Shown here: positions 1 through 64,000 of the stretch, one piece after another | How positions within the stretch are numbered: the stretch's first letter is position 1 | Layout: every line of letters starts with the position of its first letter | Sequence record: PP434423.1 | DNA: 64,000 nt | Reading direction: 5' to 3' (one strand) | Source: Escherichia phage 236Ecol005PP | The notes under the pieces: model-generated | What the model saw: only the letters and a program-made list of their open reading frames with translations | The model's database searches: none | Told to the model about the DNA's origin: nothing | Program-made: the position numbers and the translations under genes

Positions 1-2178
1 TTAGGCCGCAAGGGCCTTCATAGTTTTAGCGATTTGGGAAACTTCATCATCACTTAAAGAGTTGCGATAACCGATAAAGTCGGAAACAATACGGAATTTC
101 TTGGTAAACTCAGCAACCATTTTATCACTGTTTTTTGAAGCATTATATGATAGTGTTTCAAAAAGATTAGTTACTGTCCAGATGTCATGACCGATGGTAC
201 CTTTTCCACCGTTGAAATATATACCCTGCAATGAACTGACCATATTACCAAGGCGAGTATATTCTTCAGAAACATTATCTGTACTAAAGTACTTCATCAT
301 AAAATCTAGTTCAGGATACTTAATAATTTTATCAATATATCGTTTAGCTGAACTTGAATAACCTACATACTTATCATAATCTACTGCATCAAAAGCATCT
401 ACATATAAATCACGTAGAGTTTCAAAAATACACTGGCACTGACCGAGTTCTTTTACCTTTTTCTGTAAAAGTGGACGAATAACATAAAATTCATTAATGC
501 CAATAAGATTAGCCATACGAGTCAAAATACTCGTAGACGGATTACAAAGCGATGTAGTACCATCCATAGAGAAAATATCAGAACGATGCATGTATGCTAC
601 ATAACCAGTAATTTCATCTGCTTCTGATGTGAGCGTAAACAATTCCTCTTTTTCCCAGCGCCCGTCTTTAATTTCAAACTTAAATGCAGTAGCAGCTTTA
701 GGACGAGGAGCTGCACTTTTTACTACCTTTGGAATATAACTTTTAACTAAAGCTTCGATTTCTGACAAATAATGAATGTTAACTTCATCACTTTCAAACA
801 TTGCCATAATATCAGGAAGCAAATCAATCTGCGATTCTACTTCTGGATTAATAAACAGAAGACGCTCATTGTGATGAATATTTAAAGTGTTATTAAATTC
901 ACTATCATCTAATGCACGTGCTAATCCACGGACAATATTAACGCGATTTTTAATATTATCAATAACAATATTAATTTTTGTCGTATTAATACCAAACAGA
1001 CGATAGCTTGACGCAACGGCTGAAGTTTCATGACTTTGTTTAATGCGTTTCAGTCGAGGGTCAAGATTTACTTCATACACAACCCCTGCATTGCATAACT
1101 TACTGTCAGGTTCAAACATGCTCTGCATCTTTTTATATGACAGATTTTTAGTCGTGAATTTGACTGAATTGCTAATCATATAATCTCGAGCAGAATATCC
1201 CATCTTCATCAATTCACGGTATGTATGACGAGGAGATGTAGATTCTTTAAATCGTTTTACATCTTCATTAAACGCCTTTTCACTGAGCTCTTTAACACGC
1301 TCAATAATATTTTTACGAGTACGATCATCCAGCGAAAGAGCCTCACGCGATGGAGCAATATCAAGTGAACCCATTGGAAACTTAATGTAATTCACTTCAT
1401 TACGAATGCTTAACCAGTTACGGTCTCTAATAACGCCATCAATAGGATAAACAATACCACCATAGATAGCATATAATCCACCACGATCTGGCCAGTATCT
1501 TTCTGGATTTACACCGTAATAGTCATCAAAATCCGGAAAATAATCAATTTCGCGGTCAAGACCATTAATGATAGCCAAATCTTTGAATGGTCGCATGATA
1601 TAAGAAACTTCATAAGCAAAGTTTCTAAAGTCTTTTTCTTCAACTGGAACTACGATTTCAATACCAGTTTTATCATCTGGACCCATTTCTTTTACGAATG
1701 TAGGTTTAATTTGCGGACCATCGCCATCCATGTAAGCTACATAACCACGAATTTCACCTTTATGGTATGAAGTAATACTAAACGTATCAGTATAACTAAA
1801 CGGAGATTTAGAACCTAAACCAAATCCGCCAATGAAATCGTTAGATTCAGCCTTAGATGAACTGAAGTATGAATTATACAAACCAGGAGAATTATCATCA
1901 CCCTGAATATCAAAATCACTCATACCCGGACCAAAATCTCGACAAACAAATCGTGGATCTAAACGTCCAGGAACTTGTATGATAAATTTTTCAGGATTTC
2001 CATTAAGAGCATGGGCATCAATCATGTTGGTAATCAATTCACGGACTACTGCGCGAATCTTGTTTGTATACAAATCAGATGACAGAATTTTAAATACTTT
2101 AGGAGACGCTGTGATGCTAAATGCTTTTGATTTAGAACCATTACCAAGAATTGTTTCTTTTTCAGTGGTGATAATCAT
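1..2178 (-). CDS. rIIA: rIIA protein (membrane-associated, GHKL-type ATPase-like N-terminus)
   Basis: 725-aa ORF, stop at 1-3; length and N-terminal sequence match recalled T-even rIIA. Confidence 0.9.
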
Positions 2179-2188
2179 AATTTCCTCA

Positions 2189-2392
2189 TTAATTCATATT
2201 GCGTTTAATAACTTCAGCAACTTCTAGTAGTTCATCTTTAGTTGCGGTGTCGGATTGAATTTTATCTCTAATATCCTTAAAGCGGTTTTTAAACTCTTCG
2301 GCTTCTCCCATATCGAAAAAGCGCTGAATGATTCTATATTCTCGATGAACTGCTTTATCAAAAAGTTCTAAATTTACTTTATATGATTTCAT
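2189..2392 (-). CDS. small hypothetical protein (rIIA.1 position)
   Basis: 67-aa ORF immediately upstream of rIIA, preceded by early promoter. Confidence 0.55.
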
Positions 2393-2414
2393 TTCAATAT
2401 CCTCATTTGCCCAA

Positions 2415-2450
2415 TTAATTATACCACATCCTTGTGGTAAAGTAAACTAC
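2415..2450 (-). promoter_or_regulatory. T4-type early promoter (minus-strand GTTTAC -35, ~18 bp spacer, TATAAT -10)
   Basis: plus gtaaac at 2442-2447 and attata at 2418-2423; palindromic spacer ccacaaggatgtgg. Confidence 0.55.
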
Positions 2451-4264
2451 TGTCTCATCCATTCTTTACGAAGGTCAGCATTATCTCCCATGAGCATTTC
2501 AAAAAGCTCTTTCCAATTCTCAGGAAGTTTAACAACATCATATACTGGATTTTGAATCATCTCACGATATTCAGATTTTTCCAGAGAGCCAAGTCCCTTA
2601 ATATAACGGATGCTATGTTTAGGTAGAGCATCTTTGGCACTCTCATATTCAGCGACTGTATAAAACCATTCTTGTTTTTTACCGACCTGAGCGATGATTA
2701 CAGGAGTTTTGACAAAGCGAATTCTTCCTTGTTCAAACAGTTCTGGCCAATTACTAAAAAATCCGAGCAGAGAAGGATAAATGCTTCCTAGACCATCATG
2801 GTCAGCATCGGTCATAATAGCAATATTATGATAATTCAAGTTTTCAGCCTTTTCACCAAGAACTAATCCAGTGATTGCGCAAATATCAAACAGTTCTTTG
2901 TTTTTAAGCATATCAGCATATGACATACCCCAACTGTTAAGAACTTTACCGCGCAATGGATAACCACCATGAAGTTCTTTATCACGAACATCAATAAGAT
3001 ATCCAATAGCCGAATCACCCTCAGTCAAGAAAAGAGTAGTGTCAGCATCTTTACCACAAAGATTCGCTTTAATATGTTTATGAACCTTAGCTTTAGAAAC
3101 CTTTTTAGCTGCTTTAGTTTCTGCTGCTTTTTCTGCCGCCAATTTACGAGCCAAGGCAGCTTCAATAATCGGCATTAAAATTGCTTCATTATTTAGAATA
3201 GCACGTGAAATCTTTTTAGCATCAAGCTGAATATGACTACGGATTTCACCAAATGGAGAAGTCAAACGCTCTTTAGTTTGAGAATCAAATCGCATGTTTT
3301 TCATATCACGAACAAACATAACGATAGTCAAACATTCTTTAACACGTGCTTTAGTTACATCAATTTTGAACTTGCGTTTGATTTGTGGAATAAGGTCTTC
3401 ACAAATATCATCCATAACACAGTCAATGTGATGGCCACCATTCTTAGTATGAATGTTATTGACGTACGTCAACTGACGAAAACCATCAGGTGAACGACCA
3501 ACCGCAATAGAACAATTTTCTTGTTCTTGAACGATAGCATGTTCATCATACTGCCGTGCATATTTCTTAAAATTACCCTGAACTTTTTTACCATTAAAGG
3601 TAAATTGAATATCAGGATAAACTACTGCAAGTGTCTGGAGACGATCTAATGTAATGTCAAGATAAACCTGAGATAGCTCATTAGTTTCAAATGACATAAA
3701 ATCAGGAATGAAAGTAACGCGAGTTCCTTTCCATTTTCCAGGAATATCTTCCCATGATTTATTTTCCATGCCATTTGAACAACGAACTACAATATTATTT
3801 TGACCATCACCAGTTTCACCAACAAACATCACAGAAAAAATGTTTGTCAAACTAGAACCAACACCATTCATACCGCCAGTGACGCGTTCTTTATCATCAC
3901 CGAAGTTACCACCTGCTTTTGGAATAGTCCATGCAGCAACAGGACCAGGAATTTCTTCGCCGGTAGGTGTTTTAACCATCGCCTGTGGAATACCGCGACC
4001 GTTATCTTCAACTGTTACTTGATTGTTTTTAATAGTAACATTAATTTTATTTGCGAATTTAAACTTAGTACGAATACCTTCATCTACTGAGTTATCGATA
4101 ATTTCATCAATAAGCTTAACAAGACCAGGTACATACTGAACACTTTCCCATTTACCAAACAGAAAGCGCTCATGCATTTCATTAGCTGAAGAGCCAATGT
4201 ACATGCCGCTACGCTTTTTGATATGTTCAATATCGCTCAGAATTTTAATTTCATTCTTAATCAT
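2447..4264 (-). CDS. 39: DNA topoisomerase II large subunit, GyrB-like ATPase plus Toprim in one uninterrupted ORF
   Basis: 605 aa from ATG at 4264 (GAGGA SD 6 nt upstream); ELVDNSVDE-like ATPase motif and LTEGDSA Toprim motif. Confidence 0.9.
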   Translation of the reverse strand: MIKNEIKILSDIEHIKKRSGMYIGSSANEMHERFLFGKWESVQYVPGLVKLIDEIIDNSVDEGIRTKFKFANKINVTIKNNQVTVEDNGRGIPQAMVKTPTGEEIPGPVAAWTIPKAGGNFGDDKERVTGGMNGVGSSLTNIFSVMFVGETGDGQNNIVVRCSNGMENKSWEDIPGKWKGTRVTFIPDFMSFETNELSQVYLDITLDRLQTLAVVYPDIQFTFNGKKVQGNFKKYARQYDEHAIVQEQENCSIAVGRSPDGFRQLTYVNNIHTKNGGHHIDCVMDDICEDLIPQIKRKFKIDVTKARVKECLTIVMFVRDMKNMRFDSQTKERLTSPFGEIRSHIQLDAKKISRAILNNEAILMPIIEAALARKLAAEKAAETKAAKKVSKAKVHKHIKANLCGKDADTTLFLTEGDSAIGYLIDVRDKELHGGYPLRGKVLNSWGMSYADMLKNKELFDICAITGLVLGEKAENLNYHNIAIMTDADHDGLGSIYPSLLGFFSNWPELFEQGRIRFVKTPVIIAQVGKKQEWFYTVAEYESAKDALPKHSIRYIKGLGSLEKSEYREMIQNPVYDVVKLPENWKELFEMLMGDNADLRKEWMRQ

Positions 4265-4316
4265 CACTTATCCTCGTTTGGTTTCGGGAATATTATACTC
4301 CAATAATCATAAAGCT

Positions 4317-4334
4317 AAAGGCCCGAAGGCCTTT
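4317..4334 (-). terminator. UUCG-tetraloop hairpin (terminator-like)
   Basis: aaaggcc-cgaa-ggccttt palindrome; U-rich 3' flank on minus strand. Confidence 0.45.
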
Positions 4335-4606
4335 TATTTAAAACGAATAGTTGAATCCTTAAAGAACAGCCCAGAACATACAGTTCCTTCTACTTTCTGC
4401 CCGGTAGGTCCAATAGCACGAAATCCAGTGTGTTGGAAATCATTTTCAGAGCAACCGAACCAATTATATCCAGTGATTTCAATATTAGTAAAACCACTTG
4501 AAGACAAAACTTTGGTTGCATTATCAGCATCAGTACATCCTATTAAAGACACTGCTAATACTAATGCTGCGATAGAACGATTAACATATTTCATAATTTC
4601 ACTCAA
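4334..4606 (-). CDS. putative secreted/lipoprotein
   Basis: 90-aa ORF with hydrophobic signal-like N-terminus followed by Cys (LIGC). Confidence 0.5.
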   Translation of the reverse strand: MSEIMKYVNRSIAALVLAVSLIGCTDADNATKVLSSSGFTNIEITGYNWFGCSENDFQHTGFRAIGPTGQKVEGTVCSGLFFKDSTIRFK

Positions 4607-4970
4607 ATTTAATGGCTTGAAGCAGACTAATAACTCTCAAGCGACTTCTTTCATCTTTAACTGTAAAGGAAAGAGGGTCACCAGATTTCATAGTGATAGT
4701 GCATCCAAAATCAAAATTTTCGGGAACTTCTTCGAAGAAGTCAAATTCTTCAGCATAAATTAGAACATTACTCTGCATACTGTGAAGAATTTTTCCGTCA
4801 TTTCCAGATGCTGTACTAATCATCGTAACATTATGACCTTTCATATCTTCAACGATAAATTCGCTTGTAGATATTACAGCATTAATAGAACCATTCCTAT
4901 AAATAGCAGACATTAGATATTTCTTTTCTTCGCCTTCGCGAATACGATATTTCTTACCGATTTTAAACAT
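4599..4970 (-). CDS. hypothetical protein
   Basis: ORF-track ORF; ATG at 4970 is third codon of the GTG-initiated track ORF. Confidence 0.5.
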   Translation of the reverse strand: MFKIGKKYRIREGEEKKYLMSAIYRNGSINAVISTSEFIVEDMKGHNVTMISTASGNDGKILHSMQSNVLIYAEEFDFFEEVPENFDFGCTITMKSGDPLSFTVKDERSRLRVISLLQAIKFE

Positions 4971-4973
4971 AAT

Positions 4974-5149
4974 CACCCTTTAAGTAAGTCGTAAAATCCA
5001 CCATTCACATGCTTAGGAGCGGAAACTAACCGAATAGCAATCCGATGACAATCAGGACATACATCAGTATCCCTTTCAGAAATTTTCTTGATTTTTTCGT
5101 ATTCTTTTGCACAGTCTTTGGATTGACATTTATAATCATAAAGAGGCAT
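4974..5149 (-). CDS. small zinc-ribbon protein (CxxC...CxxC), below the 60-aa track cutoff
   Basis: hand translation MPLYDYKCQSKDCAKEYEKIKKISERDTDVCPDCHRIAIRLVSAPKHVNGGFYDLLKG; fills otherwise empty gap. Confidence 0.4.
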
Positions 5150-5151
5150 AA

Positions 5152-5571
5152 TTATTCCTTAAAGTGAGCTTTCAACATCTGATACAAAGACCATGCTTGT
5201 TCATTATTTTCAATAGTAACTTTCATTACCGGGAATTCTGTGAAATCTTCTATTTGTTCTTGCTCTTCCTGCTCTTGTTCTTCAGCAGCCTGATATGGAT
5301 TTTCAACTTCATCAAAGAACCCAGCTTCGTTAGTAGAGAGCCAGATAAAGTTTTCATCAAGGATATCACCGCCGGCACAACGTTTGAGTACACCTATGGA
5401 TGTCATAATTTTAGTAGGACGCCCAAGATAATCAGCATCTAAAATTTTAAAAGGCTCCATACCTAAACGTCGTGCATAGATTCCGTTATCAGTATGGTCT
5501 TTAATAAAATTTTCTTGAGCTTGTTTATTTTTAAATTGATACCATTTATTAACTTCAAATTTAATAGTCAT
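5152..5571 (-). CDS. hypothetical acidic protein (goF-like position and size)
   Basis: 139-aa ORF with [10 protein letters not shown] acidic stretch; name by position only. Confidence 0.5.
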
Positions 5572-5786
5572 TAATAAATTTCCTTCCAGTAAGTTGTGCC
5601 ATCTTCAGTAATTTCACGAAATACACCGTAAATTGGCTGTTTATCGCCGACTTTCTCATACACATAAACAGAAGTCAAGTGAGTAAACTTGCTAGTATGT
5701 TCCTTTTGAACTACTACCAAATCTGGATCGAATAATACATCTTCAAATTCGTCATTAGTGCAGTTCTGAACAGTTTTACGTTTCAT
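5571..5786 (-). CDS. hypothetical protein (cef-like position and size)
   Basis: 71-aa ORF, start overlaps downstream gene (ATGA). Confidence 0.45.
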
Positions 5787-5799
5787 TACAATTTCCTCA

Positions 5800-6081
5800 T
5801 TAATTGAACAGTGGAGCGATGCGTTTCAGAAGAGTAGCAGCACCTTTGGCGAATTTTACATCATGAAAAACAGTTTCTTCTTCTGTTACAACACGAACTT
5901 TAATGTTTTCACAATCCCAATTTTTGCGAACAATCTTCAAAAGCTGCAGTAAATCTTTACATTCAGCAATATCGATAACACATCCACGAGAATCTTCCAT
6001 TATCGCACGATAACCATAAGCCATACTATAATCGTTGAAAGACTGTTCGATGATAATTAAGTTTTCCATTTTATTCTCCAA
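5800..6081 (-). CDS. hypothetical protein
   Basis: 93-aa ORF with GGAG SD; conserved early leader TTGGAGAATAAAATG. Confidence 0.5.
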   Translation of the reverse strand: MENKMENLIIIEQSFNDYSMAYGYRAIMEDSRGCVIDIAECKDLLQLLKIVRKNWDCENIKVRVVTEEETVFHDVKFAKGAATLLKRIAPLFN

Positions 6082-6166
6082 GTTGTTTTCTGTATCAGTA
6101 GTTGATATTGATATAGTACCATAATCAACTACTGATGTATATAGTTTTATGAAAAAATTTTAAACT

Positions 6167-6655
6167 TTATGCATAGAGAGCTTTGCTATAGTGTTTAATC
6201 CAGCTTTCAGGAATGACTTTGTATGTTCCTAAAAATACCACATTATACAGCTTAACACCGTCTTCTACCCACTGATCGGTAATGTATGCGCACATAGCGC
6301 GAGTATAAACAGCCACACCATCATCTTTGATAAATTTAAATTCACAGGGAGCAATGAACTTAATAGCCTGACCGAGTTTCCACTTAAAGTCTACACCTAC
6401 ATGCGAAGTATCAATCGTTTCAATTCCTTTAGCAGGAACAGCTTTCAAAAACGCAGACTCAAGAAATTTCGCACGAACATAGCCAAACTGAGGTTTAGAC
6501 TTTCCATCTTTAGGAATGATACGCACTTTTACTTCAGAATCTTCGTCTTTAACACCACATTTAAGCTGAATGCTTACAATTTCAACCAATTTTCCTGCTG
6601 CTTTAGAACGGGATTTATCAGATACACGAGCAATTTCACCAATATTAATAATCAT
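6167..6655 (-). CDS. motB: MotB-like protein
   Basis: 162-aa ORF matching recalled T4 motB size and position. Confidence 0.5.
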   Translation of the reverse strand: MIINIGEIARVSDKSRSKAAGKLVEIVSIQLKCGVKDEDSEVKVRIIPKDGKSKPQFGYVRAKFLESAFLKAVPAKGIETIDTSHVGVDFKWKLGQAIKFIAPCEFKFIKDDGVAVYTRAMCAYITDQWVEDGVKLYNVVFLGTYKVIPESWIKHYSKALYA

Positions 6656-6731
6656 AGTTATCTCTCACTTGTTAAAAAGATTTTATACTCCACGGGACCA
6701 TTATACTCTGGTCCCAAGAGTTTGTAAACTA

Positions 6732-7271
6732 TTAATTCAAAATAGCTACCACTGCACTACGAGGTACTACGCTAAAATCGCCTGCATGAACAACGTTCAG
6801 AAGTTCAACACCATCTTCAATCCATTGGTCAGTTACCCAACCACAGACCGAAATAAATGGGGTCTTAATAGCTACTGCACGAGTCAAAAGGTCAGTAGGA
6901 TCAACTTCTTTGAAGAGGATAAGCTCTGCTTCAAAGACTATAGTTTTAATTACTTCATCATTATCTAAGCGTTGTGCTCGAATCACGTAAGCTTTATTCT
7001 TATCATGCCAGTTACTTTTTGAAAAGCTTTTAACCACAAACTCGCCTTCACCAAAAACATTAGTCAATGCTTTATAACCCAAATTTAGTTCAGTAGTTTT
7101 AATTTCAGTTTCAACCAGTTTATAGGTTTTGCCGATTTCAATAGCGGTAGTCATAGTAGGTTCCTTAATTTCCAGTGGTTTAACAGGGCATACATAAGTG
7201 CTTACAACATCAAAATCAATCAGTTTAGCTACCGGATTTGGTGTGTATTCAGGATTATAATTAAATTTCAT
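6732..7271 (-). CDS. MotB paralog (shared C-terminal TDQW(I/V)EDGV(E/K)L(L/Y)NVV motif)
   Basis: 179-aa ORF; C-terminal motif shared with 6167-6655. Confidence 0.5.
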   Translation of the reverse strand: MKFNYNPEYTPNPVAKLIDFDVVSTYVCPVKPLEIKEPTMTTAIEIGKTYKLVETEIKTTELNLGYKALTNVFGEGEFVVKSFSKSNWHDKNKAYVIRAQRLDNDEVIKTIVFEAELILFKEVDPTDLLTRAVAIKTPFISVCGWVTDQWIEDGVELLNVVHAGDFSVVPRSAVVAILN

Positions 7272-7273
7272 AA

Positions 7274-7774
7274 TTATCTCATTTCAATAAAATCTATGAG
7301 TTCAGCATGCGATTTGCGGAACATTACTTGGTGCCCGCCAATGATAACTTCATCTTCAGGAACTTCGTATACAGCGAGATAAAATCCTTTAGAAGATAAT
7401 TCTTCCCGCTCTTCTCGTGTGAACCATCTCATCATATCATATTCACTAGCGAAAGCAAAATGATAAAGAGCTATAAACCATCCTGGAATATGATATTCTA
7501 CTCCAACATAATCTTTCTTGAACTTAGTATTAATTAATATATTAGCGTTTTTAACTAATAGTTTATCTTCGTGTGGTAAAGGAATTCTTTTATTATTATC
7601 ACTATGATGCATAAAATTAGGTCTATCATAACCTACGTGTAATAACCACTCTTCGCTCCATGAATCTATTATACTCCTGTACGGCGTTATTTGAACACAA
7701 AGATTTCGACGTATTGTTATAGCATCTTCATAATTAAGAATACTAAAAGATGATTCAACACGATAAATTTTCAT
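7274..7774 (-). CDS. hypothetical protein
   Basis: track ORF trimmed to ATG at 7774 (MKIYRVESS, SD GAGGA) because an early promoter lies inside the longer ORF. Confidence 0.45.
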   Translation of the reverse strand: MKIYRVESSFSILNYEDAITIRRNLCVQITPYRSIIDSWSEEWLLHVGYDRPNFMHHSDNNKRIPLPHEDKLLVKNANILINTKFKKDYVGVEYHIPGWFIALYHFAFASEYDMMRWFTREEREELSSKGFYLAVYEVPEDEVIIGGHQVMFRKSHAELIDFIEMR

Positions 7775-7799
7775 TTTATTATCCTCAGTAGCTATGGTG

Positions 7800-7832
7800 T
7801 TATAATACCACAACTAACCGAGGAAGTAAACA
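7800..7832 (-). promoter_or_regulatory. T4-type early promoter
   Basis: plus gtaaac 7826-7831, ataata 7802-7807. Confidence 0.45.
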
Positions 7833-7837
7833 ACTTT

Positions 7838-8521
7838 TTATCGTTTTGTTGGAAGAGAAAGAGGATCGCACTCTTCCTCTGATGGAGCATCTTCAAGACC
7901 CATAGCATATCGCAAAGCATACTTCATCATCAGGATGTCTTTCGCACAGTCATGAATAGAATCATGTGCAACGAATCCATCTAAAGTTCCCTTTGGAAGA
8001 GGACATGTGGTCATATCACGAACAAGCAGAAGTGCTTCAATTCTGGTACGAATATCACGCTGATTCCAGAATTTACATGGTTCTAACTTAAATGTGTCAA
8101 GTTCATTCTCAGAAACGCCATTAAGACGTTGAATATCGCGAATGAGATCGATTAAAATTGGAAAATCAAACGACATTCCACGGCACCAGCCTTGAGATTT
8201 CCAAGGATCGATGTTATGTGCATTGATGTAATCATTAAATTTTACAATACCATCGATAGTGCTTACATCTTCATCTGATGGTGCAATATTTTTTCGAGCT
8301 TCAGGAGATTGATTTTTCCACCATTCGATAGTGCTTTTAGTAAAAAGACGATGTCCTTTTTGGCTTTTTAAATCAAACTTGATTTTAATGCCGCGTGAAA
8401 CTAATTCATCGAATGTTTCAACTACTTCTGGGTTAGGGTCAAAGGCAATAACAGCCAAATCAATAACAGCTGCCTTTTCACCGCTTCCCATTGTTTCAAA
8501 ATCTATAATAAAATCAAACAT
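7838..8521 (-). CDS. dexA: exonuclease A (DnaQ-like 3'-5' exonuclease)
   Basis: FIIDFETMG exonuclease motif; 227 aa from internal ATG matches recalled DexA length. Confidence 0.8.
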   Translation of the reverse strand: MFDFIIDFETMGSGEKAAVIDLAVIAFDPNPEVVETFDELVSRGIKIKFDLKSQKGHRLFTKSTIEWWKNQSPEARKNIAPSDEDVSTIDGIVKFNDYINAHNIDPWKSQGWCRGMSFDFPILIDLIRDIQRLNGVSENELDTFKLEPCKFWNQRDIRTRIEALLLVRDMTTCPLPKGTLDGFVAHDSIHDCAKDILMMKYALRYAMGLEDAPSEEECDPLSLPTKR

Positions 8522-8774
8522 TAATAATCGCCTTATAAAGATGGCTAATTTCACCTAAAATATAATCACTGATTGTAACAGTTTTCACTCTACCGCAAAA
8601 GAATTCTAACGCAGTCAAATCTCGTTCAATTTCTTCCAATTGAAGCATTAACTTACTAGACTCAATTTTTACAGTTTCATAATTTTTACTGTAAGATATT
8701 TCATAAATTTCGCTTACTTTATCTTGAAGCAGATAAAACTGGTCTTTAGTTATTTCCACGAATAGCTTCCTCAA
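8514..8774 (-). CDS. hypothetical protein (dexA.1 position)
   Basis: 86-aa ORF. Confidence 0.45.
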   Translation of the reverse strand: MRKLFVEITKDQFYLLQDKVSEIYEISYSKNYETVKIESSKLMLQLEEIERDLTALEFFCGRVKTVTISDYILGEISHLYKAIINV

Positions 8775-8780
8775 ATTTAA

Positions 8781-10100
8781 TCATACGTAAAACACATCAT
8801 AACGACCACGAGTGACACCAACATAAAGAAGCTGCTGAGCCAATTCAGCGTCTGCATAATGAATACAAGGCGTATAGATAAAAGCACGGTCTACAGACAT
8901 GCCCTGAGCTTTATGGAATGTTGATGCAGGAAGTGCTTTCACTTTACTAAACTGCGATTTAGCATCCCAAAAATCACTCCACGGAGCTTTTCCACCTTTA
9001 TTCCAATTTTTATAAGTTTCTGCCGTTTTACCTAAAAATAGGTTAAATTTATACAGCTCTTCATCAGATGAAATTATTTTAATCTTTTCACGATAATATT
9101 CATCATCGCCGTAAGTTTCTACTGTTAAATCCCAATGACGAATTAGATATTCTCCAGAAACACCACGAGCTTTAACAAATGTTGATGTATACTCTGCTTC
9201 TATAATACGAACTAATTGTCCGTTATTAAAAATAATTTCTGACACAGGCTTTCCATCAATTTTATATGTTTTAATTAATGGTTCCTGCATTACAATAATT
9301 TCACCAACGATAAAATCTTTATCAGTTTCAAAAATCTTTTTACGAATAATGCTATTTAACTTGTCAACAGATTTATTCGTAAATGCCATTACACGATTTT
9401 CAAACAAATCATCTAGTGATTTTACGATTGAAAAATAATTTACCATAAAATCGCGTAAAGCGGTATCACCAGTAAATCCACGTACTCCATGTCCGTCAAC
9501 AATTTTATCATAAATCCACTTACCATTACGAACATCAGTAGCTACATCAATAATAGGAGCATTACTGCGTTTAACTTCAGTGAGTTCACACTGATAAAAA
9601 TCTTTGTGCGTAAAGAATGGACTGATATAAGCAGTGTTTTCTCCTGGGTCAACAGGTCTAATTTGCTTATTATCGCCTATTCCAATTATAGTACACCAAG
9701 GTGGAATAGTTGAAAGCAGAATTTTAAATAGCTTTCTATCATACATTGATACTTCGTCGCAGATTAATACTCTGCATTTAGCCAAATCCGGTACTTCTTT
9801 TTGCTCAAAAAGAACATTTTCTTCGTATGTTACTGGGTTAATTTTAAGAATACTGTGAATAGTACTCGCTTCTTTCCCTGATAGTTTTGAAAGAATCTTT
9901 TTAGCTGCATGTGTAGGAGCTGCTAAAATAATGCCAGTTTCGCCCGTAGATATTAAGGCTTCAATGATGAATTTAGTAAGAGTAGTCTTACCAGTACCGG
10001 CAGGTCCATTAATAGTTACATGATGTTTCTTTTCTTTGATAGCCCTCATAACGATGTTAAAGGCATTTTTCTGGCCTTCGGTCAAATCATCAAATGTCAT
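8781..10100 (-). CDS. dda: Dda DNA helicase (SF1)
   Basis: 439 aa; Walker A GPAGTGKT and SF1 helicase motifs. Confidence 0.9.
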   Translation of the reverse strand: MTFDDLTEGQKNAFNIVMRAIKEKKHHVTINGPAGTGKTTLTKFIIEALISTGETGIILAAPTHAAKKILSKLSGKEASTIHSILKINPVTYEENVLFEQKEVPDLAKCRVLICDEVSMYDRKLFKILLSTIPPWCTIIGIGDNKQIRPVDPGENTAYISPFFTHKDFYQCELTEVKRSNAPIIDVATDVRNGKWIYDKIVDGHGVRGFTGDTALRDFMVNYFSIVKSLDDLFENRVMAFTNKSVDKLNSIIRKKIFETDKDFIVGEIIVMQEPLIKTYKIDGKPVSEIIFNNGQLVRIIEAEYTSTFVKARGVSGEYLIRHWDLTVETYGDDEYYREKIKIISSDEELYKFNLFLGKTAETYKNWNKGGKAPWSDFWDAKSQFSKVKALPASTFHKAQGMSVDRAFIYTPCIHYADAELAQQLLYVGVTRGRYDVFYV

Positions 10101-10408
10101 CGTAAATTCCCTGCAATTGGTATACTAACAATACGCCCAGTATCTAAAATTCGCCGATATAATCTTTGCGTGTCTACATCAGGCTTAACATGTTTAACTT
10201 CTATTTTATTAAACCAAAACTTGCGTGGAGTCTCAACTAATCTCGGAATTCCCATACCTAAAGCTAGTTTATATTGGTCTTTGAGAGTAGTAAAAACTCT
10301 ATCAGCAATCTCCCTTTCAAAAAATACAGCAGGACGATGTTCATCAAGAGGAACAGGCACCGCAAATCCATCTTTATCTCTATACACTATCGCATATACA
10401 TGAAACAT
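10097..10408 (-). CDS. hypothetical protein (dda.1 position)
   Basis: 103-aa ORF. Confidence 0.45.
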   Translation of the reverse strand: MFHVYAIVYRDKDGFAVPVPLDEHRPAVFFEREIADRVFTTLKDQYKLALGMGIPRLVETPRKFWFNKIEVKHVKPDVDTQRLYRRILDTGRIVSIPIAGNLR

Positions 10409-10409
10409 A

Positions 10410-11156
10410 TTATCCTCGGATAAGTTTAAAAATTGAACAATTTAGCGGGTATCCTCTTTTCAGTTTAAGTTTATCAATAAAAGACAAGTTTTGATACCGC
10501 TCTACACCTTGAATAATTTTATCACACATATCATATTGCATTTCTGCTTCTGACAACTTTTTCACAGTTTTCCAATCCGAGCCTTTAAGAAGAACGTTCA
10601 ATTTAACAACTTCAGCGCCTTCTGCTATACGAGAACCATCAATACGAGCTTTGAGTGCTATAATCATTAGCTTAACGTCAGAAGTTTGTTTTGATTTAGA
10701 AAGCTGAGAAATGTGCTCAATTCGGTTTTCACGTTTTTTCTGTATAGCTTTAATTTGATTATAAGTCTTTTTGATTTTAGCCCATTTCTTTTCATCTAAA
10801 TTTAGTTTATGAACTTTTTTCGCAGATGAACGACCAATTCGCAAAGCAAATAAATCACGCTTTTCAATCAACTCTTCTAAAGTATAATCAGAACGAAATG
10901 TATTATACTTTTTCTTTACTGCAATAACATTCCCTTTAATGTATCCAACGTTATTATCAAAACGTTCTAACGATAATTTCTCTCCTTCAATACGATTATC
11001 AAAAGGTTCTCCTGAGTAAGCGCAAACTTTCTGATCTAAAATGTTCTTAATGTAATTGAAGTCTAAGTTAAAATCTTTAGAACGTCTTTTGGCAGATGCC
11101 TGAGTATGCTCTAAACGACGTGTAATTTTACGAATTTGATTTTTAGACAGTTTCAT
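10410..11156 (-). CDS. srd: Srd-like protein
   Basis: 248-aa basic protein; size and position match recalled T4 srd. Confidence 0.5.
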   Translation of the reverse strand: MKLSKNQIRKITRRLEHTQASAKRRSKDFNLDFNYIKNILDQKVCAYSGEPFDNRIEGEKLSLERFDNNVGYIKGNVIAVKKKYNTFRSDYTLEELIEKRDLFALRIGRSSAKKVHKLNLDEKKWAKIKKTYNQIKAIQKKRENRIEHISQLSKSKQTSDVKLMIIALKARIDGSRIAEGAEVVKLNVLLKGSDWKTVKKLSEAEMQYDMCDKIIQGVERYQNLSFIDKLKLKRGYPLNCSIFKLIRG

Positions 11157-11183
11157 ATTTTTCTCACGAACGGTTAACTACTT

Positions 11184-11217
11184 ATACTATATCATTTTTA
11201 CTTCAGCTTGTAAACAA
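11184..11217 (-). promoter_or_regulatory. T4-type early promoter (GTTTAC / TATAGT)
   Basis: plus gtaaac 11210-11215, actata 11186-11191. Confidence 0.45.
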
Positions 11218-11271
11218 CTTTATGAAAAATGCTTTAAAACTTTCATGGTATAATGAATCTAAGTCCTTCCA

Positions 11272-11874
11272 TTATAGATTAAATCCTTCAAAATCAAGAG
11301 TATAGATAGTGTATGTTGAATACTTTTTATACTCATATCTATCTGCAATTCTAAATACACTTCCAGCTGGTATCATTACTTCTTGTTCATCTGAAACTAA
11401 TTCCATATTACGATAGCGATGGCTATCCGGAAACTTAAAACTTGGACTGTATTCTTTACAACGTAGAGCTTTTATAGCATACTCCTGAAAATTAAATACC
11501 ATAGGAGCTTTGAATTCAAAAATAACTTGTGTGTTGTATTCTAATCCAGAAGCAAAATGCAGAGCTATATTTTTATCATATGAAGCTGATACTACTTTAT
11601 CGAATGTAATAATATCAATTCCTTGATTTAACGCCTGCTTAGTCTCAACTGGAACACCTCTCCAAAGAGGTTTATCATTTGGAACCAAACGAGATTTGAT
11701 TATTTCATTTAACCAAGAATGATCGTCTGGCTTATTAGTAATACAATGAATTAAAAGTTCAATTTCAGATAAATTAAATCCTTCAGAAAGTAATTCTTCA
11801 CGAATAGAAGCACGCACCGATGCATCCATTGATTTGATTTTAAAATCTTTTAATTGCATTGCTGAATATTTCAT
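11272..11874 (-). CDS. modA: ADP-ribosyltransferase ModA
   Basis: 200 aa; R ... S-x-S ... EQEVMIP (R-S-EXE ART motifs). Confidence 0.6.
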   Translation of the reverse strand: MKYSAMQLKDFKIKSMDASVRASIREELLSEGFNLSEIELLIHCITNKPDDHSWLNEIIKSRLVPNDKPLWRGVPVETKQALNQGIDIITFDKVVSASYDKNIALHFASGLEYNTQVIFEFKAPMVFNFQEYAIKALRCKEYSPSFKFPDSHRYRNMELVSDEQEVMIPAGSVFRIADRYEYKKYSTYTIYTLDFEGFNL

Positions 11875-12494
11875 TCAACTACCTCAATATCATACACTTT
11901 AAATGTTCCAAACGAATCGTGTAATTTTTCTTTTGAAATAGAAGTTATTTTATACTTTCCAATTGGAATCATCCATTCTTGTTCATGTACAATCATCATT
12001 AAGTTATCAGTACGTTCTGAATCTAATCCATCAGTATCTTCATATGTATACTTAAACTCAGTATTAGGAGAAGAAAGTATAATATCGCTGATATGGTCAG
12101 AGTAATTAAAAGCTTTATCAGTTTTTAAGCGAAGTACTATTTCAGTGAAATATTCAGCATAAGAAAAAGAACACGCTGTATGCAAACTAGTAGTAAATGA
12201 ATCTACTCTGTTCGTTGAAAACACTTCTCCAACTTGTAAATCTTTAATGAGTTCTTTTGTCGATTTTGATATACCACGATATAGCTGATAAGGCGATTTA
12301 GTTAAATGCTTTTTAACGATTTTATTCAACTGCCGATGAAGAGCTTCATTCTTTTTGGCTTCCATGCATTGCCAAAGAACTGACTGCTCAAAGTCAGTAA
12401 ATTTTTCACAGACCTTTTTATACATATCATATTGAAAATCAACGCTTTCAGCTTTTATAGATAACTGTTCAACATCTGCGGGATTAATAATCAT
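11871..12494 (-). CDS. modB: ADP-ribosyltransferase ModB
   Basis: 207 aa from second ATG; R ... STT ... EQEWMIP motifs; paralog of modA. Confidence 0.6.
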   Translation of the reverse strand: MIINPADVEQLSIKAESVDFQYDMYKKVCEKFTDFEQSVLWQCMEAKKNEALHRQLNKIVKKHLTKSPYQLYRGISKSTKELIKDLQVGEVFSTNRVDSFTTSLHTACSFSYAEYFTEIVLRLKTDKAFNYSDHISDIILSSPNTEFKYTYEDTDGLDSERTDNLMMIVHEQEWMIPIGKYKITSISKEKLHDSFGTFKVYDIEVVE

Positions 12495-12514
12495 GATAGC
12501 CTCCATATACTTCA

Positions 12515-12553
12515 GAAGCTATCATATCATTGTTAGAAAGGAAAGTAAACAAC
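12515..12553 (-). promoter_or_regulatory. T4-type early promoter (GTTTAC / TATGAT)
   Basis: plus gtaaac 12545-12550. Confidence 0.4.
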
Positions 12554-12561
12554 TTTTTGAA

Positions 12562-12744
12562 TTATTTTGCCCAGGGAGCCCAGGGCGGAGGGTCAAGATG
12601 GTATGAAGCTAGTTCTTCTAGAAGAGCATCTGGGGCTTCAATTCCATAATTCTGTAATACTATACGGTACTCTTTCTTATAATCACTAGAATCATTCTGG
12701 ATATTCGTAGAATGATTATCTTCTAACATCTCAAATAAATCCAT
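12562..12744 (-). CDS. hypothetical protein
   Basis: 60-aa ORF. Confidence 0.4.
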   Translation of the reverse strand: MDLFEMLEDNHSTNIQNDSSDYKKEYRIVLQNYGIEAPDALLEELASYHLDPPPWAPWAK

Positions 12745-12752
12745 ATTAATTC

Positions 12753-13223
12753 CTAGCGATAAAAACCAAAATAACGATTAGCTTCAATAATCTTTCTTTC
12801 TTCTTCGGACATTCTCCAGCGTAGTCCAACATCAAAATGAGCCCAGACCATCTTAACGAATGCATTTATATCTTTAATATCTTCAATAATGAATGTTTTA
12901 CTTTTAGAAGGTTGACTCGCTAATTTAACTTTATCGTCTTCAAACAGGTCAAAAAGACCATATTCATGAGCTCTTTTATAGCCTTTAATAGTTAAAGCTT
13001 CAGAAGAAGAAAATGGTGAATCAGTATTCTGCAAAATATCTTCAGTATGCTTTATAATTAGAATAACATTTTCTGGATATTTTCTTTCTTTTATATCTTT
13101 AATTAAAATATCCGGATTTTCTGCTAAAGGAATAATTAATGAGCACTCTTTATCAAGTGTATTTACTGATTTACCTTCTTTAGACATAAATTCTATTGAA
13201 TAATGTTTTGCTACTTCAATCAT
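12753..13223 (-). CDS. hypothetical protein
   Basis: 156-aa ORF. Confidence 0.5.
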
Positions 13224-13380
13224 GTGATTTCCTCTTGCCTACTAATGGGCCGTCAGGAATTTTGTTTTCCTGGATATATTTCTCATTTTCTTCCATCATT
13301 TTACTGCCAATTTTAAGAAGCAAATCCAATGCTTCATTTGCTTTAGCCTTGGCCTCTTCTAGCATCATATCTCTGTTCAT
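13216..13380 (-). CDS. small hypothetical protein (sub-threshold ORF)
   Basis: 54 codons, ATGA overlaps with both neighbours. Confidence 0.3.
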
Positions 13381-13580
13381 GATTTATCCCCATAGATGTC
13401 TCTCATCAATTTAAGCGCTGAGCGTTCTAATTTCTTTTCTTTCTCAACGCTAATCATTGATTTCATCCATTCTTCTGATTCGTTCTGCATTTCTTTATTT
13501 GCCTGTTCAACCCAACCATCATCAATGTACATTGAGTTTGGTCTACTGAACCATTCAAACATTTTCTTCAGAACTTTCAT
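13377..13580 (-). CDS. hypothetical protein
   Basis: 67-aa ORF. Confidence 0.4.
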
Positions 13581-14052
13581 TTGTTTTACCTAAAACAACA
13601 GTAGGAGCATCATCAAATTCATGAATTTTTAGCAAATTTGGATGTAAACTATTCCATACAGAAGAAATAAAGTATGATAAAGCATCTTCACTCACAATTA
13701 TAAATTTATTTCCTTTATCTATTTTCCAGCTATATAGTGAATCGTACGAATAAAAAGATAAAGGATTATCATTATATTGTTCTGCGCTAACATTAATGTA
13801 TTCGGATTTAGTAAATGCTTCAATTGCTCTAAACGGAATATTTGGTACAGTTTCAATGATACCAATCTTTTTAAGCTTTATTTCAGCATCTTCTGGAACT
13901 GGCATTGAAACGAAATTTTCTACGAGATACATTGGGTCACAATAACCCTTATCAATCATTACTGCTACTGTAATTGGAACATCTTTAGCAAACGACATGC
14001 TATCACTGCTAATATACATTTCAAACAAAATCGCTTCCATAATTTTCCTCAA
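13555..14052 (-). CDS. hypothetical protein
   Basis: 165-aa ORF. Confidence 0.5.
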
Positions 14053-14390
14053 TCACAAGATGTAGATGAACAACTAGAATCACAAGAACTTCCACACGAA
14101 TCGCCCGTCCATACATGAACAGGAACATTAGTGTCATATGAATCAGAACTAGACTGTGTATTCTGTGTATTAGATGATGTAGTAGGTGTTGACCAGCGCC
14201 AAGGATTTTTATAATATTCTTGGGCTTCTTCATAAGTCATAGTAACTGCTTCTACTGTTCCATCTCCCATATAAACATATTCAACTACAGTTAAAGGAAG
14301 GTAGTCATTTGAAATAGGAACTACGCCTTCTCCAGGAGCTGTAGAGAAAAAATCCGTAAAGAAACTTTTAAACCAGTTAAAGATAAACAT
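14049..14390 (-). CDS. hypothetical protein with Ser/Cys-rich C-terminal tail
   Basis: 113 aa; tail [18 protein letters not shown]. Confidence 0.5.
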
Positions 14391-14596
14391 TACAAAAAGC
14401 CTCTTTTGAATTCAACTTGCTTCTCGCCATAATCATATCGAATCTCTGCATTAAATTCGACAGAACCATCTGCATACATCATAAATGAATGCACAATAAC
14501 TTCTGTAGACCATGGCTGTAGTTCATATTTCTTCATTACATGCCGTGAAATGATAATATCTAAATCTTCATTTGGTTTAATCCAGCGATTTAACAT
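14390..14596 (-). CDS. hypothetical protein
   Basis: 68-aa ORF with GAGGAG SD, directly downstream of early promoter. Confidence 0.5.
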   Translation of the reverse strand: MLNRWIKPNEDLDIIISRHVMKKYELQPWSTEVIVHSFMMYADGSVEFNAEIRYDYGEKQVEFKRGFL

Positions 14597-14619
14597 AGTG
14601 CTCTCCTCTATAAGATAAT

Positions 14620-14655
14620 TCTATTATACCATACTCATTTTGGAAAGTAAACCGG
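14620..14655 (-). promoter_or_regulatory. T4-type early promoter (GTTTAC / TATAAT)
   Basis: plus gtaaac 14647-14652, attata 14623-14628. Confidence 0.55.
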
Positions 14656-14662
14656 TAAAATG

Positions 14663-14687
14663 AAAAAAGGACTCCCGAAGGAGTCCT
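14663..14687 (-). terminator. rho-independent terminator after soc (UUCG hairpin plus U-run)
   Basis: ggactcc-cgaa-ggagtcc with A-run on plus strand. Confidence 0.6.
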
Positions 14688-14694
14688 TGAATTA

Positions 14695-14940
14695 TTAACC
14701 GCCAGTTACTTTCCACAAATCTTCGTTTGCAGCAATCCATTCAGTACGTTGATTTTCTTCATATACAGTAGTATATGCTGCTTTTTCTGAAGGGAACGTC
14801 TGGTAATGAGCGCCAGAAATTTTGTGAACGTCAGAATAAAGAGGGAAAGCTACAGAAATTTCCTTTCCTTCAATTTTCTTATTTCCATCTAATTTCTGCT
14901 CAAACGTTTTGATATTAACATAACCGCGAGTACTAGCCAT
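14695..14940 (-). CDS. soc: small outer capsid protein Soc
   Basis: 80 aa; sequence MASTRGYVNIKTFEQKLDGNKK... matches recalled T4 Soc. Confidence 0.9.
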   Translation of the reverse strand: MASTRGYVNIKTFEQKLDGNKKIEGKEISVAFPLYSDVHKISGAHYQTFPSEKAAYTTVYEENQRTEWIAANEDLWKVTGG

Positions 14941-14970
14941 GTAATTCTCCTTTTATTTAAATTACATGAT

Positions 14971-14978
14971 TATTTATA
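14971..14978 (-). promoter_or_regulatory. late promoter TATAAATA (for soc)
   Basis: plus tatttata about 30 nt upstream of soc ATG. Confidence 0.55.
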
Positions 14979-15648
14979 CATCTTCTTTTCTGAATAAGTA
15001 AATTAAATTCTTAAGAGCTGAACTTGTTACATCATATTTTCCTTTAAGCGCCTTTACAACCGGGCCTGTTGCTGGTTTACCTAAAGAAACCCATAACTCG
15101 TGTATTTCGCTTTTAAGTGGTTCATGCCAATGCGGTGCTTTTCTTTGCGCCCTTGAAGTTCCTTCTGAAATCTTTTTATTTCCGCCATTTGAATAAAACT
15201 TTTTCATTACTTCAGATTGCCGAGCTTTTCGTTCTGCTCTATTTTGGGCTATACGTTGTGAATTCTTCATCCGAGTTTTTGTTTCAGGGTTGTTTAATCT
15301 AAGTTTATGTTCTAATCGTTGTTGCTCAGTCCATTTTCTTCCTTCTCCACCCTGACCACCAGGAGAAATATTAATGCAAGTATCTGGGTGTTTACGTTTT
15401 AATGCAGATATTAGCTCGCGTTCAACTTCATATGATTTTTCTCTAGAACCATGGCATTTTGACCAACGTATTTTATAATTAAAACCATACTTACGATATA
15501 TGTTCCATAGTATTTTGCCTGAACCCGGATATTTATCATCATATGGATTTACAATAAATGATTCATGTTTTCCAGCGTACCAAAAGACGCCTTTCGGCGT
15601 CCTAACTTTTACTATATATGTTCTATAAAATTTTTGTTTAATACCCAT
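14974..15648 (-). CDS. segF: GIY-YIG homing endonuclease (SegF-like)
   Basis: GIY-YIG N-terminal motifs; 224 aa from internal ATG; lies between soc and 56 as segF does in T4. Confidence 0.65.
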   Translation of the reverse strand: MGIKQKFYRTYIVKVRTPKGVFWYAGKHESFIVNPYDDKYPGSGKILWNIYRKYGFNYKIRWSKCHGSREKSYEVERELISALKRKHPDTCINISPGGQGGEGRKWTEQQRLEHKLRLNNPETKTRMKNSQRIAQNRAERKARQSEVMKKFYSNGGNKKISEGTSRAQRKAPHWHEPLKSEIHELWVSLGKPATGPVVKALKGKYDVTSSALKNLIYLFRKEDV

Positions 15649-16153
15649 TATCTTGACGTTCAAAATTATGTTTATTTTTCAAATAATAAAGTTTAAAAAT
15701 TTCTTCCGCATTCATTCCAAGGCCAGCAAACATATTTAATACGAAATGAAATATATCCACAAGCTCAAATTTAATTTCGAGCTGATCTTCTGGGGACATT
15801 TCATCAATGCGTTTTTCTTGCGCTTCAATATAACGTGCTTTCCATTTTTTCCAAACTGCCGATGCATCTTTTTCACCACGTGACATTTCACCAAGAGAAG
15901 TCAGAAGTTCGCGGAATTCATCATCAATACAGTCTTTTTGTTCACGCATCCAAGAAACAACATCACCGGCAGTTTCTAATTTATCTGGATGATAGCAGTA
16001 TTCGCGGTCATTTGCTAAACGAACTTGCAGAGATTTCTGCATATCAAGCATAACTTGCAGTGGGTCTTTTTCATCACCGAGAATATCCCAGTATTCGTTT
16101 TGAGCTTTATCAGCGCCTTCGATCAGTTGACTACATTCGTTAAAGTATGCCAT
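15638..16153 (-). CDS. 56: dCTPase/dCDPase
   Basis: 171 aa from ATG at 16153 (MAYFNECSQL); matches recalled gp56 size and position. Confidence 0.8.
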   Translation of the reverse strand: MAYFNECSQLIEGADKAQNEYWDILGDEKDPLQVMLDMQKSLQVRLANDREYCYHPDKLETAGDVVSWMREQKDCIDDEFRELLTSLGEMSRGEKDASAVWKKWKARYIEAQEKRIDEMSPEDQLEIKFELVDIFHFVLNMFAGLGMNAEEIFKLYYLKNKHNFERQDNGY

Positions 16154-16184
16154 TATTTTTCCTTTCAATTCATGAGTTAGTAGA

Positions 16185-16216
16185 TTAATTATACAATAAA
16201 TATATAAAGCAATAAG
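16185..16216 (-). promoter_or_regulatory. middle promoter (MotA box ATTGCTTTA plus TATAAT) upstream of gene 56
   Basis: plus aagcaa 16207-16212 and attata 16188-16193. Confidence 0.45.
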
Positions 16217-16224
16217 GAGGATAT

Positions 16225-16425
16225 ATGGTACAAAAATTAATGGCACTTGTTAATGCCATAAAAGGTAATAAAAAACGTATAGCTTTTACTATTTCTGCTA
16301 TGATAGGAATTTTACTTTGGAATTTTGTTTTATCGCCAGTTGCTATTGCTCATGGCGTTAGTATTCCAGTAGTTACTCTTGATACATTCGTAGATTTAGC
16401 ATTTGCTTTAGTTGGGTTAATTTAA
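16225..16425 (+). CDS. small membrane protein on the plus strand
   Basis: 66 aa, two hydrophobic segments; strong SD AAGGAGG 6 nt before ATG; stop overlaps gene 61 stop region. Confidence 0.5.
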   Translation: MVQKLMALVNAIKGNKKRIAFTISAMIGILLWNFVLSPVAIAHGVSIPVVTLDTFVDLAFALVGLI

Positions 16426-17450
16426 ATCTTAGCATATTTAGATAGCCGCATTTTAGCCATTAACCCCTGGGCAATATTATTTTTCATATATTCCATAATT
16501 TGTTCAGGGGTTGCACCTTCCTTTCTAATCATATCATTAACATCTTTTGATTTCCAGGGAGATTTATCCCAAAACATAACCCTTTCTCCTGCATCAACTA
16601 ATTTAGTCATTCGTTTAATAGTGTCAGGGTGACGAGGTTCATTATCTAAGACCCACACTCGTCTATCTTTAAATGGAACAACTTCTAGGTCTAATTGACC
16701 ACCCGTAATAGCTATACCATTTTCAATAAAAAGTGAATCTATAGGTCCTTCTAGAACATATACATCACCATTTTTAACTCGTTCGACTCCATATATTTTT
16801 GTTGCCTCAGGATAAGCTTTGATGGTGATATATTTTTGAGGAGCATCTTTCTTTAATGCACGTCCTTGAAAAGACTCAGCTTTTCCATTAGCATTATAAA
16901 TTGGAATAACAAGACGAGGCTCAGGTATTTCCTTTTTATATGTTCCCGGTGCTATGCTATTAACTAATTTAGGCCATTCGGTTGTAAACCAAAGATATTT
17001 CCATTTGTCCTTTGGAATACAACGAGCTTTTACGTATTTTATAATTGGATGGTCTTCCGCCAGTTTATCTAATCTAATGCATGACGGAAGAGATTTAATT
17101 ATTTTCTTCTCAGGTTGTTTAGGAAGTTCTTTAGGTTTTTCTACTGGACGACTTTTACCTTTTTCTTTTCTTATTTCAAAGATATACTCACGATATAAAT
17201 CAGGTTCAAACTCCTTTAAATATATTCCGATTGGTGCATGATAGTTGCAGTTATAACAATGAATATTTCCTTCATTATTATCGCCATAATACCATCCACG
17301 GGCTTTATTTTGGTCGGTTTTTGAATCTCCACAAACAGGGCATCTAAACCGCAATTTAAAAGTTGAACTATTATTTACTTGTGTGAATTTAGGTAAATGA
17401 GCTAATGCACGGTATGCAAACTCATTATCAATCCAAGGTATTGATGACAT
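16422..17450 (-). CDS. 61: DNA primase
   Basis: 342 aa; N-terminal zinc-binding CPVCGDS...CYNC and Toprim-like core. Confidence 0.9.
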   Translation of the reverse strand: MSSIPWIDNEFAYRALAHLPKFTQVNNSSTFKLRFRCPVCGDSKTDQNKARGWYYGDNNEGNIHCYNCNYHAPIGIYLKEFEPDLYREYIFEIRKEKGKSRPVEKPKELPKQPEKKIIKSLPSCIRLDKLAEDHPIIKYVKARCIPKDKWKYLWFTTEWPKLVNSIAPGTYKKEIPEPRLVIPIYNANGKAESFQGRALKKDAPQKYITIKAYPEATKIYGVERVKNGDVYVLEGPIDSLFIENGIAITGGQLDLEVVPFKDRRVWVLDNEPRHPDTIKRMTKLVDAGERVMFWDKSPWKSKDVNDMIRKEGATPEQIMEYMKNNIAQGLMAKMRLSKYAKI

Positions 17451-17452
17451 TT

Positions 17453-17617
17453 TTACTCTTCTTTTTCTTTAGATTCCTCTTTTTTCTTTTTAGGAATCTG
17501 TTCAGGACCTTTATTTACTACAGCGCCTGACGTTGTTCCGGTAGAGATATTTTCAGGATTACCGCCTGAATCTCCAGCGACCATATCTTCTTTAATAAAT
17601 TCTTTATATGTTTTCAT
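17453..17617 (-). CDS. small hypothetical protein (61.1 position, sub-threshold ORF)
   Basis: 54 codons, MKTYKEFIKEDMVAGDSGG...; stop 2 nt before gene 61 start. Confidence 0.35.
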   Translation of the reverse strand: MKTYKEFIKEDMVAGDSGGNPENISTGTTSGAVVNKGPEQIPKKKKEESKEKEE

Positions 17618-17618
17618 A

Positions 17619-18230
17619 TTAACCTCTATTCATAAAAGCATTAAAAATTTGGTCATCAATAGACTGTTTTTCTGATGGTAATTCATATCCACATATTACA
17701 ATTTTGTGATCAATATCAAAATACACAGAAGCAATATGATTAATGATGTTTTCAGTAAAGTCTAAATCAACATCAATATCTTTTTGACCACAGCCCAAAG
17801 GATAAATAATGCGAGTAATTCGATTATCTTTAACAAAGATTCCACCGACATACTCTGTGCTGCGTTTAAAGTCTACACGCCGACGAAATGAAAAATATTC
17901 AGGCTCTTTATGAGCTCGGCTCATAGGACACAACGAGTAACTAGAATAAGAGATGTCAAATCCTACGCCTTCAATATGAGCCAAAGTATCATGATTAAAC
18001 CAATTATAATCGTACGCCAAATCCATTAAATTATAATATGTAAAAGGCACCGGATTAACATCATTAGTCACAAGCATGTAATTAGCAACTGCTATAATTT
18101 CATTGTTTTTAACGAATACAAACCGCGATTGATGTGAATGACCTGGACCCGCGTTTTCACGATTAATGATATAACACTGGGCACCTTTATATTTGTATGT
18201 ATCTTTGCACTTGTGCATTTGATAGAGCAT
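17619..18230 (-). CDS. hypothetical protein (61.2 position)
   Basis: 203-aa ORF. Confidence 0.5.
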   Translation of the reverse strand: MLYQMHKCKDTYKYKGAQCYIINRENAGPGHSHQSRFVFVKNNEIIAVANYMLVTNDVNPVPFTYYNLMDLAYDYNWFNHDTLAHIEGVGFDISYSSYSLCPMSRAHKEPEYFSFRRRVDFKRSTEYVGGIFVKDNRITRIIYPLGCGQKDIDVDLDFTENIINHIASVYFDIDHKIVICGYELPSEKQSIDDQIFNAFMNRG

Positions 18231-18523
18231 TATTCACCTACCACTTCAGCAATGATATTTTTATTATTAAAGTTTTTATCGCAATATAGAACATAATTAT
18301 ACTGCATTACACCACCAGACTTAAGCTGTTTTTGCACTTCAGCTTTCATTTCAGGACGATCACGCTCAACGATATTCATAATATCCGCTTCAATTTGAGT
18401 TTCAACTTCAGTCTGATCTGCAGTCATAGACCATTCACACAAATCTTTGTCATAACCCGCCATAGCAGGCTGAGCAGCACAAGAAGATAAAGCAAAAATT
18501 GCAGCAAAGATAAATTTTTTCAT
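18230..18523 (-). CDS. sp: Spackle periplasmic protein
   Basis: 97 aa with signal peptide MKKFIFAAIFALSSCAAQPAMA; matches recalled T4 Sp. Confidence 0.8.
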   Translation of the reverse strand: MKKFIFAAIFALSSCAAQPAMAGYDKDLCEWSMTADQTEVETQIEADIMNIVERDRPEMKAEVQKQLKSGGVMQYNYVLYCDKNFNNKNIIAEVVGE

Positions 18524-18583
18524 GATAATCTCCTCAGTAGTTTATGTTTATAAAGTATCTCAATTTCCAATAAAAGTAAACAG

Positions 18584-18841
18584 TTATTTTAAAACTTCTG
18601 CATAATCACATGTTACAAACTGTTTCTCTAACTTGGCGATTTTACGAAAGTATCTTTTGCATTGGCGAATCTGCCGCTTCGTAGGGCGCACAGCAAACTT
18701 AATAAATTCCACTCGACCAAATGGAGGACTTTCTTCTGCTGGAATATCTAACACCAATTCCCATGTATCTGCAACAAGTGCTTTGAATTGAGTATTTTTC
18801 CTGACATTATACGGAGTAGGTTTAAATAAAACAATGCGCAT
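18584..18841 (-). CDS. hypothetical protein (61.4 position)
   Basis: ORF trimmed to internal ATG to avoid 41-nt overlap with dmd. Confidence 0.4.
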   Translation of the reverse strand: MRIVLFKPTPYNVRKNTQFKALVADTWELVLDIPAEESPPFGRVEFIKFAVRPTKRQIRQCKRYFRKIAKLEKQFVTCDYAEVLK

Positions 18842-18842
18842 A

Positions 18843-19025
18843 TTATCCTCGGCAATCCACTTCGCATACTTTCTTGTCATCAATGAAAGCTTTAACTAGT
18901 GCTTTATTAACTTCAGCATATTGAGTAGTAGCCCATTGAACGTCATCTTTCATCATTGTGATTTCTTTAGTAAACATGCTTTCATTCTTAAACCACCCCA
19001 TAAAAACTACCTTTACCAATTCCAT
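18843..19025 (-). CDS. dmd: Dmd (discriminator of mRNA degradation; antitoxin against RnlA/LsoA)
   Basis: 60 aa MELVKVVFMGWFKNESMF...; matches recalled T4 Dmd. Confidence 0.7.
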   Translation of the reverse strand: MELVKVVFMGWFKNESMFTKEITMMKDDVQWATTQYAEVNKALVKAFIDDKKVCEVDCRG

Positions 19026-19083
19026 AACAATCTCCTCATTTAACCAACAAGACTACTATACCATAGTCTTGTCAGCTTGTAAA

Positions 19084-20511
19084 CTAAAATTTTAATTCAT
19101 TTGCCAAAGCATCTAACTGAGCTCGGGCCGATTCATTTCTTTGATAGCGGTTCTGTTCAGCCTGAATCTGCTGTGAACCTGCTACTTCGTTCACTTCAGT
19201 TGGAGTAGAATCTTGTTCAATTTCTACCCATTTCTGATTTCCTTTTTGAACACCCATCAAAAACTTATTCCATTTATTCTTATCACCATATCGTGATTTG
19301 ATTTGCTTGATGAGTTGTTGTTCAGCAGCTGCTAACTCCTCGGTTTCAATGACCGCAAGCATAAAATCGGCTGTTGCTGGAAGACCGGCAGATTCTGCAA
19401 TATCGCTCATGTTAACATCAGAAGAATCCCAAGCTTGCTTACCAACCTGCGCTGCAGTCCAAAGAACAGTTTCGGTTTCAACAGCCAGAGCACGCAATTC
19501 CTCTGCAATGGCTTTAACAGTTGTGTAACTATTTTCTGAGTAAACCCTGATGCGACAAGATTTACAAATACCTAGATAGTCAACAATAATGATTGTTGGA
19601 ACAAAATTCTTCTTGAGCTTCAATTCGTTCAAAAGAGAACGAAATGTATTAGCGTCTGCTCCACCAGTAGGATACTGTTTAACGATTAAACGTCCAAGAG
19701 TAGATTTCTCACGCCATTTTTCCATTTTTCCTTTATATTCAGCGTAAGAAATATGCCCATCATCAATGTCATCAAGAGAAACATCAAGCATATTAGCATC
19801 AATACGCTTAGCACAGACTTCTTCTGCCATTTCCATGGAAATGTAAAGAACATTATGTCCGAGCTGCAAATAATCTGCTGCCAATGAACACAATCCTAAT
19901 GACTTACCAACGTTAACACCAGCCATTAAAACGTTCAGTGTTCCAGTTTCAGCTCCGCCTTTAGTAATTTTATTTAGAATTTTGAGTTTAAATGGAACCT
20001 TACGAGCTTTATTCATATAAGATAGCCAACGTGCTTCGTAGTCATCCATCCAATCATGACCAACGTAGCTATCAAATGAAACTGATAATGCTTGGCGCAT
20101 GATGTCAGGAATAGCACCTACATCTGGCATTTTCTTATTTCGTTTTTCTGGAGGAAGCTCAGCATTAGTTTGAATTTCAATTATTTTAGACGTAGCATTA
20201 AACATCGCCCTTTGCTGAACATATTTTTCTGTTTCTTTTACTAACCAGCTATGGTCTTCCGGAGAATCAGCTAGTTTTGAAATAAGTGTTTTTACACCAG
20301 AATATTCTGTTTCAGTAAATGAACTATTTTCTAATGCAACATTTAACGCATTAATAGATGGAACGCTATGGTACTCATTAACATGAGATTTAATTAATTT
20401 GAATGTATTTTTAGCTGGACCACTTTCAAAATATTCTGAATCCATATATGGCCAAACTTTTGAAAAATAAGCTTGATCAAATATGAGATGAGAAAGAATA
20501 ATTTCTACCAC
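19084..20511 (-). CDS. 41: replicative DNA helicase (DnaB-like)
   Basis: 475 aa; Walker A GVNVGKS. Confidence 0.9.
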   Translation of the reverse strand: MVEIILSHLIFDQAYFSKVWPYMDSEYFESGPAKNTFKLIKSHVNEYHSVPSINALNVALENSSFTETEYSGVKTLISKLADSPEDHSWLVKETEKYVQQRAMFNATSKIIEIQTNAELPPEKRNKKMPDVGAIPDIMRQALSVSFDSYVGHDWMDDYEARWLSYMNKARKVPFKLKILNKITKGGAETGTLNVLMAGVNVGKSLGLCSLAADYLQLGHNVLYISMEMAEEVCAKRIDANMLDVSLDDIDDGHISYAEYKGKMEKWREKSTLGRLIVKQYPTGGADANTFRSLLNELKLKKNFVPTIIIVDYLGICKSCRIRVYSENSYTTVKAIAEELRALAVETETVLWTAAQVGKQAWDSSDVNMSDIAESAGLPATADFMLAVIETEELAAAEQQLIKQIKSRYGDKNKWNKFLMGVQKGNQKWVEIEQDSTPTEVNEVAGSQQIQAEQNRYQRNESARAQLDALANELKF

Positions 20512-20520
20512 ACTTACTCC

Positions 20521-20883
20521 TTAAAAGAATTTAAATTTTTTCTTTGACCTTTTATTAAATGCATCTTGTAGTTGCATTGTAATACACTTTTCTACATGAG
20601 GAGCTAGCTCAGCTTTTCTTTCTTGGTCAAGAACAGCAAAGTCCATTACGACTTTTCCATCAACCCAATCTAATTTTGTCACATACACAATGTGTGTAGA
20701 ACCATCTTCTAGTTTAATGACAATCTCCTGGATAACATTTTCCATGGCAGATTTAATTATCTTAAGAGATTCATTAAAAAGACGTTCTTTTCTTTCTTCT
20801 TCCCCCTCCGAAGAGGGGGATTCATCGATAATTTCTAGATCTAAATCTAAATCATCTTTATTCATTAAATTCTTCCATATCAC
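20521..20883 (-). CDS. 40: gp40-like protein (head vertex assembly chaperone position)
   Basis: 120-aa acidic protein between 41 and uvsX. Confidence 0.45.
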   Translation of the reverse strand: MIWKNLMNKDDLDLDLEIIDESPSSEGEEERKERLFNESLKIIKSAMENVIQEIVIKLEDGSTHIVYVTKLDWVDGKVVMDFAVLDQERKAELAPHVEKCITMQLQDAFNKRSKKKFKFF

Positions 20884-22039
20884 TTAACTGATCTAGGTCA
20901 GTTTCTAAATCAGCTGCTGATTTACTTTTACTTTCTGGAGATTTAAATTTTTCAACCTTTGAGTTAATCAATTCATCAACTTCAGCTTCAACAATTTCAT
21001 TACTATCAATAGCACCTAACTGATAAGCACGTTTAATAGCATCTCGGAATGGTTGATGCTTAAATAAAGGACCCCAGAATGTAGTGCAATTGGTATCTTT
21101 TGCACGCCAAGATTTTTCTTCGCGAATCATCTCACCGGTTTCTTCGTCAAGAAATTCACGAGCATACCAACCATTTTTAGGTTTTACTACAAATCCTAAT
21201 TCAAGAGCCATATCTAACAATCCAGAATAAGGATCGATGCCACCGTCAAATTTAACATCAATAAAGAATTTACTTTTTTCTTTAACGGTACGAGATTTTT
21301 CTACATTTAGAACAAATTGATACCCCTGAAGATCAGAACCATCTTTAATCTGGCGCTTACCGATAATGAATACAGTATCAGCCGAATACATTACGCCTGT
21401 ACCGCCTGTCATCACGGTTTTACTAAACATTTCAATTGTTTCAATTGTATGGTTAACCGCAACGCACGGAATGTTTTTAATACTAAAATAAGGAGTAACA
21501 ATACGGAATAATGACTTCAGTGATTTAGCACGAGTCATATCTGCCACAGATTTTTCATTCAAGGCATCTTCCGTTTCTTTCTTAGAAGCCATATTACCGA
21601 TTGAGTCGATGAATACAATAACTTTTTCACCGCGCTCAATAGCTTCAAGCTGATTCACCATATCAATTTTCAGCTGTTCAACTGACTGGATTGGTGTATG
21701 AATTACTCGTTCCGGGTCAACTCCCATGGATCGCAAATAAGCTGGAGTAATACCAAATTCGCTATCATAGAATAGACACACCGCGTCAGGATATTTGTTC
21801 AAATACGCCGCAACCATAGTCAAAGACATATTTGATTTAAAGTGTTTAGAAGGACCTGCAAAAATGGTTAAACCAGACTGCATACCACCATCAATCGCAC
21901 CTGAAATAGCAATATTAAGCATCGGGATTTTTGTACGGATTACATCCTTTTCATTAAAGAATTTAGATGTAGTCAGTTCAGCAGTCATTTTAGAAGTGGA
22001 AGCTTTAATCAAACGGGATTTTAAATCTGCAATAGACAT
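20858..22039 (-). CDS. uvsX: UvsX recombinase (RecA-like)
   Basis: 393 aa; close to but not identical with recalled T4 UvsX (MSIADLKSRLIKAST...). Confidence 0.9.
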   Translation of the reverse strand: MSIADLKSRLIKASTSKMTAELTTSKFFNEKDVIRTKIPMLNIAISGAIDGGMQSGLTIFAGPSKHFKSNMSLTMVAAYLNKYPDAVCLFYDSEFGITPAYLRSMGVDPERVIHTPIQSVEQLKIDMVNQLEAIERGEKVIVFIDSIGNMASKKETEDALNEKSVADMTRAKSLKSLFRIVTPYFSIKNIPCVAVNHTIETIEMFSKTVMTGGTGVMYSADTVFIIGKRQIKDGSDLQGYQFVLNVEKSRTVKEKSKFFIDVKFDGGIDPYSGLLDMALELGFVVKPKNGWYAREFLDEETGEMIREEKSWRAKDTNCTTFWGPLFKHQPFRDAIKRAYQLGAIDSNEIVEAEVDELINSKVEKFKSPESKSKSAADLETDLDQLSDMEEFNE

Positions 22040-22338
22040 TCATTTTTTCCATAAGCATCATTATATTTTCCTCACGGTTTAATAGAGGGTTTATACTTAG
22101 AGTAACTACATTAAAACTTATTTAAGATAGAATAATTTTATCACTCAATCTTTTAGCATTATCGCTTGAAGTCTCAGTTAACTGGGCGTTTGGCTATTCG
22201 ATGAAATTCTCTCTTTTCTAACCAACATAACAAAAAGTCCCAAAAAAGCAAACAGACCTAAACCGATAAAGCAACAAAGGTCCTAACATTTATTCCACCG
22301 GTTAAAGATAAATAACTTTCTAATAATAGTTCATAATT

Positions 22339-23393
22339 TTATAAGTCAATAGCTTTTTTGAACGCATCTTGCCATTCGGCTTTCTTTGCACGAGTTTTAT
22401 TTAAAATATCATGTTGAATAGAAAGCATCTCTTTACGTAAAGCATCACTGCGTTTTAACTCATTGACTCTATCAATGAGTTCAGCACGATTATTTACATA
22501 AAAACGAGCATCATTAATAATTCGATGTTTGGTATCAAATTCTTCATCAATTAGCATCACCGCATCAGATGCCATTGTTTCCCAGACGCGTAAGGTAATA
22601 AAGTTGTCATTGTAATTCTTGTCACCAATAATTAATGCAACGATAGCTTGACTATTCTTTTCAGATACCATTTCATAGGAATTTTTCCAGTGAACACTGG
22701 AGCTTTGGTCCAAGGATATTTAGGATTTTTAAATTGTTTTTCTCGTGCAGTGCCAAAAAACTCAATATTTAAACCTGTGTCAAATAAGAATTCTACCATC
22801 TTGGATTCGCGTTGACCAGACCGAAATGAACCACCATAAATAACATCCAAAGTTTTCTTGGTAGGCTTAGATATTTGAAAATCGTTTATATGAATTTTAT
22901 ATTGTTCAATAGGAAAATATTCGAATTCAATAACATTATCAACTTTCTTATGCGCAGCCTTAGCAATGTTTAAATTTATACCTTGGGAAATCACTTTAAT
23001 TGGTGATTTAATTAATAGCTCTTCTTCAGTGTACAAATATGCCCATGGTCTATTTTTAACATTTGGCCAAGACTGAGAAAATGGCAAACGTATATCTGTA
23101 AATAAATAATAAATTTTACTTTTGTATTTTGCCATAAATTTTTGCGCAGATAAAACTGCTAAATTAGGTTTACCACCAAAAAAGTTAATAGAAGAATTAA
23201 CAACTATCAAACGGTCATAATCATTAACATCTACTTCATCAAAAGATTTAGTGTAAACATCATTTTTAAGAGAAATAATGTCGACATTAAGACCCATTTC
23301 AGAAATAGCTTTAAAAAGATAAATAGTTTCAGAAGATGAAATAGTTTTAAAATCAATAACATTATTACCCATATTAATTATAGCAATTTTCAT
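22339..23393 (-). pseudogene. bgt: DNA beta-glucosyltransferase, apparently disrupted by a -1 frameshift near 22670-22676
   Basis: two adjacent-frame ORFs (253 aa N-terminal, 124 aa C-terminal) whose joined length is about 351 aa; junction KIPM / MVSEKNSQ. Confidence 0.6.
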
Positions 23394-23416
23394 ATTATTC
23401 CTTTTATATTAAACGA

Positions 23417-24157
23417 TTAAGCGTATTTTCCTATATAATCTTTTTTCGAAATATGTGTTTCGCCAGTTTTCCACCAATGGTCAACCAAATAAAAATGACG
23501 AGAATACACATGAAGGCTTCCGACATTCCATATAATGGAACCTGCTTTATACTGGCGAGTTGAATCACCTGCGTTCAAATCAGATACTAATTTATCTAGT
23601 ACGTATTTTTGCCACGCATAATCATTACGGAATCCGAAGACCACGTCATTTGAACGCATATTAACCACTGCATTGACTTTCTTATCACGAATCAGGTACT
23701 GTACTGTATTAGTACACATGAAATCTGACATGCCATCTTTATTGTAGTCAAACTGCATAGATGGACGAGTATAAATCATGATACCACGTCGAGAATCAGG
23801 ATTTTGACCAAGTTCAGCTAAACACATATCATACTGGGCATAGTTATCTTCTGACCAGATAGCCCAACCATAATTTGAGTTAATTTCACCTTTAGAAGAT
23901 GCTACTTGTTGCCAAATCTTCGGTGTTTCACCCGGAATATCTTTAACGAACAAGCTCTTAGATTTATACCATTCAAGTTCACGCTGAATGTATTCATCAT
24001 TAAGAGCGCCAAAAATAAACGGTTCATCTGCTACAAATGATGCGCCAATAATTTCAATAGTTTTAACACCAGTTTTATCAACTACGAAATCTTTTTCCTT
24101 TAATGCAGTTCCCAAATGAAGACGGATTTCTTCAACTGTCATAGAGTCACTAATCAT
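23417..24157 (-). CDS. 42: dCMP hydroxymethylase
   Basis: 246 aa; thymidylate-synthase-like fold motifs. Confidence 0.9.
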   Translation of the reverse strand: MISDSMTVEEIRLHLGTALKEKDFVVDKTGVKTIEIIGASFVADEPFIFGALNDEYIQRELEWYKSKSLFVKDIPGETPKIWQQVASSKGEINSNYGWAIWSEDNYAQYDMCLAELGQNPDSRRGIMIYTRPSMQFDYNKDGMSDFMCTNTVQYLIRDKKVNAVVNMRSNDVVFGFRNDYAWQKYVLDKLVSDLNAGDSTRQYKAGSIIWNVGSLHVYSRHFYLVDHWWKTGETHISKKDYIGKYA

Positions 24158-24164
24158 TTAAACC

Positions 24165-24314
24165 TCAATTGATACATTCATATTTAACTTGTAACAGTAA
24201 TAAACCCCAACCTAAAATAATAGTTGGAATCATAAGAGGAACCGTTACACTATAGTATATACTTATTATAATCATCAAGATTAAAAGCAATGCTGCTATA
24301 ATTTTGCTTTTCAT
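24165..24314 (-). CDS. small hydrophobic protein (sub-threshold ORF)
   Basis: 49 aa MKSKIIAALLLILMIIISIYYS...; ATGA overlap with imm stop. Confidence 0.3.
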   Translation of the reverse strand: MKSKIIAALLLILMIIISIYYSVTVPLMIPTIILGWGLLLLQVKYECIN

Positions 24315-24562
24315 TCCTTCTCTCTGATGATAATTACCTGATTTGGCTGCGCAGACTTTTTAGTTTCACCTGCAATTGACCAAATAAATGTAATAAACCA
24401 ACCAATAATTGACCAGTTAAACAGTAAAGATGTGAAAAAGATTCCTACTGTCGATTTTGACCCGCGCATCAAGGCGATAAACCATGGAAGCATGTATATA
24501 ATAATAGCCAACACGCCTGAAACTAAAACCATAAAAATTGAACCTGCTACTAAAGTTTCCAT
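24311..24562 (-). CDS. imm: Imm, immunity to superinfection membrane protein
   Basis: 83-aa two-TM protein; size and position match recalled T4 Imm. Confidence 0.75.
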   Translation of the reverse strand: METLVAGSIFMVLVSGVLAIIIYMLPWFIALMRGSKSTVGIFFTSLLFNWSIIGWFITFIWSIAGETKKSAQPNQVIIIREKE

Positions 24563-24569
24563 GTTTTCC

Positions 24570-24947
24570 TCACTTAGTCAAATTTTTTACACATAAATTA
24601 TAAGAATTTACTACATACTCCATCGGAGCATTTTTACCAGTACGCCACTGGTAATTATTAGCCCAATTTGCCCAAAGTTCTGCACAGTAGTTTTCAATTT
24701 TTTCTTCGCGTGTAATTACATCCGAATTACGATATGCTTGAGCAGATTCATCTGGACGAATAGCTTCGTCAAAATTCGCCTGCATTTGTTCTACTGTCTG
24801 TTTTGGAGCTTCTTTATAACACTTGACATTAGGATTATAAAATTTGCTTGAACAGTTTACAATTTTTCCTACATCAGACTGATTTACTACCGGTCCTTGA
24901 GCTACACAACCAGCAAGACCTAATGCAATAACCAAAATAGCGATTTT
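24570..24947 (-). CDS. putative lipoprotein
   Basis: 125 aa from ATG at 24947 (MKIAILVIALGLAGC lipobox); GGAG SD. Confidence 0.5.
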   Translation of the reverse strand, partial: KIAILVIALGLAGCVAQGPVVNQSDVGKIVNCSSKFYNPNVKCYKEAPKQTVEQMQANFDEAIRPDESAQAYRNSDVITREEKIENYCAELWANWANNYQWRTGKNAPMEYVVNSYNLCVKNLTK

Positions 24948-24984
24948 CATTTCATTCTCCAAATCCGTATCAGTAGTTGATAGT

Positions 24985-25020
24985 TGTATAGTACCACAGA
25001 GGAACGGTCTTGTAAACAGT
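24985..25020 (-). promoter_or_regulatory. T4-type early promoter (GTTTAC / TACTAT) with conserved upstream AAAATTTTTTCACAAA
   Basis: plus gtaaac 25012-25017, atagta 24988-24993. Confidence 0.55.
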
Positions 25021-25098
25021 TTTGTGAAAAAATTTTTAATGAATTCACAGGGCCCAGAATCATCTATTTTTCCTAAGTATAGATTTATATTACTTGTA

Positions 25099-25121
25099 TG
25101 AAAAAGGGACCTGGAGGTCCC
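25099..25121 (-). terminator. rho-independent terminator after gene 43
   Basis: gggacc-tgga-ggtccc hairpin with A-run on plus strand. Confidence 0.55.
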
Positions 25122-25134
25122 TAGATTTATTCTA

Positions 25135-27831
25135 TCAGCCAAACAGGAAGTCTAACGAAGCTTTTTCTTCATAGTCCATGCCAGCCGATTCACACATACC
25201 AGCAAGCGGTTTAACAAACGATTTTTGGAACAAAGTTGAGTAGTCAATCCAAGATAGTACGTCAGAACGAATTTCTTTTGGAAGTTCTGTGCCTGATGGC
25301 CAAGCAATGCACTTGTCACCAAATGGATTTCCTTCACGTAATGGAAGAACCATTACCTTATTTCCATCCAAAATTGGAGCTACACCTAAACCGCTAACAG
25401 CTCGACGATAAGTTAGCACACCACGAATATGGAACGGACATTTAAATCCTGGCCAACCTTTATCATCATATTTCGCTATATCGTTCGCAGTTTTTACTTC
25501 AGCAATAACTTTATAGTCAAGTTGACGATATTCTTTCTCAAAGTTCTTGTAGTATTCTTGGACAGACTCTTCACCTTCCTGAAGAATACGACGAATACTT
25601 TCTTCGAGAGCTTCTTGTACTGCTTTTGGTGTTGAACTCTGTTGAGTTTCCATACCCATGATTTTTAGATGTGGTTCAGCAAATCGCTTATCTTCCATAT
25701 CATAAACGTTCAGAGCATAACGTTTTTTCGCTTTCCAAAATCCACCAACACCCTTTGAACCAAGCGGAGGGCAAGAAATAGCTTCACGGTCCATATGCAT
25801 CAGATGCTCACGGTTATTCATATAATCACATAACTCACGATATGCAACATCAATCATAGGTTCCATCTTTTTCTTACCAAACTGATTCATGAATTCAACT
25901 AAATCATTTTGTTCTTTAAAGCGGTCAAGACCTACTTTTTCAATTACTTTATCTACACAAACATATACCGAATCAGTATCACCTGCTGCGATGAAATCTT
26001 CACCATCAGTTCCACACACTTTATTTAGATATTCATTAATTTTACGAGCAATCCACTGAATACCGACTTGACCGAAAATTGTGATAGCAGTAGCATTTCG
26101 CAAATCATAGTAACGGAAATGAATATTACCAAGAGCACCATAAAGACTGTTGATAAGAATTTTACGGTTCAGCTGATTTGTGTTAGCGAGTGTAGCAGCT
26201 TTTTCACATTCTTCGATCAGACTATTAAGAACAGATTCGGTGTAATTCGATAATTCGTTTAAGAAATCATCATTGAACTTAACATATCGTTCAACTTCTG
26301 GTTTAGTTGAACAAGACCCTGCACCTTTCATAATAATCTTTTTAATAGCTTCGGCATTCATTTCTTCAGCGAACATTTTCTTTTTCCAATCTTTACGCTG
26401 GAAAAATACTTTAGCGATTTCCTTTGGAATGATACCTTCTTGGTGCTTATCATACATCCATCCATTCGGAGAACAAGAATATTCATCACTTGGCTTAGGA
26501 GCTGTTCCTGCGATATATTCATGAATTGGATGAACTTTGAACTGTCCACGAATAGTCTCAGGACTAATGTTAACCTGACGAATAATGCTAGGATACAGAG
26601 ACGTCAAGTCAAAACTCATAATGTATCGACGAGCAATCGGTTTAGGTTCAAACACAAATGCACCTGGAAAACTTTGTTTAACGTGCGAACCTTGTTGAGG
26701 AATAACCTTGTGTTCACCTTTCAATGAGTTAAAAATAATAGCATCCCAAGTTTTAATAGGACTCATTACACCAGAAAAAGGCATTTTAGCATAATAAGAC
26801 ATACTTAAAACTAGATCGATAAACCCACGAATTTTATCAATTGCTTGAACTGATTCTACGTCAATGATGTTATAACTAATGTATCGTTGATGATTAGTCT
26901 CACGAAGTTTATTAATAGGACCGTCGTATGGTAATTTACCTTTTTTGGTTTCATGTTGAGCAACTGATTCCAAAGAGAATGACGGCAAATTAGTAAATGC
27001 GAATTTCTTGTACAAATCTAAATAATCAAGAATAGATACGCCATCAATAGAATAAATTTCTTTGCTACCGTACACATTTTGAATTAGTTTAGATTTTACC
27101 CGACCGATTGGAGAGAAACGTTTCATACTGCGTTCGCCGAGAACCATTTTAACGCGATTCATGATATACGGAACGTCAAATCCCTCAATATTCCAACCGG
27201 TAAAAATAGCCGGTCGTTTCTGTTCCCAGAGATTAATATATTCCATGAGCATATCACGCTCATTATCGAATGGCATATAAATTACTCGGTCAAGAATTTC
27301 TTGAGGAACTTCATCACCACCTTCACAGTCAAGCTTAGCAGCTAACTTTGCATCCCATTTTGATACTGAACCGTACATTGAATTCAACAAATCAAAGACG
27401 TAAAAACGGTCGTCAATTGAATCATAATGAGTGATAGCATCAATTTCATATTCTGCTTTCATTGGGTCAGGAAATTTATCGCCAGTAACCTCAATGTCAC
27501 AGTTAGCTACACGAACAAATTTTCGGTCATAAACAATTTCTGAACCATACGTATCACTGATATAAGCGAGTTTAAAATCGTTCATACCGAGAGCTTCGAG
27601 ACCGATGTCTTCCATTCGCTTCATCCAGTCTCGTGCATCTTTCATTGATGGAAATTTTTGAGGAGCACAATTTTTACCATAAATGTCTTTGTATTTTGAC
27701 TCTTCCTTACAATGCCTAAACATAGTCGGAAGATATTCTACTTCGCGAGTACGTTCCTTTCCATTTTCATCAATATAACGTTCAACAATATTATTTCCGA
27801 CTGTTTCGATAGAGATATAAAATTCTTTCAT
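25135..27831 (-). CDS. 43: DNA polymerase (family B) with 3'-5' exonuclease
   Basis: 898 aa; exo and pol motifs (YGG, DTDS). Confidence 0.95.
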   Translation of the reverse strand: MKEFYISIETVGNNIVERYIDENGKERTREVEYLPTMFRHCKEESKYKDIYGKNCAPQKFPSMKDARDWMKRMEDIGLEALGMNDFKLAYISDTYGSEIVYDRKFVRVANCDIEVTGDKFPDPMKAEYEIDAITHYDSIDDRFYVFDLLNSMYGSVSKWDAKLAAKLDCEGGDEVPQEILDRVIYMPFDNERDMLMEYINLWEQKRPAIFTGWNIEGFDVPYIMNRVKMVLGERSMKRFSPIGRVKSKLIQNVYGSKEIYSIDGVSILDYLDLYKKFAFTNLPSFSLESVAQHETKKGKLPYDGPINKLRETNHQRYISYNIIDVESVQAIDKIRGFIDLVLSMSYYAKMPFSGVMSPIKTWDAIIFNSLKGEHKVIPQQGSHVKQSFPGAFVFEPKPIARRYIMSFDLTSLYPSIIRQVNISPETIRGQFKVHPIHEYIAGTAPKPSDEYSCSPNGWMYDKHQEGIIPKEIAKVFFQRKDWKKKMFAEEMNAEAIKKIIMKGAGSCSTKPEVERYVKFNDDFLNELSNYTESVLNSLIEECEKAATLANTNQLNRKILINSLYGALGNIHFRYYDLRNATAITIFGQVGIQWIARKINEYLNKVCGTDGEDFIAAGDTDSVYVCVDKVIEKVGLDRFKEQNDLVEFMNQFGKKKMEPMIDVAYRELCDYMNNREHLMHMDREAISCPPLGSKGVGGFWKAKKRYALNVYDMEDKRFAEPHLKIMGMETQQSSTPKAVQEALEESIRRILQEGEESVQEYYKNFEKEYRQLDYKVIAEVKTANDIAKYDDKGWPGFKCPFHIRGVLTYRRAVSGLGVAPILDGNKVMVLPLREGNPFGDKCIAWPSGTELPKEIRSDVLSWIDYSTLFQKSFVKPLAGMCESAGMDYEEKASLDFLFG

Positions 27832-27835
27832 AGAT

Positions 27836-27870
27836 ATTCCTTAGTTTATAGCCCGAGTTATTAGGCTCTT
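27836..27870 (-). promoter_or_regulatory. gene 43 translational operator (hairpin plus SD)
   Basis: minus-strand AGCCU-AAUAACUC-GGGCU hairpin 5' of AAGGA SD and ATG. Confidence 0.5.
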
Positions 27871-27887
27871 GATATATTATACTCCAA

Positions 27888-27907
27888 ATAAGGGGCCGAA
27901 GCCCCTT
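27888..27907 (-). terminator. UUCG-tetraloop hairpin after regA
   Basis: ggggc-cgaa-gcccc; U-rich downstream on minus strand. Confidence 0.5.
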
Positions 27908-27909
27908 GC

Positions 27910-28278
27910 TTAATTACCAATCGTATATTTAGGAACGAGTTTCCATTCATGTTTTTGTTTAAAAGAAATAACTCGGAAGTTATTAGTTAAATCTTTCATA
28001 AAAGTTCTTTGACCAGGAACGATTTCAATCAGTCCCCAATCTTCTAACAGCCATGCAATCGAATCACGACGAACTTCATCTTCTTCTGTCATTTCAACTT
28101 GACGACCATCCATACGAAGCATTTCTTTAAAATGAACGATATAATATAGTCCTTTTTTCTGAAGAATGTGGCAGGACTGATATAGAACTTTATCTTTATT
28201 ATTAGCAATTCCCATACGAGTCAGAGTTTCTTTAACTTTCAGAAAATCTTCAGGTTTTTTAAGAGTAATTTCAATCAT
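27910..28278 (-). CDS. regA: RegA translational repressor
   Basis: 122 aa; size and position between 62 and 43. Confidence 0.85.
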   Translation of the reverse strand: MIEITLKKPEDFLKVKETLTRMGIANNKDKVLYQSCHILQKKGLYYIVHFKEMLRMDGRQVEMTEEDEVRRDSIAWLLEDWGLIEIVPGQRTFMKDLTNNFRVISFKQKHEWKLVPKYTIGN

Positions 28279-28279
28279 T

Positions 28280-28843
28280 TTACCATTCCAATGCTAGTTT
28301 TTTGAGTTGTTTCTGTTCTTTTACGTTCTTAGTCACTTCTTTCAAAAAATCATCCGTGACTAAACCTTTTAGTTCTTTTAATACTAAAGGAAGTTTTCCA
28401 TTTTTAGTAAGAATTGATTTATAGTTAATTGCATCATTTGTATTAACTTGATACCGCTTAGCAAGTAACTTAATAATCAATACTTCAGTAGAATCTTCAA
28501 CCAGTTTTGCCCATTTACCATATCTTTTACCCCGAGGAACAGCAGCCATCAGATAATTAAAATGAGCTTCATCGCTTAAACCTGATCCAATTAAATTCAT
28601 AGCATATACAGCTGACATGCACTCAGGAAATTGTGATAATGCATTCTCAACCATGTATTTTGAATAATCTTTTTGAGCAATAGAGCAATTAGTTTTATTA
28701 TTAATAGCTCCAATTATTTCAAAAAATTCATTTTCAGCTTTTTCTTTAAAAGAATCAGCAGCAGATTGGACAGCTGTCCAATCTTTTGAATACCAAGCAA
28801 CTTGATGCTCGTTTAATTGAATATCATCTTCAAATAAGCTCAT
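28280..28843 (-). CDS. 62: clamp loader small subunit
   Basis: 187 aa. Confidence 0.85.
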
Positions 28844-28844
28844 A

Positions 28845-29804
28845 TCACTTCCACTGCATTTCGCATGCCAATTGAATGAAAAGATATGCTAAATGTAATT
28901 CAGTATTAGCCGCAATTCCATGATACTGGTTATTTTCACCAACAATTTCATACATACGAATAATACTCTGTGGAGTTACGCGTGTATAGATTTCTTCGGC
29001 AAGTTTACCTACGAACCACGAATAATCAGCTGCATATTTTGGTGCTAAAGCTCTGAGCTGTTTAACATCTTTATTTTTGAGAGATTCAAGAACATCATCA
29101 ATAGCACCACGATCGTTAGTAACCAGTGATAAAATACCAGCATCCAAAACACCTTTAGATGAATAACTATCGAGCTCACCAATAGTTTTACGAAAATCAG
29201 GAAAATTCTTTTTAACCAAAGCTGCTACAACTTTCATATCAGCTATAGCAATTCCTTCATGCTTACAGATTTCAGTCAATCGACGAATCATCTGCTTCAT
29301 CATTTCAATTTTATCTTCATCAGTCGGTTGACCGAATGTAATAACTCGGCAGCGTGACTGAAGTGGTTTAATAATACCATCAATATTGTTAGCAGTAATA
29401 ATAATACTGCAGTTTGAACTATAAGCTTCCATAAAGGAACGAAGATGTCGCTGAGACTCTGCTAACCCTGAACGGTCAAATTCATCAATGACGATTACTT
29501 TTTGACGACCATCAAATGAAGCTGCACTAGCAAAATTAGTCAAAGGACCACGAACGAAATCAATTTTACAATCTGACCCATTCACAAACATCATATCAGC
29601 ATTTACATCATGACACAATGCTTTTGCTACAGTTGTTTTACCTGTTCCTGGAGAAGGAGAATGAAGAATAATATGTGGAATCTTACCTTTACTCGTAATA
29701 GATTTAAAGGTTTCTTTATCAAAGGCAGGAAGAATACATTCATCGATAGTAGATGGACGATATTTCTGTTCAAGAATGTGTTCTTTTTCATTTACAGTAA
29801 TCAT
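28845..29804 (-). CDS. 44: clamp loader large subunit (AAA+)
   Basis: 319 aa from ATG at 29804; Walker A GTGKTT. Confidence 0.9.
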
Positions 29805-29855
29805 AATTTCCTCATTCAAGTTTTAGTGTAAATTATAAAGGGCCGAAGCCCTCTA

Positions 29856-30542
29856 TTAAAAATCGTGGGTAGAATCAGCTTCAAGAGCTACTACATAATT
29901 CGCGTGTTCACCTTCAAATTTAGCAGCGCCTTGTTTACCTTTTGCCCAGAGCAGAAGTTTATAATTTCCTGGTTGCATTTTCATATTTGCCATATTGATA
30001 ATGAAATTAAATGTATTTTCACCATCATAATCACCAAGAGTCAAAGAATATTTAACACGGGTCAGAGCAGAATCTTCTACTTTATTAAAACCGTTAATTA
30101 CGATTTTACCTTCTTTTACCGTGATAGCAATTGTATCAATTTGCAGACCACGAGATACACGCAACAGTTGTTGAAGGTCTTCAGCTTTAATTTCAGTAAC
30201 AACAGATGCTACCGGGAATGGAATTGGTTTATTAGGAGCAACTACTGTACTCGGATCGGCTGCTGGCCAAAAAATTGTTGAACGGGCATCAGCAATTTTA
30301 ATATTACCATCTTCTGACTGGGAAATTTCTGCATCATCATTAACTAGAGACAGAATACCGAGAAAACCGTTCAAATCGTAAATTGCTACATCAAAATCAA
30401 TAGTGTCAGAAATATTTGCTTCCGCATAAGTTGTACCATTAACCGCGCGAGTCATAATAAATTGACCGGATTTAAGCATAATACCGGAGTTAATAGTAGC
30501 GAAATTTTTAAGCAGAGCAGTAGTATCTTTAGACAGTTTCAT
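29856..30542 (-). CDS. 45: sliding clamp
   Basis: 228 aa. Confidence 0.9.
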   Translation of the reverse strand: MKLSKDTTALLKNFATINSGIMLKSGQFIMTRAVNGTTYAEANISDTIDFDVAIYDLNGFLGILSLVNDDAEISQSEDGNIKIADARSTIFWPAADPSTVVAPNKPIPFPVASVVTEIKAEDLQQLLRVSRGLQIDTIAITVKEGKIVINGFNKVEDSALTRVKYSLTLGDYDGENTFNFIINMANMKMQPGNYKLLLWAKGKQGAAKFEGEHANYVVALEADSTHDF

Positions 30543-30564
30543 GTAATTTCCTTCAATTCAAATG

Positions 30565-30600
30565 AGATTTAATTTTATAACTAATTTAATAAAGCAATTA
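30565..30600 (-). promoter_or_regulatory. middle promoter (MotA box AATTGCTTTA plus TAAAAT) upstream of gene 45
   Basis: plus taaagcaat 30591-30599. Confidence 0.45.
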
Positions 30601-30987
30601 ACGATTAAAATCAGCAGCAATTGTTTCCGCAACAATTTGAGCAGCAACAATTAGACGTTCATCTGCATTATCGCAATAATCATCTTCAAGGCGTTCACCG
30701 CATGAAGTTATAATAAATTTAGCACCAGCATTTAAAGATTCTGCCGTATGTTTGCGCATCAGTTCAATCCATTTATCACTAACTTCACGATCGATAGCTT
30801 CATAATACGCATGACGAGCAGGTGCAGATTTAATTTTGCTCTGAATAACTTCCATCGCGTTATCAGAAAGAGACAAAACCCATGCTCGACGAATTTTATT
30901 TTGGTTTTGTGGATTTGATTCAGAACGCACGTGTTTTGGCTGAATATCTTTTACATCAACAGTATAATTCACAGTAATTTTAGTCAT
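30598..30987 (-). CDS. rpbA: RNA polymerase-binding protein RpbA
   Basis: 129 aa; size and position. Confidence 0.65.
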
Positions 30988-30996
30988 AATACACCT

Positions 30997-31185
30997 TTAG
31001 TCATAATAATCAGTAACAGTCCAAGCTTCATTTCTGTTGGACATTATTTTCGTATATTCTGATTTAAATGCATTCTTAAGCATAGATTCAGTAACTATAT
31101 GTTCTTCATTAGAAAAATTATTTCTCAGAATATATCGTTTTATTTCAGGAATAGTTAATAGATGCTGTCCAGTTGAATATTCCAT
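30997..31185 (-). CDS. hypothetical protein (45.2 position)
   Basis: 62-aa ORF. Confidence 0.45.
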   Translation of the reverse strand: MEYSTGQHLLTIPEIKRYILRNNFSNEEHIVTESMLKNAFKSEYTKIMSNRNEAWTVTDYYD

Positions 31186-31199
31186 GTTTTTCCTCCATA

Positions 31200-31232
31200 G
31201 AGATTATACTCTAATAAATTAAAGCATAATCT
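31200..31232 (-). promoter_or_regulatory. middle promoter (MotA box TATGCTTTAA plus TATAAT)
   Basis: plus aaagcataa 31222-31230, attata 31203-31208. Confidence 0.4.
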
Positions 31233-31240
31233 CTTATAAA

Positions 31241-32923
31241 TTAAACCATTACAGTAAACCGACCAACTTTCTTCATTTGAAGATGCTGACCATATTCTTG
31301 CGGGTCATGGTCTTTATGCGAAATTATAAAAACATTAGTATTTTTCATTGAATTTATAATATTAGCTACGCCTTTAATACCTTCGGCATCAAATGACCCA
31401 TCAAACACTTCATCAAGAATTAATGTACTAATACTAACACCAGATACGATAGAAGCAATATCACGCCAAGTAAATAAAAGAGCAATATCGATTCGTGCTT
31501 TTTCACCTTCACTAAATGAAGCATAACTAAAATCTTCACGACCACGTGATTTAATTGTCTCATTAAATTCTTCATCTAATGTAAACACATAATCCGCTTC
31601 CATTATTTTAAGATAATGGTTAATCTGCTTATTAAATAATGGAATGTACTTTTTAATAATAGCGCCTTTAATACCAGAATCTTTGAGCATATCAGTCAAA
31701 ATTCCTCTATGGTATTTTTCCATTACTAAATTAGTTTTTGTCTTAACAATTTTATCAAGTTCTTCTTGAAGCAGTGCTATTTCATCAGCATGGTCAATAA
31801 ACTCAGATGATGCTTTTTCTATAGCTGCTTTAACTTTTTTAGCTTTATCTACCGTCGTGATTAAGGATTGCTTTTTATTGCGAATATCATTTGCCAACGT
31901 CTGCTGGGTTTTAATATTATCTCGGTATTCATCAACAAGAACTTTTAAATTATCACGATGTGTTGAAAGCTGTTCAAATGAATGCGTACATTCAGAAACT
32001 TTATCTTTAATTTTAGAAACAACTTTATCACCGGAACTTAATTGTGACAAACAGGTTGGACATAATCCACCTTCGTGATACATATTAATGACTTTATTAT
32101 ACGAATCAATTTTTGATTTAATTAAAAATGCTTCTTGACCGATTTTATTAAATGCATCAGTCGGGTCTTCATCCAAAACAATATTAACTAATCTTTCATT
32201 AGCTTCTTCTATTTCCGATTTTAACGTTTTAGCTTCTTTCGCCAAATCATCATACATATTCTGCAGACGAGTAAGGTTATCACCAGTTAATTTTTTCTGG
32301 CGTTCAACGTTATCATTATATATTTTAATTTGTTGGATAATACTATCTTTTTTAACATCAAGCACTTGGTTTTGTGAATTTAATTCACGTATTAGTGCTT
32401 TATTAAGCTTATCCATTTCAGCTAATGTTCCTACCTCAAGCAGGTCTTCCACAAGCTTTCTTCGCGCAGGGGTCGACAAACCCATGAAAGGGGTATACCC
32501 TGCTGTACCAAGGACAACAATCTGCTTGAAACTGGCATATGACATTCCGATAAGCTGTTCAAATTCTGCTTGGAAATCTTTACTGCTGGCAGATTCATTA
32601 AGACGTGTACCGTTAACGGTGATTTCGAAAACGTTTGGTTTTTGTCCTCTTTTGATATAGTACTTTTTCTCATCATATTCCATCCACAGTTCAACTAAAA
32701 GTTCTTTCTTATTTGTGCTGTTTATTAATTGACCTTTCTTTACATCACGAAATGGCTTGCCAAAAAGCCCAAATGTGATGGCTTCTAACATAGTAGACTT
32801 ACCACCGCCATTTCGTCCAGTAATAAGAGTTTTTTGAACCTTATCTAGTTGAATGTCAATAGGATTTCCACCTACTGACATTATATTTTGATACCTAACT
32901 CGGTTTAGTTTAAAATTCTTCAC
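31241..32923 (-). CDS. 46: recombination nuclease subunit (Rad50/SbcC-like ATPase)
   Basis: 560 aa; Walker A GRNGGGKST; coiled-coil with CPTC zinc hook. Confidence 0.9.
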   Translation of the reverse strand: MKNFKLNRVRYQNIMSVGGNPIDIQLDKVQKTLITGRNGGGKSTMLEAITFGLFGKPFRDVKKGQLINSTNKKELLVELWMEYDEKKYYIKRGQKPNVFEITVNGTRLNESASSKDFQAEFEQLIGMSYASFKQIVVLGTAGYTPFMGLSTPARRKLVEDLLEVGTLAEMDKLNKALIRELNSQNQVLDVKKDSIIQQIKIYNDNVERQKKLTGDNLTRLQNMYDDLAKEAKTLKSEIEEANERLVNIVLDEDPTDAFNKIGQEAFLIKSKIDSYNKVINMYHEGGLCPTCLSQLSSGDKVVSKIKDKVSECTHSFEQLSTHRDNLKVLVDEYRDNIKTQQTLANDIRNKKQSLITTVDKAKKVKAAIEKASSEFIDHADEIALLQEELDKIVKTKTNLVMEKYHRGILTDMLKDSGIKGAIIKKYIPLFNKQINHYLKIMEADYVFTLDEEFNETIKSRGREDFSYASFSEGEKARIDIALLFTWRDIASIVSGVSISTLILDEVFDGSFDAEGIKGVANIINSMKNTNVFIISHKDHDPQEYGQHLQMKKVGRFTVMV

Positions 32924-33135
32924 AAAAGATTCCTTTTAATGTATCTTTTAGACCATTCTATCATATCATCATAATCTAAAAAGTATTCATCAAATTCAGC
33001 CATGCAAACAACACCTTGCGCTGCTTTTGATGTGATATAAATTATTCCAACATATCTAGAATCTTCTTCGGTGTAATCAATATTTGCTATGAATTCATCA
33101 TTAATGTCAAATGTCGAAAACTTCACAGTATGCAT
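32920..33135 (-). CDS. hypothetical protein (46.1 position)
   Basis: ORF from ATG at 33135 (MHTVKF...). Confidence 0.4.
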   Translation of the reverse strand: MHTVKFSTFDINDEFIANIDYTEEDSRYVGIIYITSKAAQGVVCMAEFDEYFLDYDDMIEWSKRYIKRNLL

Positions 33136-33370
33136 CCTTAATACAAGATACAGCCATATCTTGTAATGATTTAGGTGTGTCATTATCTAAAATGTTGAAG
33201 TTAAAAGATACAGCCCAGTCAGTGCAGACCGTAACCTTTTTAATACAATTATCTTCAACTTCTAGCGGTTCAAACCAATATTCAATAATTTCTTTATGCC
33301 CAATATCATCTTTTACTTCGCATTCAAAATGCTGACTCATCATATCATTTTTAAATTCATCAAAAGTCAT
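33107..33370 (-). CDS. hypothetical protein (46.2 position)
   Basis: 87-aa ORF. Confidence 0.45.
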   Translation of the reverse strand: MTFDEFKNDMMSQHFECEVKDDIGHKEIIEYWFEPLEVEDNCIKKVTVCTDWAVSFNFNILDNDTPKSLQDMAVSCIKDAYCEVFDI

Positions 33371-34386
33371 TGTGTTGCCTCTACATATAGCTGATTTGCA
33401 TATTGAATAAGTGCTTCGCGGTCAGAATCAGTGATGTCTGGAATTGCATTAATGTATTCTTCCATCAACGTCTGAAGAGATTGAACTTCAACTTCTTCAC
33501 TATCATCTGACTCGACAGAGTTATCAATCTTTGACACAACTCGTAATGAATGCACAACTTTTTCTAGTTCAGATTCGAACTTCGTTAGATTTTTGTCTAC
33601 TTCAGTTACTATAACACGTACTGATAGATTTGTAAAATCTTTATAGTCAATTTTTCCCTTAAATGGATATTGAATTCGACGATGCCAGGTAGTGTTGTTT
33701 GGAATAAATTCCATTCGTTCTGTTTCTGTATCAAACATCCAGAACCCGCGAGGGTCATTCTCGTCACCTGCAGTTAGTGTCCATGGTGTCCCAATATATC
33801 TGACGTTAGCAGCCTCAGAGATAGTATGGAAGTGACCAGACCACACCTCTTTATAAGTCTTAAGGAAATCAGGTTCAAGACCGTGAGATTTCATTCCTTT
33901 ATAAAAATAAAATCCATTCAGCTCCCAGTGACCAACACAAAAAGAAGCAGATGAAGTTTTGATGTGTTCAAGAATTTCACCAGTATTTTCTTCGCACATC
34001 CAAGGAATTAAATCAATCAAACATCCGTCAAAATCTACTGTAGTAGGCTTATCATATACTTTAACATTAGGATATTTAGCCAAAAGCTCAGTAGAAGCAT
34101 TTGGATGCATTACATTTTTATAGTGGAGATCGTGATTTCCTACAATAGTATGTAATGTGATTCCAGCGGCATCAAGCATTTGAACTATTTCACGAGCAAA
34201 CTCCATAGTTTTATGCGTGATCGCTTTTCGTACATCAAAAATATCACCGTATTGAATCCATGTAGTAATTCCATTTTTCTTAGAATATTCTATCGCTTGT
34301 TTAATTCCATCAATTTGAATACCGCGAATCCATTCATCATCAGCTTTAACGCCTAAATGCCAATCACCCAAGTTTAGTATTTTCAT
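33367..34386 (-). CDS. 47: recombination nuclease subunit (Mre11/SbcD-like phosphoesterase)
   Basis: 339 aa; MKILNLGDWHLG and GNHD phosphoesterase motifs. Confidence 0.9.
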   Translation of the reverse strand: MKILNLGDWHLGVKADDEWIRGIQIDGIKQAIEYSKKNGITTWIQYGDIFDVRKAITHKTMEFAREIVQMLDAAGITLHTIVGNHDLHYKNVMHPNASTELLAKYPNVKVYDKPTTVDFDGCLIDLIPWMCEENTGEILEHIKTSSASFCVGHWELNGFYFYKGMKSHGLEPDFLKTYKEVWSGHFHTISEAANVRYIGTPWTLTAGDENDPRGFWMFDTETERMEFIPNNTTWHRRIQYPFKGKIDYKDFTNLSVRVIVTEVDKNLTKFESELEKVVHSLRVVSKIDNSVESDDSEEVEVQSLQTLMEEYINAIPDITDSDREALIQYANQLYVEATQ

Positions 34387-34987
34387 GGTGTCTTTTCCAT
34401 CCTAATTTAGCTGCTTTTGAAACTAGTTCTTTAATTTTTCCTTTTGTCCATTCAGGACCAGGAGGTTCATGACATAACATTTGCTTAACTCCGTTATTAT
34501 ACCATTTTTTACCTTTATTATGTGATGAAGCTTTAAATTTATTTGACCTTCCTTTTACATAACCTTCTGGAATATACGGTAAAAAGGCAGATTTTCCTGT
34601 TAATGGGTCATGTGAATGTATGTTTCCTTTACAATTATGAGAACCATATAATGGATGATTTTGTCCTTTAATATCTCTTCCAAATGAACCTTTTGGAGCA
34701 GCATATGACATATTAAAGAATAATGGATTTTTAACCGCATTATGCAAACGTTGATAATATAGCTCGCATTTAATAGCTTCTTCGCGCGTATCAAATTCAT
34801 CTAAAATGCATGAATCAAATAAATGTGGGTTATTTGAAAGTTCTTCATTATAAATTTTCTTATACTTTTTAGATAAAACTGATCCATGATAGCCGGCTAA
34901 ATGCCTATCTAAAGATGTAGATCCAATATAAAAAGGAGGAAGTTTATCTCCACTATATATTGTTAAATAAGTTATATATTTTTTCAT
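34364..34987 (-). CDS. GIY-YIG homing endonuclease (Seg-like)
   Basis: 207 aa; LTIY ... FYIGST GIY-YIG motif; C-terminal KKWYNNG motif. Confidence 0.65.
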   Translation of the reverse strand: MKKYITYLTIYSGDKLPPFYIGSTSLDRHLAGYHGSVLSKKYKKIYNEELSNNPHLFDSCILDEFDTREEAIKCELYYQRLHNAVKNPLFFNMSYAAPKGSFGRDIKGQNHPLYGSHNCKGNIHSHDPLTGKSAFLPYIPEGYVKGRSNKFKASSHNKGKKWYNNGVKQMLCHEPPGPEWTKGKIKELVSKAAKLGWKRHHENTKLG

Positions 34988-35147
34988 ATATCAAGAACCG
35001 TCATTGAAATGCAAAATAAAATTATTGAAATAAATCCATCTGGAGTACTAAAGAACCCAATCCAACATGCTCTAGCAAATAGATAAAATGCAAGAAAAAG
35101 TATCACATATCCAAGAAATATCATTATATCAAACTCCATATAAAGCT

Positions 35148-35165
35148 AAAGGGCCGAAGCCCTTT
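35148..35165 (-). terminator. UUCG-tetraloop hairpin after agt
   Basis: aaagggc-cgaa-gcccttt overlapping agt stop codon. Confidence 0.45.
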
Positions 35166-36366
35166 ATTTTGTAATAATGTCAAACTGTTCTTTAAAGCAG
35201 AAGCTTGAATCTTGGTGCTGATACAAAAATTCATAAGCTTTTTCACGTTCACGGTCATAAAGAGCTCGGTCAGATGACAGTTCTTTAATACGTTCGAGTG
35301 TCGATTCCATGTCATTTTCATCAAACCAAATGATACCGCTATCATGCGAGGTCAAAGGAGTATTATCAACACGGAATTTCAAATTATCACCCGTTGATTT
35401 CCAGAAAACAGGAATTGTACCACAAGCACCTAATTCAAGATGAGTATATTCGAGTGAGCGTTGTAAGTATTTCTGGTTAAGTTTACTCAACTGATATCCA
35501 AAGCCAGATTTACTCATTCGTTCAAGCATTTCACTATTAATATAACAATCTAGGATTTGTGCCGGTTGATTCGGCGCGAGATTCATTTTATCAATCTCAC
35601 GATTACCGTAATATTCATGCGGAATACCTTTTTCCTTAATTGCAATAAAAGCAGGGGAACGTTCAAGACCTTCCATTACAGTGGATTTACCAGCAGGTTT
35701 TAAGAATTTTTCATGAAAATCAAACATCTGATAAAAACCTTTCCATGTAGTCGTACGACCAATCCAACGGTTGATGTTCATGTTAATTTCAGAAACATCT
35801 TTCCAATAAGTTGACCGAACCTTCGCAATATCCATAGGAGGCTGAAAATTATATACTGTTGGTGCTTCTTCAATATCATCAAACAGAGAAACAGTTTCTG
35901 GATACCATTCTTTCATCAGAACTTTATTAAAATCACCATTATCAGAATGGCTAAAAATAACATCAGCTCGACGAACAGTTTCTTCTAATCCCAAATTTCG
36001 ACGCAAAGAAAGCACAGAATGATCATGCTGATAAACTACAACACGAATAGAAGGTTTAATATTATCTAAGAGTTTTTTATAGTTATTAATCGTAGCTTCT
36101 TGAACGGAAGTAGCAGGAACAGAATTAATAATTAGAATATCACAATCATTAATCAATTTAAGTGCTTTATCGTATTCTTTAGCTAAAATAACTGGAATTG
36201 AAAATGATTTGTGGTCATGAGAACTTGTACGAGTAAATGATTTATCTTTAGCATAAACCAGAGTTACTTCATGACCATTTTTAATGAACCAATCACGTTG
36301 CTCAAGAGAAAATTTAGTTACGCCGCAACCTTCAAGACCCCGAGCCATAAAAATGCATACTTTCAT
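35164..36366 (-). CDS. agt: DNA alpha-glucosyltransferase
   Basis: 400 aa; sequence MKVCIFMARGLEGCGVTKFSLEQRDWF... matches recalled T4 Agt. Confidence 0.9.
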   Translation of the reverse strand: MKVCIFMARGLEGCGVTKFSLEQRDWFIKNGHEVTLVYAKDKSFTRTSSHDHKSFSIPVILAKEYDKALKLINDCDILIINSVPATSVQEATINNYKKLLDNIKPSIRVVVYQHDHSVLSLRRNLGLEETVRRADVIFSHSDNGDFNKVLMKEWYPETVSLFDDIEEAPTVYNFQPPMDIAKVRSTYWKDVSEINMNINRWIGRTTTWKGFYQMFDFHEKFLKPAGKSTVMEGLERSPAFIAIKEKGIPHEYYGNREIDKMNLAPNQPAQILDCYINSEMLERMSKSGFGYQLSKLNQKYLQRSLEYTHLELGACGTIPVFWKSTGDNLKFRVDNTPLTSHDSGIIWFDENDMESTLERIKELSSDRALYDREREKAYEFLYQHQDSSFCFKEQFDIITK

Positions 36367-36384
36367 TTAATATCCTCATTGTTT

Positions 36385-36418
36385 TGGTTTATTTTACAAA
36401 AAATTTATAAAGCAATAT
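36385..36418 (-). promoter_or_regulatory. middle promoter (MotA box ATTGCTTTA plus TAAAAT) upstream of agt
   Basis: plus taaagcaat 36408-36416. Confidence 0.45.
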
Positions 36419-36432
36419 AGGAGCAGAAGCTC

Positions 36433-36606
36433 CTATCCGCATAATACACCATACAGAGGCTCATTAGAGCTTCTAAATTTTATACGTTTATATGTTATAG
36501 TTCCTTCCGCTTTAGCTTTATCATGAGCCTCTTTAAAGCGTCTCATCATTTCCTCTTTAGAGGAACGAATTTTATTATAATCTATTTCAGAAGTCTGGAT
36601 GTTCAT
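36433..36606 (-). CDS. small hypothetical protein (sub-threshold ORF)
   Basis: 57 aa MNIQTSEIDYNKIRSSKEEMMRRF... Confidence 0.3.
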   Translation of the reverse strand: MNIQTSEIDYNKIRSSKEEMMRRFKEAHDKAKAEGTITYKRIKFRSSNEPLYGVLCG

Positions 36607-36609
36607 CTT

Positions 36610-36816
36610 TCACAGTTGCCACCATTTTTTGACTTGATAAGAATCAACCCACACTTTCATATTAGGGTCTGCTCTTACAATAGGAGGATTAACTTCTTTA
36701 ATTGAACTATCATGGTATTCTTTTTCAGAAATTTTCACACAAAGATGACCATTCAAAGATTCAGTAAATCCTGCATTAATTTTAAGACGCTTGAATTTTA
36801 CGTGTGTAAGCATCAA
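36610..36816 (-). CDS. hypothetical protein
   Basis: 68-aa ORF. Confidence 0.4.
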   Translation of the reverse strand: MMLTHVKFKRLKINAGFTESLNGHLCVKISEKEYHDSSIKEVNPPIVRADPNMKVWVDSYQVKKWWQL

Positions 36817-37099
36817 TCATATCCTCAATCTGCGATCTAGTAGTCTTCCAAAGAATACTAATGAGTTCATCGTTATATGGCTGTTTTAGAATATCCCGAC
36901 TTTTCTTGATAGCATATTCGTATTGAGCAAAATTATTGTTTTCAGCTGCAATCTGAGCGTGTTTATAAAGACGGTTCAGTTCGCGCTTATTTTTAGACAA
37001 TAACTTATTTGCTTTTCTTTCTGCTTCAAGACGGTTCTTTTCTTCAATAGAAGAAATAAGCTTTTCCACTTCATCATTAATTTCGGGTTTATCAGTCAT
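36782..37099 (-). CDS. hypothetical protein
   Basis: 105-aa ORF. Confidence 0.45.
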   Translation of the reverse strand: MTDKPEINDEVEKLISSIEEKNRLEAERKANKLLSKNKRELNRLYKHAQIAAENNNFAQYEYAIKKSRDILKQPYNDELISILWKTTRSQIEDMIDAYTRKIQAS

Positions 37100-37100
37100 A

Positions 37101-37319
37101 TTATTTCTCTAATATAAAATAAAAATCATCATCTGTTAAATGATACCGATAGTTTAATTCTACACCATTAGATTTAAAAGCGGTATCATACGGATTTTCT
37201 GGATCAATATCAATGTCAAGAGCTAAAACTTCCCTGAGATACATTTTAAGTAAATAGGGAATAGCTTCAACTTCAGGTATTTCTTCCAAGAATCCGGAGA
37301 GGTTAATCGTTAGCCTCAT
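37101..37319 (-). CDS. hypothetical protein
   Basis: 72-aa ORF. Confidence 0.45.
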
Positions 37320-37860
37320 ATAAAAAATCCAAACTAGGAGAATCGTCTACAACACTTTTCTTTTCAGCCCCTGGTGTTCTATAGGTTGATTCTTCGTAAT
37401 GCGTCATTTTATCGTAGATGTCTTGAATAAAAGTTTCATCTACTAACGCAACCATATCGTCGTCACGACTGTCATAGACATTGTGAACGAAGTAACTATA
37501 TTTCTTTGCAACTTCCTTACGTTCTTTTTTAATACGTTGGACGAATGCATTAAAACAAGCTTGAGTTATATATGCATGCGGGTTTTTATATTTCGTTTCA
37601 TCAAAATTATGAAGCCCCTTAATAGAAGCTTCTATACCATCTGCAATCATTTCTTGTTTCCAAGACTGGGTGTATCCTGAAAAGTTGAAACGTTTAGATA
37701 AGCCTTCTGCAATAAGCATAATGGCTAATCCGATAGTATCATTCTGACGAACTACTTTATTTGGGTCTTTATTATTTGCTAATTCTGTTTTCCAATCAAT
37801 AATAGCTTGTAAAAGCTCTTTATTGTTTACGTAATTATATTTAGGCTTAGTTTCTGACAT
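37303..37860 (-). CDS. 55: late-transcription sigma factor gp55
   Basis: 185 aa from ATG at 37860; [24 protein letters not shown] matches recalled gp55. Confidence 0.9.
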
Positions 37861-37938
37861 TTTCACCTCTTAGCTCAATTCATAGATCTATTATATCATA
37901 ATATTTGAAGATCTATCTTAAAGCATAGAGGATATCAG

Positions 37939-38208
37939 TTATCTAAGTAAACAGTATGCTTGGAATACTTTCTCCATCATCTTTTTAAATTCATGAATAT
38001 CTATATAATGATCATTAATATCAGCACGATATAAAAAGTCTAAAAACTTTTTATGGGTGTTAGAATATTTACTTCCAGTTAATTCAGAAACATGGCTTTC
38101 CCAATATCCAACACCAGTCTTATTTGGGAAAAATGAAATTTTCATATATTGGTCAACATAGAAAATACCAAAATTTTCAATAGCAATAGAAATATTAATT
38201 AATTTCAT
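37939..38208 (-). CDS. hypothetical protein
   Basis: 89-aa ORF. Confidence 0.45.
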   Translation of the reverse strand: MKLINISIAIENFGIFYVDQYMKISFFPNKTGVGYWESHVSELTGSKYSNTHKKFLDFLYRADINDHYIDIHEFKKMMEKVFQAYCLLR

Positions 38209-38426
38209 GCATTCATCAACTTAGCCGCTTCAAGAGCTGCATCTAGTGAATCAAATTGGTCAACGTATTCAATCAATTCGCCGTAATTAACATATAACCA
38301 CCATTGGCTAAATTCATACTCAAGGATGAATCCATTTCCTTCAATTTGAGTTAAACCAATGCCATTTGTATTTACTTCATATCCGGCAAGACGCAAATCG
38401 TTAATAAGAGCTTCATTCATATTCAT
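38205..38426 (-). CDS. hypothetical protein
   Basis: 73-aa ORF. Confidence 0.45.
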   Translation of the reverse strand: MNMNEALINDLRLAGYEVNTNGIGLTQIEGNGFILEYEFSQWWLYVNYGELIEYVDQFDSLDAALEAAKLMNA

Positions 38427-38749
38427 ACCTTAGTAATTTTCAGATCAGCAAATTTTTTCTTGCGTTGATTTTTCATACGACGAATAGTTTTATCAGAAAT
38501 TTCATGCTTTTGATAAGCTTTAGATTCTACACCAAAAGCTTTAACATCAAATTCTGACAAGATATATTGAACCATCAATTCACGGACAGTATTTCGTCCA
38601 ATCTTCTGATCATTCTGTTTCATCGTCTGATGAAGCTCTTTTTCCCATTTATCCAAAATTTGAGGAGTTACAATATCGCCTTTTTCTAGCAAAGAAACTA
38701 CTTTATCATATGCATAAGAATTGATGGCGTTTTTAATTTGAATAGTCAT
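38423..38749 (-). CDS. hypothetical protein
   Basis: 108-aa ORF. Confidence 0.45.
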   Translation of the reverse strand: MTIQIKNAINSYAYDKVVSLLEKGDIVTPQILDKWEKELHQTMKQNDQKIGRNTVRELMVQYILSEFDVKAFGVESKAYQKHEISDKTIRRMKNQRKKKFADLKITKV

Positions 38750-38787
38750 ACATTATCCTCAATTACATTAAAATTTTATTATCCAAA

Positions 38788-38803
38788 AAGGGCCGAAGCC
38801 CTT
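38788..38803 (-). terminator. rho-independent terminator (UUCG hairpin plus UUUUU)
   Basis: aagggc-cgaa-gccctt then A-run on plus strand. Confidence 0.5.
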
Positions 38804-39002
38804 AGCTAAACTTTTTGGCACCCTTCCAGCCTTCGTACATCATTGCGGCTGACATTAATATTGCTCCTGAGCAACTTGAATATTTGTGATTCCAAAACCA
38901 ATTTAGAAAAACTTCGTCATCAATACCTTGAGCTATCATATTTTCAAAGAACTGACGACGAGCTTCAGCAATTCGTTGTGATAATTTAGATTCAGGATTC
39001 AT
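38802..39002 (-). CDS. hypothetical protein
   Basis: 66-aa ORF. Confidence 0.45.
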   Translation of the reverse strand: MNPESKLSQRIAEARRQFFENMIAQGIDDEVFLNWFWNHKYSSCSGAILMSAAMMYEGWKGAKKFS

Positions 39003-39218
39003 TTAAATTTTCCAGTTACCGTTTTCATCAATGAATTTAATCCAGTCATTTACTGACCACTTGGTCGTATCGCCTTTTGGAGCAACATTTAAAGTGTATA
39101 ATCCTTGTTTAAAAAGCATACGTTTGATATTCATATTTTCCTCAGCTGTAACGATAACACTCGTTTGATTTACGTTTAGCAACTCGTTGAGAAGTATTGT
39201 AATCAAAATCATCGTCAA
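39003..39218 (-). CDS. hypothetical protein
   Basis: 71-aa ORF. Confidence 0.45.
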   Translation of the reverse strand: MTMILITILLNELLNVNQTSVIVTAEENMNIKRMLFKQGLYTLNVAPKGDTTKWSVNDWIKFIDENGNWKI

Positions 39219-39435
39219 TGTAAACTGATTTTTTCAACTTTCTTACTTCACTACGTAATTGACGATTTAGCTCATCTTTAACTTCTGAATCAATGCCTTT
39301 CATTCTACGCCATTTATCAGAGCGAAAAATGTTTTCAACCATATCTTTATGACTTACACCATCAGGAGCTTTACGCTTTCCGAAATAGTCATAATCACGT
39401 ACTTTTAAATCTTTACGACGATACGTTTTACCCAT
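39142..39435 (-). CDS. hypothetical basic protein
   Basis: ORF from ATG at 39435 (MGKTYRRKDLK...). Confidence 0.4.
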   Translation of the reverse strand: MGKTYRRKDLKVRDYDYFGKRKAPDGVSHKDMVENIFRSDKWRRMKGIDSEVKDELNRQLRSEVRKLKKSVYIDDDFDYNTSQRVAKRKSNECYRYS

Positions 39436-39604
39436 GGAGTTTAATTTCCTTAGCAACTGAACTAAATACAGCACGGTCACAAATCATGCGTTTGTTCCAT
39501 TTAAGTACAGTATAATGAACATCTAGATCATCTACTGCTGTAACAATAACAATATGTCCGTTAACACGATAATACTGGTCCCTTTTAATCTCTTTATCAA
39601 CCAT
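39428..39604 (-). CDS. small hypothetical protein (sub-threshold ORF)
   Basis: 58 aa MVDKEIKRDQYYRVNGHIVIV... Confidence 0.3.
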   Translation of the reverse strand: MVDKEIKRDQYYRVNGHIVIVTAVDDLDVHYTVLKWNKRMICDRAVFSSVAKEIKLHG

Positions 39605-39631
39605 ATCAATTCCTCAAAGGCAATTCATATG

Positions 39632-39667
39632 TTAATAATACCACAGTTTGAACTTCTTGTAAACAAC
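39632..39667 (-). promoter_or_regulatory. T4-type early promoter (GTTTAC / TATTAT)
   Basis: plus gtaaac 39659-39664, ataata 39635-39640. Confidence 0.45.
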
Positions 39668-39762
39668 TTTGTGAAAATTATTTTAGGGAATGATAAGAAG
39701 GGAACGATAGCTTAGAATGGTAATATACAGAATGTGAGAAAGAAAGGCCCAGAGGGCCCGTC

Positions 39763-40060
39763 TTAGTCTTCTATGATATCTCTATCATATCCAAGTGAAA
39801 TGAGAGTTTCTTTGAAGTGTTTAATGTTCTTTTGTCTAGAATCATTGATGAAAATGACTGGATAACGAATGTTAAGAGATGTGAATCCAGCTCGTTTAGC
39901 AAGAGATACAATCAGTGGGCGATCATACTCAATCTTACCATTATTTGTAAGAACTTTATAGAAAGTAAAAGGAGCATTGAGCTCCTTTAGAAGTTTTGTA
40001 ACTGATTGACATCCAGGACAACGACCTACTTCATCTGGAATTCCATAGACTTCAATCTTA
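39763..40060 (-). CDS. nrdH: glutaredoxin-like NrdH redoxin (start codon uncertain)
   Basis: CPGC redox motif in KIEVYGIPDEVGRCPGCQ context; no obvious ATG right before the fold. Confidence 0.5.
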
Positions 40061-40369
40061 TTCTTTAAGTTCGAGTTTTGTTCCACGAGAAATAATTCCT
40101 TGATAAGCCCAGTATGGCGGGTTAACAGAATCATCGCCAGAATTTTCTTCAGGAAAATAAACCTGGATAACAAATCCAGATGCATCAAAGGTAAAATAAA
40201 CCGTAGGTAATTCACCTAACAATTCAGCACGGTTATTAATTTCTTCAAGTTCTCGTTCTCGTCCAGCCCAAAAACTAGGATTTAGACTACATTCATAGAA
40301 ATAATAGTCATTACCGAACATATCAAAACCCTTCCAACTCTCTACCACGTACCGCTCAAAACTAATCAT
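40058..40369 (-). CDS. hypothetical protein
   Basis: 103-aa ORF. Confidence 0.4.
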   Translation of the reverse strand: MISFERYVVESWKGFDMFGNDYYFYECSLNPSFWAGRERELEEINNRAELLGELPTVYFTFDASGFVIQVYFPEENSGDDSVNPPYWAYQGIISRGTKLELKE

Positions 40370-40371
40370 AA

Positions 40372-40587
40372 TTAAGCCTTTTTATCAAGAACAGCATTCA
40401 GTTTGTTAGTAATTTTATCCAGACGCTCATTAAACTCGCTAGAAGATAAGCCTTTTTCTGGAGAAATTAAGCTAATCACGAAAAATATAGCAATAAAAGG
40501 AATAAGGAAAATAGCTCCAACTGCCATAAACAAAAAGAATGTTACGGTTGTAAGAAAATCAGCTAAACCTTTACGAAATTTATACAT
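40372..40587 (-). CDS. small membrane protein
   Basis: 71 aa from ATG at 40587; one strongly hydrophobic segment. Confidence 0.45.
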   Translation of the reverse strand: MYKFRKGLADFLTTVTFFLFMAVGAIFLIPFIAIFFVISLISPEKGLSSSEFNERLDKITNKLNAVLDKKA

Positions 40588-40701
40588 ATTTACCCTTAAT
40601 TGATTAACCAAGCATTGATAAGCACTAAACTATACTGCGAATAAAATTCTGGACCAAAATGAAAAATCATATCATTTATAGTGTCCATAATATAATTCAA
40701 T

Positions 40702-41172
40702 TTAATCATGTTTCCACACCCCATCGGTATTTGACCAAAGTCGCTGATTATCTGAACCTCGCCACAGCTTTTTGGTCGGAAGATTTTTCTCATACTTCCC
40801 ATCAATAATAACATCAACATATTTAAGCATTTCTAGTTGTTTAATATCTTCAAACTTATATCCTGTCCACAACCAAATGCTTTTATTCGGATAAAGATTT
40901 TTTACTGTTTGAACAATGCAATGAACAACATCTCGGTTATCAGGATAAAGAGGGTCACCTCCAGTTATAGTTAATCCTTCTATATAATCATTATTCAAAC
41001 ATTCAATTAATTGTTCTAGTGTTTCACCAGTGAATGGAACGCCATTTCTAGCATTCCAAGTACTACGATTATAACAACCTTCACATTTATGCAAACAACC
41101 TGTAACGAAAAGAACGACCCTGCATCCAGGGCCATTCACAAAATCGCAAGGATAAAATCTATCATAATTCAT
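40702..41172 (-). CDS. nrdG: anaerobic ribonucleotide reductase activating protein (radical SAM)
   Basis: 156 aa; CLHKCEGC radical-SAM cysteine cluster. Confidence 0.9.
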   Translation of the reverse strand: MNYDRFYPCDFVNGPGCRVVLFVTGCLHKCEGCYNRSTWNARNGVPFTGETLEQLIECLNNDYIEGLTITGGDPLYPDNRDVVHCIVQTVKNLYPNKSIWLWTGYKFEDIKQLEMLKYVDVIIDGKYEKNLPTKKLWRGSDNQRLWSNTDGVWKHD

Positions 41173-42448
41173 TGGTGTTTAACCCTATGCATGATTTCTT
41201 TATTTTTGCCGAGATTAAATCCACGTTCGTTCGGATTTCCCAAATAACCACAAGTTCTTCTTATTGTGTTCATCTTTTTAGGATCAGTTTCTCCACAAAT
41301 AGAACAAACAAATCCGTTTTCAGTAGGAGTCATTTCATGAGTGCTTCCACACGTAAAACATTTATCTACTGGCATGTTAACACCAAAATAATCTAAATGT
41401 TGTGCAGCATAATCCCATACAGCCTCAAGACCTTTTAGGTTATTTTTCATATCAGGAAGTTCAACATAAGAAATGTGACCGCCTGTTGCAATGAAATGAT
41501 ACGGGGCTTCGCGAGAAATCTTTTCAAACGGAGTAATATTTTCTTCTACTGAAACGTGGAAACTGTTAGTGTACCAGCCTTTATCAGTAACATCCTTTAC
41601 ACTTCCATATTTTTCTGTATCAAGTTTACAGAAGCGATAGCAAAGGTTTTCAGCAGGAGTAGAATACAAGCTAAAAGCAAAACCGGTTCTTTCAGTCCAC
41701 TGCTTAAGACGAGCATTCATTTTAGTTAAAATTTCCTGTCCAATATCACGACCGACAAGAATATTCAATTCGTGAATACCAATGTATCCTAGGGACACTG
41801 AACTTCTACCGTTTTTAAATAACTCAATTATGTCGTCATCAGGTTTAAGACGAACCCCGAATGCACCTTCTTGGTAAAGAATAGGAGCAACAGTCGCTTT
41901 AACTCCTTTTAAGGAACTAATTCTACACATCAATGCTTCAAAACACAAATCCATTCGTTCATTGAACAATTCGGCAAATTTCTGTTCATTGAACTGTGTT
42001 CCAATATAAGAATCTAATGCAATACGAGGAAGATTCAGTGTTACAACACCAAGATTATTACGTCCATCAAGAATTTCATTACCAGTCGAATCTTTCCATA
42101 CGCCCAAGAAACTACGGCAACCCATTGGAGAAACAGGAATAGATGAACCAGTGATAGCTTTATTGTTCTTAGCTGAAATAATATCAGGATACATTCTTTT
42201 ACTTGCACACTCTAGAGCAAGCTGCTTAATATCATAGTTCGGATCGTCTTTATAAAGATTAACACCTTCTTCAACGAACATAACAAGTTTAGGGAAAATA
42301 GGAGTTATCCCATCACGACCAAGACCTTTAATACGATTTTTCAGAATTGCTTTCTGAATCATTCGTTCAGTCCAGTCAGTTCCCGTACCAAATGTAATTG
42401 TTACAAAAGGCGTTTGTCCGTTAGAGCTGAAAAGTGTATTTACTTCAT
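41169..42448 (-). CDS. nrdD: anaerobic ribonucleotide reductase NrdD, exon 2 (boundary approximate)
   Basis: glycyl-radical enzyme C-terminal region with C-terminal Cys cluster; 3' splice site placed after a G at 42449 so exon1+exon2 = 605 aa. Confidence 0.65.
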
Positions 42449-42474
42449 CATTATATTCAGCATGAGTCGCAAAT

Positions 42475-43246
42475 TCATGCCCGTTTATATGAAACAACAA
42501 AATTTGGATAGTCCATAGATATGCAACGTTCTTTTATAGTGCTAGGATGAAAATTTAGCGCTTTAGCTGCTTCTATATAAGACGTATACTTAATACCGTC
42601 AACAACCACATATTCAGGAACTTTATGAATAGTAGCCTTAATACTCAAAACAAGAGGATGAGTTTCGACTTCACTTTCAGTGCAATTTAAATATTCCGCT
42701 GCTTTTTTAAAACTTCTAAAAGTTTTATTTTTAAGCTTTATCGATACTTGTTTTTTACTTTTTCGACTATTGATATTATTTTGCACATGTTCCTTAGATC
42801 TTCCGTTTTTAGCATAATATTCAGCTACAGAAGATTTTATATTGTTTTTATGAGATTCGGATAACACTTTACCCTTATGAGCATCTCTTAATTTTTGAAT
42901 ATGTTCCTTCAGTATCCGGATGCTTATAAAACTTTTTACCGCCTATGGATTTATTTAAACATTTTTTGCTATAAAAATATTTACGTATGACCTCTTCTTC
43001 ATGTTTTAATGCATCTTTATAACTATCAAATGTTTTTAAAATTATCCATTTAGTAGGTGTATCAGTTTTTAAGCGTTCATTTATATACTTAGATGACGTT
43101 GTGTAAGTTTTCCAGTTTGTGGGCTTGTTTTTAATTGTTCTAAATTTTTTATAACCGATATAAATGTCGCCATTAGAAAACTTAACTAAGTATGTAAATG
43201 CGTCTTTATCTTTTATTTTAGTACAACGTCTTTTTATCCATTTCAT
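42475..43246 (-). pseudogene. intron-encoded GIY-YIG homing endonuclease (I-TevII-like), apparent frameshift near 42925-42935
   Basis: N-terminal GIY-YIG ORF (123 aa) and C-terminal ORF in adjacent frame; joined length about 257 aa; shift at GGTAAAAAGTTTT run. Confidence 0.55.
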
Positions 43247-43275
43247 TGTTTCACCTCGTATTCATAAGATAATCT

Positions 43276-43283
43276 TATTTATA
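43276..43283 (-). promoter_or_regulatory. late promoter TATAAATA inside intron, upstream of endonuclease ORF
   Basis: plus tatttata about 30 nt upstream of ORF ATG at 43246. Confidence 0.5.
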
Positions 43284-43494
43284 CAAGATGACTGCTGCAT
43301 GTCGCCATGCAGATTAGACTATATCTTCATCTTTCGATGCCGGCCGTTTCGAATAGCATTAGCTTCTATTCTACACCGCTACATTCATCACGGTTAGTCG
43401 TTAGGCATTTAGTTCAAAAGAACATTTAGCACGGGATTGTCTACTAGAGAGGTTCCCCGTTTAGACCGGTTTTACATGAGCCTGAATTAAATTA

Positions 43495-44032
43495 ACTCAT
43501 ACGCCTGGAATGCATCGTATACATCTTTTTCTGTTTTAGATTGGGCATAATTCAATGCATCTGCGATTTGCCATTTTTCCGCGTCCTCAATATGTTTCGC
43601 ATAGGTGCGTTTAACATAAGGAGAAAGTACTTTATCTACATTCGCAAAAGTCGTTCCGCCATATTGATGAGAAGCAACCTGTGCAGTAATTTGTGCCATA
43701 ATTGCAGTAGCAACGCCGATTGATTTAGGGGTTTCAATCTGTGCATTACCGAGCTTAAATCCGTTCTCAAGCATTCCTTTTAAATCTACTAAACAACAAT
43801 TAGTAAATGGAAGAGCAGGGGAATAATCAATATCGTGGAAATGGATAATTCCGCTTTCATGCGCTTTCATAATAAAAGACGGGACCATATTTTTGGCAAT
43901 GTGTTTAGACACAATACCAGCCATAAGGTCCCGTTGAGTTGGAAAAACACGAGAATCTTTATTAGCATTCTCGTTTAAAAGGTCTTTATTAGTTTTATGA
44001 ATCAATCCTTCAATTTCTTTTTCAATTGTCAT
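43495..44032 (-). CDS. nrdD: anaerobic ribonucleotide reductase NrdD, exon 1 (boundary approximate)
   Basis: N-terminal 179 codons; in-frame stop lies just inside intron. Confidence 0.65.
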
Positions 44033-44502
44033 TTTAAACTCTTTCTAAGCTGCTTCTTAAATGAAGCTATTAATTGTGTTTTAGTGTCAGATTCATTATA
44101 TTCAAATCCTCTTTGAAGCATCTCAGCCATCATTTCCTCTTTTCCTAAACGAGAAAATTCCTTTGATTTATCTCCAACAAAGTTAGGGTGAATATTATTT
44201 TGGGTGTAATCGGATTTTAAATAAGTAAGTAAATTTTCTAACCATTCAAGATAATCAACACCTTGTCCCTTTAAGCCAGAACGATTGAATTTATGCTTCA
44301 TTTGACCTTCTGCAGCATTACAGAGATTACATAGCAACCCACGTACCTTTCCTGCTTTTGGTCCATTTAATTCATGGTCATGGTCAAGGTGATTAGCTTG
44401 AACATCAGGATTTAGTTCTCGTTGGCAAATTAAGCATTTACCGTTTTGTGCATTATAAAATTTTTGTTTTTCTTCTTTGTATAATTTGCCAGTCAATAAC
44501 AT
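44029..44502 (-). CDS. 49: endonuclease VII (Holliday junction resolvase)
   Basis: 157 aa; Cys/His zinc site (CLICQ ... HLDHDH ... CNLCN). Confidence 0.9.
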   Translation of the reverse strand: MLLTGKLYKEEKQKFYNAQNGKCLICQRELNPDVQANHLDHDHELNGPKAGKVRGLLCNLCNAAEGQMKHKFNRSGLKGQGVDYLEWLENLLTYLKSDYTQNNIHPNFVGDKSKEFSRLGKEEMMAEMLQRGFEYNESDTKTQLIASFKKQLRKSLK

Positions 44503-44544
44503 AATAAAACCCTTACCTTAAATAGATAAGGGTATTTATTATTT

Positions 44545-44721
44545 TCAAGTATTGTAAAACATTCGATGCAATCGCTTATATTGTCGAATCATCTTTTTAG
44601 TAGGACGAGAATAAGTTCCTACACAAGTAGTCATATTAGGGTCTGTAGAATTTCCTTTAATAAAAAGTTTCCAAACCTTACTACCATTTAGCTTTTCAGT
44701 ATAAATCAATTCAGTTTTCAT
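44545..44721 (-). CDS. small hypothetical protein (sub-threshold ORF)
   Basis: 58 aa MKTELIYTEKLNGSKVWKLF... Confidence 0.3.
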   Translation of the reverse strand: MKTELIYTEKLNGSKVWKLFIKGNSTDPNMTTCVGTYSRPTKKMIRQYKRLHRMFYNT

Positions 44722-45182
44722 TAAAATGCTCGGTCAGAAAAAGAAATTTGAGTTTCAAGCCATTCAATATATTCTGCCGCAGCTTGCATCAAATTTCCTT
44801 CATAACCATCGTTGTTTTCTTGTGCAGCTAATTTAGCTAATGCATATGAAATGCGTTCACCTTGAAAAGCGGCTTTAGGTTTATGAATAGCTTGAACTCG
44901 TTCTACGACTTCTTCAATTTCGCCATTTTCTACTGATTCAGTATTCCACAAGCACCAATACGTAATTGGCTTATCGTAAATGTTAATAATCTTTCCATCA
45001 GAAAGTTCAATTTCAATAATTCCAGTATCAGGTTCTATATCATCTTCACATTCTTTTACAAGTTCACGAACTTTAAAGACAGTACCTGCACTAAGTTCAG
45101 GCCAGTAATTACACAGCCCTTTATCAGCACGATTAATTCTAAACCACTTATCTACTGTAATCATGTCCCATCTCCATATCAA
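44721..45182 (-). CDS. hypothetical protein
   Basis: 153-aa ORF. Confidence 0.45.
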   Translation of the reverse strand: MIWRWDMITVDKWFRINRADKGLCNYWPELSAGTVFKVRELVKECEDDIEPDTGIIEIELSDGKIINIYDKPITYWCLWNTESVENGEIEEVVERVQAIHKPKAAFQGERISYALAKLAAQENNDGYEGNLMQAAAEYIEWLETQISFSDRAF

Positions 45183-45287
45183 TTATGTCATTTATTGTAG
45201 GTTCATTATATACTGTTTCTTCATCAGTGTAAACCGGTTCTTCCGGCTCTGGCTCTACTGTTTCCCATCTAGCCGCCCACCAGGGTT

Positions 45288-45608
45288 TTATAGCGTAATC
45301 CATTCTCGTATTGTCTGAGTTACTACACGTTCACGGGGCTCGACTAATTCAACAGTCGGAACTGCATAATACCAGTCAGAATGGTAAGAACCTGAACGAG
45401 ATTCATTTACGGAAACATGTACGTTATGTTTTGGACTAAAATAAACACACTGCCGATATTGGCATTTGCCGTCTTGCACCCAGTCTTCTATTTCGACAGG
45501 TTTAAGATAATCGGAAAAATCGAAATCATAGTTTTCTGAAAATGCATCATGGTCTTCGATGATTTCACTCAGAACTGCATCAACATCTAATTTATTTTCA
45601 ATAGTCAT
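45288..45608 (-). CDS. hypothetical protein
   Basis: 106-aa ORF. Confidence 0.45.
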   Translation of the reverse strand: MTIENKLDVDAVLSEIIEDHDAFSENYDFDFSDYLKPVEIEDWVQDGKCQYRQCVYFSPKHNVHVSVNESRSGSYHSDWYYAVPTVELVEPRERVVTQTIREWITL

Positions 45609-45618
45609 TTGTCACCAC

Positions 45619-45789
45619 TTAATTTCGCAATTTATTAAGTTCTTCATAATCAATCCAGGATTCTAATCCTGATGGCAAATCAGATTCAATTTCCCAAAGA
45701 AGCTCTTCAATTTTCTGAAGACGATCTAATTCTTCAGCTGGAATAGTAACCATTGACGGAGTTCTTGATACACTAATATCATAAATCAT
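45619..45789 (-). CDS. small hypothetical protein (sub-threshold ORF)
   Basis: 56 aa MIYDISVSRTPSMVTIPAEELDRLQ... Confidence 0.3.
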   Translation of the reverse strand: MIYDISVSRTPSMVTIPAEELDRLQKIEELLWEIESDLPSGLESWIDYEELNKLRN

Positions 45790-45791
45790 AT

Positions 45792-46007
45792 TTACCCCAG
45801 TTTAACCATGCAATCGCCATATTTCCATTTAGAAATAGACTTTTCACCGTTAGAATAATAAACTTCGAGTTTAGCGCGGCCATTTTTAATTTGAATAACC
45901 TTTGCTGTCATCAAAGTTCCATACCCGTAATAAACTGCAACCTCATCACCTACATATACCGCGCTTCCGCGGTAGTCATGGATATAATCAGTTCCTTCAA
46001 GCATCAT
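45792..46007 (-). CDS. hypothetical protein
   Basis: 71-aa ORF. Confidence 0.45.
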   Translation of the reverse strand: MMLEGTDYIHDYRGSAVYVGDEVAVYYGYGTLMTAKVIQIKNGRAKLEVYYSNGEKSISKWKYGDCMVKLG

Positions 46008-46267
46008 TTAAAGTATTCCCGCAATTGGTCAAATCCACCAATATGACTTCCATCAGGAGCAAATACCTGAGGCATCGTCAATCCGGTTTGAGTATCACGA
46101 CCTAGTTTAGTCAGAAGCTCAGCGATTTTCTCATCATCAAAAACACCTTTTTCCGGCATAATATTGATAAATTCAAACGGATGTTTTTTCACAGTCAAGA
46201 GACGTTTTGCATTATCGCAATACACACATTTATGGATGTTGCTATCATAACCATATACTTTAAACAT
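46004..46267 (-). CDS. nrdC: glutaredoxin (T4 thioredoxin)
   Basis: 87 aa MFKVYGYDSNIHKCVYCDNAKRLL... with CVYC active site; matches recalled T4 NrdC. Confidence 0.9.
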   Translation of the reverse strand: MFKVYGYDSNIHKCVYCDNAKRLLTVKKHPFEFINIMPEKGVFDDEKIAELLTKLGRDTQTGLTMPQVFAPDGSHIGGFDQLREYFK

Positions 46268-46268
46268 A

Positions 46269-46511
46269 TTATTCCTTAATTCCTAGTACTTGTTTAAAAG
46301 TCTCGTCGTAATCAAGACTTTGACCTGTTTGTTCTTTATGTTTGTATATAATATCACTTACTTCTGATAGCATATTTTTATATGAACGAGTTAAAGCAGA
46401 TTTAAGCACGCTATATCTATCAGGAAATTTACCGTGTTCATTATAATACGCTATTGCTAATTCACGGACTGCCTTTTCAGCAGTCTCCATATATTCTTTA
46501 CGCTTGGTCAT
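46269..46511 (-). CDS. hypothetical protein
   Basis: ORF from internal ATG ([13 protein letters not shown]...). Confidence 0.4.
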
Positions 46512-46794
46512 TTTCTTCTCGGTTAAATCGGTGTTTGCAATGACGGCATTTATAACGAAGATTACTAGTCTGCCAATGGACCAATTGAACCTGTTCAGTA
46601 CCGCATTCAGGACAATTAGGAACGTTTTTAGAAGCCCTTTCGCGACGTTCAACCATAGCCATAATAGCATCCCAAGCAGGAGGTTTAAAGTCTAGATCGT
46701 CAGTAACTAGCAGTCCTTTATCAAACCCAGCGCATGGAGTCCATTCAGGAAAATCTGAAGCTTCGGCAATATCTTCTAATAAACGCTTTTTCAT
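46498..46794 (-). CDS. hypothetical zinc-finger-like protein
   Basis: 98 aa; CPECG ... CRHCKH. Confidence 0.45.
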
Positions 46795-47717
46795 TTCAGC
46801 ACCTCAATAGCATCACGTAAACCATTTGCTTTGGCGGTTAAAGCCTTAATAACTTTAGTATGCTCTTCAATCTGTTTTTCAACTTCAATCAAACGGGCAC
46901 TGAGATATTCGCGTTCTTCTTTCATAGTATCATTTCCATGATTAGGCTTTGGCGTAGGTTTAAATTTACTAGGGTCCTTTAACTTAATAACAACTTTAGT
47001 TTCAAACAGTGAAAGACCATAATTCGTATTATCATCAAAGGATTCAACTACGTCCATTTTAGACAATAACGTACGAAGATTATAAGTCAAAGAGCGAATC
47101 GTTTTATTATGTTTATTAGCTTCACGCGGTTTCATATATGGAAGATTTTTATATATTTCGTGTGGAGCACAAACAATAATTGACAATTCAAATGGTCCAT
47201 TCTGTGATGATGGAACGAATTTAGCCGTAACCCAATCTTTTACATTTACATTAATAGTACGGTCATCGCCATGACAAAACAGTCTACGAGAATGCTTAAA
47301 AAGCATATTCACATTATTATTAAATTCATGTGAAAACTCACTAGCAAATTTTTCTTTACTATTTTTAGAAAACCATTCTTCTAAATAAGTTCTTTTCACG
47401 TCATTAATAATATTAAATGTAACAACATTAGCATTTGATACATTAGTCTCAATGTAGCTTGGATACATAAATTTTTTAACATTATTAACAGCTATCACAG
47501 AAGATAGTAATCGAGAACGTTTGAACCACTCTAGCAAAGAACCAAGAGAATGTGAATACGCATTTTGTGTATCTTTACAAATATGGTTTTCCCATCCAAT
47601 ATAGTCTAAAAAATCACGAAGAATATTATTGATTACTGCTCTATGTCCTATCTGATAATTACGATGTTTAGTAATAAGACTGTCAAAATAATCAATATAA
47701 TGTTTACGAGTTTTCAT
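46791..47717 (-). CDS. hypothetical protein with C-terminal coiled coil (paralog family member A)
   Basis: 308-aa ORF. Confidence 0.5.
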   Translation of the reverse strand: MKTRKHYIDYFDSLITKHRNYQIGHRAVINNILRDFLDYIGWENHICKDTQNAYSHSLGSLLEWFKRSRLLSSVIAVNNVKKFMYPSYIETNVSNANVVTFNIINDVKRTYLEEWFSKNSKEKFASEFSHEFNNNVNMLFKHSRRLFCHGDDRTINVNVKDWVTAKFVPSSQNGPFELSIIVCAPHEIYKNLPYMKPREANKHNKTIRSLTYNLRTLLSKMDVVESFDDNTNYGLSLFETKVVIKLKDPSKFKPTPKPNHGNDTMKEEREYLSARLIEVEKQIEEHTKVIKALTAKANGLRDAIEVLK

Positions 47718-47769
47718 GTTCTTCTCACTTGGTTAATGATTTATACTCCGAGCCATCCTTGGCTTTAAA

Positions 47770-48771
47770 TTACTTAATTAACTGTAAAGCTTGTTCAAGA
47801 CGATCCAGACGATTAACAGATTCTTCCCAAATCCTTTTAGCCTGCTCATATTCTTTCTGTGCTTTATTAGAAATTTCTAGAGCTTCTTTATAAGCTTTTT
47901 CTAATGCAATAACTTCTGGACGAATTTCTACCGGTTCAGGCGAATCATCAAGATTATCCATTAGTTCCTCAAGTGTAGTTTCTTCTTTAGGAGTATTCAC
48001 AATTTCATCACATTTTTGTTGGTAAATTTCTTTATCAGTCGGTGAATAAGCACATTTCACTTCACGAAGACTAACTACAATTTTATATCCTTCCCAACCG
48101 CATATATTCTTAAAAGGATACGTATGAATATTTTCTACTGTTTCCATACAAAGTAATGCGGTTTCTAATTGACGAGTTATAGTGCTAGCAATTGAGAAAA
48201 ATTTATTAATGTTCTTTTGGCTAGTTTCTGGTGTAAAAAATCCATAATTCACAAAAATAGATACTTTATTTTTATCAAGTTCATATTCTTTTATGATAAT
48301 CATATCAGAAGCCAAAGGATGAATTTGACGATAATCACCATAGCATAATTTAGAAGCTGATTTTAGAATTTGCTTTTTGAAAAGTCTGAAATTACTAATC
48401 CAACGACGAGTAAAAATATTCTCAGGGTCTTCTTTATTATTAAGATGATAAGAATTAACATCACCGAACCAATTATATCCTACTACATCTTTGGTTCGTT
48501 TAATTTCTTTCCCAAAATTACCAAGAATATCCCGATTAACCAAATATGAAAGAAGACGAGACTCTTTAAAGGTTTTCTTGATAACATCTTTATCTACACG
48601 ACTAGAAATTTTACGAATTTCATGAATAAATTTAGTAGAAGAAACAATACCTGCATCAACACTATTGAGCCATTGATTGATAATAGAAATAACGCTATTT
48701 TGACCAAACATCGGTATAGCTTTATCATCAATAACACTATTGAATGATTTGATATATTCGTTACGAGTCAT
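47770..48771 (-). CDS. hypothetical protein with C-terminal coiled coil (paralog family member B)
   Basis: ATG at 48771 (MTRNEYIKSF) with GAGGAG SD, downstream of early promoter. Confidence 0.5.
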   Translation of the reverse strand: MTRNEYIKSFNSVIDDKAIPMFGQNSVISIINQWLNSVDAGIVSSTKFIHEIRKISSRVDKDVIKKTFKESRLLSYLVNRDILGNFGKEIKRTKDVVGYNWFGDVNSYHLNNKEDPENIFTRRWISNFRLFKKQILKSASKLCYGDYRQIHPLASDMIIIKEYELDKNKVSIFVNYGFFTPETSQKNINKFFSIASTITRQLETALLCMETVENIHTYPFKNICGWEGYKIVVSLREVKCAYSPTDKEIYQQKCDEIVNTPKEETTLEELMDNLDDSPEPVEIRPEVIALEKAYKEALEISNKAQKEYEQAKRIWEESVNRLDRLEQALQLIK

Positions 48772-48796
48772 ATTAATCTCCTCAGTAGAAAGTAAG

Positions 48797-48832
48797 AACA
48801 TTATACCACATCCTTGTGGCAAAGTAAACTAG
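48797..48832 (-). promoter_or_regulatory. T4-type early promoter, near-identical to the one at 2415-2450
   Basis: plus gtaaac 48824-48829, attata 48800-48805; palindromic spacer ccacaaggatgtgg. Confidence 0.55.
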
Positions 48833-49857
48833 TTCAGTGCATTTAGTGCATTGTTCAGTTTAGAACGTTGCTTTGTCAGATTTTGAACCCTTGACTGAGC
48901 TTGTTCTAGCATCTTTTCAGCTTCTAGCACTTCATTAGTTGCTTTAACGAGTTCATCATCTACTGCCTTAAGAGACTTCTCAATCGCATCAGCATGCCAT
49001 TTTTCAACAGGTTTAAGACTCGGATTTTCAGTAGGAAGAAAACTCACTTTATTAAGTTTACATGCATCTATATTGCTTGAGCTATACATCCAAAATTTAG
49101 GATCGTTTGATGAGTAATTGGATAAATTTAAATTTAAGTTATCTTGCACTTCCTGCTTTTTCTCTTGCGTGACTTCGTCCTTTCTCAAAAAATCGTATTT
49201 AAATGAAACGATCATATCAAGTTCATATGTTGTTGTGTCTAATTTAAATCGTTCGAAATGTTGTGAAATCTTAGACTGAACAGCGGCAACAACATCCATA
49301 TACTTAAATGCTTCTGTCAACTGCGATTTAAGGCATTCGCAAATTGAAAGAGAATTTTTTGTATTAGGTTTAAAGCTAATTCGTGCAGTTCTGTTATTTT
49401 CTTTTAATGGTCTTACTTCCATCTGAAGAGTATAACCATCAAATTTCAAGTTCTTTAAGTTAATATCAGAACCTTTTAATCGACTCGCAGTTGATAAAAT
49501 TTGCTTTAATTGTCTACGGAACAGAGCAATAAATCTCCATTCAATACGATAATGATTTGGATTGAAAAATCCAGATGATAAATCGACCTTACTTTGACCA
49601 ACGCCTTGAACAAATAGAGGATTTTTATAATCAATAGTTTTACAGAAATCGGTGAGCTGCTCACGAGCCGTCATTTGTGTAATATACCCTGCTTTATTAA
49701 AATTACGCACCCATTCACTGCTATTCGTATACTTAAAGTGATGAATAACACGATTAACTTTATCAGGGTCTAAATTATTTTCACACAAAAATGTCATAAC
49801 ATCACGAGTATAACTGGCATTACGAACCATATCTTCAATTTGAGAACGAGTTTTCAT
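48829..49857 (-). CDS. hypothetical protein with C-terminal coiled coil (paralog family member C)
   Basis: 342-aa ORF. Confidence 0.5.
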   Translation of the reverse strand: MKTRSQIEDMVRNASYTRDVMTFLCENNLDPDKVNRVIHHFKYTNSSEWVRNFNKAGYITQMTAREQLTDFCKTIDYKNPLFVQGVGQSKVDLSSGFFNPNHYRIEWRFIALFRRQLKQILSTASRLKGSDINLKNLKFDGYTLQMEVRPLKENNRTARISFKPNTKNSLSICECLKSQLTEAFKYMDVVAAVQSKISQHFERFKLDTTTYELDMIVSFKYDFLRKDEVTQEKKQEVQDNLNLNLSNYSSNDPKFWMYSSSNIDACKLNKVSFLPTENPSLKPVEKWHADAIEKSLKAVDDELVKATNEVLEAEKMLEQAQSRVQNLTKQRSKLNNALNALN

Positions 49858-49865
49858 GGTGTTCC

Positions 49866-50756
49866 TTAAGATTTAAGTAAATCAACAATTTTAATTAACT
49901 TTTCACGCTCAGATTTAGCTTTACTACTCAATCCAGATAGTCTGAAAATTTCATCGTCATATTGTTGAATAGAAATATTCAGCTCTTCAATCTGCTTATT
50001 AAAATAATCAATTTGTTCAGAATGTTTTTCGTTACTACGAACTGGTACAGGTTTCGTAGGCAATGTAGTTGAACTGGATTCATTCGGGCGATAAATTAAA
50101 ATACAACTTGAACCAATAGGGCATTTTGCACCAGATGAATATTCTAATGTTCCAGCTTCTTTTAAAACTTCAAAAGCTAAACAGAGATGATGCCCCATAT
50201 TAACATAATCTGTAGAGCGAGCTCTGATGTAATAATCATCTCCACGAATACTAAATTTAAAGCATTTAAGGTCTTCTGTATTATTGGTCTTAAAAATCAT
50301 TTGTTTATCTAGACCTTTAGCTAATCGAGCACCTAATGCTAATAATCGTCGTTGATTTTCCCACAAATCCGTTATCATTTGATCGAATGATAATTTTGGC
50401 ATTAGTCGACCATAAAGGTCATATCCTTTATTATAATTACGAAGGATTTCGCTCGCATTAATACGAGACAACGCTCCAATTTTATTAAGGGCTTTCATAA
50501 TGCGATTAGATAAACTCATTCCAGACCCGGTTGTTCGCTGCAAATGTTTTTCTAATCCAAATCCAATATCAACTTTAAACTTATCTAAAATTTCTGCATG
50601 AACATCTTTGTCGATAACATTCAAATCCAAAGTTGGGTTAAATCTATGAAAAAATTTATCTGGCTCTCCACGGCGAAGTACAGTCCATTCATTCATCATT
50701 TTTTTATTAACTAATGATTTAATTACTGCATTGACATTATTAATTACTACTGACAT
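49866..50756 (-). CDS. hypothetical protein with C-terminal coiled coil (paralog family member D)
   Basis: ORF from ATG at 50756. Confidence 0.45.
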   Translation of the reverse strand: MSVVINNVNAVIKSLVNKKMMNEWTVLRRGEPDKFFHRFNPTLDLNVIDKDVHAEILDKFKVDIGFGLEKHLQRTTGSGMSLSNRIMKALNKIGALSRINASEILRNYNKGYDLYGRLMPKLSFDQMITDLWENQRRLLALGARLAKGLDKQMIFKTNNTEDLKCFKFSIRGDDYYIRARSTDYVNMGHHLCLAFEVLKEAGTLEYSSGAKCPIGSSCILIYRPNESSSTTLPTKPVPVRSNEKHSEQIDYFNKQIEELNISIQQYDDEIFRLSGLSSKAKSEREKLIKIVDLLKS

Positions 50757-50763
50757 ATTTTCC

Positions 50764-51171
50764 TCACTCAATTTCAATTTTACTAAATACACAGAATATG
50801 ATTGAACAGACTACATAAGCGCCACACACGGATTGAACTAATACCATTCCAAAGAACCAAACAATATTATCAAACAGTGTCTGTTTTACGTCGAAAGGAC
50901 GTAAACTTACAGTAATATTATCACCCTTTTCTATTGAAGAATACATCTCTGGGGAAATATATTCACTAAATCTATAACCGTCTTTGAGTTCATATACGGC
51001 AATAAACGATAAACTAGACCCTTTTCCTTGTGTTCCTGTAATGGTATTAACTACAGTAACATCATAATCTTTATAATGCATATAATCATTAATTGCGTAA
51101 TAACCGTATGCAACTACTACACATAAACAGCATATCAATAAATTCAATCTTTTAATTATCAACTGTTTCAT
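50764..51171 (-). CDS. membrane protein
   Basis: 135 aa with N- and C-terminal hydrophobic segments. Confidence 0.5.
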   Translation of the reverse strand: MKQLIIKRLNLLICCLCVVVAYGYYAINDYMHYKDYDVTVVNTITGTQGKGSSLSFIAVYELKDGYRFSEYISPEMYSSIEKGDNITVSLRPFDVKQTLFDNIVWFFGMVLVQSVCGAYVVCSIIFCVFSKIEIE

Positions 51172-51232
51172 AATAATAATAATCTCAATTAAAAGGGCTT
51201 AGAACCATTATACCATCCTTGGTATAAAGCGG

Positions 51233-51760
51233 TTATGCGAGTACCGTCTTTAACCGTTCTTCAAACTTCCGAAGAGTATTTTGGCGTTCAGCTCTTTGCT
51301 TTTTGTAAGTTTCAATACGCTCTGAAATGAGAGTGTATCGTTCATTTACTGATTCTTTCATAAAATCAGGAATTTCACGAGAAGCTTTAATCTCATCAAA
51401 TTTATCAATAACAGCTTGCTCTTCAGCAATTAAGTTATCATACATTAAAATATCTTTCTTGATGAACTCAATATCTTCTTGAGTTACACGAGATAATTTA
51501 GATGCTTTATCCTTTTTGTACTGTTCGTTAGTATCACGAGACCAGTGTAATGTACGATTTTTATTCGTATTCTTGTAAATTTCTACAATACCAATTTCAT
51601 CAATAATAACGATCCAATTCCAACGGGATTTGTAAATTTGTCCTCCATCAACTGTGATTTCACCTCCGATTGAGATGTCGTTAAAGAACTTACTCTGTGC
51701 TTCAGATTTAAATTTACCATCGTTGTAATTTACCAAGTTGAAAATATCTTTAGCGTTCAT
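51233..51760 (-). CDS. hypothetical protein
   Basis: 175-aa ORF with GGAGG SD directly downstream of early promoter. Confidence 0.5.
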   Translation of the reverse strand: MNAKDIFNLVNYNDGKFKSEAQSKFFNDISIGGEITVDGGQIYKSRWNWIVIIDEIGIVEIYKNTNKNRTLHWSRDTNEQYKKDKASKLSRVTQEDIEFIKKDILMYDNLIAEEQAVIDKFDEIKASREIPDFMKESVNERYTLISERIETYKKQRAERQNTLRKFEERLKTVLA

Positions 51761-51785
51761 TTTGTGTTCCTCCGTAGTTGATAGT

Positions 51786-51821
51786 TGTATAGTACCACAG
51801 AGGAACAGTCTTGTAAACCAC
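51786..51821 (-). promoter_or_regulatory. T4-type early promoter (GTTTAC / TACTAT)
   Basis: plus gtaaac 51813-51818, atagta 51789-51794. Confidence 0.5.
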
Positions 51822-52135
51822 TAAAAGAAACTTCTTTCACAATTTTTTCCACTGAACCATGCGCTTACCGCTTTCTTAGTCTTGGGAGCAGTGTTATCCA
51901 TAAACCATTCAAAGGCAGCCTTTTTATGATTCTGGAGGGCTTCTCGGGCTTTAATCTGCTCACGGTCTATTAACACTAACATATGAGCCTTTCTTGTCAC
52001 CATGGGCTTCTTATGATTTTTTGAATACTCCCAGTCATTTGTCCATCGCATTGTTGTTGCGAATTGAAATACAGCTTCTTTAATTTTAGTTTCGTAAATT
52101 TCACGAGCCTTTGAGTATAACATCACTACCTCCAT
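51821..52135 (-). CDS. hypothetical protein
   Basis: 104-aa ORF. Confidence 0.45.
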   Translation of the reverse strand: MEVVMLYSKAREIYETKIKEAVFQFATTMRWTNDWEYSKNHKKPMVTRKAHMLVLIDREQIKAREALQNHKKAAFEWFMDNTAPKTKKAVSAWFSGKNCERSFF

Positions 52136-52206
52136 TCACCAGTTTAATTCTAGTCATCTTTTTGATGGCAGTCCATATAATCTATTTCTGAACTGCCTTT
52201 TTTGTC

Positions 52207-52926
52207 TTAGGATTCTTCTAAATGTCTTTTCTGAAAAGTTGATACCATACTACGATACGGTTCATTTGGATATCCGTGTTTTATAGCTTCCTTTGTAAAT
52301 TTTCTCCATCCATATTTAGTTTCTTTCCAAAGCTCGAATAATTCATCTTCATACTGCCATATAGTTAAATGAGAACGCTTTGCAGCTTTAATTCCATTAA
52401 TATGCTTTTCTTTTACTGCAGGATTGCTTAGTTTCTTTTTAATAATATTACTAACTTTTCTAACAAAAACTGGGTCCTTATATCGTTGCGAAGTTTTTAT
52501 TGAAGTGTTTAATTTAACTTCCGGCGTGGATGTAACCTCTTTCATCTTTTTCTTCATATGCTGTATATGATTAGGATTTTTCCATAAATTTATAGAATGC
52601 TTTTTGCATTTTATCCTAGTTTCATCTGCAACCTTTCCTCCTTCACCCCCGTATGACAGGTTAACACAGTTTTTTCCATATTTCAATTTACCTGCCATGA
52701 TATATAATATTTCAGCTTGTACCATTTTATCATAATTATCAAAAACTTCTAAAACCGTTTTTGATAATATGTGGTCATTTGACACTTTTACACGTTCTAT
52801 ATAATTTCCACTACCAACATACGAATCATTGATGTTATTAGTTATATGTCGACCATAATAGTATTTCTTAATACCTGTCTTTAAATTTAATATTTCAGTT
52901 TTATAGATAGTAAAATATTTTTTCAT
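52207..52926 (-). CDS. GIY-YIG homing endonuclease-like protein
   Basis: 239 aa; KYYYGRH ... SYVGSG motif and basic C-terminal half. Confidence 0.55.
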   Translation of the reverse strand: MKKYFTIYKTEILNLKTGIKKYYYGRHITNNINDSYVGSGNYIERVKVSNDHILSKTVLEVFDNYDKMVQAEILYIMAGKLKYGKNCVNLSYGGEGGKVADETRIKCKKHSINLWKNPNHIQHMKKKMKEVTSTPEVKLNTSIKTSQRYKDPVFVRKVSNIIKKKLSNPAVKEKHINGIKAAKRSHLTIWQYEDELFELWKETKYGWRKFTKEAIKHGYPNEPYRSMVSTFQKRHLEES

Positions 52927-53891
52927 TTTAATAATACCGTTTCAGCAATTTCTTCCCAACCGTTTTTGTCGGTCATAATAAAGTCAGCAAGATAAAGAGC
53001 AGTACGCAGTGAAACATTGCGTAAACGATTAACATTGACTTTCATCCATGATAATGCTTTATAAGTTTCTTCATCAGAAAGACCGCGCTTTTGCATCATG
53101 TCGGTTGAAAGAATAACATCTTCAACCCTGACCATAATTTCTTCATTAGTGTGAACACCCAAATCCAAATAAACTGAGCGGGACACTAATGCTTGTAAGT
53201 GTGGGGCAAGTTTAGTACCACGGTCTAATTCGCGGTCAATGTCAACGTTTGTGATAAAAACAATCGTTCCTTTAAATTCAAACTCACGGTCAATGCCTTT
53301 TTCTTCTAAGTAAGAAGATGCAGTGCTCCAGCAGACTTTACGGGTCTCTCCAGTGTCCAGAGCAGCTTTTAGAAGATTAAGAATGTCCATATCAGAGAAA
53401 ACATCCACATCATCAATCAAAAGGACAGAATTCTCTTCACGATTATTCCAAAGCTGCTCATAAAGACCAATACCAGAGATTTTACCATTAATGCTTTTAT
53501 ATTCAATGTATCCAATATCATTTGCTTTATTTAAAGCTTTATCTAAAGAATACGTTTTACCAATACCTGCTGCGCCAGAGATAATTAATGAACGAATATT
53601 TCCATTAATAATACCATTCGTCATCATTCCCATAACATTAAATCTTTTATTAATGCGGGTTTTCATATCTTCATATGATTCTTTAACTTCTTCAACTTTT
53701 ACACCATCATATGAAATATCTGATTTGTAAACCCAAACACCGCGACGTTTACCGTCAATTTCAACAAAAACTTTACCATCTCCTTGTGCATCTACCGGAG
53801 CATTATCTGGGAACCATTCGCCTAAGAGCTCAAAAGTTCCAGAGATTTCTTTACCGAAGTAGATACCCTTATTGATAGTTACAGTTTTCAT
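52923..53891 (-). CDS. P-loop ATPase (AAA-like)
   Basis: 322 aa from ATG at 53891 (GGAG SD); Walker A GAAGIGKT, Walker B LLIDDVD. Confidence 0.6.
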   Translation of the reverse strand: MKTVTINKGIYFGKEISGTFELLGEWFPDNAPVDAQGDGKVFVEIDGKRRGVWVYKSDISYDGVKVEEVKESYEDMKTRINKRFNVMGMMTNGIINGNIRSLIISGAAGIGKTYSLDKALNKANDIGYIEYKSINGKISGIGLYEQLWNNREENSVLLIDDVDVFSDMDILNLLKAALDTGETRKVCWSTASSYLEEKGIDREFEFKGTIVFITNVDIDRELDRGTKLAPHLQALVSRSVYLDLGVHTNEEIMVRVEDVILSTDMMQKRGLSDEETYKALSWMKVNVNRLRNVSLRTALYLADFIMTDKNGWEEIAETVLLK

Positions 53892-53922
53892 TTTATTCTC
53901 CAAATCCGTATCAGTTGATAGT

Positions 53923-53958
53923 TGTATAGTACCATAAAGCTTTATGCTTGTAAACCGT
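53923..53958 (-). promoter_or_regulatory. T4-type early promoter (GTTTAC / TACTAT)
   Basis: plus gtaaac 53950-53955, atagta 53926-53931. Confidence 0.55.
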
Positions 53959-53980
53959 TTTGTGAAAAAATTTTTGAAAT

Positions 53981-54005
53981 AAAAAAAGGGAGCCCGAAGG
54001 CTCCC
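53981..54005 (-). terminator. rho-independent terminator (UUCG hairpin plus U-run)
   Basis: gggagcc-cgaa-ggctccc preceded by A-run on plus strand. Confidence 0.55.
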
Positions 54006-54007
54006 TA

Positions 54008-55021
54008 TCATTTATAATAACTTCGGTGGTTTTCAAGATAAACCCTCTCAAGGAAGTCATCCCAGAAACCCATGTCTACTTTTTGCTGCATACCGTTCTT
54101 AGAAGCTTCAATGGATGCTGCTTCTACTTGATCGACCACATCTTCCAAAAACTCTTGAACAGTTTTAAATGGGTGTTTACCCAGCTTCACGTCGAGAATA
54201 AATGGAGCGTCTTGAAGTGGATAGACTAAGTCACCAGTTTTGTAAATTTCCAATAGTTGGAGTCCACCACGACAAGCATGACTCAGAGCTTTCCAATCAA
54301 TGCCTTCATTAGCTTCAGCTTTACGAGCACGTTCACCATATTCAGCATCAAGTTTATTCAAAGACTGCTTAAGCTCAATAAGAGAAAGTGTTGTCTGATA
54401 TTTACGACCCAACACAGTGTAGAACGTTTGTGGGCCTGTTTTCTCATGATTATGGAATACCCATTCACAGAATTCGTTTTCTGGAAGACGGTGTTTAATA
54501 TCTTCAACTTTAGTGCGACGTTGTCCTTGTGTTCCATCTTCTCGGTAATCAACCCACTGGTCAGGGATTTGATTAACTACTTTCAATACATCACGTAATG
54601 CGGCCAAACGAGAACCCTTGACACCGTATTTAGAAGCTTGCTTGCGAACATATCCTAAATAGGATTTCATGTTAGTCGTATAAAAACGAGAACGATTGTC
54701 TTGAATAAACTTCCATACATCAGGCAAATCAGATTTAACTACCAGTTCAGGTGGAGTGTGGAGCATATCCAATGCTACAGTTTCACCATCTGCTGCTAAT
54801 TTAAAGAAATACTTAAGACTGTATAGTTCATGGTCAATATCATCTTTAGTGTTTTTAGATGATGTGTTATTAGTGTTTTTACTCATATGCTCTTTAACAT
54901 TTCCGATAAGAATATCGCGAGCAGGAGGAACAAAGATTTCTTTAAAATCTACATCAGATTCTGGAGTAGAAGTTCCATAAAGATGACTACCAAAATAGCT
55001 TTTCATTACTGTTTTCATCAT
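54008..55021 (-). CDS. putative nucleotidyltransferase-fold protein
   Basis: 337 aa; N-terminal GS-x9-SDVD motif (FGSHLYGTSTPESDVDF). Confidence 0.45.
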   Translation of the reverse strand: MMKTVMKSYFGSHLYGTSTPESDVDFKEIFVPPARDILIGNVKEHMSKNTNNTSSKNTKDDIDHELYSLKYFFKLAADGETVALDMLHTPPELVVKSDLPDVWKFIQDNRSRFYTTNMKSYLGYVRKQASKYGVKGSRLAALRDVLKVVNQIPDQWVDYREDGTQGQRRTKVEDIKHRLPENEFCEWVFHNHEKTGPQTFYTVLGRKYQTTLSLIELKQSLNKLDAEYGERARKAEANEGIDWKALSHACRGGLQLLEIYKTGDLVYPLQDAPFILDVKLGKHPFKTVQEFLEDVVDQVEAASIEASKNGMQQKVDMGFWDDFLERVYLENHRSYYK

Positions 55022-55479
55022 TCAGCCTTATATTCAATAACAGGACATACTTTAGCTTTACGCGCTTTTAAAAATTCGACGATAATAGATTTCTTGGGTT
55101 GAATAGGAGGTAAACCTTTATACGCCCTATCAATATTTTCTACATGTAAAGCATAATCCTTTTTCCATTTATAATCTTTATATTTTTCATGCAATTGTGC
55201 AGGAATAACAAATGAACCAATAATAAGTAAAACAAGCAAAATAGCAAGTATAAATGCTGATGGAATAAGAGTCCATAAACTACCAAAAATAAGCCATTTC
55301 TGTATGATTTCTGCACAGATGATAGTTAGACCTGCGAGTATAGTACATCCGAAAAAAGAAACGAAAAATGTAGGAATGACAATAGACCAAAAGTATGCAC
55401 ATAGTGTCTTAGGTCGTTTCCATTCATCATTAAACATTTTGAATAATTTATAGTGCCAAGAGCTTTCATTAATAATCAT
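55018..55479 (-). CDS. membrane protein
   Basis: 153 aa, three to four predicted TM segments. Confidence 0.5.
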   Translation of the reverse strand: MIINESSWHYKLFKMFNDEWKRPKTLCAYFWSIVIPTFFVSFFGCTILAGLTIICAEIIQKWLIFGSLWTLIPSAFILAILLVLLIIGSFVIPAQLHEKYKDYKWKKDYALHVENIDRAYKGLPPIQPKKSIIVEFLKARKAKVCPVIEYKAE

Positions 55480-55481
55480 AA

Positions 55482-56003
55482 TTATCCTTTCATTGAAGGT
55501 GTAACAGTTGTTAAATACTTAATCATAGCTTCAGCTTCTGATTTTGATAATGAAATTTCTCCATTGTTTTGACGAATAGAAATAAAATCCGGATGACGGT
55601 CACCACCAGCTTTTAAAATACACATATAAGTATCAGTTTCATCTTCAATATCTGAAATGATTGAAGCAGTTCCGCATGAATGTGGTTTTTGATAAATCAA
55701 TGCAGCTTTTCTTCCACCGTTTGACTGTTCATAAACTTTTAACACATCAAACAAATCGCTTCTTTTATCAATAGCTAAGATGTTGTTTTCATCTTCAATG
55801 TTAAATCCTTCGGATACTTCATAAAGTGTCACCCATAAATCGCCAATATCAATGACAGCATTCACCTTTCCATGATTTTCAAGAGCATTACAAATTTTCT
55901 TGATTTCGTCATAACTCATTTTAATAATATCATCTCCTTGAATAAGGAAGATGTCATTTTTAAATTCAACACGAATTAAACCGCTTTCACTTGAAATAAA
56001 CAT
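55482..56003 (-). CDS. hypothetical protein (tandem paralog 1)
   Basis: 173 aa; C-terminal motif shared with next ORF. Confidence 0.5.
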   Translation of the reverse strand: MFISSESGLIRVEFKNDIFLIQGDDIIKMSYDEIKKICNALENHGKVNAVIDIGDLWVTLYEVSEGFNIEDENNILAIDKRSDLFDVLKVYEQSNGGRKAALIYQKPHSCGTASIISDIEDETDTYMCILKAGGDRHPDFISIRQNNGEISLSKSEAEAMIKYLTTVTPSMKG

Positions 56004-56009
56004 ATTTCC

Positions 56010-56576
56010 TCACTTTGAAATCATAGTTGGAATGACAGAATCAAGATAAGTCTTTAGCGCAATAGCTTCGTCTTTGGTAAATGTGACAATATGTGATCGA
56101 AAATCGTCAATTTGGCGAATAGTTAAGACATCTCCATCTTCATAACATTTTGATACGTTTAAAACAGTTTCATCATTCTGATCGCACTGATCGCAAGCGT
56201 TAGTAATAATAGCATTGCAATTTTTGAGCCATTTTAAACTATGTTTTCTTTCATTAGAATAATAAAAATATTTAATCTTAGCTATAAAACTATCCCAATG
56301 AATAACTGATAAACACATTGACTCACTTTTAATATTAAATCCTGGGCATGAAGAATAAAAATGAATTTTATGCTCATCATTGATGCTTACTATTTTATCA
56401 GTATAAGGATATTCAATTTGGGTTAAATGAATGATTTCACTAGGCGTAAAATACAGCATATCGTCTTCTTGCGTCAAACGATACATGTTATTTACTTTTT
56501 CTATAGCCAATTCACCAAAAAGCGGACTAACTTCTAATACTAATCGTTTCATATTGATTCTCTTCGACTCACTCAC
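56010..56576 (-). CDS. hypothetical protein (tandem paralog 2)
   Basis: 188 aa; GTG start 9 nt after AAAGGAG SD. Confidence 0.5.
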   Translation of the reverse strand: MSESKRINMKRLVLEVSPLFGELAIEKVNNMYRLTQEDDMLYFTPSEIIHLTQIEYPYTDKIVSINDEHKIHFYSSCPGFNIKSESMCLSVIHWDSFIAKIKYFYYSNERKHSLKWLKNCNAIITNACDQCDQNDETVLNVSKCYEDGDVLTIRQIDDFRSHIVTFTKDEAIALKTYLDSVIPTMISK

Positions 56577-56709
56577 AATTACATACTCCTTTGAATAATA
56601 TCAATAATGTTGTTCACTAGATTATAAGTAAACATTGGGTGATAATATTGAATCATCACATACACAACAAACAAAATTTTCATTCTCTTCTCCTTGGCAG
56701 TTGACAAGA

Positions 56710-56743
56710 TTACTATATCATAACCTTGCCAACTTGTAAACCA
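56710..56743 (-). promoter_or_regulatory. T4-type early promoter (GTTTAC / TATAGT)
   Basis: plus gtaaac 56736-56741, actata 56712-56717. Confidence 0.4.
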
Positions 56744-56899
56744 TTAAATGACGTTTTCAATAAAATTCTGAAGCTTTGTGTGAGCATCAACCATGATTTT
56801 CATTTCTTCCTTTGCGAAAGCTGTACCTCTTTCACGAGAAGAATACTCATAGTCAGAAACTGCATTAGCGTATTCTTCAATTAGCTTCATTAAAAACAT
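56744..56899 (-). CDS. small hypothetical protein (sub-threshold ORF)
   Basis: 51 aa MFLMKLIEEYANAVSDYEYSS... Confidence 0.3.
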   Translation of the reverse strand: MFLMKLIEEYANAVSDYEYSSRERGTAFAKEEMKIMVDAHTKLQNFIENVI

Positions 56900-56906
56900 C
56901 TGCTTT

Positions 56907-57101
56907 TCAGTTTTCACTATTCCACCTAATCATTTCAAGATATTGAACTAACTTAGCTTTGGATTTATCCAAATCCTTTTTAGCTGCTTCTATACCATCG
57001 TACGAATATCCTTCACAATGCTCAACTGCCAATTGGTATGAATCTATTTCAATATCACGTGCTAATTTAATGATTTTTTCAAACTGTTCACGTGTTAGCA
57101 T
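56907..57101 (-). CDS. hypothetical protein
   Basis: 64-aa ORF. Confidence 0.4.
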   Translation of the reverse strand: MLTREQFEKIIKLARDIEIDSYQLAVEHCEGYSYDGIEAAKKDLDKSKAKLVQYLEMIRWNSEN

Positions 57102-57103
57102 AC

Positions 57104-57307
57104 TTAAACTCTCGTATTATGATCGATAATTTCATCAAGAAACATATCTAAAGCTTCTACAGCATTATCAACTTTAGCTTCAAATTCTTCAATACCTTTA
57201 TTTGCAATGCCTGACGAAAACCAAGCAAAGTCACTAAGTTCCTCATCTGCTTTGCGAATTAAAGCTACCAATTCTTTAATTTTATCTGCTTGTTTTATAC
57301 TAATCAT
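57104..57307 (-). CDS. hypothetical protein
   Basis: ORF from internal ATG at 57307. Confidence 0.35.
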   Translation of the reverse strand: MISIKQADKIKELVALIRKADEELSDFAWFSSGIANKGIEEFEAKVDNAVEALDMFLDEIIDHNTRV

Positions 57308-57492
57308 TATTCCACCACATATGAAAGAGAGAATATTGCACACGCCATATGAATTGCAGCTTCATCACACATATCATAACGTTTCTTAAGAAGTTCTACA
57401 AGTTCTTCACTAGTAACTTCATCCATGTCGACGAAAAAATCACCATTAATGATGACGTAGATATTTCCTTCTTGATTAAGTGCTTCAATTTT
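57307..57492 (-). CDS. hypothetical protein
   Basis: 61 aa from ATG at 57492 ([10 protein letters not shown]) with GAGGAG SD, downstream of early promoter. Confidence 0.4.
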
Positions 57493-57520
57493 CATGATGT
57501 TCTCCTCTTTATCCGATGGT

Positions 57521-57556
57521 TGTATAGTATCACAGCTCAAATGGAAAGTAAACCGG
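57521..57556 (-). promoter_or_regulatory. T4-type early promoter (GTTTAC / TACTAT)
   Basis: plus gtaaac 57548-57553, atagta 57524-57529. Confidence 0.55.
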
Positions 57557-57563
57557 TAAAATG

Positions 57564-57585
57564 AAAAAAGTCTCCCGAAGGAGAC
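57564..57585 (-). terminator. rho-independent terminator (UUCG hairpin plus U-run)
   Basis: gtctcc-cgaa-ggagac preceded by A-run on plus strand. Confidence 0.55.
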
Positions 57586-57590
57586 TAATG

Positions 57591-57977
57591 TTATTCGAGG
57601 GAAAGAAGATATTTACTTTGATAAAACATTCCAGTAATATCATCTATCGTGCTTTGAATGGCTGGAGGCATTTCTTTGTAAATGCTGTTAGATTGGTCTA
57701 GTATGCGATCAATCATTTTAATTGTGTCGGTAGGAAGTTTACTGGCATCTGGAATAGAAGGTGTGTATTTTCTACCAGAATACCCCAAATATTGCTCACC
57801 AAATTTATCAATCAAATCTGGCAACTCAGAGAAAATAAAATCGTATGCTTTGTGTCTAGCATAACTTTTAGTTTCAAAATGCGCAGAATGAAAATAAGCT
57901 TGTGCAGCCATTAATAAACCTAAGTATTCATCTGCCTTTGAAGGTTTTCCACTTTGTGAAAAGTCGCTGAATTTCAT
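57591..57977 (-). CDS. hypothetical protein (rI.-1 position)
   Basis: 128-aa ORF. Confidence 0.5.
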
Positions 57978-58267
57978 TCAGTCTCCAATTTAATGTTCAT
58001 AATTCTAGCGTATGATTGTGCCATCTCCGCGCCTCGTTCTATACATTCAAAATCGGAAGAGCACGGGTCATTTTTATAGGTCGTTCTCATAAAACTATAG
58101 AATTGTTCAGATGATTCTACGCTTTTATTTTCAAAAAGCATATAAACGTGTCTAATACCAGATTCCATAAATTTATCAAAATGAGGATCGACATTCGCTT
58201 CAATCGATGGAGATAAAACAAATGACAATCCTAGCATGGCAAATAGTGCCGTTGCTTTTAAGGCCAT
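57974..58267 (-). CDS. rI: lysis inhibition regulator RI
   Basis: 97 aa with signal-anchor MALKATALFAMLGLSFVLSPSIEA; matches recalled T4 RI. Confidence 0.8.
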   Translation of the reverse strand: MALKATALFAMLGLSFVLSPSIEANVDPHFDKFMESGIRHVYMLFENKSVESSEQFYSFMRTTYKNDPCSSDFECIERGAEMAQSYARIMNIKLETE

Positions 58268-58279
58268 AAAGGCCTCCTA

Positions 58280-58492
58280 TCATTTTTGCCCTGTATTTAC
58301 TTTATGCCGATGCACGGCCTTAACTTTATCAAGGTATTTTTCAAAATTTCGCAATCTAGTATAGTCTGCCGGAGATTGGTTGAGTGATACTTCTCGACGC
58401 AAAGCTGAAATGATATTTCCAACTTCCCTACGAATTTCATCTAATTGAAGAACAGTAAGATTGCGAAGTTGCTTTTCAGTTAATTGTAGCAT
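58280..58492 (-). CDS. hypothetical protein (rI.1 position)
   Basis: 70-aa ORF. Confidence 0.45.
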
Positions 58493-58517
58493 ATATACCC
58501 CTTTAGTTAGATAAACC

Positions 58518-58525
58518 TATTTATA
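58518..58525 (-). promoter_or_regulatory. late promoter TATAAATA
   Basis: plus tatttata 26 nt upstream of ORF start at 58492. Confidence 0.45.
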
Positions 58526-58534
58526 ACTTTTGCA

Positions 58535-59116
58535 CTAACCGAGCTTTTTAGTTAATTCATTCCAATGTTTTCTACACAAAGAAACATAAATTTCATCACC
58601 AATACAGATTTGATTACCTTCTTTAACTGGTGTTCCATCTTCCATTAATCGAGCCGTCATAATAGCTTTTTTACCACAATGACAAACTGCTTTTAGTTCA
58701 ATAAGTTTATCTGCAATCGCTAAAAGTTCTTTAGAACCTTCAAATAATTTTCCAGCGAAATCAGTCCTTAGACCATAAGCCATAACAGGAACATTGTATG
58801 TATCGACAATTCGGCTTAATTGATGCACCTGTTCAGTTTTTAAAAACTGGGCTTCATCTACAAATACGCAATGAATATCTTTTTGTGCTTCAGCCCATTT
58901 ATAGAACTCGAAAATATCCATATCATCTGTAATAATATTCGCTTCCTGCTTAATTCCAATGCGAGAAACGACTTCACAGACAGAATCACGAGTATCAATA
59001 GCAGGCTTAAGAACTAATACACTCATTCCACGTTCTTTATAATTATGCGCAGCAGTCAAAAGAGAAGCAGATTTTCCAGCATTCATTGCTGCATAAGTAA
59101 AAATTAAACTCGCCAT
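58535..59116 (-). CDS. tk: thymidine kinase
   Basis: 193 aa; P-loop AAMNAGKS and C-terminal zinc-binding cysteines. Confidence 0.9.
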   Translation of the reverse strand: MASLIFTYAAMNAGKSASLLTAAHNYKERGMSVLVLKPAIDTRDSVCEVVSRIGIKQEANIITDDMDIFEFYKWAEAQKDIHCVFVDEAQFLKTEQVHQLSRIVDTYNVPVMAYGLRTDFAGKLFEGSKELLAIADKLIELKAVCHCGKKAIMTARLMEDGTPVKEGNQICIGDEIYVSLCRKHWNELTKKLG

Positions 59117-59125
59117 ATCACCTTC

Positions 59126-59332
59126 TTAAAGCGTATTCACATAAGCTATTAATTCGTTTTCTTTCTTATCAAACCGGTCAGCAAATTCTTCTTGCTGTTC
59201 GGGAGATAGCGGGCCGTATTCATCATAAAAGGTGTTTGCTTCTGTATGCTCATCTAGAAGTTCATGGATAAGCTCAAACAATTTATCTTTTTGTTCTTTA
59301 CTCAGACTCATAACCATGTAACCTTTAAGCAA
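59126..59332 (-). CDS. hypothetical protein
   Basis: 68-aa ORF. Confidence 0.4.
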   Translation of the reverse strand: MLKGYMVMSLSKEQKDKLFELIHELLDEHTEANTFYDEYGPLSPEQQEEFADRFDKKENELIAYVNTL

Positions 59333-59520
59333 TATTCTTCTACATGTTGTTTACGACCTTTCTTATCAATAAAGGTATATTCAACGAATGTTCCAATGTA
59401 GTCTTTATCTACATCATGTGGACTATTAATTGGGCATTTAGTGCGGCAAATGCGTTCCCATTGACGAATAATTACTGCTTTGTTTTTAGGATCAAATGGA
59501 TGAGGGTAATGTACTTTCAT
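59308..59520 (-). CDS. hypothetical protein
   Basis: 70-aa ORF. Confidence 0.4.
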   Translation of the reverse strand: MKVHYPHPFDPKNKAVIIRQWERICRTKCPINSPHDVDKDYIGTFVEYTFIDKKGRKQHVEEYCLKVTWL

Positions 59521-59971
59521 AATCCACCACTATTAAATCAATATCAGGAGTAAACATGTCGATTAATTTAGAAACCTTATCCCAATCACCGCCAGCAATA
59601 CCACAACCTATGCGTGGGATGTAAATTACTGGTTTAAACAAAAGGGTCTCTGCCTGTAGATTTAATTCTATCATGCAGTTTACTAAAGCACCATAATCAA
59701 GATTAGGACCTGGTTCGTATTGTGTATACAGATTATAGCATATACCAAATCCCGCAGGACTATGTTTAAAAACAATAGACATATCGCCTAATTTATCACG
59801 AGAACCATATTCAGTAGTGGTTTTATCTATTTCTAAAATTTTAGGATAGGCCCTTGCTAATTGACCCGCTACGCCTGAACCCATAGTATGAAAACAATTG
59901 CATCCATGCGCAATATTTTTACCTTCAGTGAAAAGGGCGACAATATCGCCCTTGATATATTTTACAATCAT
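59492..59971 (-). CDS. macro-domain protein (ADP-ribose binding/hydrolase fold)
   Basis: 159 aa; NIAHGCNCFHTMGSGVAGQL and IGCGIAGG motifs. Confidence 0.55.
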   Translation of the reverse strand: MIVKYIKGDIVALFTEGKNIAHGCNCFHTMGSGVAGQLARAYPKILEIDKTTTEYGSRDKLGDMSIVFKHSPAGFGICYNLYTQYEPGPNLDYGALVNCMIELNLQAETLLFKPVIYIPRIGCGIAGGDWDKVSKLIDMFTPDIDLIVVDYESTLPSSI

Positions 59972-60309
59972 TTAGTACTCAATCCTCGATTATAAGAATC
60001 TACCAAACGGTCAACCATTGAATGACAAGCGGCTTTATCTTTCTCCTCCGCAACTGAACATTCTAAGGTATTCCACTTTTTAGCATATCGTTTTAATAAA
60101 GTATCGTTCTTGTATCTGCTTGATTTATCTCTTTCTCCGTCTTTATATGCATATATTAATTTCTGCGCAAATTCAGCTTGGCATGCTTTATTTTTCCCAC
60201 AGTAATCTGCCGCAGTGCGATTTACATATTCTCTAATTTCAGTATATGATGTATCTGCTAACGCAGAAAATGAAATTAATCCTATACATAAAACCAAAAT
60301 TTTAGTCAT
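59968..60309 (-). CDS. secreted hypothetical protein
   Basis: 113 aa with N-terminal signal peptide. Confidence 0.45.
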   Translation of the reverse strand: MTKILVLCIGLISFSALADTSYTEIREYVNRTAADYCGKNKACQAEFAQKLIYAYKDGERDKSSRYKNDTLLKRYAKKWNTLECSVAEEKDKAACHSMVDRLVDSYNRGLSTK

Positions 60310-60847
60310 TTACTATTTCCAACAGTTTATTATTTTTAAGGTAGTTAGCCTTTTCTAGGACTTCAGAAGCATATTTAGAACCTGCTTTAACATTCCATCC
60401 CGAATTATAAGAGGATATTGCCTTTCTTATATCTCCCTTATGTATATTTAACCAATAAGAAAGTTCAATGTACGCCCAGGAAGCTGAATTGGACCGTTTA
60501 TTCAACATTCTTTTTATTTCGGCATCGGTCATATTATAACCAAGTTCCTTAACTCTTGCACGCATGGTCGGCAAATAGTTTTGGAACATTCCGTAGGCAT
60601 GATGCTTTGGTTTAGATTTTAAATTAACTCCGGCAGAGCTTTCTTGCCATAAAATAGCAGCCATTATATGACCTAATCCGCTCTTGTGGATATTTTTATG
60701 TGTTTTATATTTTCCATCCTTGGAAAATTGTTCCCCGAATTGATACGCGTAACGCATGTTATCGAGTTGGACATTACTGAAAGTATGCTCGGAGCTATGT
60801 GCCATCATTGAAATGGCCAATAGACCAGCGAGTAGTGCTTTTCTCAT
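60302..60847 (-). CDS. secreted lytic-transglycosylase-like protein
   Basis: 181 aa; signal peptide; ILWQESS and SYNSG motifs. Confidence 0.5.
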   Translation of the reverse strand: MRKALLAGLLAISMMAHSSEHTFSNVQLDNMRYAYQFGEQFSKDGKYKTHKNIHKSGLGHIMAAILWQESSAGVNLKSKPKHHAYGMFQNYLPTMRARVKELGYNMTDAEIKRMLNKRSNSASWAYIELSYWLNIHKGDIRKAISSYNSGWNVKAGSKYASEVLEKANYLKNNKLLEIVND

Positions 60848-60854
60848 GCTTACC

Positions 60855-61316
60855 TCATTGAGTTTTAATTACTGCTTTAGAAGCCTTTCCTGGTAAACGA
60901 CGACTGTTGATAATTGCCATCCTACACTGAAGTGACGGGTCTTTGAACTTCGCATTAGGTTTACAAACTGTAAATCCAAGCCAAAGATTTCCATCTGTGA
61001 TTTCTAAACGTCCAGGACGATATTCAACCCCATCAATAAAATCCTCGTCAATGTCAGGACGCGGAGGCATACTCAGGAATTCATTAACTTCTAAAACATG
61101 GTCTTTTATTTTGTGGAATAATTCAAAAACATATGTCTCATCAATCTCCCGCTGAATTGCACGATCAAGAAGATGCTGAGAATATTTTAGATGAAACGAT
61201 GAGACTCCTGCTGCTTTTGATGCCTCACGAATCTCATTGTTAATTTGACGAAACTCCGACTCAAAGTGACGACGGAGCTTATTTCGACGGATAAAAACTT
61301 CTGTGTTGATAGTCAT
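60855..61316 (-). CDS. regB: RegB endoribonuclease
   Basis: 153 aa; size and position; preceded by early promoter. Confidence 0.75.
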   Translation of the reverse strand: MTINTEVFIRRNKLRRHFESEFRQINNEIREASKAAGVSSFHLKYSQHLLDRAIQREIDETYVFELFHKIKDHVLEVNEFLSMPPRPDIDEDFIDGVEYRPGRLEITDGNLWLGFTVCKPNAKFKDPSLQCRMAIINSRRLPGKASKAVIKTQ

Positions 61317-61340
61317 GTTATTCTCCTCTTAACTGATAGA

Positions 61341-61376
61341 AAAATTATACTACAGTCAAGAGGAAAAGTAAACAGT
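61341..61376 (-). promoter_or_regulatory. T4-type early promoter (GTTTAC / TATAAT) upstream of regB
   Basis: plus gtaaac 61368-61373, attata 61344-61349. Confidence 0.5.
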
Positions 61377-61654
61377 TATTCTTTAAATCTAATCAATTTA
61401 TTCATAGACTTTGTAACTTCTGCACGAACCTCATGTAGGTTTTTAAGCTGTTCAAGACGTTGCTCATAGTAAGCAATTTCATCTTCTTCGAGACAGTCCT
61501 GCGAATCTTCTTTAAGATAACGCGCATAGTCCTGGAAAGCTTTACGGACTACTTCCTGGAAGTCATCAAGACTTTGAATTTTCTTAGGAGCAACAGATAC
61601 ACGACGAGGGGCAGTATAATACTCATAACCAAACCCTGCGCTTAATTGAGCCAT
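61376..61654 (-). CDS. hypothetical protein
   Basis: ORF from internal ATG at 61654. Confidence 0.4.
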
Positions 61655-61920
61655 TAATATTTTTCCTCTGGTTGGAACACAGCACGACAAGCCCACATAC
61701 TGGCTTCTTTGAGTTTCGTTTTAGCAATAGTTAACTGATCAAGACTTTCAGCATAATTCTTCGCGAATTCACAGTCTTCACAATTATCTAGTGCTTCCCA
61801 GAATTCATCATATAAAGCATCAAAGATAAGTCCTAAACGAACTTCAGCATCTTTGATAGCATTCACTTTACCGATTTTCTCTTCAGTATGTGGCTTATAA
61901 CCCTTAATATCTTCAATCAT
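61654..61920 (-). CDS. hypothetical protein
   Basis: 88-aa ORF. Confidence 0.4.
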
Positions 61921-62134
61921 ATTTTACTTCCTCACCAGTACCTAAATCATATTCAACTAAACGAATAGGTTCATGAATGCCATATCCCTGAACAGAAATT
62001 TCTGTCGTAGGATAAATTCCATCAATATCACCCATATTCCATGCTTCATTAAATTGCTGTTCGCCTGAATTACTAAACCACTCGGCGAAAGCATTTAGCA
62101 CATCTTTAGAACCTTCAATAATTATCTTTGCCAT
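61913..62134 (-). CDS. hypothetical protein
   Basis: 73-aa ORF. Confidence 0.4.
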   Translation of the reverse strand: MAKIIIEGSKDVLNAFAEWFSNSGEQQFNEAWNMGDIDGIYPTTEISVQGYGIHEPIRLVEYDLGTGEEVKYD

Positions 62135-62508
62135 TACAGACTCTCAGTAAAGGTACGAGCGATAACGTCGCGCTGCTGTTCCGGAGTCAGAGAGTTAAAG
62201 CGAACTGCATAACCGGATACACGGATGGTCAGCTGCGGATATTTTTCCGGATGCTTAACTGCATCTTCCAGAGTTTCACGACGCAGAACATTAACGTTCA
62301 AGTGTTGACCACCTTCAATTTTAACTGTAGGTTGTGTTTCAATTTCAATTTCACGGGCATGCAAACCGTAGAAAATTTCTGGGTCTACAAAAGAGTCCTC
62401 TTTAAAGGTTTTAGAGACAATAATTCGTGCTTGAATACCGTCTTCAAAATAAATAGTACCTTTATGTGTGCCTTCAAGAATTTGATATGCTTTCATATAA
62501 CCTCTCAA
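62134..62508 (-). CDS. autonomous glycyl-radical cofactor (GrcA/YfiD-like; cf. T4 Y06I)
   Basis: C-terminal [29 protein letters not shown] glycyl-radical motif; 3' half is GC-rich relative to surroundings. Confidence 0.6.
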
Positions 62509-62834
62509 TTAGAAAATAAATTTATCCAAGATTGCTCTTTAATTAAAAATGGCTCAGAATCATATGCCATTAAACTTTGGGTAATTAGTCCTTTAAAAGG
62601 CCCATCAATAAATTCCATGGTAAAATATGGAATTTTATTCATTAATCTTGCATTAGGAGCAGTGCACAAAACTCTGCATCCTTTGAATACGCCTTTTTGT
62701 AATTTGTATTGCTTAGGATAAAATTCGCTCAAGACGTTGTTATTTGCCAAAATTTCAAAATGATTCACCAATTTATTTTTAATAGTTTTTGGCGAAAAAT
62801 AAAGATATTCGAAAAGTTGCGTGTCTGTCATCAT
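62505..62834 (-). CDS. hypothetical protein
   Basis: ORF from internal ATG ([10 protein letters not shown]). Confidence 0.4.
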
Positions 62835-63373
62835 TGCATTCCGATTACGAAAAACTGCGGACGAGTAATACCACCAATGCAACAATTACTATTGCAACAG
62901 TGGTGCACAGTTTCAATATGAATATCGTAAATTTTATCCATATCAGGAGATTTAACAGGCTCATCAATTATATACAAAATCCGCGAAAGCGATAAACCTC
63001 TGAACTTGCTACCTCTATTACCAACAAAACTACGGACAGAATCAGTAAATAAACGGAATCGAATATCATCGCCAGAATAACGAGAAAATTCTTTTTTAAT
63101 GTGGCCCGCAGAAATTTTAGCATAAGATGAAGTATTAGAAAGAACAATAACCGTTCCACCGTCATACAACCAATTAGCAGCAAAGTTAGTCACAGCAGTT
63201 GATTTACCTGATTGTCTGCCGCCATCTAAACGAAGTGTGCAGTATTCTTTAAATAAATGCGGCGAATCAGGTACATAAAATCCACTGTTACAAATTTCTT
63301 CTACTCTAGCATCAGAATGGTGTGTAAAAGCATTCATCAGGGATAGATAAGGACCAGTTAAAAATGTTCTCAT
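62831..63373 (-). CDS. P-loop NTPase-like protein
   Basis: ORF from ATG at 63373 (MRTFLTGPYLS); Walker A GGRQSGKST. Confidence 0.45.
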   Translation of the reverse strand: MRTFLTGPYLSLMNAFTHHSDARVEEICNSGFYVPDSPHLFKEYCTLRLDGGRQSGKSTAVTNFAANWLYDGGTVIVLSNTSSYAKISAGHIKKEFSRYSGDDIRFRLFTDSVRSFVGNRGSKFRGLSLSRILYIIDEPVKSPDMDKIYDIHIETVHHCCNSNCCIGGITRPQFFVIGMQ

Positions 63374-63550
63374 TTTATTCTCTCTAAATTTGGGCCATTC
63401 CATGGCGCATGAATTGTCCATTTCTGTATTTACCCATTACCGCACTTGGGCTCGACCTTATTACAGGTTGGCGGGAATCCCTCATAGAATCATGAGGTCC
63501 AGGTTGTTCCCATGTTATTTGAATGTAAATAGGCCTAAGTATCGGCCTTA

Positions 63551-64000
63551 TTAATTACCACGGGCTGCATTAGCAACGGCGTAAGCGTACTGAACATTAG
63601 CGTCTTTAAACGTACCTTTAGAGGTATCTAGTTCTGCCTTAAAGCCGCCTTTAGCCATAACATCGGCAAATTCTTTACGGAAAGCCATTGCATCAAGACC
63701 TTTCCATGATGATTTGTGCTTGGCGAATTCAAGACCAGCGTAGTTGACAGCCTTAGCTAATTTATTATCAATAACCCATTTACCAGCTTTAGGTACAAAT
63801 ACCGGGCCTTTCTGTTTAGAGAATAGTTTTAAATTCCAGCGACGAAGGTCACCGTCAGCTTTAACAAAAGCTGCGTCCAAGTTACTAGCAACAACATCTT
63901 GGATATGGGCAAATTTAAGCCCATCAGCTTCAATATTTAGGTCGTTACGCCAGCGAAGTCCTTCCCAGGCGAAAGCTTTAAAGTCAGAAGCCTTTGTAGC
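63551..64000 (-). CDS. Ala/Lys-rich protein, 5'-partial (runs off right edge of window)
   Basis: frame open from 64000 to stop at 63551; no confirmed start inside window. Confidence 0.4.
   Translation of the reverse strand, partial: ATKASDFKAFAWEGLRWRNDLNIEADGLKFAHIQDVVASNLDAAFVKADGDLRRWNLKLFSKQKGPVFVPKAGKWVIDNKLAKAVNYAGLEFAKHKSSWKGLDAMAFRKEFADVMAKGGFKAELDTSKGTFKDANVQYAYAVANAARGN

Follow-up and report, generated by a model that had tools for sequence, protein, structure and literature searches.

Does the single plus-strand open reading frame (ORF) that lies between genes 56 and 61 of Escherichia phage 236Ecol005PP encode a protein, and did it take the place of dam, which phage T4 carries at this site? 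Both questions were raised by an earlier sequence-only reading of a stretch of 64,000 nucleotides from this phage (record PP434423.1), which is referred to below as the window. The answers given here draw on comparison of the locus with T4 and its relatives, on the pattern of substitutions in the reading frame, on the signals that surround it and on the predicted properties of its product.

The plus-strand ORF and its surroundings

The interval between genes 56 and 61 holds an ORF of 66 aa with an ATG start at positions 16225-16425 of the plus strand, exactly where the sequence-only reading had placed it. On one side, gene 56 (dCTPase; 15638..16153, minus strand; 94% aa identity to T4 gp56) is divergent from the ORF and has its start codon at 16153..16151. 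On the other, gene 61 (DNA primase; 16422..17450, minus strand; 99% aa identity to T4 gp61) is convergent with it and ends at 16422. The resulting gap measures 268 bp, in agreement with the earlier estimate of about 270 bp. The stop codon of the ORF (TAA, 16423-16425) and that of gene 61 (16424..16422) interlock within a TTAA tetranucleotide; the described abutment of the two genes is thus borne out, with their coding sequences overlapping tail-to-tail by 4 nt. An identical overlap occurs in T4T.

The ORF is preceded by the Shine-Dalgarno (SD) sequence AAGGAGG at 16214..16220 on the plus strand. The gap to the ATG is 4 nt (ATAT) and not the 6 nt given earlier. As had also been observed, the start region overlaps the minus-strand middle promoter of gene 56. 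Read from the sequence, this promoter consists of a MotA box, TGCTTTA (16211..16205), followed after a spacer of 11 nt by the -10 hexamer TATAAT (16193..16188); in phage fPS-2, the corresponding site bears the annotation "predicted middle promoter".

The ORF had been called the only convincing plus-strand gene in 64 kb. This is essentially right, with the exception of a homologue of T4 gene 55.7, of 28 aa, which is also encoded on the plus strand. It lies intact at window positions 39554-39715, inside a longer ORF of 53 aa that ends at 39715. The annotation of T4T likewise lists only dam.1 and the 28-aa 55.7 as plus-strand coding sequences in its first 67 kb.

The same gene in T4 and the absence of dam

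From position 12 (the end of rIIA) onwards, the window and T4T are colinear, with 87-98% identity per aligned block and several indels; around the gene 56-61 locus the identity is about 94-95%. The best match to positions 15600-17500 is Salmonella phage Lv5cm (98.4%), and T4 matches at 96%. In view of these matches and of the colinearity with T4T, the phage is therefore a Tequatrovirus.

The T4 genome (NC_000866) does carry dam between genes 56 and 61, as the sequence-only reading had supposed. The ORF, preceded by the same SD, is present there as well, between dam and gene 61 (positions 3007-3207 of our T4 locus, L001), with an aa identity of 94% in a global alignment and 95.5% by tblastn. 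The T4 copy is left without annotation in NC_000866, in AF158101 and in the old records K03113 and M30001. Elsewhere the ORF is annotated as dam.1 (T4T, ADJ39749.1), as RB32ORF030w (RB51) and, in hundreds of records, as a "hypothetical protein". The T4T and RB51 proteins share with the ORF its length of 66 aa, its strand, its SD and its 4-nt overlap with gene 61. Searches with the 66-aa peptide thus found homologues in T4, T4T, RB51 and the PHROG 2024 family, which bears the label "unknown function". The match to phrog_2024 (E=8e-31) aligns residues 2-66 with positions 1-65 of the 65-position profile, and this full-length match is accompanied by the family's position between gene 56 (or dam) and gene 61, with the opposite orientation to both and an end at the stop of gene 61. 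The gene is therefore already catalogued, as dam.1 and as PHROG 2024, and the coding sequence at 16225..16425 can be described as its orthologue.

The difference between the window and T4 at this locus is confined to a single exchange of 899 bp for 20 bp. By blastn, colinearity extends up to window position 16193 (T4T 16811) and is resumed at window position 16214 (T4T 17711), where homology with the dam-containing phages restarts. The intervening T4T segment (16812-17710), which comprises dam, its promoter region and the region upstream of dam.1, is missing, and a segment of 20 bp (16194..16213) is found in its place. Among the 504 phage records that match the 381-bp junction of the window, 322 show the contiguous, dam-less junction (about 64% of Tequatrovirus records), and dam is present in 184 records. 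The dam-less order, in which the plus-strand ORF is flanked by the minus-strand genes 56 and 61, is also found in Mosigvirus, Gaprivervirus and Kanagawavirus, and it is the sole order seen in those three genera. An allele of the ORF that is 100% identical to that of the window occurs in a dam-containing genome (L009). Moreover, dam is not the only insert found at its site, which is occupied by a homing endonuclease gene in fPS-2 and by dam together with a further ORF in Lutter.

These observations bear directly on the earlier proposal that the ORF had replaced dam by a cassette swap. The proposal accounts for the presence of dam between genes 56 and 61 in T4 and for its lack here, but the T4 sequence itself refutes it, since the two genes stand there side by side; the identical allele next to dam and the prevalence of the dam-less order argue in the same direction, and we consider such a swap extremely improbable. 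Since T4 carries both genes, since the dam-less order is that of the majority and since the identical allele has been found beside dam, dam is an accessory insert next to a resident gene. The variety of the inserts likewise indicates that the ORF is resident and that a variable insertion site separates it from gene 56. The absence of dam from the window is the common state of the locus.

Conservation and selection on the reading frame

Plus-strand homologues that lie between genes 56 and 61 and abut the gene 61 stop are found in four genera of the Tevenvirinae, and this synteny was traced in 12 further loci. In addition to Tequatrovirus, these are Mosigvirus (loci L006, L015 and L017), Gaprivervirus (L003, L005, L016 and L018) and Kanagawavirus (L004); an unassigned contig of 175 kb (L019) carries a further copy. 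The ORF is 48-55% identical to the Gaprivervirus and Mosigvirus copies. In the 12 type-A sequences, which represent three genera, the reading frame is free of stops throughout and is open at 61-69 aa, whereas four of the five alternative frames contain 2-10 stops each. The remaining frame, which is antisense and in phase with gene 61, has zero or one stop and a lowish pN/pS; the scarcity of stops is attributable to the hydrophobic composition encoded by the sense frame. A minus-strand gene in this phase was considered and rejected, since the frame is broken in the window and in Gaprivervirus and the codon-position pattern is wrong.

Variable columns in the 12 sequences are distributed over the three codon positions as 45/20/56, position 2 being the least variable. 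Comparison with Mosigvirus gave pN/pS values of 0.32/0.78 (Fisher p=2e-8), and comparison with T4 gave 0.026/0.171 (p=0.001). For most pairs with unsaturated dS, dN/dS is 0.14-0.24, and it rises to 0.35-0.50 within Gaprivervirus. The ORF evolves faster than its neighbours: it is 55% identical to its Mosigvirus counterpart, as opposed to 74% for both gp56 and gp61. Judged by these substitution patterns, which show purifying selection, the ORF is a real protein-coding gene.

A second, type-B paralogue (VR26_032 in Gaprivervirus; PP425_gp033 in Kanagawavirus) resembles the ORF in size, locus, strand and the core motif W-N-x4-P-x-A-x3-G-x3-P-x-V, but is only 23-31% identical to it and has a His-rich rather than an Asp-rich tail. 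Residues M1, W32, N33, P38, G44 and P48 are invariant across both types. Gaprivervirus carries types A and B in tandem, and Kanagawavirus has only type B. In Gaprivervirus VR26 the two diverged tandem paralogues are located at 2495-2692 and 2701-2901 of locus L003. The second copy is N-terminally truncated in L018 (2759-2899), and in EAWsc9 (L005, 2692-2811) it is not annotated, its place being taken by an unannotated gap of 119 nt. The tandem copies look like the result of a duplication followed by decay.

A late-promoter-like box upstream of the ORF

Upstream of the ORF, at 16195..16202 on the plus strand, is a T4 late-promoter-like box, AATAAATA (consensus TATAAATA, positions -13 to -6), with the conserved core ATAAATA. 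This core is invariant, 17-27 nt 5' of the ATG, in 12 of 12 loci, which represent at least five lineages with otherwise unalignable flanks; the GGAG(G) of the SD likewise holds its position throughout the 12 loci. The base that precedes the core varies by lineage (A, G, C or T) and is not T in most of them, and the Kanagawavirus box is a perfect T4 late box, TATAAATA. The T4 box reads GATAAATA, and the equivalent GATAAATA was annotated as a promoter by the depositors of phage Lutter. The setting of the box differs between the two phages: the upstream neighbour of T4 dam.1 is dam, whereas gene 56 occupies that position here, and the -10 hexamer and MotA box of its middle promoter lie on either side of AATAAATA. 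Among the 50 T4 late promoters listed by Geiduschek and Kassavetis, 32 are perfect and 9 have A at -13, which makes A the commonest variant at this position (PMC2988020), and Nolan et al. reported that -13 is poorly conserved in T4-like phages (PMC1524935).

The early and middle transcripts of T4 are all counterclockwise, and only late transcripts are of either polarity (PMC2988020). Counterclockwise corresponds to the minus strand of the window, and the plus-strand ORF should therefore be late. From this polarity, together with the TATAAATA-type box upstream, we infer that the ORF is a late gene. RNA polymerase carrying gp55 would start at the AATAAATA box, near position 16208, and would produce a leader of 17 nt. 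A scan for sigma-70 promoters found 12 candidates against 9.7 expected, which is the background level, and placed no plus-strand candidate for the ORF.

Late-type boxes are scarce in the window as a whole. ATAAATA was found 13 times against 42.2 expected (a 3-fold depletion) and TATAAATA 4 times against 11.2, both counts being below those of all 100 shuffles; such avoidance would be expected if late promoters arising by chance in the early region were selected against. The plus strand carries eight copies of ATAAATA, and only that of the ORF has an SD and an ORF downstream. The minus strand carries five, four of which precede SD-led ORFs, namely soc (annotated in T4), an ORF of 157 aa at the position of gene 49, an ORF of 70 aa that is the size of rI.1, and an ORF of 123 aa. 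The T4 late genes located within the early region (soc, 49 and rI.1/rI) each have a TATAAATA box about 30 nt from the start codon and share with the ORF the layout of a box, 22-30 nt, an SD and an ATG; they differ from it in that they lie on the minus strand with their neighbours and have T at -13, the ORF being on the opposite strand with A at -13.

Two further sites on the plus strand were noted in the course of this survey. A perfect TATAAATA at window positions 4898-4905, antisense to the gene 39 region, has neither an SD nor an ORF downstream and could be an orphan late promoter that makes an antisense RNA. Four copies of ATAAATA are clustered within 1 kb (22308-23325), antisense to the beta-glucosyltransferase gene, and none of the four leads to an SD-led ORF. 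In the T4 literature, searches for dam.1 or RB32ORF030w, for ribosome profiling and for unannotated small proteins returned no match, and the HIDEN-SEQ preprint does not mention the dam locus.

A terminator-like hairpin and possible antisense transcription

The 5' part of the ORF contains, on the minus strand, a hairpin that resembles an intrinsic terminator (16230..16259), with a stem of 8 bp (16259..16240) followed by a T-run. It is antisense to codons 6-12, and the records of SA21RB and fPS-2 list it as a terminator. The hairpin is restricted to Tequatrovirus loci and is lacking in the other genera examined. The same 20 nt thus encode MALVNAI in one direction and specify a terminator stem in the other. 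The hairpin is likely to represent the 3' end of the gene 61 transcript and, given its position, gene 61 transcripts would carry a 3' UTR that is antisense to most of the ORF (codons 6-66). On the plus strand, no terminator-like site was found between the stop of the ORF and position 20598, and late transcripts would therefore be expected to continue into gene 61 in antisense. An Rfam scan of positions 15500-17600 returned nothing meaningful.

These antisense features invite two readings in which the peptide is absent or of minor importance. The conservation of the locus might be due entirely to non-coding signals, namely the gene 61 terminator and 3' UTR together with the dam and gene 56 promoters, with the ORF left untranslated, as its omission from the reference annotation of T4 and the presence of the hairpin inside it could suggest. 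Such signals would hardly keep a frame open at 61-69 aa when synonymous sites are saturated (pS 0.7-0.8, compared with pN 0.32-0.34), nor would they leave codon position 2 the least variable; moreover, conservation of the hairpin does not extend beyond Tequatrovirus, but every locus has the SD and the ATG. We therefore regard a purely non-coding origin of the conservation as very improbable. Somewhat less remote, but still unlikely, is that the late promoter mainly yields an antisense RNA that extends from about 16208 into gene 61 and silences the primase mRNA late in infection, the peptide being secondary. The lack of a plus-strand terminator-like site as far as 20598 agrees with this proposal; purifying selection on the peptide, the conserved SD and the tandem paralogues of Gaprivervirus are all left unexplained by it. 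A conserved coding gene, probably expressed late and encoding a membrane protein, is the reading that we retain.

Predicted protein and possible function

The product had been described as having two hydrophobic helices, of which one stands as a clear transmembrane (TM) segment (residues ~19-41). The other, C-terminal helix (52-63) contains two Asp residues and is too short and too polar to span the membrane alone. An AlphaFold2 model built from a shallow alignment (pLDDT 76) places helices at residues 2-13, 16-42 and 52-63, and the summed Hessa dG is 0.4-2.3 kcal/mol for residues 19-41, as compared with at least 4.4 for the C-terminal windows. The N-terminus has five K/R and no acidic residue (charge +5), and the C-tail has two Asp and no basic residue (charge -2). 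From this charge pattern and the positive-inside rule, a single-pass N-in/C-out topology with a short periplasmic amphipathic helix is therefore predicted. The product would thus be a bitopic inner-membrane protein, with its basic, amphipathic N-terminal helix in the cytoplasm, a TM helix at ~19-41 and an acidic tail of 24 residues in the periplasm. The invariant Trp32-Asn33 and Pro38 in the TM helix suggest that the protein acts through helix-helix association, with copies of itself or with another membrane protein.

Searches for relatives with an assigned function were made at several levels. Scans of 10 family members against Pfam, NCBIfam and PADLOC gave nothing usable, with no Pfam or NCBIfam match at E<=10, and a sequence profile search of the PDB gave only chance-level matches (E about 0.4-0.7). 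A word-indexed search of 5.8 billion proteins recovered only the dam.1 family itself, as did an exhaustive profile search of 1.84 billion representative proteins, in which all six representatives found belong to the family. With Foldseek against the viral models of BFVD, family members and chance-level helical matches were obtained, those to holins having E>5.

A few database records (one GenBank record and one UniProt entry) carry the label "holin", and a holin or pinholin-type lysis protein would suit a membrane protein that is small, is probably made late and has a polar residue within its TM helix. The label, however, rests on no detectable homology: no holin model of Pfam or NCBIfam was matched, the structural matches to holins are at chance level and the PHROG label gives no such function. 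Neither homology to a described holin family nor a lysis-cassette or endolysin/spanin neighbourhood was found; the gene is not near the lysozyme gene e (T4T 66483-66977) or any other annotated lysis gene, its flanks being dCTPase and primase at all loci. In addition, T-even phages already possess holin T, which is regulated by RI and RIII. We consider the holin assignment unlikely.

The RI antiholin, holin T, Imm and Sp of T4 are small proteins that act at the inner membrane or in the periplasm, Imm and Sp being early. The predicted dam.1 product resembles them as a small phage-encoded protein of the inner membrane and periplasm, but has no detected sequence or profile similarity to any of them and, in contrast to Imm and Sp, does not appear to be an early gene. 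By way of a guess, which we put forward with little confidence, dam.1 would modulate envelope events or the timing of lysis late in infection through contacts of its TM helix. More speculative still is a scheme in which dam.1 is an overlooked late envelope protein (acting, for example, in lysis timing, lysis inhibition or late superinfection control) and its expression may be organized like a type I toxin-antitoxin pair, the 3' UTR of the primase mRNA being antisense to the ORF and the late promoter antisense to gene 61. Both RNAs are predicted, and a gene 61 transcript ending at the Tequatrovirus-specific hairpin (16259..16240) would be antisense to codons 6-66.

Mosaicism elsewhere in the window

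Gene 56, which lies next to segF, is sharply mosaic. Among the Tequatrovirus loci compared, gp61 is 98-99% identical to that of the window, whereas gp56 is only 67-79% identical in several of them (L009-L013, L021 and L022 compared); this pattern fits marker exclusion mediated by SegF. An ORF of 207 aa at window positions 34364-34987 (minus strand), between gene 47 and the a-gt region, has no counterpart in T4T and, judged from its N-terminus, is a putative GIY-YIG/seg-type homing endonuclease. Conversely, the window lacks the T4T segments that carry mobA, segA and mobB.

Significance of the locus

On comparative grounds, we consider the ORF to be the orthologue of T4 dam.1 that is resident at this locus. 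This conserved accessory gene of the Tevenvirinae is always arranged tail-to-tail with gene 61, and we assign a probability of roughly 0.7 to its being a real gene that is expressed late and encodes a membrane protein. The T4 RefSeq and reference GenBank entries (NC_000866 and AF158101) thus lack a conserved, selected and probably late-expressed gene, and transcriptomic, proteomic and gene-essentiality screens that use their annotation would not score dam.1. It is also clear from this locus that dam is an insert which T-even phages may have or lack. Beyond annotation, the dam.1 finding matters little; if dam.1 did have a role in lysis control or in the envelope, a system that has been studied very thoroughly would gain a component.

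Follow-up and report, generated by a model that had tools for sequence, protein, structure and literature searches.

Does Escherichia phage 236Ecol005PP, which carries a gene for DNA alpha-glucosyltransferase, also make a functional DNA beta-glucosyltransferase (Bgt), or is its bgt gene silenced by a frameshift, and does that frameshift exist in the phage itself or only in its public record (PP434423.1)? We addressed these questions in a window of 64,000 nucleotides, the whole stretch of the record that was analysed, by comparing the bgt locus with its homologues in T4-related phages, metagenomic assemblies and protein collections.

One beta-glucosyltransferase gene in two reading frames

A sequence-only reading of the window had described two adjacent ORFs as a single Bgt gene split by a one-base frameshift, beside an intact agt, and comparison with homologues upholds that description. 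Both ORFs are present where they had been placed and with the peptide ends that had been given: the 253-aa ORF at 22632-23393 reads ...GKIPMKWYLKRIVKLSLH up to its stop codon, and its partner, delimited mechanically at 22339-22713 (124 aa, from a TTG start at 22713), contains ...SYEMVSEKNSQAIVAL. The two lie in different frames and overlap by about 80 nt (22632-22713). Specifically, the longer ORF matches residues 1-242 of T4 beta-glucosyltransferase (PDB 1bgt_A, 351 aa; E=8.5e-154) and the shorter one residues 240-351 of the same chain (E=1.3e-65), and the N-terminal T4-Gluco-transf domain (PF09198) is found over its entire profile in the 5' piece (positions 1-167 of 167; 316 bits against a cutoff of 27, E=6.1e-95). 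In tblastn searches of the window with T4 and HMD-9 Bgt, the intact homologues bridge the two ORFs in abutting alignments, residues 1-240 at 23393-22674 (frame -3) and residues 242-351 at 22671-22342 (frame -2). As had been predicted, one restored base gives a continuous protein: with one C put back, the frame encodes 351 aa that are 96% identical to T4 Bgt. Homology thus confirms the two minus-strand ORFs as the halves of a T4-type DNA beta-glucosyltransferase, a pattern far beyond chance. Enzymes of this type are one chain of about 340-365 aa with both Rossmann-like halves; here the frame breaks at codon 241, leaving 253 aa and 110 aa (Table 1).

The gene also lies where a T4-type bgt is expected, downstream of gene 42 in an hmC-making Tequatrovirus, and the order 42 - bgt - uvsX is the same in the window, T4, HMD-9, Pu-Krd and six metagenomic contigs. 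It shares with T4 Bgt (gene b-gt; PDB 1BGT/1C3J; PF09198) both the locus between gene 42 and uvsX and the strand, and differs from it in the broken frame. The spacer between bgt and uvsX (22040-22338) is without the segA homing endonuclease that follows b-gt in T4 and FL12, and resembles in this respect HMD-9, Pu-Krd and the metagenomic contigs. The agt product is 98% identical to T4 Agt (PF11440, E=4.6e-257), in agreement with the earlier statement that this gene is intact.

The split is already public, deposited as two adjacent CDSs. The protein cluster of the 253-aa product includes an identical entry, WWT49614.1, and an exact look-up of the 110-aa product gave WWT49613.1, both from 236Ecol005PP; these two entries, WWT49615.1 and WWT49631.1 are all on the 167,705-bp contig of this phage. 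Separately, the protein clusters include numerous incomplete pieces of T4 Bgt, Agt and UvsX that bear the label of 'Enterococcus faecalis' hypothetical proteins (WP_4114..., MFP90...) and look like T4 DNA contamination or spike-in of those assemblies.

Table 1 Coordinates of the features discussed, numbered from the first letter of the window.
Feature	Position	Strand	Description
5' piece of bgt	22632-23393	minus	ATG start; 253 aa, comprising Bgt residues 1-240 and 13 out-of-frame residues (KWYLKRIVKLSLH), then TAA
3' piece of bgt	22339-22671	minus	Bgt residues 242-351 and stop, from the ATG equivalent to Met242; 110 aa
1-bp deletion in bgt	between 22671 and 22672		gene-strand C of codon AAC (Asn241) gone (G on the + strand); private
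Other private bgt change	23082	minus	gene position 312 G to A, synonymous, Pro104 CCG to CCA; the sole one besides the deletion
Gene 42, dCMP hydroxymethylase	23417-24157	minus	intact, 246 aa, WWT49615.1; makes the hmC used by glucosyltransferases
agt, DNA alpha-glucosyltransferase	35164-36366	minus	intact, 400 aa, WWT49631.1
nrdD	41172-44032	minus	interrupted by about 1040 nt (42456-43495), as in T4
I-TevII-like homing endonuclease in the nrdD intervening sequence	42475-43246	minus	split into ORFs of 123 aa and 130 aa by the insertion at about 42907

Position and rarity of the deletion

We aligned bgt with that of 12 relatives (T4, FL12, PTE-Eco15, HMD-9, Pu-Krd-SF4, SF6, five Logan SRA assemblies and one ENA contig). 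The relatives read ATGAACATGG where the window reads ATGAAATGG, and the deletion can be placed in one way only, since it took out a singleton C flanked by As. The sequence-only reading had sited the lesion correctly, at about 22670-22676, and was mistaken about its context: it had proposed an A/T run, whereas a lone C (G on the + strand) is missing and the AAA/TTT triplet at 22671-22673 arises from the deletion itself, with no earlier homopolymer at that place.

The shortened gene is confined to this record. In the phage collection, each of the 24 full-length matches covers 1056 nt (1057 for SF6), where the window has 1055 nt; the collection does not include PP434423.1, and its nearest genomes are mosaics that are 96-98% identical. 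In bgt, the lost C and one synonymous change are all that separates the window from five Logan contigs and Pu-Krd-SF4; the ENA contig and HMD-9 have one further substitution each. At the protein level, 31 of 31 homologous Bgt clusters consist of single proteins of 336-366 aa. The other copies compared (24 phage records, six SRA/ENA contigs and 31 protein clusters) are thus intact, except for known T4 mutants and a T-run insertion in SF6, and the two fragments are each represented in the protein collection by one NCBI contig and by no independent assembly; the contig index, too, had no exact match to the 253-aa product. Exact DNA pattern scans of IMG/VR, JGI metagenomes and GTDB genomes matched neither the deleted nor the intact allele, and these collections are therefore uninformative on allele frequency. 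Downstream of the break there is no decay, the 3' piece having kept 99% identity to intact relatives. Taken together, these comparisons indicate that the deletion is private and, as such, either very recent or artefactual.

Mutation or sequence error

We lean towards a genuine, recent loss-of-function allele, with the deletion most likely present in the phage itself and not only in the assembly. The principal alternative is an error of sequencing, assembly or consensus, whereby bgt is intact in the phage, at 351 aa, and one base was dropped from PP434423.1; we regard this as a real, if lesser, possibility. It would account for a deletion that is private to one record, with fragments seen in no independent assembly, for the presence of the C in every close relative and for the undecayed 3' piece. 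Against it, the missing base is a singleton C outside any run. The earlier suggestion of a homopolymer sequencing error therefore survives only in part: an error of some kind is still a rival, and its homopolymer component is weaker than had been held because the lost base is a lone C/G. The window holds 450 homopolymers of at least 5 nt and 75 of at least 6 nt, and none of the 450 breaks a conserved gene. Across the 12.3-kb block at 15638-27913, which is 99.0% identical to HMD-9, the bgt deletion is the single gap. Two intergenic run-length changes, at 6161 and 52198, were considered as further private candidates and rejected, both being common to the closest relatives, which likewise counts against a faulty consensus. 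Judged by these comparisons, the window does not resemble a noisy or homopolymer-error-prone assembly.

When all ORFs of T4, HMD-9 and VIPECOOM01 were searched against the window with tblastn, no other broken conserved gene was found, with one exception, a homing endonuclease encoded in the sequence that interrupts nrdD. There, an extra G at about 42907 (CTGAAGAAC to CTGAAGGAAC) constitutes a second private 1-bp indel, accompanied by one private substitution at 42636. JK45 and SA20RB have the endonuclease intact, at 257 aa, and the nrdD intron is matched at 99.7-99.8% by nine further records, over a length that is smaller by one base. Uninterrupted nrdD genes are found in HMD-9 and VIPECOOM01, and an Rfam search of the intervening sequence returned no group I intron match at the gathering threshold. 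As to a clustering of private changes in the broken genes, the 4.8 kb that extend from gene 42 to gene 41 hold two such changes, both of them in bgt, a count of two events only; the exon flanks around the intron are too mosaic for private changes to be called.

This second indel bears on both readings. For an error speaks that it splits a gene in the same record, that the compared segments hold two private 1-bp indels against only two private substitutions, a high ratio of indels to substitutions as in indel-type error, and that both indels lie at G:C pairs, that is, at positions of glucosyl-hmC, a modified cytosine that may upset some sequencing chemistries. Close relatives from other laboratories also have error-like private indels, namely the T-run insertion in SF6 bgt and, in Pu-Krd-SF4 (PQ759884, locus 2858-4038), a 1-bp deletion that leaves uvsX as two CDSs. 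For a mutation speaks that both private indels fall in dispensable genes, where real indels would be expected to survive. On its own, the endonuclease indel, in a dispensable gene and in no long run, fits either reading.

Two further irregularities were recorded in the window. At 55018-55479 it has an intact 153-aa ORF, as does VIPECOOM01; the matching site in HMD-9 (locus 3331-3529) is one base short, with no CDS annotated (AAAGAAACGAAAAATGT in the window, AAAGAAAC-AAAAATGT in HMD-9), so it is the relative and not the window that is broken there. A short segment in the nrdC.1/nrdC.2 region, at 46498-46794, is highly divergent: many small gaps are needed to align it to T4, HMD-9 and VIPECOOM01, and its match to a 77-aa ORF of HMD-9 is spread over two frames, with 50-77% identity. 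Replacement or mosaicism is the probable cause here, not a frameshift.

A probable truncated enzyme and its predicted consequences for DNA glucosylation

The part that the deletion removes from the bgt product includes invariant residues of the family. Of the 32 columns that do not vary across 32 aligned family members, 12 fall in the lost part (G257, D258, Y261, N264, T267, R269, E272, S276, D283, F286, Y299 and Q327); these residues are encoded only in the downstream frame and are no longer in the same chain as D100, R191 and R195. From crystal structures of T4 BGT, we take the C-terminal invariant residues to have a role in UDP-glucose binding, with Y261, R269 and E272 presumably contacting UDP. 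In T4 strain 147 (KJ477685), which we take to be the classical non-glucosylating mutant stock, the sole bgt difference is S276F, at an invariant residue of the lost part. Deletion of the codon-241 C would shift the frame, translation would then yield residues 1-240 with a 13-residue nonsense tail and a stop, and the product, without its last 110 residues and thus much of the UDP-glucose-binding C-terminal domain, would be inactive. The loss of this conserved part makes it probable that no active enzyme results.

It is very improbable that the gene still functions through a -1 ribosomal slip (for example, at GGA AAA A, 22682-22688) or through separately made fragments that assemble. The frames do overlap, over about 80 nt, the A5 run in the overlap (GGAAAAATT) would allow tRNA-Lys to pair anew in the -1 frame, so that background slippage is possible, and the 3' piece opens with an ATG equivalent to Met242 and is annotated as a CDS in GenBank. 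Yet none of the hallmarks of programmed -1 frameshifting, a heptamer, a structure and a conserved two-frame layout, was found at the overlap: 22632-22713 has no X XXY YYZ slippery heptamer, folding of 22590-22700 reveals no stimulatory RNA structure (z = -0.76), and the two-frame arrangement occurs in this record only. The local sequence is the same in intact relatives and therefore did not evolve as a recoding site, and the homologous clusters, as noted above, are all single proteins. A slip at the A5 run would moreover give a product with I238-N241 replaced, adjoining the invariant K237, and the ATG of the 3' piece is without an AGGAG-like (Shine-Dalgarno-like) motif 5-10 nt ahead of it.

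Mutants of bgt have been known for decades and were recently characterised anew, and the gene of 236Ecol005PP is probably a pseudogene or null allele of this well-studied gene, an ordinary loss of function (or a sequencing slip). Among its closest counterparts is the engineered T4 delta-bgt (OZ209057), in which b-gt is likewise disrupted beside an intact a-gt. The T4 mutants (delta-bgt, strain 147, T4T W341* and OZ209023 Q327*) are deletions, stops or missense changes in laboratory constructs, whereas the allele described here is a 1-bp deletion in the genome of an environmental or clinical isolate. Regarding the stop alleles, W341* is carried by T4T (HM137666), and Q327* by the T4 alpha-gt deletion strain OZ209023, whose 326-aa product is found on 23 contigs; if the Q327* strain fully glucosylates its DNA, as its paper has for delta-agt, the last 25 residues are dispensable or the stop came later. 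Pu-Krd-SF6 (PQ759886, locus 1501-2557) has a near-identical bgt allele that is also divided into two CDSs through a 1-bp indel, but there a T6 run at gene position 634 has gained a T, a typical homopolymer event. In T4, delta-bgt leaves 80% alpha-glucosylation and wild-type virulence on MG1655 (10.64898/2025.12.06.692756); because of this virulence, and because public T4 records carry bgt stops, bgt is counted dispensable in the laboratory.

Since gene 42 and agt are intact, 236Ecol005PP would continue to make hmC DNA and to alpha-glucosylate it. By analogy with T4 delta-bgt, its DNA would carry about 75-80% alpha-glucosyl-hmC, no beta-glucosyl-hmC and about 20-25% bare hmC. The earlier expectation of exclusively alpha-glucosylated hmC is thus borne out in its direction, towards alpha only, and has to be amended by this bare fraction. 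In T4 delta-bgt, about 25% of hmC is bare because the alpha-glucosyltransferase modifies only one of two adjacent hmC, and the phage is strongly restricted by the hmC glycosylase Brig3 (10.64898/2026.02.25.707755); it also gives fewer Brig1 escapers, and none in an RM+ host (10.64898/2025.12.06.692756). These published data fit the further proposal of the sequence-only reading that loss of bgt alters sensitivity to host defences. T2 and T6, with an alpha-glucosyltransferase only as primary transferase, offer a natural parallel: glucosylation of this type leaves about 25% bare hmC (10.64898/2026.02.25.707755), and alpha-glucosyl-hmC with about a quarter of hmC bare would be expected in 236Ecol005PP too, with the difference that no secondary (gentiobiosyl-forming) transferase is given for it in Table S1 of 10.64898/2025.12.06.692756.

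That bgt was inactivated as an escape from a host defence recognising beta-glucosyl-hmC, in a mirror image of the agt escapers selected by Brig1, is scarcely credible, and only marginally less so is the specific version in which an undescribed defence of this kind selected the frameshift in the source E. coli isolate, with the Pu-Krd-SF6 frameshift as a second instance: Brig1 escapers do have small lesions in glucosyltransferase genes without size change, thought to be single-base indels or substitutions (10.64898/2025.12.06.692756), the deletion does remove a cytosine and SF6, a close relative, has an independent bgt frameshift, but no beta-specific defence was found in the cited literature, Brig1 being alpha-specific (10.64898/2025.12.06.692756), a phage that loses bgt is more alpha-glucosylated and has hmC left bare, which sensitises it to Brig1 and Brig3 (10.64898/2025.12.06.692756; 10.64898/2026.02.25.707755), neutral loss fits the data equally well, and nothing that we found specifically supports such an escape.

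The ordinary loss-of-function allele that we favour bears on how phages with two primary glucosyltransferases are counted. Such phages have been described as very rare, with six in GenBank, PP434423.1 among them, its 253-aa fragment taken as the beta-glucosyltransferase and its truncation absent from the text (10.64898/2025.12.06.692756). The combination of alpha and beta enzymes is found in more genomes than these six, as it also occurs in HMD-9, PTE-Eco15 and Pu-Krd-SF1-7, and the same intact bgt allele is present in six SRA/ENA contigs, for which the comparison covered bgt. What is new here is small, a split beta-glucosyltransferase gene in the record of one of the counted phages and a wider spread of the combination, and its significance is modest. 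Should the frameshift be an artefact, PP434423.1 needs to be corrected in the public collections. If it is real, 236Ecol005PP is functionally alpha-only and represents a natural loss of the 'back-up' transferase that has been argued to be kept for escape from Brig1 in RM+ hosts (10.64898/2025.12.06.692756); about a quarter of its hmC would then be bare, and the phage would be expected to be sensitive to Brig3 and other defences that target hmC.

Follow-up and report, generated by a model that had tools for sequence, protein, structure and literature searches.

A gene located between genes 47.1 and 47 of a T4-like phage encodes a Seg-type GIY-YIG enzyme and is probably a functional, free-standing homing endonuclease gene, with predicted cleavage of, and predicted homing to, the start of gene 47. 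The gene (34364..34987, minus strand) has an ATG start and encodes 207 amino acids, beginning with MKKYITYLTIYSGDKLPPFYIGST. All positions refer to the window, that is, the whole 64,000-nucleotide stretch of Escherichia phage 236Ecol005PP (PP434423.1) analysed in this study, which covers the 64 kb nearest rIIA in this T4-like (Tequatrovirus) genome; no record in the phage collection is identical to it, the closest match over its first 25 kb being Pu-Krd-SF6 (97.5%). When a carrier and a phage without the gene infect the same cell, cleavage by the enzyme would fall in the gene 47 start region of the latter, and repair of the break by copying the carrier genome would spread the gene along with markers close to it; in the carrier, the insertion and four synonymous changes in codons 3-6 of gene 47 would jointly give protection. 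Homing of this type has been described for SegB (PMC2330249), and an inventory of the T4 endonucleases with their insertion sites and targets, including SegA activity, has been published (PMC2988022).

The anatomy of the insertion was resolved to the base. Alignment with T4 showed a single clean insertion of 601 bp (34387..34987, minus strand), and multi-genome alignments showed it to be absent from most relatives; T2, which had been proposed for comparison along with T4, likewise lacks it. Both neighbouring genes are intact, and neither an intron nor an intein is involved. In T4, the stop codon of 47.1 shares bases with the ATG of gene 47 (ATGA) and no sequence separates the two genes, an overlap with 47.1 that in the window is taken by the endonuclease ATG. 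The 47.1 homologue (34984..35124, minus strand; 46 aa by the T4 start, with 35139 as the start given by the ORF lister) is followed by gene 47 only after the endonuclease. Since the endonuclease ORF and gene 47 both begin with ATGAAAA, the insertion is flanked by a 7-bp direct repeat, located by the T4 alignment at 34981..34987, where it overlaps the TGA stop of 47.1, and at 34380..34386 (both minus strand). At its 3' end the endonuclease gene overlaps the start of gene 47 by 23 nt (34364..34386, minus strand). Gene 47 itself (33367..34386, minus strand; 96% identical to its T4 counterpart at the nucleotide level), which encodes an Mre11/SbcD-like nuclease subunit, is the presumed target.

Upstream of 47.1 lies the alpha-glucosyltransferase gene a-gt (35164..36366, minus strand), with a GC-rich, terminator-like hairpin just past its stop codon (35147..35166, minus strand). 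From a-gt to the endonuclease gene, the sole promoter candidate is a promoter-like element located just after this hairpin, TTTAGCTTTA-N12-TATAAT (35123..35148, minus strand), which was read from the sequence and whose equivalent in phage Lutter is annotated 'promoter'. The late promoter TATAAATA occurs four times in the window, never upstream of the endonuclease ORF, and sigma-70-like sites do not exceed their frequency in shuffled sequence. RNA structures masking the start sites of the endonuclease gene or gene 47 were sought and none was found (z-scores of +0.4 to +2). With no promoter of its own seen and its start region unstructured, the endonuclease gene appears to be transcribed along with genes 47 and 46, as a promoterless cassette inside an a-gt/47.1/47/46 unit, and its translation may proceed by coupling.

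The sequence-only reading had recognised a Seg-like GIY-YIG homing endonuclease gene between gene 47 and a-gt, an identification that is upheld here for the ORF and its family and remains a prediction for its activity. The N-terminal catalytic GIY-YIG domain comprises residues 1-95 (34703..34987, minus strand). In an alignment of the window protein with 30 homologues, Y11 of the GIY motif (T-I-Y11) and Y20-I21-G22 of the YIG motif (F-Y20-I-G), about 10 residues apart, are invariant, confirming the motifs that had been read from the ORF; Y7, T9, G13, P17, S23, Y33, G35, S39, Y42, F57, A71, E75 and N92 are also invariant. E75 and N92 are located at the end of the Pfam GIY-YIG match (residues 4-84) or shortly beyond it, and were matched to the metal-binding Glu (E75) and structural Asn (N90) of I-TevI by motif order, not by superposition. 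At the position of the post-YIG Arg (R27 in I-TevI) the window protein has R28, in a column occupied in the family by R, K, Q or N; an almost invariant Arg, R68, is found at another position.

Profile and fold comparisons were more informative than direct searches. The match to Pfam PF01541 is below threshold (21.4 bits against a gathering cut-off of 22.6; E 3e-4), and 15 of the 31 family members match comparably weakly. PDB sequence searches with the single protein and with the 31-sequence profile gave no relevant match, an NCBIfam search with the protein gave none, and pairwise BLASTP against Seg proteins gave marginal matches only. The family profile, however, matched T4 SegA in hhalign with a probability of 95.5% (E 1.4e-8, 182 columns), the match extending from the YIG motif through 'GYxGS', Glu and Asn. 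Against an approximate I-TevI sequence, hhalign aligned a NUMOD3-like stretch only and not the catalytic domain, so that a fold comparison was needed. In an AlphaFold model built on the homologue alignment, the N-terminal domain is predicted with confidence as a sheet of three strands with flanking helices, in the order beta-beta-alpha-alpha-beta-alpha, and its best match in the PDB is the I-TevI catalytic domain (PDB 1LN0). The second to fourth hits were PD-T4-3, the UvrC N-domain and Eco29kI, all GIY-YIG proteins, with T4 EndoII sixth and SLX1 tenth.

In public records the gene is usually annotated as hypothetical, as 'homing endonuclease' or, wrongly, as 'HNH endonuclease', and PHROGs assigns it to phrog_10820 ('HNH endonuclease') and phrog_314 ('homing endonuclease'). 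The HNH label (RefSeq, PHROG 10820) is rejected here, and that the protein is an HNH enzyme after all is scarcely credible: the database labels are all that favour it, no Pfam HNH family matches at E up to 1, and the motifs and fold are those of GIY-YIG nucleases, which make up four of the five best structural neighbours of the model. A search of the literature for a name or description of the gene found no paper.

The C-terminal region (residues ~113-185; 34433..34651, minus strand) is presumed to be the DNA-binding part. It consists of two similar beta-hairpin modules of ~32 aa with the pattern SHNxKG...P(E/P)G(Y/W)xKG(R/K), namely SHNCKGNIHS...IPEGYVKGR and SHNKGKKWYNNG...PPGPEWTKGK, and the model predicts strands in them at 123-126/133-136 and 161-164/169-172. 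No family in Pfam or NCBIfam matches this half of the protein. The KKWYNNG motif, located at residues 160-166 inside the second hairpin, had been described as typical of Seg and I-Tev proteins; that description is not borne out for the proteins compared, the motif being absent from T4 SegA, SegF, I-TevII and a further GIY-YIG ORF of the window (starting at 52207), and it was found in 44 of 120 homologues. Long-form homologues (249-311 aa) have an additional domain, '...LW...G(F/Y)PNxxY...F', that precedes the tail and is shared with SegA and the 52207 ORF. This domain is missing from the 207-aa form, which makes the DNA-binding ability of the latter uncertain.

The N-domain alone is common to NUMOD3-repeat endonucleases at other sites (69-70% DNA identity). 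In Yersinia phage TG1 gp009 (GIY-YIG + NUMOD3), for example, the N-domain is shared at ~45-70% protein identity and 69-70% DNA identity over the first half, whereas the C-terminal half consists of NUMOD3 repeats and the gene is sited upstream of topoisomerase gene 39. The joining of one N-domain to different C-terminal halves looks like domain swapping onto new targets.

Among the characterized systems is the 'intronless homing' of SegF and SegG; Belle et al. in 2002 and Liu et al. in 2003 reportedly measured its cut sites and marker exclusion. SegF and SegG are likewise wedged between two genes, with carrier and non-carrier alleles that differ by nearby polymorphisms, and they cut the neighbouring conserved gene in phages that lack them, thereby biasing inheritance, an effect that is only predicted for the window gene. 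The latter differs in overlapping both of its neighbours and in having no promoter of its own that could be found. I-TevI (PDB 1LN0) differs in being intron-encoded and equipped with a zinc finger and a helix-turn-helix; no sequence-level match between the catalytic domains was found, and the Arg is not invariant in the window family. T4 SegA, located between uvsX and beta-gt, resembles the window gene in being free-standing within an early/middle gene cluster, in its YIG...GYxGS...E...N catalytic pattern and in its sporadic occurrence among T-even phages. Pairwise identity, however, is ~19%, the insertion site and neighbouring gene are different, and SegA has a C-terminal 'GFPNKSY' domain in place of the two beta-hairpin modules. 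SegA activity has been published (PMC2988022), whereas that of the window protein is predicted.

The distribution of the gene among T4-like phages is that of a variable element. A scan of IMG/VR with gp47 yielded just 28 loci, and the gene was absent from all Tequatrovirus loci among them; counts were therefore taken from the annotated phage collection, with a junction query covered at 80% or more scored as a match. The T4 empty-junction query (120 nt) matched 465 records and the occupied-junction query 68, and the insert DNA was found at 95% or more in 68 records. Carriers number ~68 records against ~435 with an empty site, so that ~13% of the records with the locus carry the gene. The site is empty in T4 and T2, and also in the nearest relatives of the window, Pu-Krd-SF4 to SF7. 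The one outcome named beforehand as contrary to a homing endonuclease gene, an ordinary conserved T4-type gene without presence/absence polymorphism, can be dismissed altogether given these ~68 occupied and ~435 empty sites, in the latter of which, as in T4 and T2, 47.1 abuts 47. The near-identical proteins form a cluster of 55 members, and the frame is intact in all seven of the Tequatrovirus copies examined. KNP1 and KNP5, which appear to be copies with a 124-nt internal deletion, were not counted as decay: the record is marked 'UNVERIFIED' and has a run of N there.

When seven carriers and seven non-carriers were compared over the 3 kb from a-gt to gene 47, disjoint alleles were found only at positions 34378, 34377, 34372 and 34369. 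Gene 47 begins with ATG AAA ATA CTA AAC TTG in carriers and with ATG AAA ATT TTA AAT TTA in non-carriers; all four changes are synonymous, affect codons 3-6 and lie inside the 23-nt overlap, which with these sites is a candidate target or immunity determinant. The remaining flanking variants are mosaic, and to within ~50 nt of the site the same gene 47 haplotypes are found in carriers and non-carriers. The a-gt allele of the window is of the T4 type, while the other carriers in the aligned set have an allele ~87% identical to it.

Typing across the whole collection with 64-nt synthetic junctions distinguished three allele classes. In class A, the gene is present and codons 3-6 are of the carrier type (65 of the 66 occupied junctions); in class B, the gene is absent and the codons are nonetheless of the carrier type (9 records representing 8 phages: BCPEco_001, BCPSen_003, PBM-1, Ec_YwIITB1, SHFML-26, UGKSEcP1, UGKSEcP2 and EPIMAM01); and in class C, the gene is absent and the codons are of the T4 type (~421 records). 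The junction of RB14 has three mismatches and falls between the types. Only one occupied junction has T4-type codons, that of ERS-1, an 'UNVERIFIED_ORG' record with 16 indels in 2.9 kb, six of them in the ORF; such an indel-ridden record was accepted neither as a clean exception nor as clean evidence of decay. Verified intact copies next to T4-type codons were not found in the collection. Class B may stem from a deletion between the ATGAAAA repeats or may represent the allele that the gene first entered. In Dhakavirus, too, the carrier QL01 differs synonymously from non-carriers in codons 3-6 of gene 47. Instead of being an immunity determinant, the four linked sites could be a scar of the original transfer.

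The same address is occupied in other genera. In at least six other T4-like lineages, homologues sharing the C-terminal half immediately precede the gene 47 homologue (Metallophos), with gene 46 (SMC/AAA) next in line; they were seen in Klebsiella phage KP185 (Jiaodavirus), phage QL01 (Dhakavirus), Aeromonas phage L9-6, Erwinia phage FBB1, Serratia phage LC53 and one metagenomic T4-like contig. Most of these overlap the start of gene 47, by 14-23 nt, and the conserved family tail (H/N/Y)-E-N corresponds to xAT GAA AAT read over ATGAAAAT of gene 47. Short forms from two of the other genera have an intact frame and 61-68% identity. Downstream of the gene 47 start lies the sequence coding for the G-D-W-H-L-G phosphoesterase motif, which is identical in many non-carriers, some of them from other genera; conserved coding sequence of this kind would be typical of a homing endonuclease target. 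Seg enzymes often cut hundreds of base pairs away from their own gene.

The endonuclease protein is under purifying selection. Its dN/dS is 0.00-0.17 among Tequatrovirus copies, with higher values in two near-identical and hence uninformative pairs, 0.18-0.19 against the KP185 orthologue and 0.10-0.15 against the QL01 orthologue, compared with 0.02-0.06 for gene 47; the two halves of the protein show a like pattern (both 0.03-0.19, or 0.03-0.24 at the widest). Synonymous divergence between copies reaches 0.17 overall and 0.26 in the N-domain, on a par with gene 47, which indicates that the gene is old in the genus and no recent invader.

These data bear on two further explanations of the gene. 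It may be a domesticated nuclease, retained for some other role (exclusion of competitors, recombination or amplification near 46/47, or translational coupling of gene 47) with homing rare or absent, an explanation that we consider unlikely. Purifying selection of the same strength as for gene 47 would agree with it, as would the long residence implied by a dS that equals or exceeds the gene 47 value, the conserved placement across genera with its overlap of the gene 47 start, and the host-beneficial role reported for SegB in a recent paper (PMC13096335). Purifying selection would also be expected, however, of an element that repeatedly re-invades, and carriage by just ~13% of records, varying among close relatives, fits a mobile and dispensable element, without which T4 and T2 thrive. 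The gene may, on the other hand, be an inactive remnant that lost specific cutting together with a C-terminal DNA-binding domain and is kept by linkage only. Although the missing SegA-shared domain of the long forms, the sub-threshold Pfam score and the variable Arg position all point in this direction, a remnant is quite improbable given dN/dS of 0.03-0.24 in both halves, intact frames in the seven Tequatrovirus copies and in the short forms of two genera at 61-68% identity, and the 55-member cluster of near-identical proteins. A functional homing endonuclease gene with its target at the gene 47 start thus remains the preferred reading. Counted against it were the old residence indicated by dS, the short C-terminus, the variable Arg, the sub-threshold Pfam match, the lack of an own promoter, the possible origin of the four linked sites as a transfer scar and the tendency of Seg enzymes to cut at a distance of hundreds of base pairs.

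The window contains other endonuclease loci, and its complement differs from that of T4 by more than had been proposed from the sequence. The gene at 14974-15648 is indeed a SegF orthologue (99% identity to T4 SegF over 224 aa), and the GIY-YIG ORF at 52207-52926, also correctly recognised, is SegA-like, lies between the nrdC.9 and nrdC.10 homologues and is absent from T4. The count of four GIY-YIG elements is right as regards loci, all of which were identified, but one of them is broken: the intron ORF at 42475-43246, an I-TevII-like ORF of the nrdD intron, is split by a +1 frameshift into 42875..43246 and 42475..42867. The T4 mobA/60.1 segment and segA are missing from the window, in agreement with the empty sites that had been reported for them; mobB and mobC are missing as well, and mobD is replaced. 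The segment that replaces mobD holds two ORFs, neither of which is an endonuclease.

A more far-reaching interpretation can be offered tentatively, namely that this endonuclease family is a long-term specialist of the gene 47 start codon across many T4-like genera. It is suggested by the last codons of the family being read over ATGAAAAT, by selection that matches gene 47 in strength and by the three natural allele classes (carrier; empty site, carrier-type codons; empty site, T4-type codons), which would then represent steps in a cycle of gain, immunity and loss. Should immunity be conferred by the four synonymous changes, the target of the enzyme would be the very gene whose product resects its breaks. 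The model of homing into the gene 47 start predicts that T4 and T2 are sensitive and that SHFML-26-type empty sites and carrier genomes are resistant; BASEL phage FriedrichMiescher is a publicly available example of a carrier.

Much of the mosaicism and marker exclusion seen among T-even phages is due to free-standing homing endonucleases, and to our knowledge only the T4 set of them has been studied. The endonuclease gene described here is common, being carried by ~13% of sequenced relatives, and versions of it are found in several other genera; reference databases mislabel it as HNH. Such a gene will be unsurprising to specialists, since genes of this sort are normal for T-even phages. What is added here is the exact anatomy of the insertion, three allele classes that would predict the target, and an address that is conserved across genera.

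The four synonymous changes in codons 3-6 of gene 47 that mark phages carrying the Seg-like endonuclease gene are also present in BCPEco_001, Ec_YwIITB1, SHFML-26 and PBM-1 (compared loci L045-L048), yet the junction between 47.1 and 47 is empty in these phages. In PBM-1 the carrier-type changes lie on a gene 47 haplotype that otherwise diverges, which indicates that the 10-nt block moves independently.

The T4 HNH genes mobB and mobC are cleanly absent from the window (36358-36381 and 41151-41173), and the T4 mobD segment is replaced at 55023-55984 by two ORFs (55018-55479 and 55482-56003), one of which matches a membrane-protein PHROG and the other a PHROG of unknown function. The 64-kb window therefore contains no T4 mob gene. 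Other T4 segments are missing as well, namely that of the dam methyltransferase (T4 16826-17724), at about 16194-16213, and that of denV and ipII (T4 64939-65816), at about 63512-63533; tblastn searches with T4 Dam, DenV and IpII as queries gave no match anywhere in the window.

Single-base differences from T4 disrupt two further genes. The nrdD intron contains an I-TevII-like ORF (42475-43246, minus strand) that has diverged considerably from T4 I-TevII and that one extra base near 42870 splits into two frames (42875..43246 and 42475..42867); a late-promoter motif, TATAAATA, is located nearby at 43276-43283. The split ORF is either a pseudogene or the product of a sequencing error. Similarly, the beta-glucosyltransferase gene (22338-23393, minus strand) has a frameshift near 22671, where ATGAACATGG of T4 has become ATGAA-ATGG. 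Because of this 1-nt deletion the ORF ends at 253 aa and not at 351, with the rest of the sequence continuing in another frame; either the gene is inactive or the missing base is a sequencing error.

The homologues of nrdC.9 and nrdC.10, which only 38 nt separate in T4, are here split apart by an inserted SegA-like ORF of 239 aa (52207-52926, minus strand). Its C-terminal 'GYPNEPY' domain is shared with SegA, and its C-terminal half bears a weak resemblance (23% identity) to T4 MobD.

Gene 39 of the window (2447-4267, minus strand) encodes a topoisomerase subunit of 606 aa in one unsplit frame; neither a split by gene 60 nor a bypass region is present. A short way upstream of it is a 371-nt segment (4597-4967) that is missing from T4, and a plus-strand ORF of 188 aa in this area (4197-4763) has no PHROG match. 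A paralogue having the same N-terminal GIY-YIG domain as the 34364..34987 ORF was found in Yersinia phage TG1 (positions 2155-2838 of compared locus L004), where it overlaps the topoisomerase gene 39 downstream of it. This paralogue carries NUMOD3 repeats at the C-terminus. An additional gene was also observed between 46 and 46.1 in several relatives, namely PhiZZ23, Lutter, SHFML-26, BCPEco_001 and T2 (compared loci L035, L038, L045, L047 and L050), and four of these five records label it 'homing endonuclease'; the corresponding position of the window (32920-32923) holds no inserted gene. Both flanks of the gene 46/47 block appear to be hot spots for genes of this kind. The TG1 paralogue is a case of the catalytic domain being re-used at a different address.

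Follow-up and report, generated by a model that had tools for sequence, protein, structure and literature searches.

The nrdD gene of Escherichia phage 236Ecol005PP (PP434423.1) is interrupted by about one kilobase of DNA with reading frames of its own, which raises the question of what the interruption is and in what condition the gene inside it has been left. The window examined here is a 64,000-nt stretch of that genome, and every coordinate given below refers to it. The best explanation, to which we assign a probability of about 0.68, is that the interruption is the self-splicing intron of T-even nrdD (sunY) genes in the form of a second lineage, that a single additional G has disrupted its endonuclease gene, and that the locus stands at the degeneration stage of the homing cycle.

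Two separate minus-strand reading frames, one of 181 codons (44032..43487) and one of 443 codons (42500..41169), match the Pfam NRDD family, and the matches of the two exons are consecutive on the profile. Exon 1, found in the list of open reading frames, occupies 43495..44032 (minus strand; 538 nt, 3' end ...GCGTATGAGT) and covers profile positions 1-141 with 140 bits; exon 2 (41169..42448, minus strand; 1280 nt, 5' end ATGAAGTAAAT) covers positions 145-562 with 409 bits and also matches Gly_radical. Joining 44032..43495 to 42448..41169 yields one 1818-nt reading frame, and precise removal of the intron thus restores the nrdD frame and a NrdD of 605 aa, which is identical to that of T4 at 600 of its 605 residues. 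Exon 1 measures 538 nt in both phages, and the annotated T4 join removes 1033 nt after the identical 538th nucleotide.

A 300-nt query was built from the 150 nt on either side of the predicted junction (the end of exon 1 and the start of exon 2), and 619 phage records matched it over 80% or more of its length. The predicted nrdD junction is uninterrupted in hundreds of intron-less phages, and the intron-less records among the matches listed align with the query as a single gap-free piece of 300 nt (for instance JE01, at 96% identity). Because the joined exons match intron-less phages without a gap, because T4 agrees, and because a slide of even one base would alter the junction sequence, the exon and intron boundaries are exact.

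The public annotation of this region treats the gene differently. In the GenBank and RefSeq records of relatives that were inspected, nrdD appears as two separate coding sequences with no spliced join, and the exon-2 coding sequence begins at a TTG inside the intron, overlapping the 3' end of the endonuclease gene. The 443-aa reading frame of the window (41169..42500) reproduces this artefact. Downstream, nrdG follows nrdD directly in the window (41100-41170, minus strand) and in phage IME537, and in SA20RB, 235Ecol030PP and T4 a MobC-type homing-endonuclease gene lies between nrdD and nrdG.

The intron itself spans 42449..43494 on the minus strand and measures 1046 nt (1045 nt without the extra G). 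It starts with UAAUUUAAUUCAGGCUCAU and ends with ...AAUAUAAUG, and its last base, at 42449, is a G, the terminal guanosine of the intron. When the 1.35 kb from 42300 to 43650 were searched with laxer filters, the group I intron family RF00028 of Rfam matched at 43530..43295 (minus strand) over its full model length (1-253), with 70.9 bits against a gathering score of 50 (E = 1.2e-17). A scan of the whole 64-kb window at gathering threshold and with default filters returned no Rfam family and so missed the intron, a negative result that is explained as a filter artefact by the 70.9-bit match obtained once the 1.35 kb were searched. Speed filters can hide group I introns that contain reading frames.

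The catalytic core, from P1 to P9, lies at 43295..43494 (minus strand) and shares 49 consensus pairs with T4. P1 is formed by the internal guide sequence GGCUCAU (43476..43482, minus strand), which pairs with AUGAGU at the end of exon 1 (43500-43495; RNAalifold columns 1-7 with 19-25) through its GCUCAU, and a U.G pair between U43495 and G43481 marks the 5' splice site. The sequence-only reading had proposed a sunY-like core and this P1 pairing, and both stand. The exon and intron coordinates it gave (43495-44032, 41169-42448 and 42449-43494) agree exactly with the junction query and with T4; the group I intron it placed in nrdD sits at precisely the T4 (sunY) insertion site, as the RF00028 match and the T4 join indicate; P1 forms from exon-end AUGAGU and intron GCUCAU as it described; and the covariance-model search that it suggested gives a score above the gathering score.

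Comparison with T4 further suggests that the ribozyme has been maintained. On the RNAalifold consensus of 49 pairs, the window and T4 cores differ by 12 double (compensatory) changes and 4 one-sided changes with no pair broken, counts that describe a comparison of only two lineages and not a statistical test. The double changes fall in P3, P4, P6a, P8 and a hairpin resembling P7.1/7.2. Close to the 3' end, a hairpin of 7 bp (42459..42481, minus strand) overlaps the stop codon of the endonuclease gene and occupies the same position in T4; in four of its seven pairs both bases differ from those of T4, as determined by folding each sequence separately, since MAFFT and RNAalifold misaligned the tail owing to an indel. 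The same hairpin is retained in the natural ORF-deletion intron of phage 215Ecol030PP, which is described below. This pattern of pairs is what a ribozyme under continued selection looks like, and the intron is probably competent for splicing. With its core (43494-43295) and 3'-terminal hairpin both apparently intact, it should excise itself and restore the 605-aa NrdD.

A scan for sigma-70 promoters and terminators returned nothing relevant in the region except this 3' hairpin, re-found on the opposite strand. The core sequence is not confined to T-even phages: 43291-43481 (minus strand; intron nt 14-203) is about 74-85% identical to intron cores of unrelated phages, including Phapecoctavirus-like coliphages, Aeromonas phage 2L372D and Vibrio phages, in the last of which the intron also lies in nrdD. 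In these unrelated phages, similar cores are often paired with different reading frames (HNH or wHTH).

The gene carried by the intron belongs to the I-TevII family. Its first part is a truncated reading frame at 42875..43246 (minus strand) of 123 aa, of which 113 are native residues, comprising the GIY-YIG domain, and 10 are out of frame before a TAA stop (42877-42875). This part matches Pfam PF19835 (SegE_GIY-YIG) with 30.1 bits against a cut-off of 25, and its signature motif reads FTY...YIG, as in I-TevII. The C-terminal, DNA-binding part (NUMOD1/HTH-like) follows out of frame at 42475..42905 (minus strand), ends with a TGA at 42477-42475 and reaches 24 bits with NUMOD1, for which the cut-off is 22.8. 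Each half also has a match in PHROG 314, the 'homing endonuclease' family (E = 2.9e-15 for the N-terminal and 4.3e-6 for the C-terminal half). With the extra G removed, the repaired frame encodes 256 aa, identical to the protein of IME537 at 255 of 256 positions and collinear from end to end with T4 I-TevII (144 of 258 residues identical, 56%; tblastn E = 1e-85 with 100% coverage). A sequence search of the PDB with the intact homologue gave no match. As sequenced, the window holds no uninterrupted frame containing both domains, since a stop follows after 123 codons, and in this form the gene is a pseudogene of the I-TevII family.

The lesion was located by multiple alignment with relatives. 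It is a +1 insertion at 42906..42907 (minus strand), where the window has GG in place of a single G (GAAGGAAC against GAAGAAC); in the wider context, the window reads ACTGAAGGAACAT and four close relatives read ACTGAAGAACAT. The inserted base stands in the context GAA-G-GAA, and the frame shifts after residue 113. It lies about 30 nt downstream of the GGTAAAAAGTTTT run (~42932-42937) and outside any homopolymer run of A. The extra G is absent from all 43 phage records that hold this stretch, in which 70 nt align with the 71 nt of the window, and no gene for the exact truncated product was found elsewhere in a collection of 153 billion gene positions.

These results uphold most of what the sequence-only reading had said about the gene and move its lesion. 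The frame at 42875-43246 with a GIY-YIG domain is borne out by the 30.1-bit match, the C-terminal continuation in the adjacent frame by NUMOD1, and the presence of a frameshifted I-TevII-family endonuclease in this genome by the alignments to I-TevII and IME537; the alignment to T4 that it recommended proved collinear. The joined product, however, measures 256 aa instead of the 257 or 258 it had estimated, and the frameshift that it placed in the A-run is the +1 G at 42906/42907, the relatives being identical to the window through the A-run. It had also taken T4 as the reference for an intact gene, a choice rejected here given only 56% protein and ~66% intron DNA identity; the proper reference is the second clade (IME537, SA20RB and JB75), with 99.5-99.8% DNA identity and an intact frame of 256 codons.

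The regulatory region upstream of the endonuclease gene retains the organization known from T4. An exact copy of the T4-type late promoter box TATAAATA lies at 43276..43283 (minus strand), aligned with the promoter region of T4 I-TevII and separated by 29 nt from the ATG at 43246, where a late promoter about 30 nt upstream of the frame had been predicted; the same box is annotated as a late promoter in phage SA20RB. The 64 kb contain four copies of TATAAATA against 11.2 expected, so the box is avoided in this early/middle region. A hairpin at 43251..43291 (minus strand) covers the Shine-Dalgarno sequence GAGGUGA (43257-43251), and its 5' arm overlaps the promoter box. Its minimum free energy is -17.8 kcal/mol (z = -4.4), a value reached by none of 200 shuffled sequences. 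The equivalent hairpin of T4 has the same geometry with a shorter stem (-13.1 kcal/mol, z = -4.1), whereas in the window a 9-nt insert between promoter box and ribosome-binding site produces a longer, two-tier hairpin. As in the T4 cassette, the box is placed so that late transcripts, from their predicted start, would lack the 5' arm.

In T4, the promoters of the intron reading frames have been mapped by primer extension (as cited in PMC2988022), the mechanism by which a hairpin covers the ribosome-binding site has been described for I-TevI, II and III, and a late promoter within the intron is the known arrangement for all three intron endonucleases (PMC2988022). The promoter inside the intron, which the sequence-only reading had noted, is therefore to be expected and is no peculiarity of this locus. 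A 19-nt block, TATGAATACGAGGTGAAAC (43247-43265, minus strand), comprising the 3' arm of the hairpin and the Shine-Dalgarno sequence, is identical in T4-type and window-type introns in surroundings of about 66% identity. A homing-site-like operator at the promoter is recognizable in T4 (14 of 17 matches, reached by 4 of 500 shuffles); the corresponding candidate in the window (13 of 17, with 48 of 500 shuffles as good) is not significant and is not claimed.

Three alternative accounts of the broken frame were weighed against a real inactivating mutation. The one closest to the sequence-only reading places the shift in the GGTAAAAAGTTTT run (~42932-42937), either as a homopolymer frameshift mutation or as a site of programmed ribosomal slippage connecting the two frames. 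The run does sit within the 70 nt that the two open frames share, and AAAAAG looks like a slippery sequence. Alignment and frame arithmetic nevertheless led to the rejection of both versions, and we regard this account as the least probable of all. The G at 42906/7 is the only indel relative to the relatives, which have the identical A-run, and the eight residues encoded between the run and the extra G, FYKHPDTE, are still in the original frame, where they align with FNKYPDSE of T4. Slippage by -1 at T-AAA-AAG would run straight into a TAA codon, and the shift needed is +1. In addition, the 40 clade members listed at 99% protein identity or more each align in one unbroken piece, and so they need no recoding.

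A far more serious contender, though still clearly less probable than a genuine lesion, is that the extra G is an error of sequencing or assembly and that the phage has an intact 256-codon gene, like 40 of its 44 clade-mates, in a fully mobile intron. The lesion is a single-base insertion in one assembly, it is unique to the window (0 of 43 records), its product is on record nowhere else, and intact copies match the remainder of the intron at 99.5-99.8% identity. The private G as such fits either a recent mutation or an error. Against an error, the change is from G to GG, with no long homopolymer at the site, and the assembly shows no general indel problem: comparison with about 50 kb of IME537 gave two frame breaks, both in dispensable genes (the extra G, and a run of A5 against A4 near 56224 in a hypothetical gene), the reverse comparison gave four, and the replication and recombination genes between the two breaks contained none relative to IME537. 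Independent inactivating lesions in relatives, among them an unambiguous deletion of 567 nt, further indicate that this gene decays in nature. Taken together, we consider it probable that the gene is a real pseudogene. The remaining account accepts the mutation and supposes that the endonuclease survives in two pieces, a nuclease domain of 123 aa and a DNA-binding fragment of 130 aa whose translation restarts at a GTG (42867), with some function retained, for example as a repressor at a promoter-proximal operator-like site or in protection of the homing site. The GTG stands 8 nt past the stop with UAAGGG (an AAGGG resembling a Shine-Dalgarno sequence) just before it, NUMOD1 and PHROG 314 are still matched by the C-terminal fragment, and TATGAATACGAGGTGAA is identical in both clades; moreover, the T4 intron endonucleases have been proposed to be autorepressors that bind operators resembling the homing site (PMC2988022). 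The favourable start context is, however, fortuitous, because these bases belong to the intact gene, where they are read in frame as AHKGKV, and the operator-like similarity in the window is not significant, as noted above. Cleavage by I-TevI requires the linker between its two domains, which also counts against a divided enzyme. Survival in two pieces is accordingly judged very improbable. The truncated protein keeps the whole catalytic domain and a separate C-terminal half is possible; from the domain content, loss of endonuclease function is most likely.

The second frame break relative to IME537 concerns 56162-56564 (minus strand), where five A in the window replace four in IME537 (gp214 region) at about 56224 and alter the reading frame of a hypothetical gene close to its 3' end. 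The stop-to-stop frame of the window is the longer one there, and this site may be the other A-run frameshift mentioned in the sequence-only reading.

Two other lesions in the same intron clade illustrate how the gene is lost. In phage vB_EcoM_F1 and in FN, whose records are near-identical, an independent +A in a run of six A (equivalent to ~42709) splits the frame into 189 aa and 57 aa. Phage 215Ecol030PP (PP328843.1) carries a natural mini-intron in which 567 nt inside the reading frame, equivalent to 43202-42636 of the window, have been deleted; the remaining ~479 nt comprise the core, the promoter and hairpin, 14 codons and the last ~190 nt. These independent lesions fit decay of the endonuclease gene after fixation of the intron. 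The second of them is also the closer analogue, within the window clade, of the T4 nrdB intron, whose I-TevIII is defunct (RB3 has an intact version). That T-even group I intron continues to splice although its endonuclease gene has been inactivated, which places it at the stage of the homing cycle also proposed for the window intron (PMC2988022, PMC1865063). The two cases differ in that I-TevIII belongs to the HNH enzymes and was inactivated through a large deletion, whereas the window gene encodes a GIY-YIG enzyme and has lost its frame to an insertion of 1 nt.

The relationship of the window intron to that of T4 nrdD, which encodes I-TevII, is one of shared design and divergent sequence. 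The host gene is the same, with a product that is 99% identical, and the insertion point is identical (538 nt into the coding sequence). The parts follow in the same order: a P1-P9 core, the late promoter with the hairpin over the ribosome-binding site, a GIY-YIG reading frame of about 256-258 codons 3' of the core, and a 3'-terminal hairpin over the end of that frame. The guide sequence of P1 is GCUCAU in both. In contrast, DNA identity is ~66% in the intron against 95% in the exons, which differ from T4 by 5.1%; the encoded proteins, of 256 aa in the window and 258 aa in T4, are 56% identical; many helices of the window intron have been rebuilt through compensatory changes; and the reading frame is shifted in the window.

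The close relatives of the window intron are found in other Tequatroviruses, including vB_EcoM_IME537, SA20RB, JB75, 235Ecol030PP, SHSML-52-1, JK45, PNJ-6 and SP21535. Their introns are 99.5-99.8% identical to it in DNA and occupy the same site between the same flanking genes, with gene 49 upstream; what sets them apart is the single G at the 42906/7 position. A single intact frame of 771 nt (256 codons) is present in IME537, SA20RB and 235Ecol030PP. A tblastn search with the repaired frame separated the homologues into two discrete groups, 44 records at 95% identity or more and about two dozen at ~56%, the latter including T4, RB59, PST, fPS-2, G8 and U5, with no intermediate among the 76 phage records. 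Within the first group, 40 of the 44 records are at least 99% identical at the protein level. Judged from these alignments, the window intron is a second, deeply diverged lineage at the insertion site known from T4, and one that is common in sequenced Tequatroviruses (about 44 records).

Among phages with the window-type intron, the intron diverges by 0.1-0.6% and the nrdD exons by 2.9-4.1%, a disparity that argues for recent horizontal spread by homing. Where relatives that carry the intron differ synonymously, the differences are concentrated in exon sequence at most about 40 nt from the insertion site (42411-42426 and 43502-43523, minus strand); co-conversion tracts or variation of the target site may have left this pattern. 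From position +8, the exon-2 target reads AAATACACTTTTC in the window and GAACACGTTATTC in T4. It is conceivable, although we hold it to be rather doubtful, that the window-type enzyme has its DNA-binding specificity tuned to a different synonymous variant of the exon-2 target, that the two introns compete and are not cross-immune, and that the frameshifted copy is losing this contest.

The following course of events is proposed for the intron with a truly broken gene. The intron would excise itself from the nrdD pre-mRNA, as its covariation and the T4 precedent suggest, and NrdD would be made. Normally, the frame located 3' of P9 would supply a 256-aa, two-domain enzyme of the I-TevII family, with an N-terminal GIY-YIG domain and a C-terminal NUMOD/HTH-like DNA-binding domain. 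By analogy with T4, the hairpin would hide the ribosome-binding site of the endonuclease gene in the nrdD pre-mRNA, and transcripts from the TATAAATA late promoter inside the hairpin would lack the 5' arm and be translatable. The extra G would reduce their product to a 123-aa nuclease domain without its DNA-binding domain, so the endonuclease is most likely dead and the intron would no longer home by its own enzyme. It would nonetheless persist, since it still splices and is rarely lost precisely, and since nrdD would be destroyed by any imprecise loss. The locus would thus represent the degeneration stage of the life cycle of a homing endonuclease.

Much of this was known. The intron variant is present in dozens of GenBank genomes, and its reading frame is annotated as a homing endonuclease in the relatives inspected; the element is ordinary and well understood, and new biology is not demonstrated. 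What is new is modest: a private frameshift allele and the explicit observation of two deeply diverged I-TevII lineages at one insertion site. For annotation, nrdD in this phage is one spliced gene and not two, and the two small reading frames within it are the halves of one decayed homing-endonuclease gene. The second I-TevII clade, at the same site and with 56% protein identity, offers a ready comparison for how GIY-YIG enzymes retain or change their target specificity. More broadly, the locus provides a clean natural example of the homing cycle, in which the intron is near-invariant and three independent lesions, in different phages, have disabled its endonuclease gene.

Follow-up and report, generated by a model that had tools for sequence, protein, structure and literature searches.

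How did four genes of similar size come to stand in a row in a T4-like phage, and what do their products do? The stretch of DNA analyzed here (the window) is 64,000 nucleotides of Escherichia phage 236Ecol005PP (PP434423.1), a Tequatrovirus with about 96% nucleotide identity to T4. A sequence-only reading had taken four tandem minus-strand genes in the window for a paralog family with C-terminal coiled coils, perhaps used in host interaction or anti-defence.

The locus and its genes

All four reading frames are in the ORF list at the coordinates that had been claimed, and they pair one-to-one with the orthologues of T4 nrdC.3, nrdC.4, nrdC.5, and nrdC.6. All lie within the early nrdC-mobD region:

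46791..47717, minus strand: nrdC.3 orthologue, family member 1 (ORF of 308 aa)
47770..48771, minus strand: nrdC.4 orthologue, family member 2 (ORF of 333 aa)
48829..49857, minus strand: nrdC.5 orthologue, family member 3 (ORF of 342 aa), the T4 counterpart of which is the anti-Dsr1 gene
49866..50756, minus strand: nrdC.6 orthologue, family member 4, the most diverged (ORF of 296 aa)

The family had been extended outward to 50792, which turns out to be a mere GTG extension of the nrdC.6 ORF and not its start. The ATG at 50756 is taken as the start, in agreement with how T4 is annotated and with a GAGGAA ribosome-binding site in support. For nrdC.4 the start is the ATG at 48771, backed by GAGGAG and an early-type promoter:

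48800..48829, minus strand: T4-early-type promoter (GTTTAC, 17 nt, TGGTATAAT) in the nrdC.5-nrdC.4 spacer, from a promoter scan with the sequence read directly

This element scored 10/12 in the scan and has an extended -10. It was called from the T4 early promoter consensus, and from that likeness we infer that it probably acts as a promoter. An Rfam scan of 41000-52500 gave no match.

The identity to the T4 protein is 95.8% for NrdC.3, 96.7% for NrdC.4, and 95.6% for NrdC.5. NrdC.3 and NrdC.4 both match phrog_1435 (E 7e-101 and 2e-168, respectively), and both fall in PF26897 (Phage_T4_Y04OP), which is annotated, in precomputed form, on all NrdC.4 homologues; databases thus already treat these two as one family. 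NrdC.6 matches phrog_2257 (E 2.5e-151), and all its homologues carry the precomputed annotation PF26899. NrdC.5 matches Pfam DUF7235 (PF23882) over all 307 positions of the model, at E 8e-121 and 403.6 bits (gathering cut-off 30). The same HMM has no match in NrdC.4 or NrdC.6, and in NrdC.3 gives only 10 bits in the C-terminal helix (E 0.52).

Homology of the four proteins

The paralogs are only 12-24% identical to one another. In pairwise BLASTP, NrdC.3/NrdC.4 is the sole significant pair (E 3e-5), and neither NrdC.5 nor NrdC.6 finds another paralog significantly; profiles are therefore needed. Compared as families by hhalign, NrdC.3 and NrdC.4 align with 98.6% probability (E 1e-15), NrdC.4 and NrdC.5 with 91% probability over 249 columns (E 1e-6), and NrdC.5 and NrdC.6 at E 9e-5. 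When the NrdC.3, NrdC.4, and NrdC.5 profiles are merged, the match to the NrdC.6 family reaches 91% probability (E 9e-7). The matches are collinear and lie in the globular part of the proteins. They also survive removal of the C-terminal 55 residues (E 1e-14 for NrdC.3-NrdC.4 and 5e-7 for NrdC.4-NrdC.5), and hence are not an effect of coiled-coil composition.

Two sets of controls were used. Reversed profiles gave E 0.03-0.85 (0.05-0.85 in the comparison with the C-terminal 55 residues removed), and the neighboring genes NrdC.1, 2, 7, 8, 9, and 11 gave E 0.04 or worse. The claim of a paralog family thus holds up: profiles tie all four members together (E 1e-15, 1e-6, and 9e-7), with the controls at E of at least 0.03. 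NrdC.8, which also has a coiled-coil-like C-terminal helix, was considered as a fifth member and ruled out (E 0.04).

The family is tiny. A library-wide HMM search with the NrdC.3+4+5 profile returned only 18 matches, none of them from the NrdC.6 family at E <=1e-3. The link to NrdC.6 was made instead through single-copy orthologues fetched by synteny from other genera. A profile of five such proteins matches NrdC.3, NrdC.4, NrdC.5, and NrdC.6 at E 5e-8, 9e-11, 2e-14, and 1e-9, respectively, the last alignment having 96.4% probability over 211 columns (E 1.3e-9). Individual proteins also bridge the groups. Enterobacter phage IME523 has a single-copy protein that matches the HMMs of both NrdC.6 (3e-10) and NrdC.5 (4e-7), and the metagenomic protein P0238 matches those of NrdC.5, NrdC.4, and NrdC.3.

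These results bear on the view that the similarity is compositional, arising from an AT-rich genome and coiled-coil bias, and that the ORFs come from unrelated families. The division among three Pfam families and three PHROGs, the non-significant BLASTP results for NrdC.5 and NrdC.6, and the absence of NrdC.6 relatives from the library-wide matches would all agree with it. The view is nevertheless already contradicted, and we give it hardly any probability: the profile matches are collinear, globular, and independent of the helix, the reversed-profile and neighboring-gene controls fail, and bridging sequences exist. The four genes are thus confirmed as real, strongly diverged tandem paralogs of one gene specific to T4-like phages. 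From the profile matches, we join NrdC.3/NrdC.4, NrdC.5, NrdC.6, and the genes that Moonvirus, Kanagawavirus, and Jiaodavirus have in single copy into one proposed superfamily. Genes of Acinetobacter, Erwinia, and Serratia T4-like phages could be placed there as well, a proposal that leans on predicted models. Since the databases list three unrelated families annotated as of unknown function, their unification and the leads on NrdC.3, NrdC.4, and NrdC.6 are modestly new, and merging the three Pfam/PHROG families into one clan is suggested.

Shared predicted architecture

AlphaFold2 models were obtained for two members, NrdC.5 (pLDDT 69.7) and NrdC.6 (pLDDT 77.4). In both, the secondary-structure elements follow one another in the same sequence: the N-terminal part is helical, next come a helix hairpin and a beta-beta-alpha-beta-beta unit, and a disordered linker then leads to a long C-terminal helix. 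In BFVD, both models match one set of uncharacterized proteins of T4-like phages, those of Klebsiella phage Mineola, Citrobacter phage Merlin, and Erwinia phage Cronus (E 2e-7 to 4e-4). The identical order and common structural neighbors further argue against a compositional origin of the similarity. All four proteins appear to be built of a globular part (about 220 residues), a linker that is disordered and varies in length, and an amphipathic helix (about 50 residues) at the C-terminus.

The central regions had been said to share a motif, and hhalign does place FRLFKKQILKSASKL of NrdC.4, FIALFRRQLKQILSTASRL of NrdC.5, and ENQRRLLALGARLAKGL of NrdC.6 in the same columns. In both models the motif sits in the helix hairpin:

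49474..49545, minus strand: helix hairpin with the family motif (F/W..F....IL..ASRL.G), NrdC.5 residues 105-128 (model helices 105-115 and 117-128)

The columns conserved across the superfamily in or near the hairpin are, in NrdC.5 numbering, F109, F113, I120, L121, R/K126, L127, and G130. No polar or catalytic column is conserved across the superfamily. The hypothesis that the proteins are enzymes was dropped because no polar residue is conserved. The similarity noticed between two N-termini extends further than the original pair: T3 and R4 are invariant across 28 NrdC.3, NrdC.4, and NrdC.5 sequences. NrdC.6 is without this N-terminal motif. The linker is poorly conserved, being in NrdC.5 only 20-25% identical to distant orthologues:

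49006..49188, minus strand: disordered, poorly conserved linker, NrdC.5 residues 224-284 (pLDDT <50)

The C-terminal helices

The heptad-like C-termini that had been noted are borne out by a crude heptad score, which in each protein peaks over the last 30-60 residues (z = 2.2-4.1 relative to shuffled sequences):

48835..49002, minus strand: long heptad-like C-terminal helix of NrdC.5, residues 286-341 (DSSP, pLDDT 78-89, heptad z = 4.1)
49872..50030, minus strand: C-terminal helices of NrdC.6, residues 243-295 (DSSP helices 243-272 and 277-295, heptad z = 3.9)
47773..47916, minus strand: C-terminal heptad-like segment of NrdC.4, about residues 286-333 (windows 290-330 above the 95th percentile of shuffles)
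46794..46931, minus strand: C-terminal heptad-like segment of NrdC.3, about residues 263-308 (heptad z = 4.0 at residues 278-305)

In the AlphaFold2 models the long helices span residues 286-341 of NrdC.5 and residues 243-272 and 277-295 of NrdC.6, and by hhalign the C-terminal segment of NrdC.4 aligns with the NrdC.5 helix. Conserved hydrophobic columns recur at heptad-like intervals, and the helix ends in a conserved L..A(L/I).LK.

Within each orthologous group this helix is the best-conserved part of the protein. In NrdC.5 it is 66% identical to that of P0057, an orthologue with 39% overall identity. The C-terminal helices of NrdC.6 are 61-69% identical to those of distant orthologues, as against 31-41% for the globular part; the corresponding values for NrdC.4 are 62-67% and 37-50%, and for two deeply diverged NrdC.3 alleles 85% and 62%. 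Such conservation led us to reject the idea of a generic, sloppy coiled coil. Oligomerization through the helix is a guess that the heptad pattern would allow.

A stronger form of this guess would have the four proteins assemble through their C-terminal helices into one hetero-oligomeric complex with a single function. All four have the heptad-like helix with its terminal L..A(L/I).LK, the helices are the most conserved parts, and the genes are adjacent and co-oriented, all of which would favor such a complex. The helices, however, differ strongly among the paralogs, and infection of dsr1 hosts is restored by nrdC.5 as the sole gene in trans. The distribution of the genes is also against the idea, in that copy number ranges from 1 to 4 by genus, phage ACG-C40 retains NrdC.6 only, and phage Pinarejo lacks NrdC.6. 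We therefore consider a single complex improbable.

Copy number, alleles, and selection

The gene is present once, at the same locus, in Moonvirus, Kanagawavirus, and Jiaodavirus, three times in Mosigvirus, Dhakavirus, and Gaprivervirus, and four times in Tequatrovirus. (A viral-contig locus search with NrdC.3 gave only two loci, and tblastn on a phage collection was used instead.) With homology established by profile and in line with the predicted folds of NrdC.5 and NrdC.6, and 1, 3, or 4 copies by genus, the proposal of serial duplication and divergence is well supported. Natural deletions and fusions of family genes are also seen. Of nrdC.3, two deeply diverged alleles circulate in Tequatrovirus, with 63% amino acid identity and dS about 1. 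NrdC.6 is 95-99% identical within Tequatrovirus (446 records), a level of conservation like that of ordinary genes.

The family proteins evolve faster than their neighbors, purifying selection nonetheless prevailing: dN/dS is 0.06-0.31 for NrdC.3-NrdC.5 and 0.04-0.11 for NrdC.6, as against 0.01-0.07 for gp49 and NrdC.8. No comparison within the family gave dN/dS above 1, and positive selection is thus not demonstrated.

Anti-defence function and proposed mechanism

Supplying T4 nrdC.5 in trans allows a deletion mutant to infect again E. coli carrying dsr1 (Srikant et al., 2022; PMC9391042). Dsr1 is an NAD-depleting defence protein that T4 NrdC.5 neutralizes (PMC9391042); its trigger is the major capsid protein, sensed via an Avs7-type sensor (PMC13581612). 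The phenotype belongs to the T4 allele, to which the allele here is 95.6% identical. The suggestion of a host-interaction or anti-defence role therefore stands for NrdC.5, by published T4 experiment (PMC9391042); for NrdC.3, NrdC.4, and NrdC.6 we infer it. As NrdC.5 disarms Dsr1, its three paralogs are good candidate immune-evasion factors. In a literature search, NrdC.5 was the only phage protein found to act specifically against Dsr1. PADLOC and NCBIfam HMMs matched no member, yielding only sub-threshold coiled-coil noise (BrxC, PgrA), and no member matched a solved structure in a PDB sequence search, hits to caspase-3 p12 (E 0.5-1) being judged noise.

Most likely, the family consists of early, non-enzymatic blockers of immune sensors. 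The best explanation as a whole, to which we assign a probability of about 55%, is that the tandem paralogs block host immune sensors and have been diversified by an arms race. They would be expressed early, from sigma-70-type early promoters, and, lacking conserved catalytic residues, would work by stoichiometric binding. Oligomerization or a fixed docking contact would come from the C-terminal helix, and it would fall to the globular part, which evolves faster, to bind the sensor and block it. The block would precede synthesis of the late structural triggers, which for Dsr1 is the major capsid protein. Duplication that raised one copy to three and then four, the replacement of alleles, and the frequent losses would be the marks of the arms race, each paralog covering a different defence protein or sensor variant. 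The effect of NrdC.5 on Dsr1 could also be indirect rather than by binding.

The chief alternative is that NrdC.5 alone is anti-defence. The other three would then have taken on unrelated early roles, for example in host takeover or in regulating proteins of the phage or the host, or would be partly redundant leftovers. Experimental data are confined to nrdC.5, and an identity of 12-24% between paralogs is divergence sufficient for a change of function. NrdC.6 is, moreover, highly conserved in Tequatrovirus at a dN/dS of 0.04-0.11, which, going by the sequences, would suit a housekeeping-like role more than it would an arms race. Against this alternative, all members have in common the predicted architecture, the locus, and the specifically conserved C-terminal helix, and they are lost and replaced between close relatives in the manner typical of accessory counter-defence genes. 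Also, all four are under purifying selection and so are not decaying. On balance we regard a role for NrdC.5 alone as somewhat unlikely, and prefer sensor blocking by the family as a whole.

The analysis names three concrete counter-defence candidates in the best-studied phage. It also supplies a domain map for mutagenesis (a globular head that varies, a disordered linker, and a C-terminal helix that is conserved), and the natural series of 1, 3, and 4 copies, together with the deep nrdC.3 alleles, offers a system for studying how a counter-defence repertoire expands.

Comparison with known systems

The closest known system is T4 NrdC.5 itself, encoded at the same position, between nrdC.6 and nrdC.4, as the ORF at 48829-49857. 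The allele here differs from it by about 15 residue changes and two residues in length. Srikant et al. (2022) described neither the paralogy of NrdC.5 with NrdC.3, NrdC.4, and NrdC.6 nor a mechanism.

A putative likeness to tail terminator and completion proteins (lambda gpU, T5 p142, SPP1 gp17-like, DUF3168) comes from the fold of a predicted model, at 5-13% sequence identity. It was not seen with the NrdC.6 model, and a Pfam search up to E 1 matched no tail family. Unlike tail terminators, the family has additional elements, namely a helical region at the N-terminus, a linker, and a helix at the C-terminus, and its genes are early, dispensable, and outside the tail module. We consider it highly improbable that these are relatives of tail terminators that serve in the virion or its assembly and have no part in immune evasion. 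The likeness could be accommodated differently, if the paralogs were decoys, expressed early and either descended from a virion protein of the tail-terminator fold or imitating one, each meant for another sensor; as a whole we find this decidedly unlikely. Each paralog would then pre-emptively plug a different sensor of late structural proteins (Dsr1/Avs7-type or other Avs), and the conserved C-terminal helix would assemble an oligomer imitating the assembled structural target. If so, the stepwise growth in copy number in coliphage lineages (1, 3, 4) would track sensor diversity in Escherichia.

The family has a parallel in the T4 internal proteins, which come from another small set of accessory genes. 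IPI, IPII, and IPIII are paralogs, and are carried in the capsid instead of being synthesized early in infection. They are likewise non-essential, variable genes lost in compensatory deletions, with a counter-defence member, IPIII, which is required on ECOR17; their sequences are unrelated to the NrdC.3-6 family.

The other parallel is DSAD1 of phage SPbeta, which is reported to inhibit the sirtuin defence protein DSR2, a SIR2-domain NADase with a late structural trigger. That trigger is the tail tube protein, that of Dsr1 being the major capsid protein via an Avs7-type sensor. DSAD1 is described as acting on the defence protein itself and not by NAD replenishment. By analogy, we propose that NrdC.5 may work like DSAD1.

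The nrdC.3-nrdC.6 array and its surroundings

The phage is a Tequatrovirus. In a database nucleotide search, its 4-kb array showed 96-97% DNA identity to more than 460 T4-like genomes, T4 among them. The array lies within the nrdC-mobD accessory region, flanked by nrdC.2 and the membrane-protein gene nrdC.7, and its four minus-strand ORFs match nrdC.3, nrdC.4, nrdC.5 and nrdC.6 one to one in the T4T annotation. The coordinates proposed in the sequence-only reading are correct. A mechanical ORF list offers longer starts for nrdC.4 (TTG, 48822) and nrdC.6 (GTG, 50792). Since the TTG falls inside a T4-early-type promoter, and GAGGAG or GAGGAA lies upstream of both annotated ATGs, the likely starts, judged by sequence, are 48771 and 50756.

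Features of the array
46791-47717 (-), nrdC.3; heptad-like C-terminal segment 46794-46931
47770-48771 (-), nrdC.4; heptad-like C-terminal segment 47773-47916
48829-49857 (-), nrdC.5; C-terminal helix 48835-49002
49866-50756 (-), nrdC.6; C-terminal helix 49872-50030
48829-48800 (-), early-type promoter of textbook likeness in the nrdC.5-nrdC.4 spacer: GTTTAC, 17 nt, TGGTATAAT
about 47740-47746 (-), late-promoter-like TATAAAT in the nrdC.4-nrdC.3 spacer, beside a small hairpin

Several neighbouring features deserve mention. NrdC.2 (46498-46794 (-), 98 aa) carries the CxxC...CxxC signature of a zinc ribbon, and its Pfam matches to zinc-ribbon families all fall below threshold. Its gene overlaps nrdC.3 by 4 bases and is itself overlapped by a 133-aa ORF (46269-46670 (-)) that contains nrdC.1. 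At the site of T4 gene 49.3 (102 aa) there are two small ORFs (56 and 71 aa; 45619-46007 (-)), and the pin-nrdC interval is also unlike T4. Between nrdC.9 and nrdC.11, at T4's nrdC.10 position, lies a homing endonuclease gene (52207-52926 (-), 239 aa; phrog_314, E 2.6e-30, no Pfam match) whose end overlaps the ATPase-like nrdC.11 gene by 4 bases. nrdD is split (41169-44032 (-)) into an exon-1 ORF (43487-44032, 181 aa) and a downstream ORF (41169-42500, 443 aa). The insert of about 1 kb carries two phrog_314 homing endonuclease ORFs (42875-43246 and 42475-42867) and resembles the nrdD intron of T4 with its I-TevII-like gene broken; an Rfam scan gave no intron model there at gathering score.

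One superfamily behind three database families

Curated libraries support the resemblance of the four proteins only partly. NrdC.3 and NrdC.4 share phrog_1435 and PF26897 (Phage_T4_Y04OP), NrdC.5 belongs to DUF7235 (E 8e-121) and phrog_2351, and NrdC.6 to PF26899 and phrog_2257. In many GenBank records the proteins NrdC.3-NrdC.9 bear the label 'thioredoxin', which seems to have spilled over from the name of the gene nrdC; a Pfam search of the four proteins found no match to the thioredoxin family.

Pairwise BLASTP linked only NrdC.3 and NrdC.4 (E 3e-5, 24% identity over 273 residues), the remaining pairs being non-significant. Profiles join all four. They were built from three large-database searches and ORFs from fetched loci, and compared by hhalign.

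Profile comparisons (probability, E, columns)
C.3 vs C.4: 98.6%, 1e-15, 211
C.4 vs C.5: 91%, 1e-6, 249
C.5 vs C.6: 59%, 9e-5, 86
merged C.3+4+5 vs C.6: 91%, 9e-7, 144

Without the C-terminal 55 residues, E was 1e-14 for C.3-C.4 and 5e-7 for C.4-C.5. Reversed-profile controls gave E of at least 0.05 in the pairwise tests and 0.03 for the merged profile against reversed C.6. Among the neighbours NrdC.1, 2, 7, 8, 9 and 11, the best E against the same profiles was 0.04. NrdC.8 (51233-51760 (-), 175 aa, phrog_2274) has a Glu/Lys/Arg-rich, coiled-coil-like C-terminal helix; it was rejected as a member, its profile similarity (E 0.04) being non-significant and confined to the helix.

The decisive link is provided by synteny. 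Other Tevenvirinae genera carry one gene of 315-336 codons at the same locus: Citrobacter phage Moon gp89, Enterobacter phage IME523 QEA10564, Klebsiella phage KpV477_087 and the genes of two metagenomic contigs. The IME523 protein matches both the C.6 (3e-10) and C.5 (4e-7) HMMs, and a metagenomic protein, P0238, matches those of C.5, C.4 and C.3 about equally. A profile of the five single-copy sequences matches C.3 (5e-8), C.4 (9e-11), C.5 (2e-14) and C.6 (1e-9, over 211 columns, close to full length), against 0.13-0.58 for reversed controls. The family relationship proposed in the sequence-only reading is confirmed by profiles and bridging genes, and the three motif strings given there share alignment columns.

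Predicted architecture and conservation

Predicted elements in NrdC.5 (pLDDT 69.7, pTM 0.54) and NrdC.6 (pLDDT 77.4, pTM 0.65)
N-terminal helical region: 4-69; 3-107
motif-bearing two-helix hairpin: 105-128; 124-145
beta hairpin: 144-162; 166-179
helix: 169-185; 187-200
second beta hairpin: 190-219; 205-222
disordered linker: 224-284; 227-242
C-terminal helix or helices: 286-341; 243-272 and 277-295

In Foldseek searches of BFVD, both models matched uncharacterised T4-like phage proteins of about 300-375 residues over their full length. Targets in Klebsiella phage Mineola, Citrobacter phage Merlin and Erwinia phage Cronus were common to both (E 2e-7 to 4e-4); NrdC.6 additionally matched Acinetobacter phages Acj9, Acj61 and fHyAci03. 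A shared fold would rest on the order of elements in the two models, these common neighbours and the profile matches.

Columns conserved throughout the superfamily are hydrophobic, apart from R/K126 and G130 (NrdC.5 numbering) in the motif, a proline just ahead of the final helix, and the terminal L..A(L/I).LK. None of them holds a residue of catalytic type. In every orthologous group, the segment conserved best is the C-terminal helix, at 62-85% identity in seven comparisons out of eight (globular part, 23-62%). In the exception, NrdC.5 against its 23%-identical MN01 orthologue, the helix is 38% identical, yet still the top segment of that pair. A helix more conserved than the globular domain is unexpected, and the opposite of a generic coiled coil.

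Copy number and instability

The family is very small and confined to phages: a search with the C.3+4+5 profile found 18 proteins among 1.84 billion representatives. In the lineages compared, copy number is 1, 3 or 4.

Copies by lineage
Moonvirus, Kanagawavirus, Jiaodavirus, two metagenomic phages: 1, single gene
Mosigvirus: 3, C.6-, C.5- and C.3-like
Dhakavirus, Gaprivervirus: 3, C.6-, C.5- and C.4-like (C.5-like gene split in phage SP18)
Tequatrovirus: 4, C.6, C.5, C.4 and C.3

This series, the profile matches and the single-copy orthologues support the proposal that the genes are paralogs.

The array is unstable, as natural deletions and fusions show. In phage ACG-C40 (L009 5802-6213) only C.6 is kept, beside an N-terminal piece of C.5 and what is left of the C.3 C-terminus. 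Phage Pinarejo (L010 6001-6141) has lost C.6 except for its last 47 codons, and in Salmonella phage Manna (H85) C.4 is reduced to its last 83 residues. In one homologue, P0056, C.5 residues 146-270 are fused in frame to C.3 residues 135-308. Two deeply diverged nrdC.3 alleles (63% aa identity) are found in otherwise near-identical Tequatroviruses, compared at 46791-47717 (-) of the window, L007 5001-5930 and L010 8287-9216. The window's type is found in 139 phage records, the other in 359. Allele dS is about 0.9-1.1, against about 0.1 in flanking genes, which points to replacement by recombination. From dN/dS (0.06-0.31 for C.3-C.5, 0.04-0.11 for C.6, 0.01-0.07 for gp49 and NrdC.8), all four genes are functional and evolve faster than their neighbours, at values that show no positive selection.

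Possible roles in counter-defence

The suggestion of an anti-defence function is supported for NrdC.5, through the published anti-Dsr1 phenotype of the T4 allele. A T4 deletion clone regained infection of ECOR17 lacking dsr1, cloned dsr1 protected MG1655 against it, and nrdC.5 supplied in trans restored infection by a deletion mutant on E. coli with dsr1 (Srikant et al., PMC9391042). Our literature search found no mention of nrdC.3 or nrdC.6, and nrdC.4 only as a SNP site. Dsr1 carries an Avs7-type sensor and is activated by a phage major capsid protein (PMC13581612). We infer that NrdC.3-6 are putative early proteins that would block host immune sensors without acting as enzymes: NrdC.5 would be directed at Dsr1, and its paralogs C.3, C.4 and C.6 would probably be aimed at other sensors or variants.

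The tail terminator itself triggers an Avs family, which allows the NrdC.3-6 proteins to be read as decoys of structural proteins. This is an intriguing but weak lead, and an improbable one: the NrdC.6 model had no tail-terminator matches in Foldseek, alpha/beta sandwiches of this kind are common, and it is the capsid protein that is known to trigger Dsr1.

In closing, both the genes and the phenotype of NrdC.5 were already known. What is new is the joining of three database families in a single superfamily, the architecture of that superfamily, the series of 1, 3 and 4 copies and the counter-defence candidates that follow. Overall, the lead is solid and of moderate interest, but it does not amount to a new kind of system.
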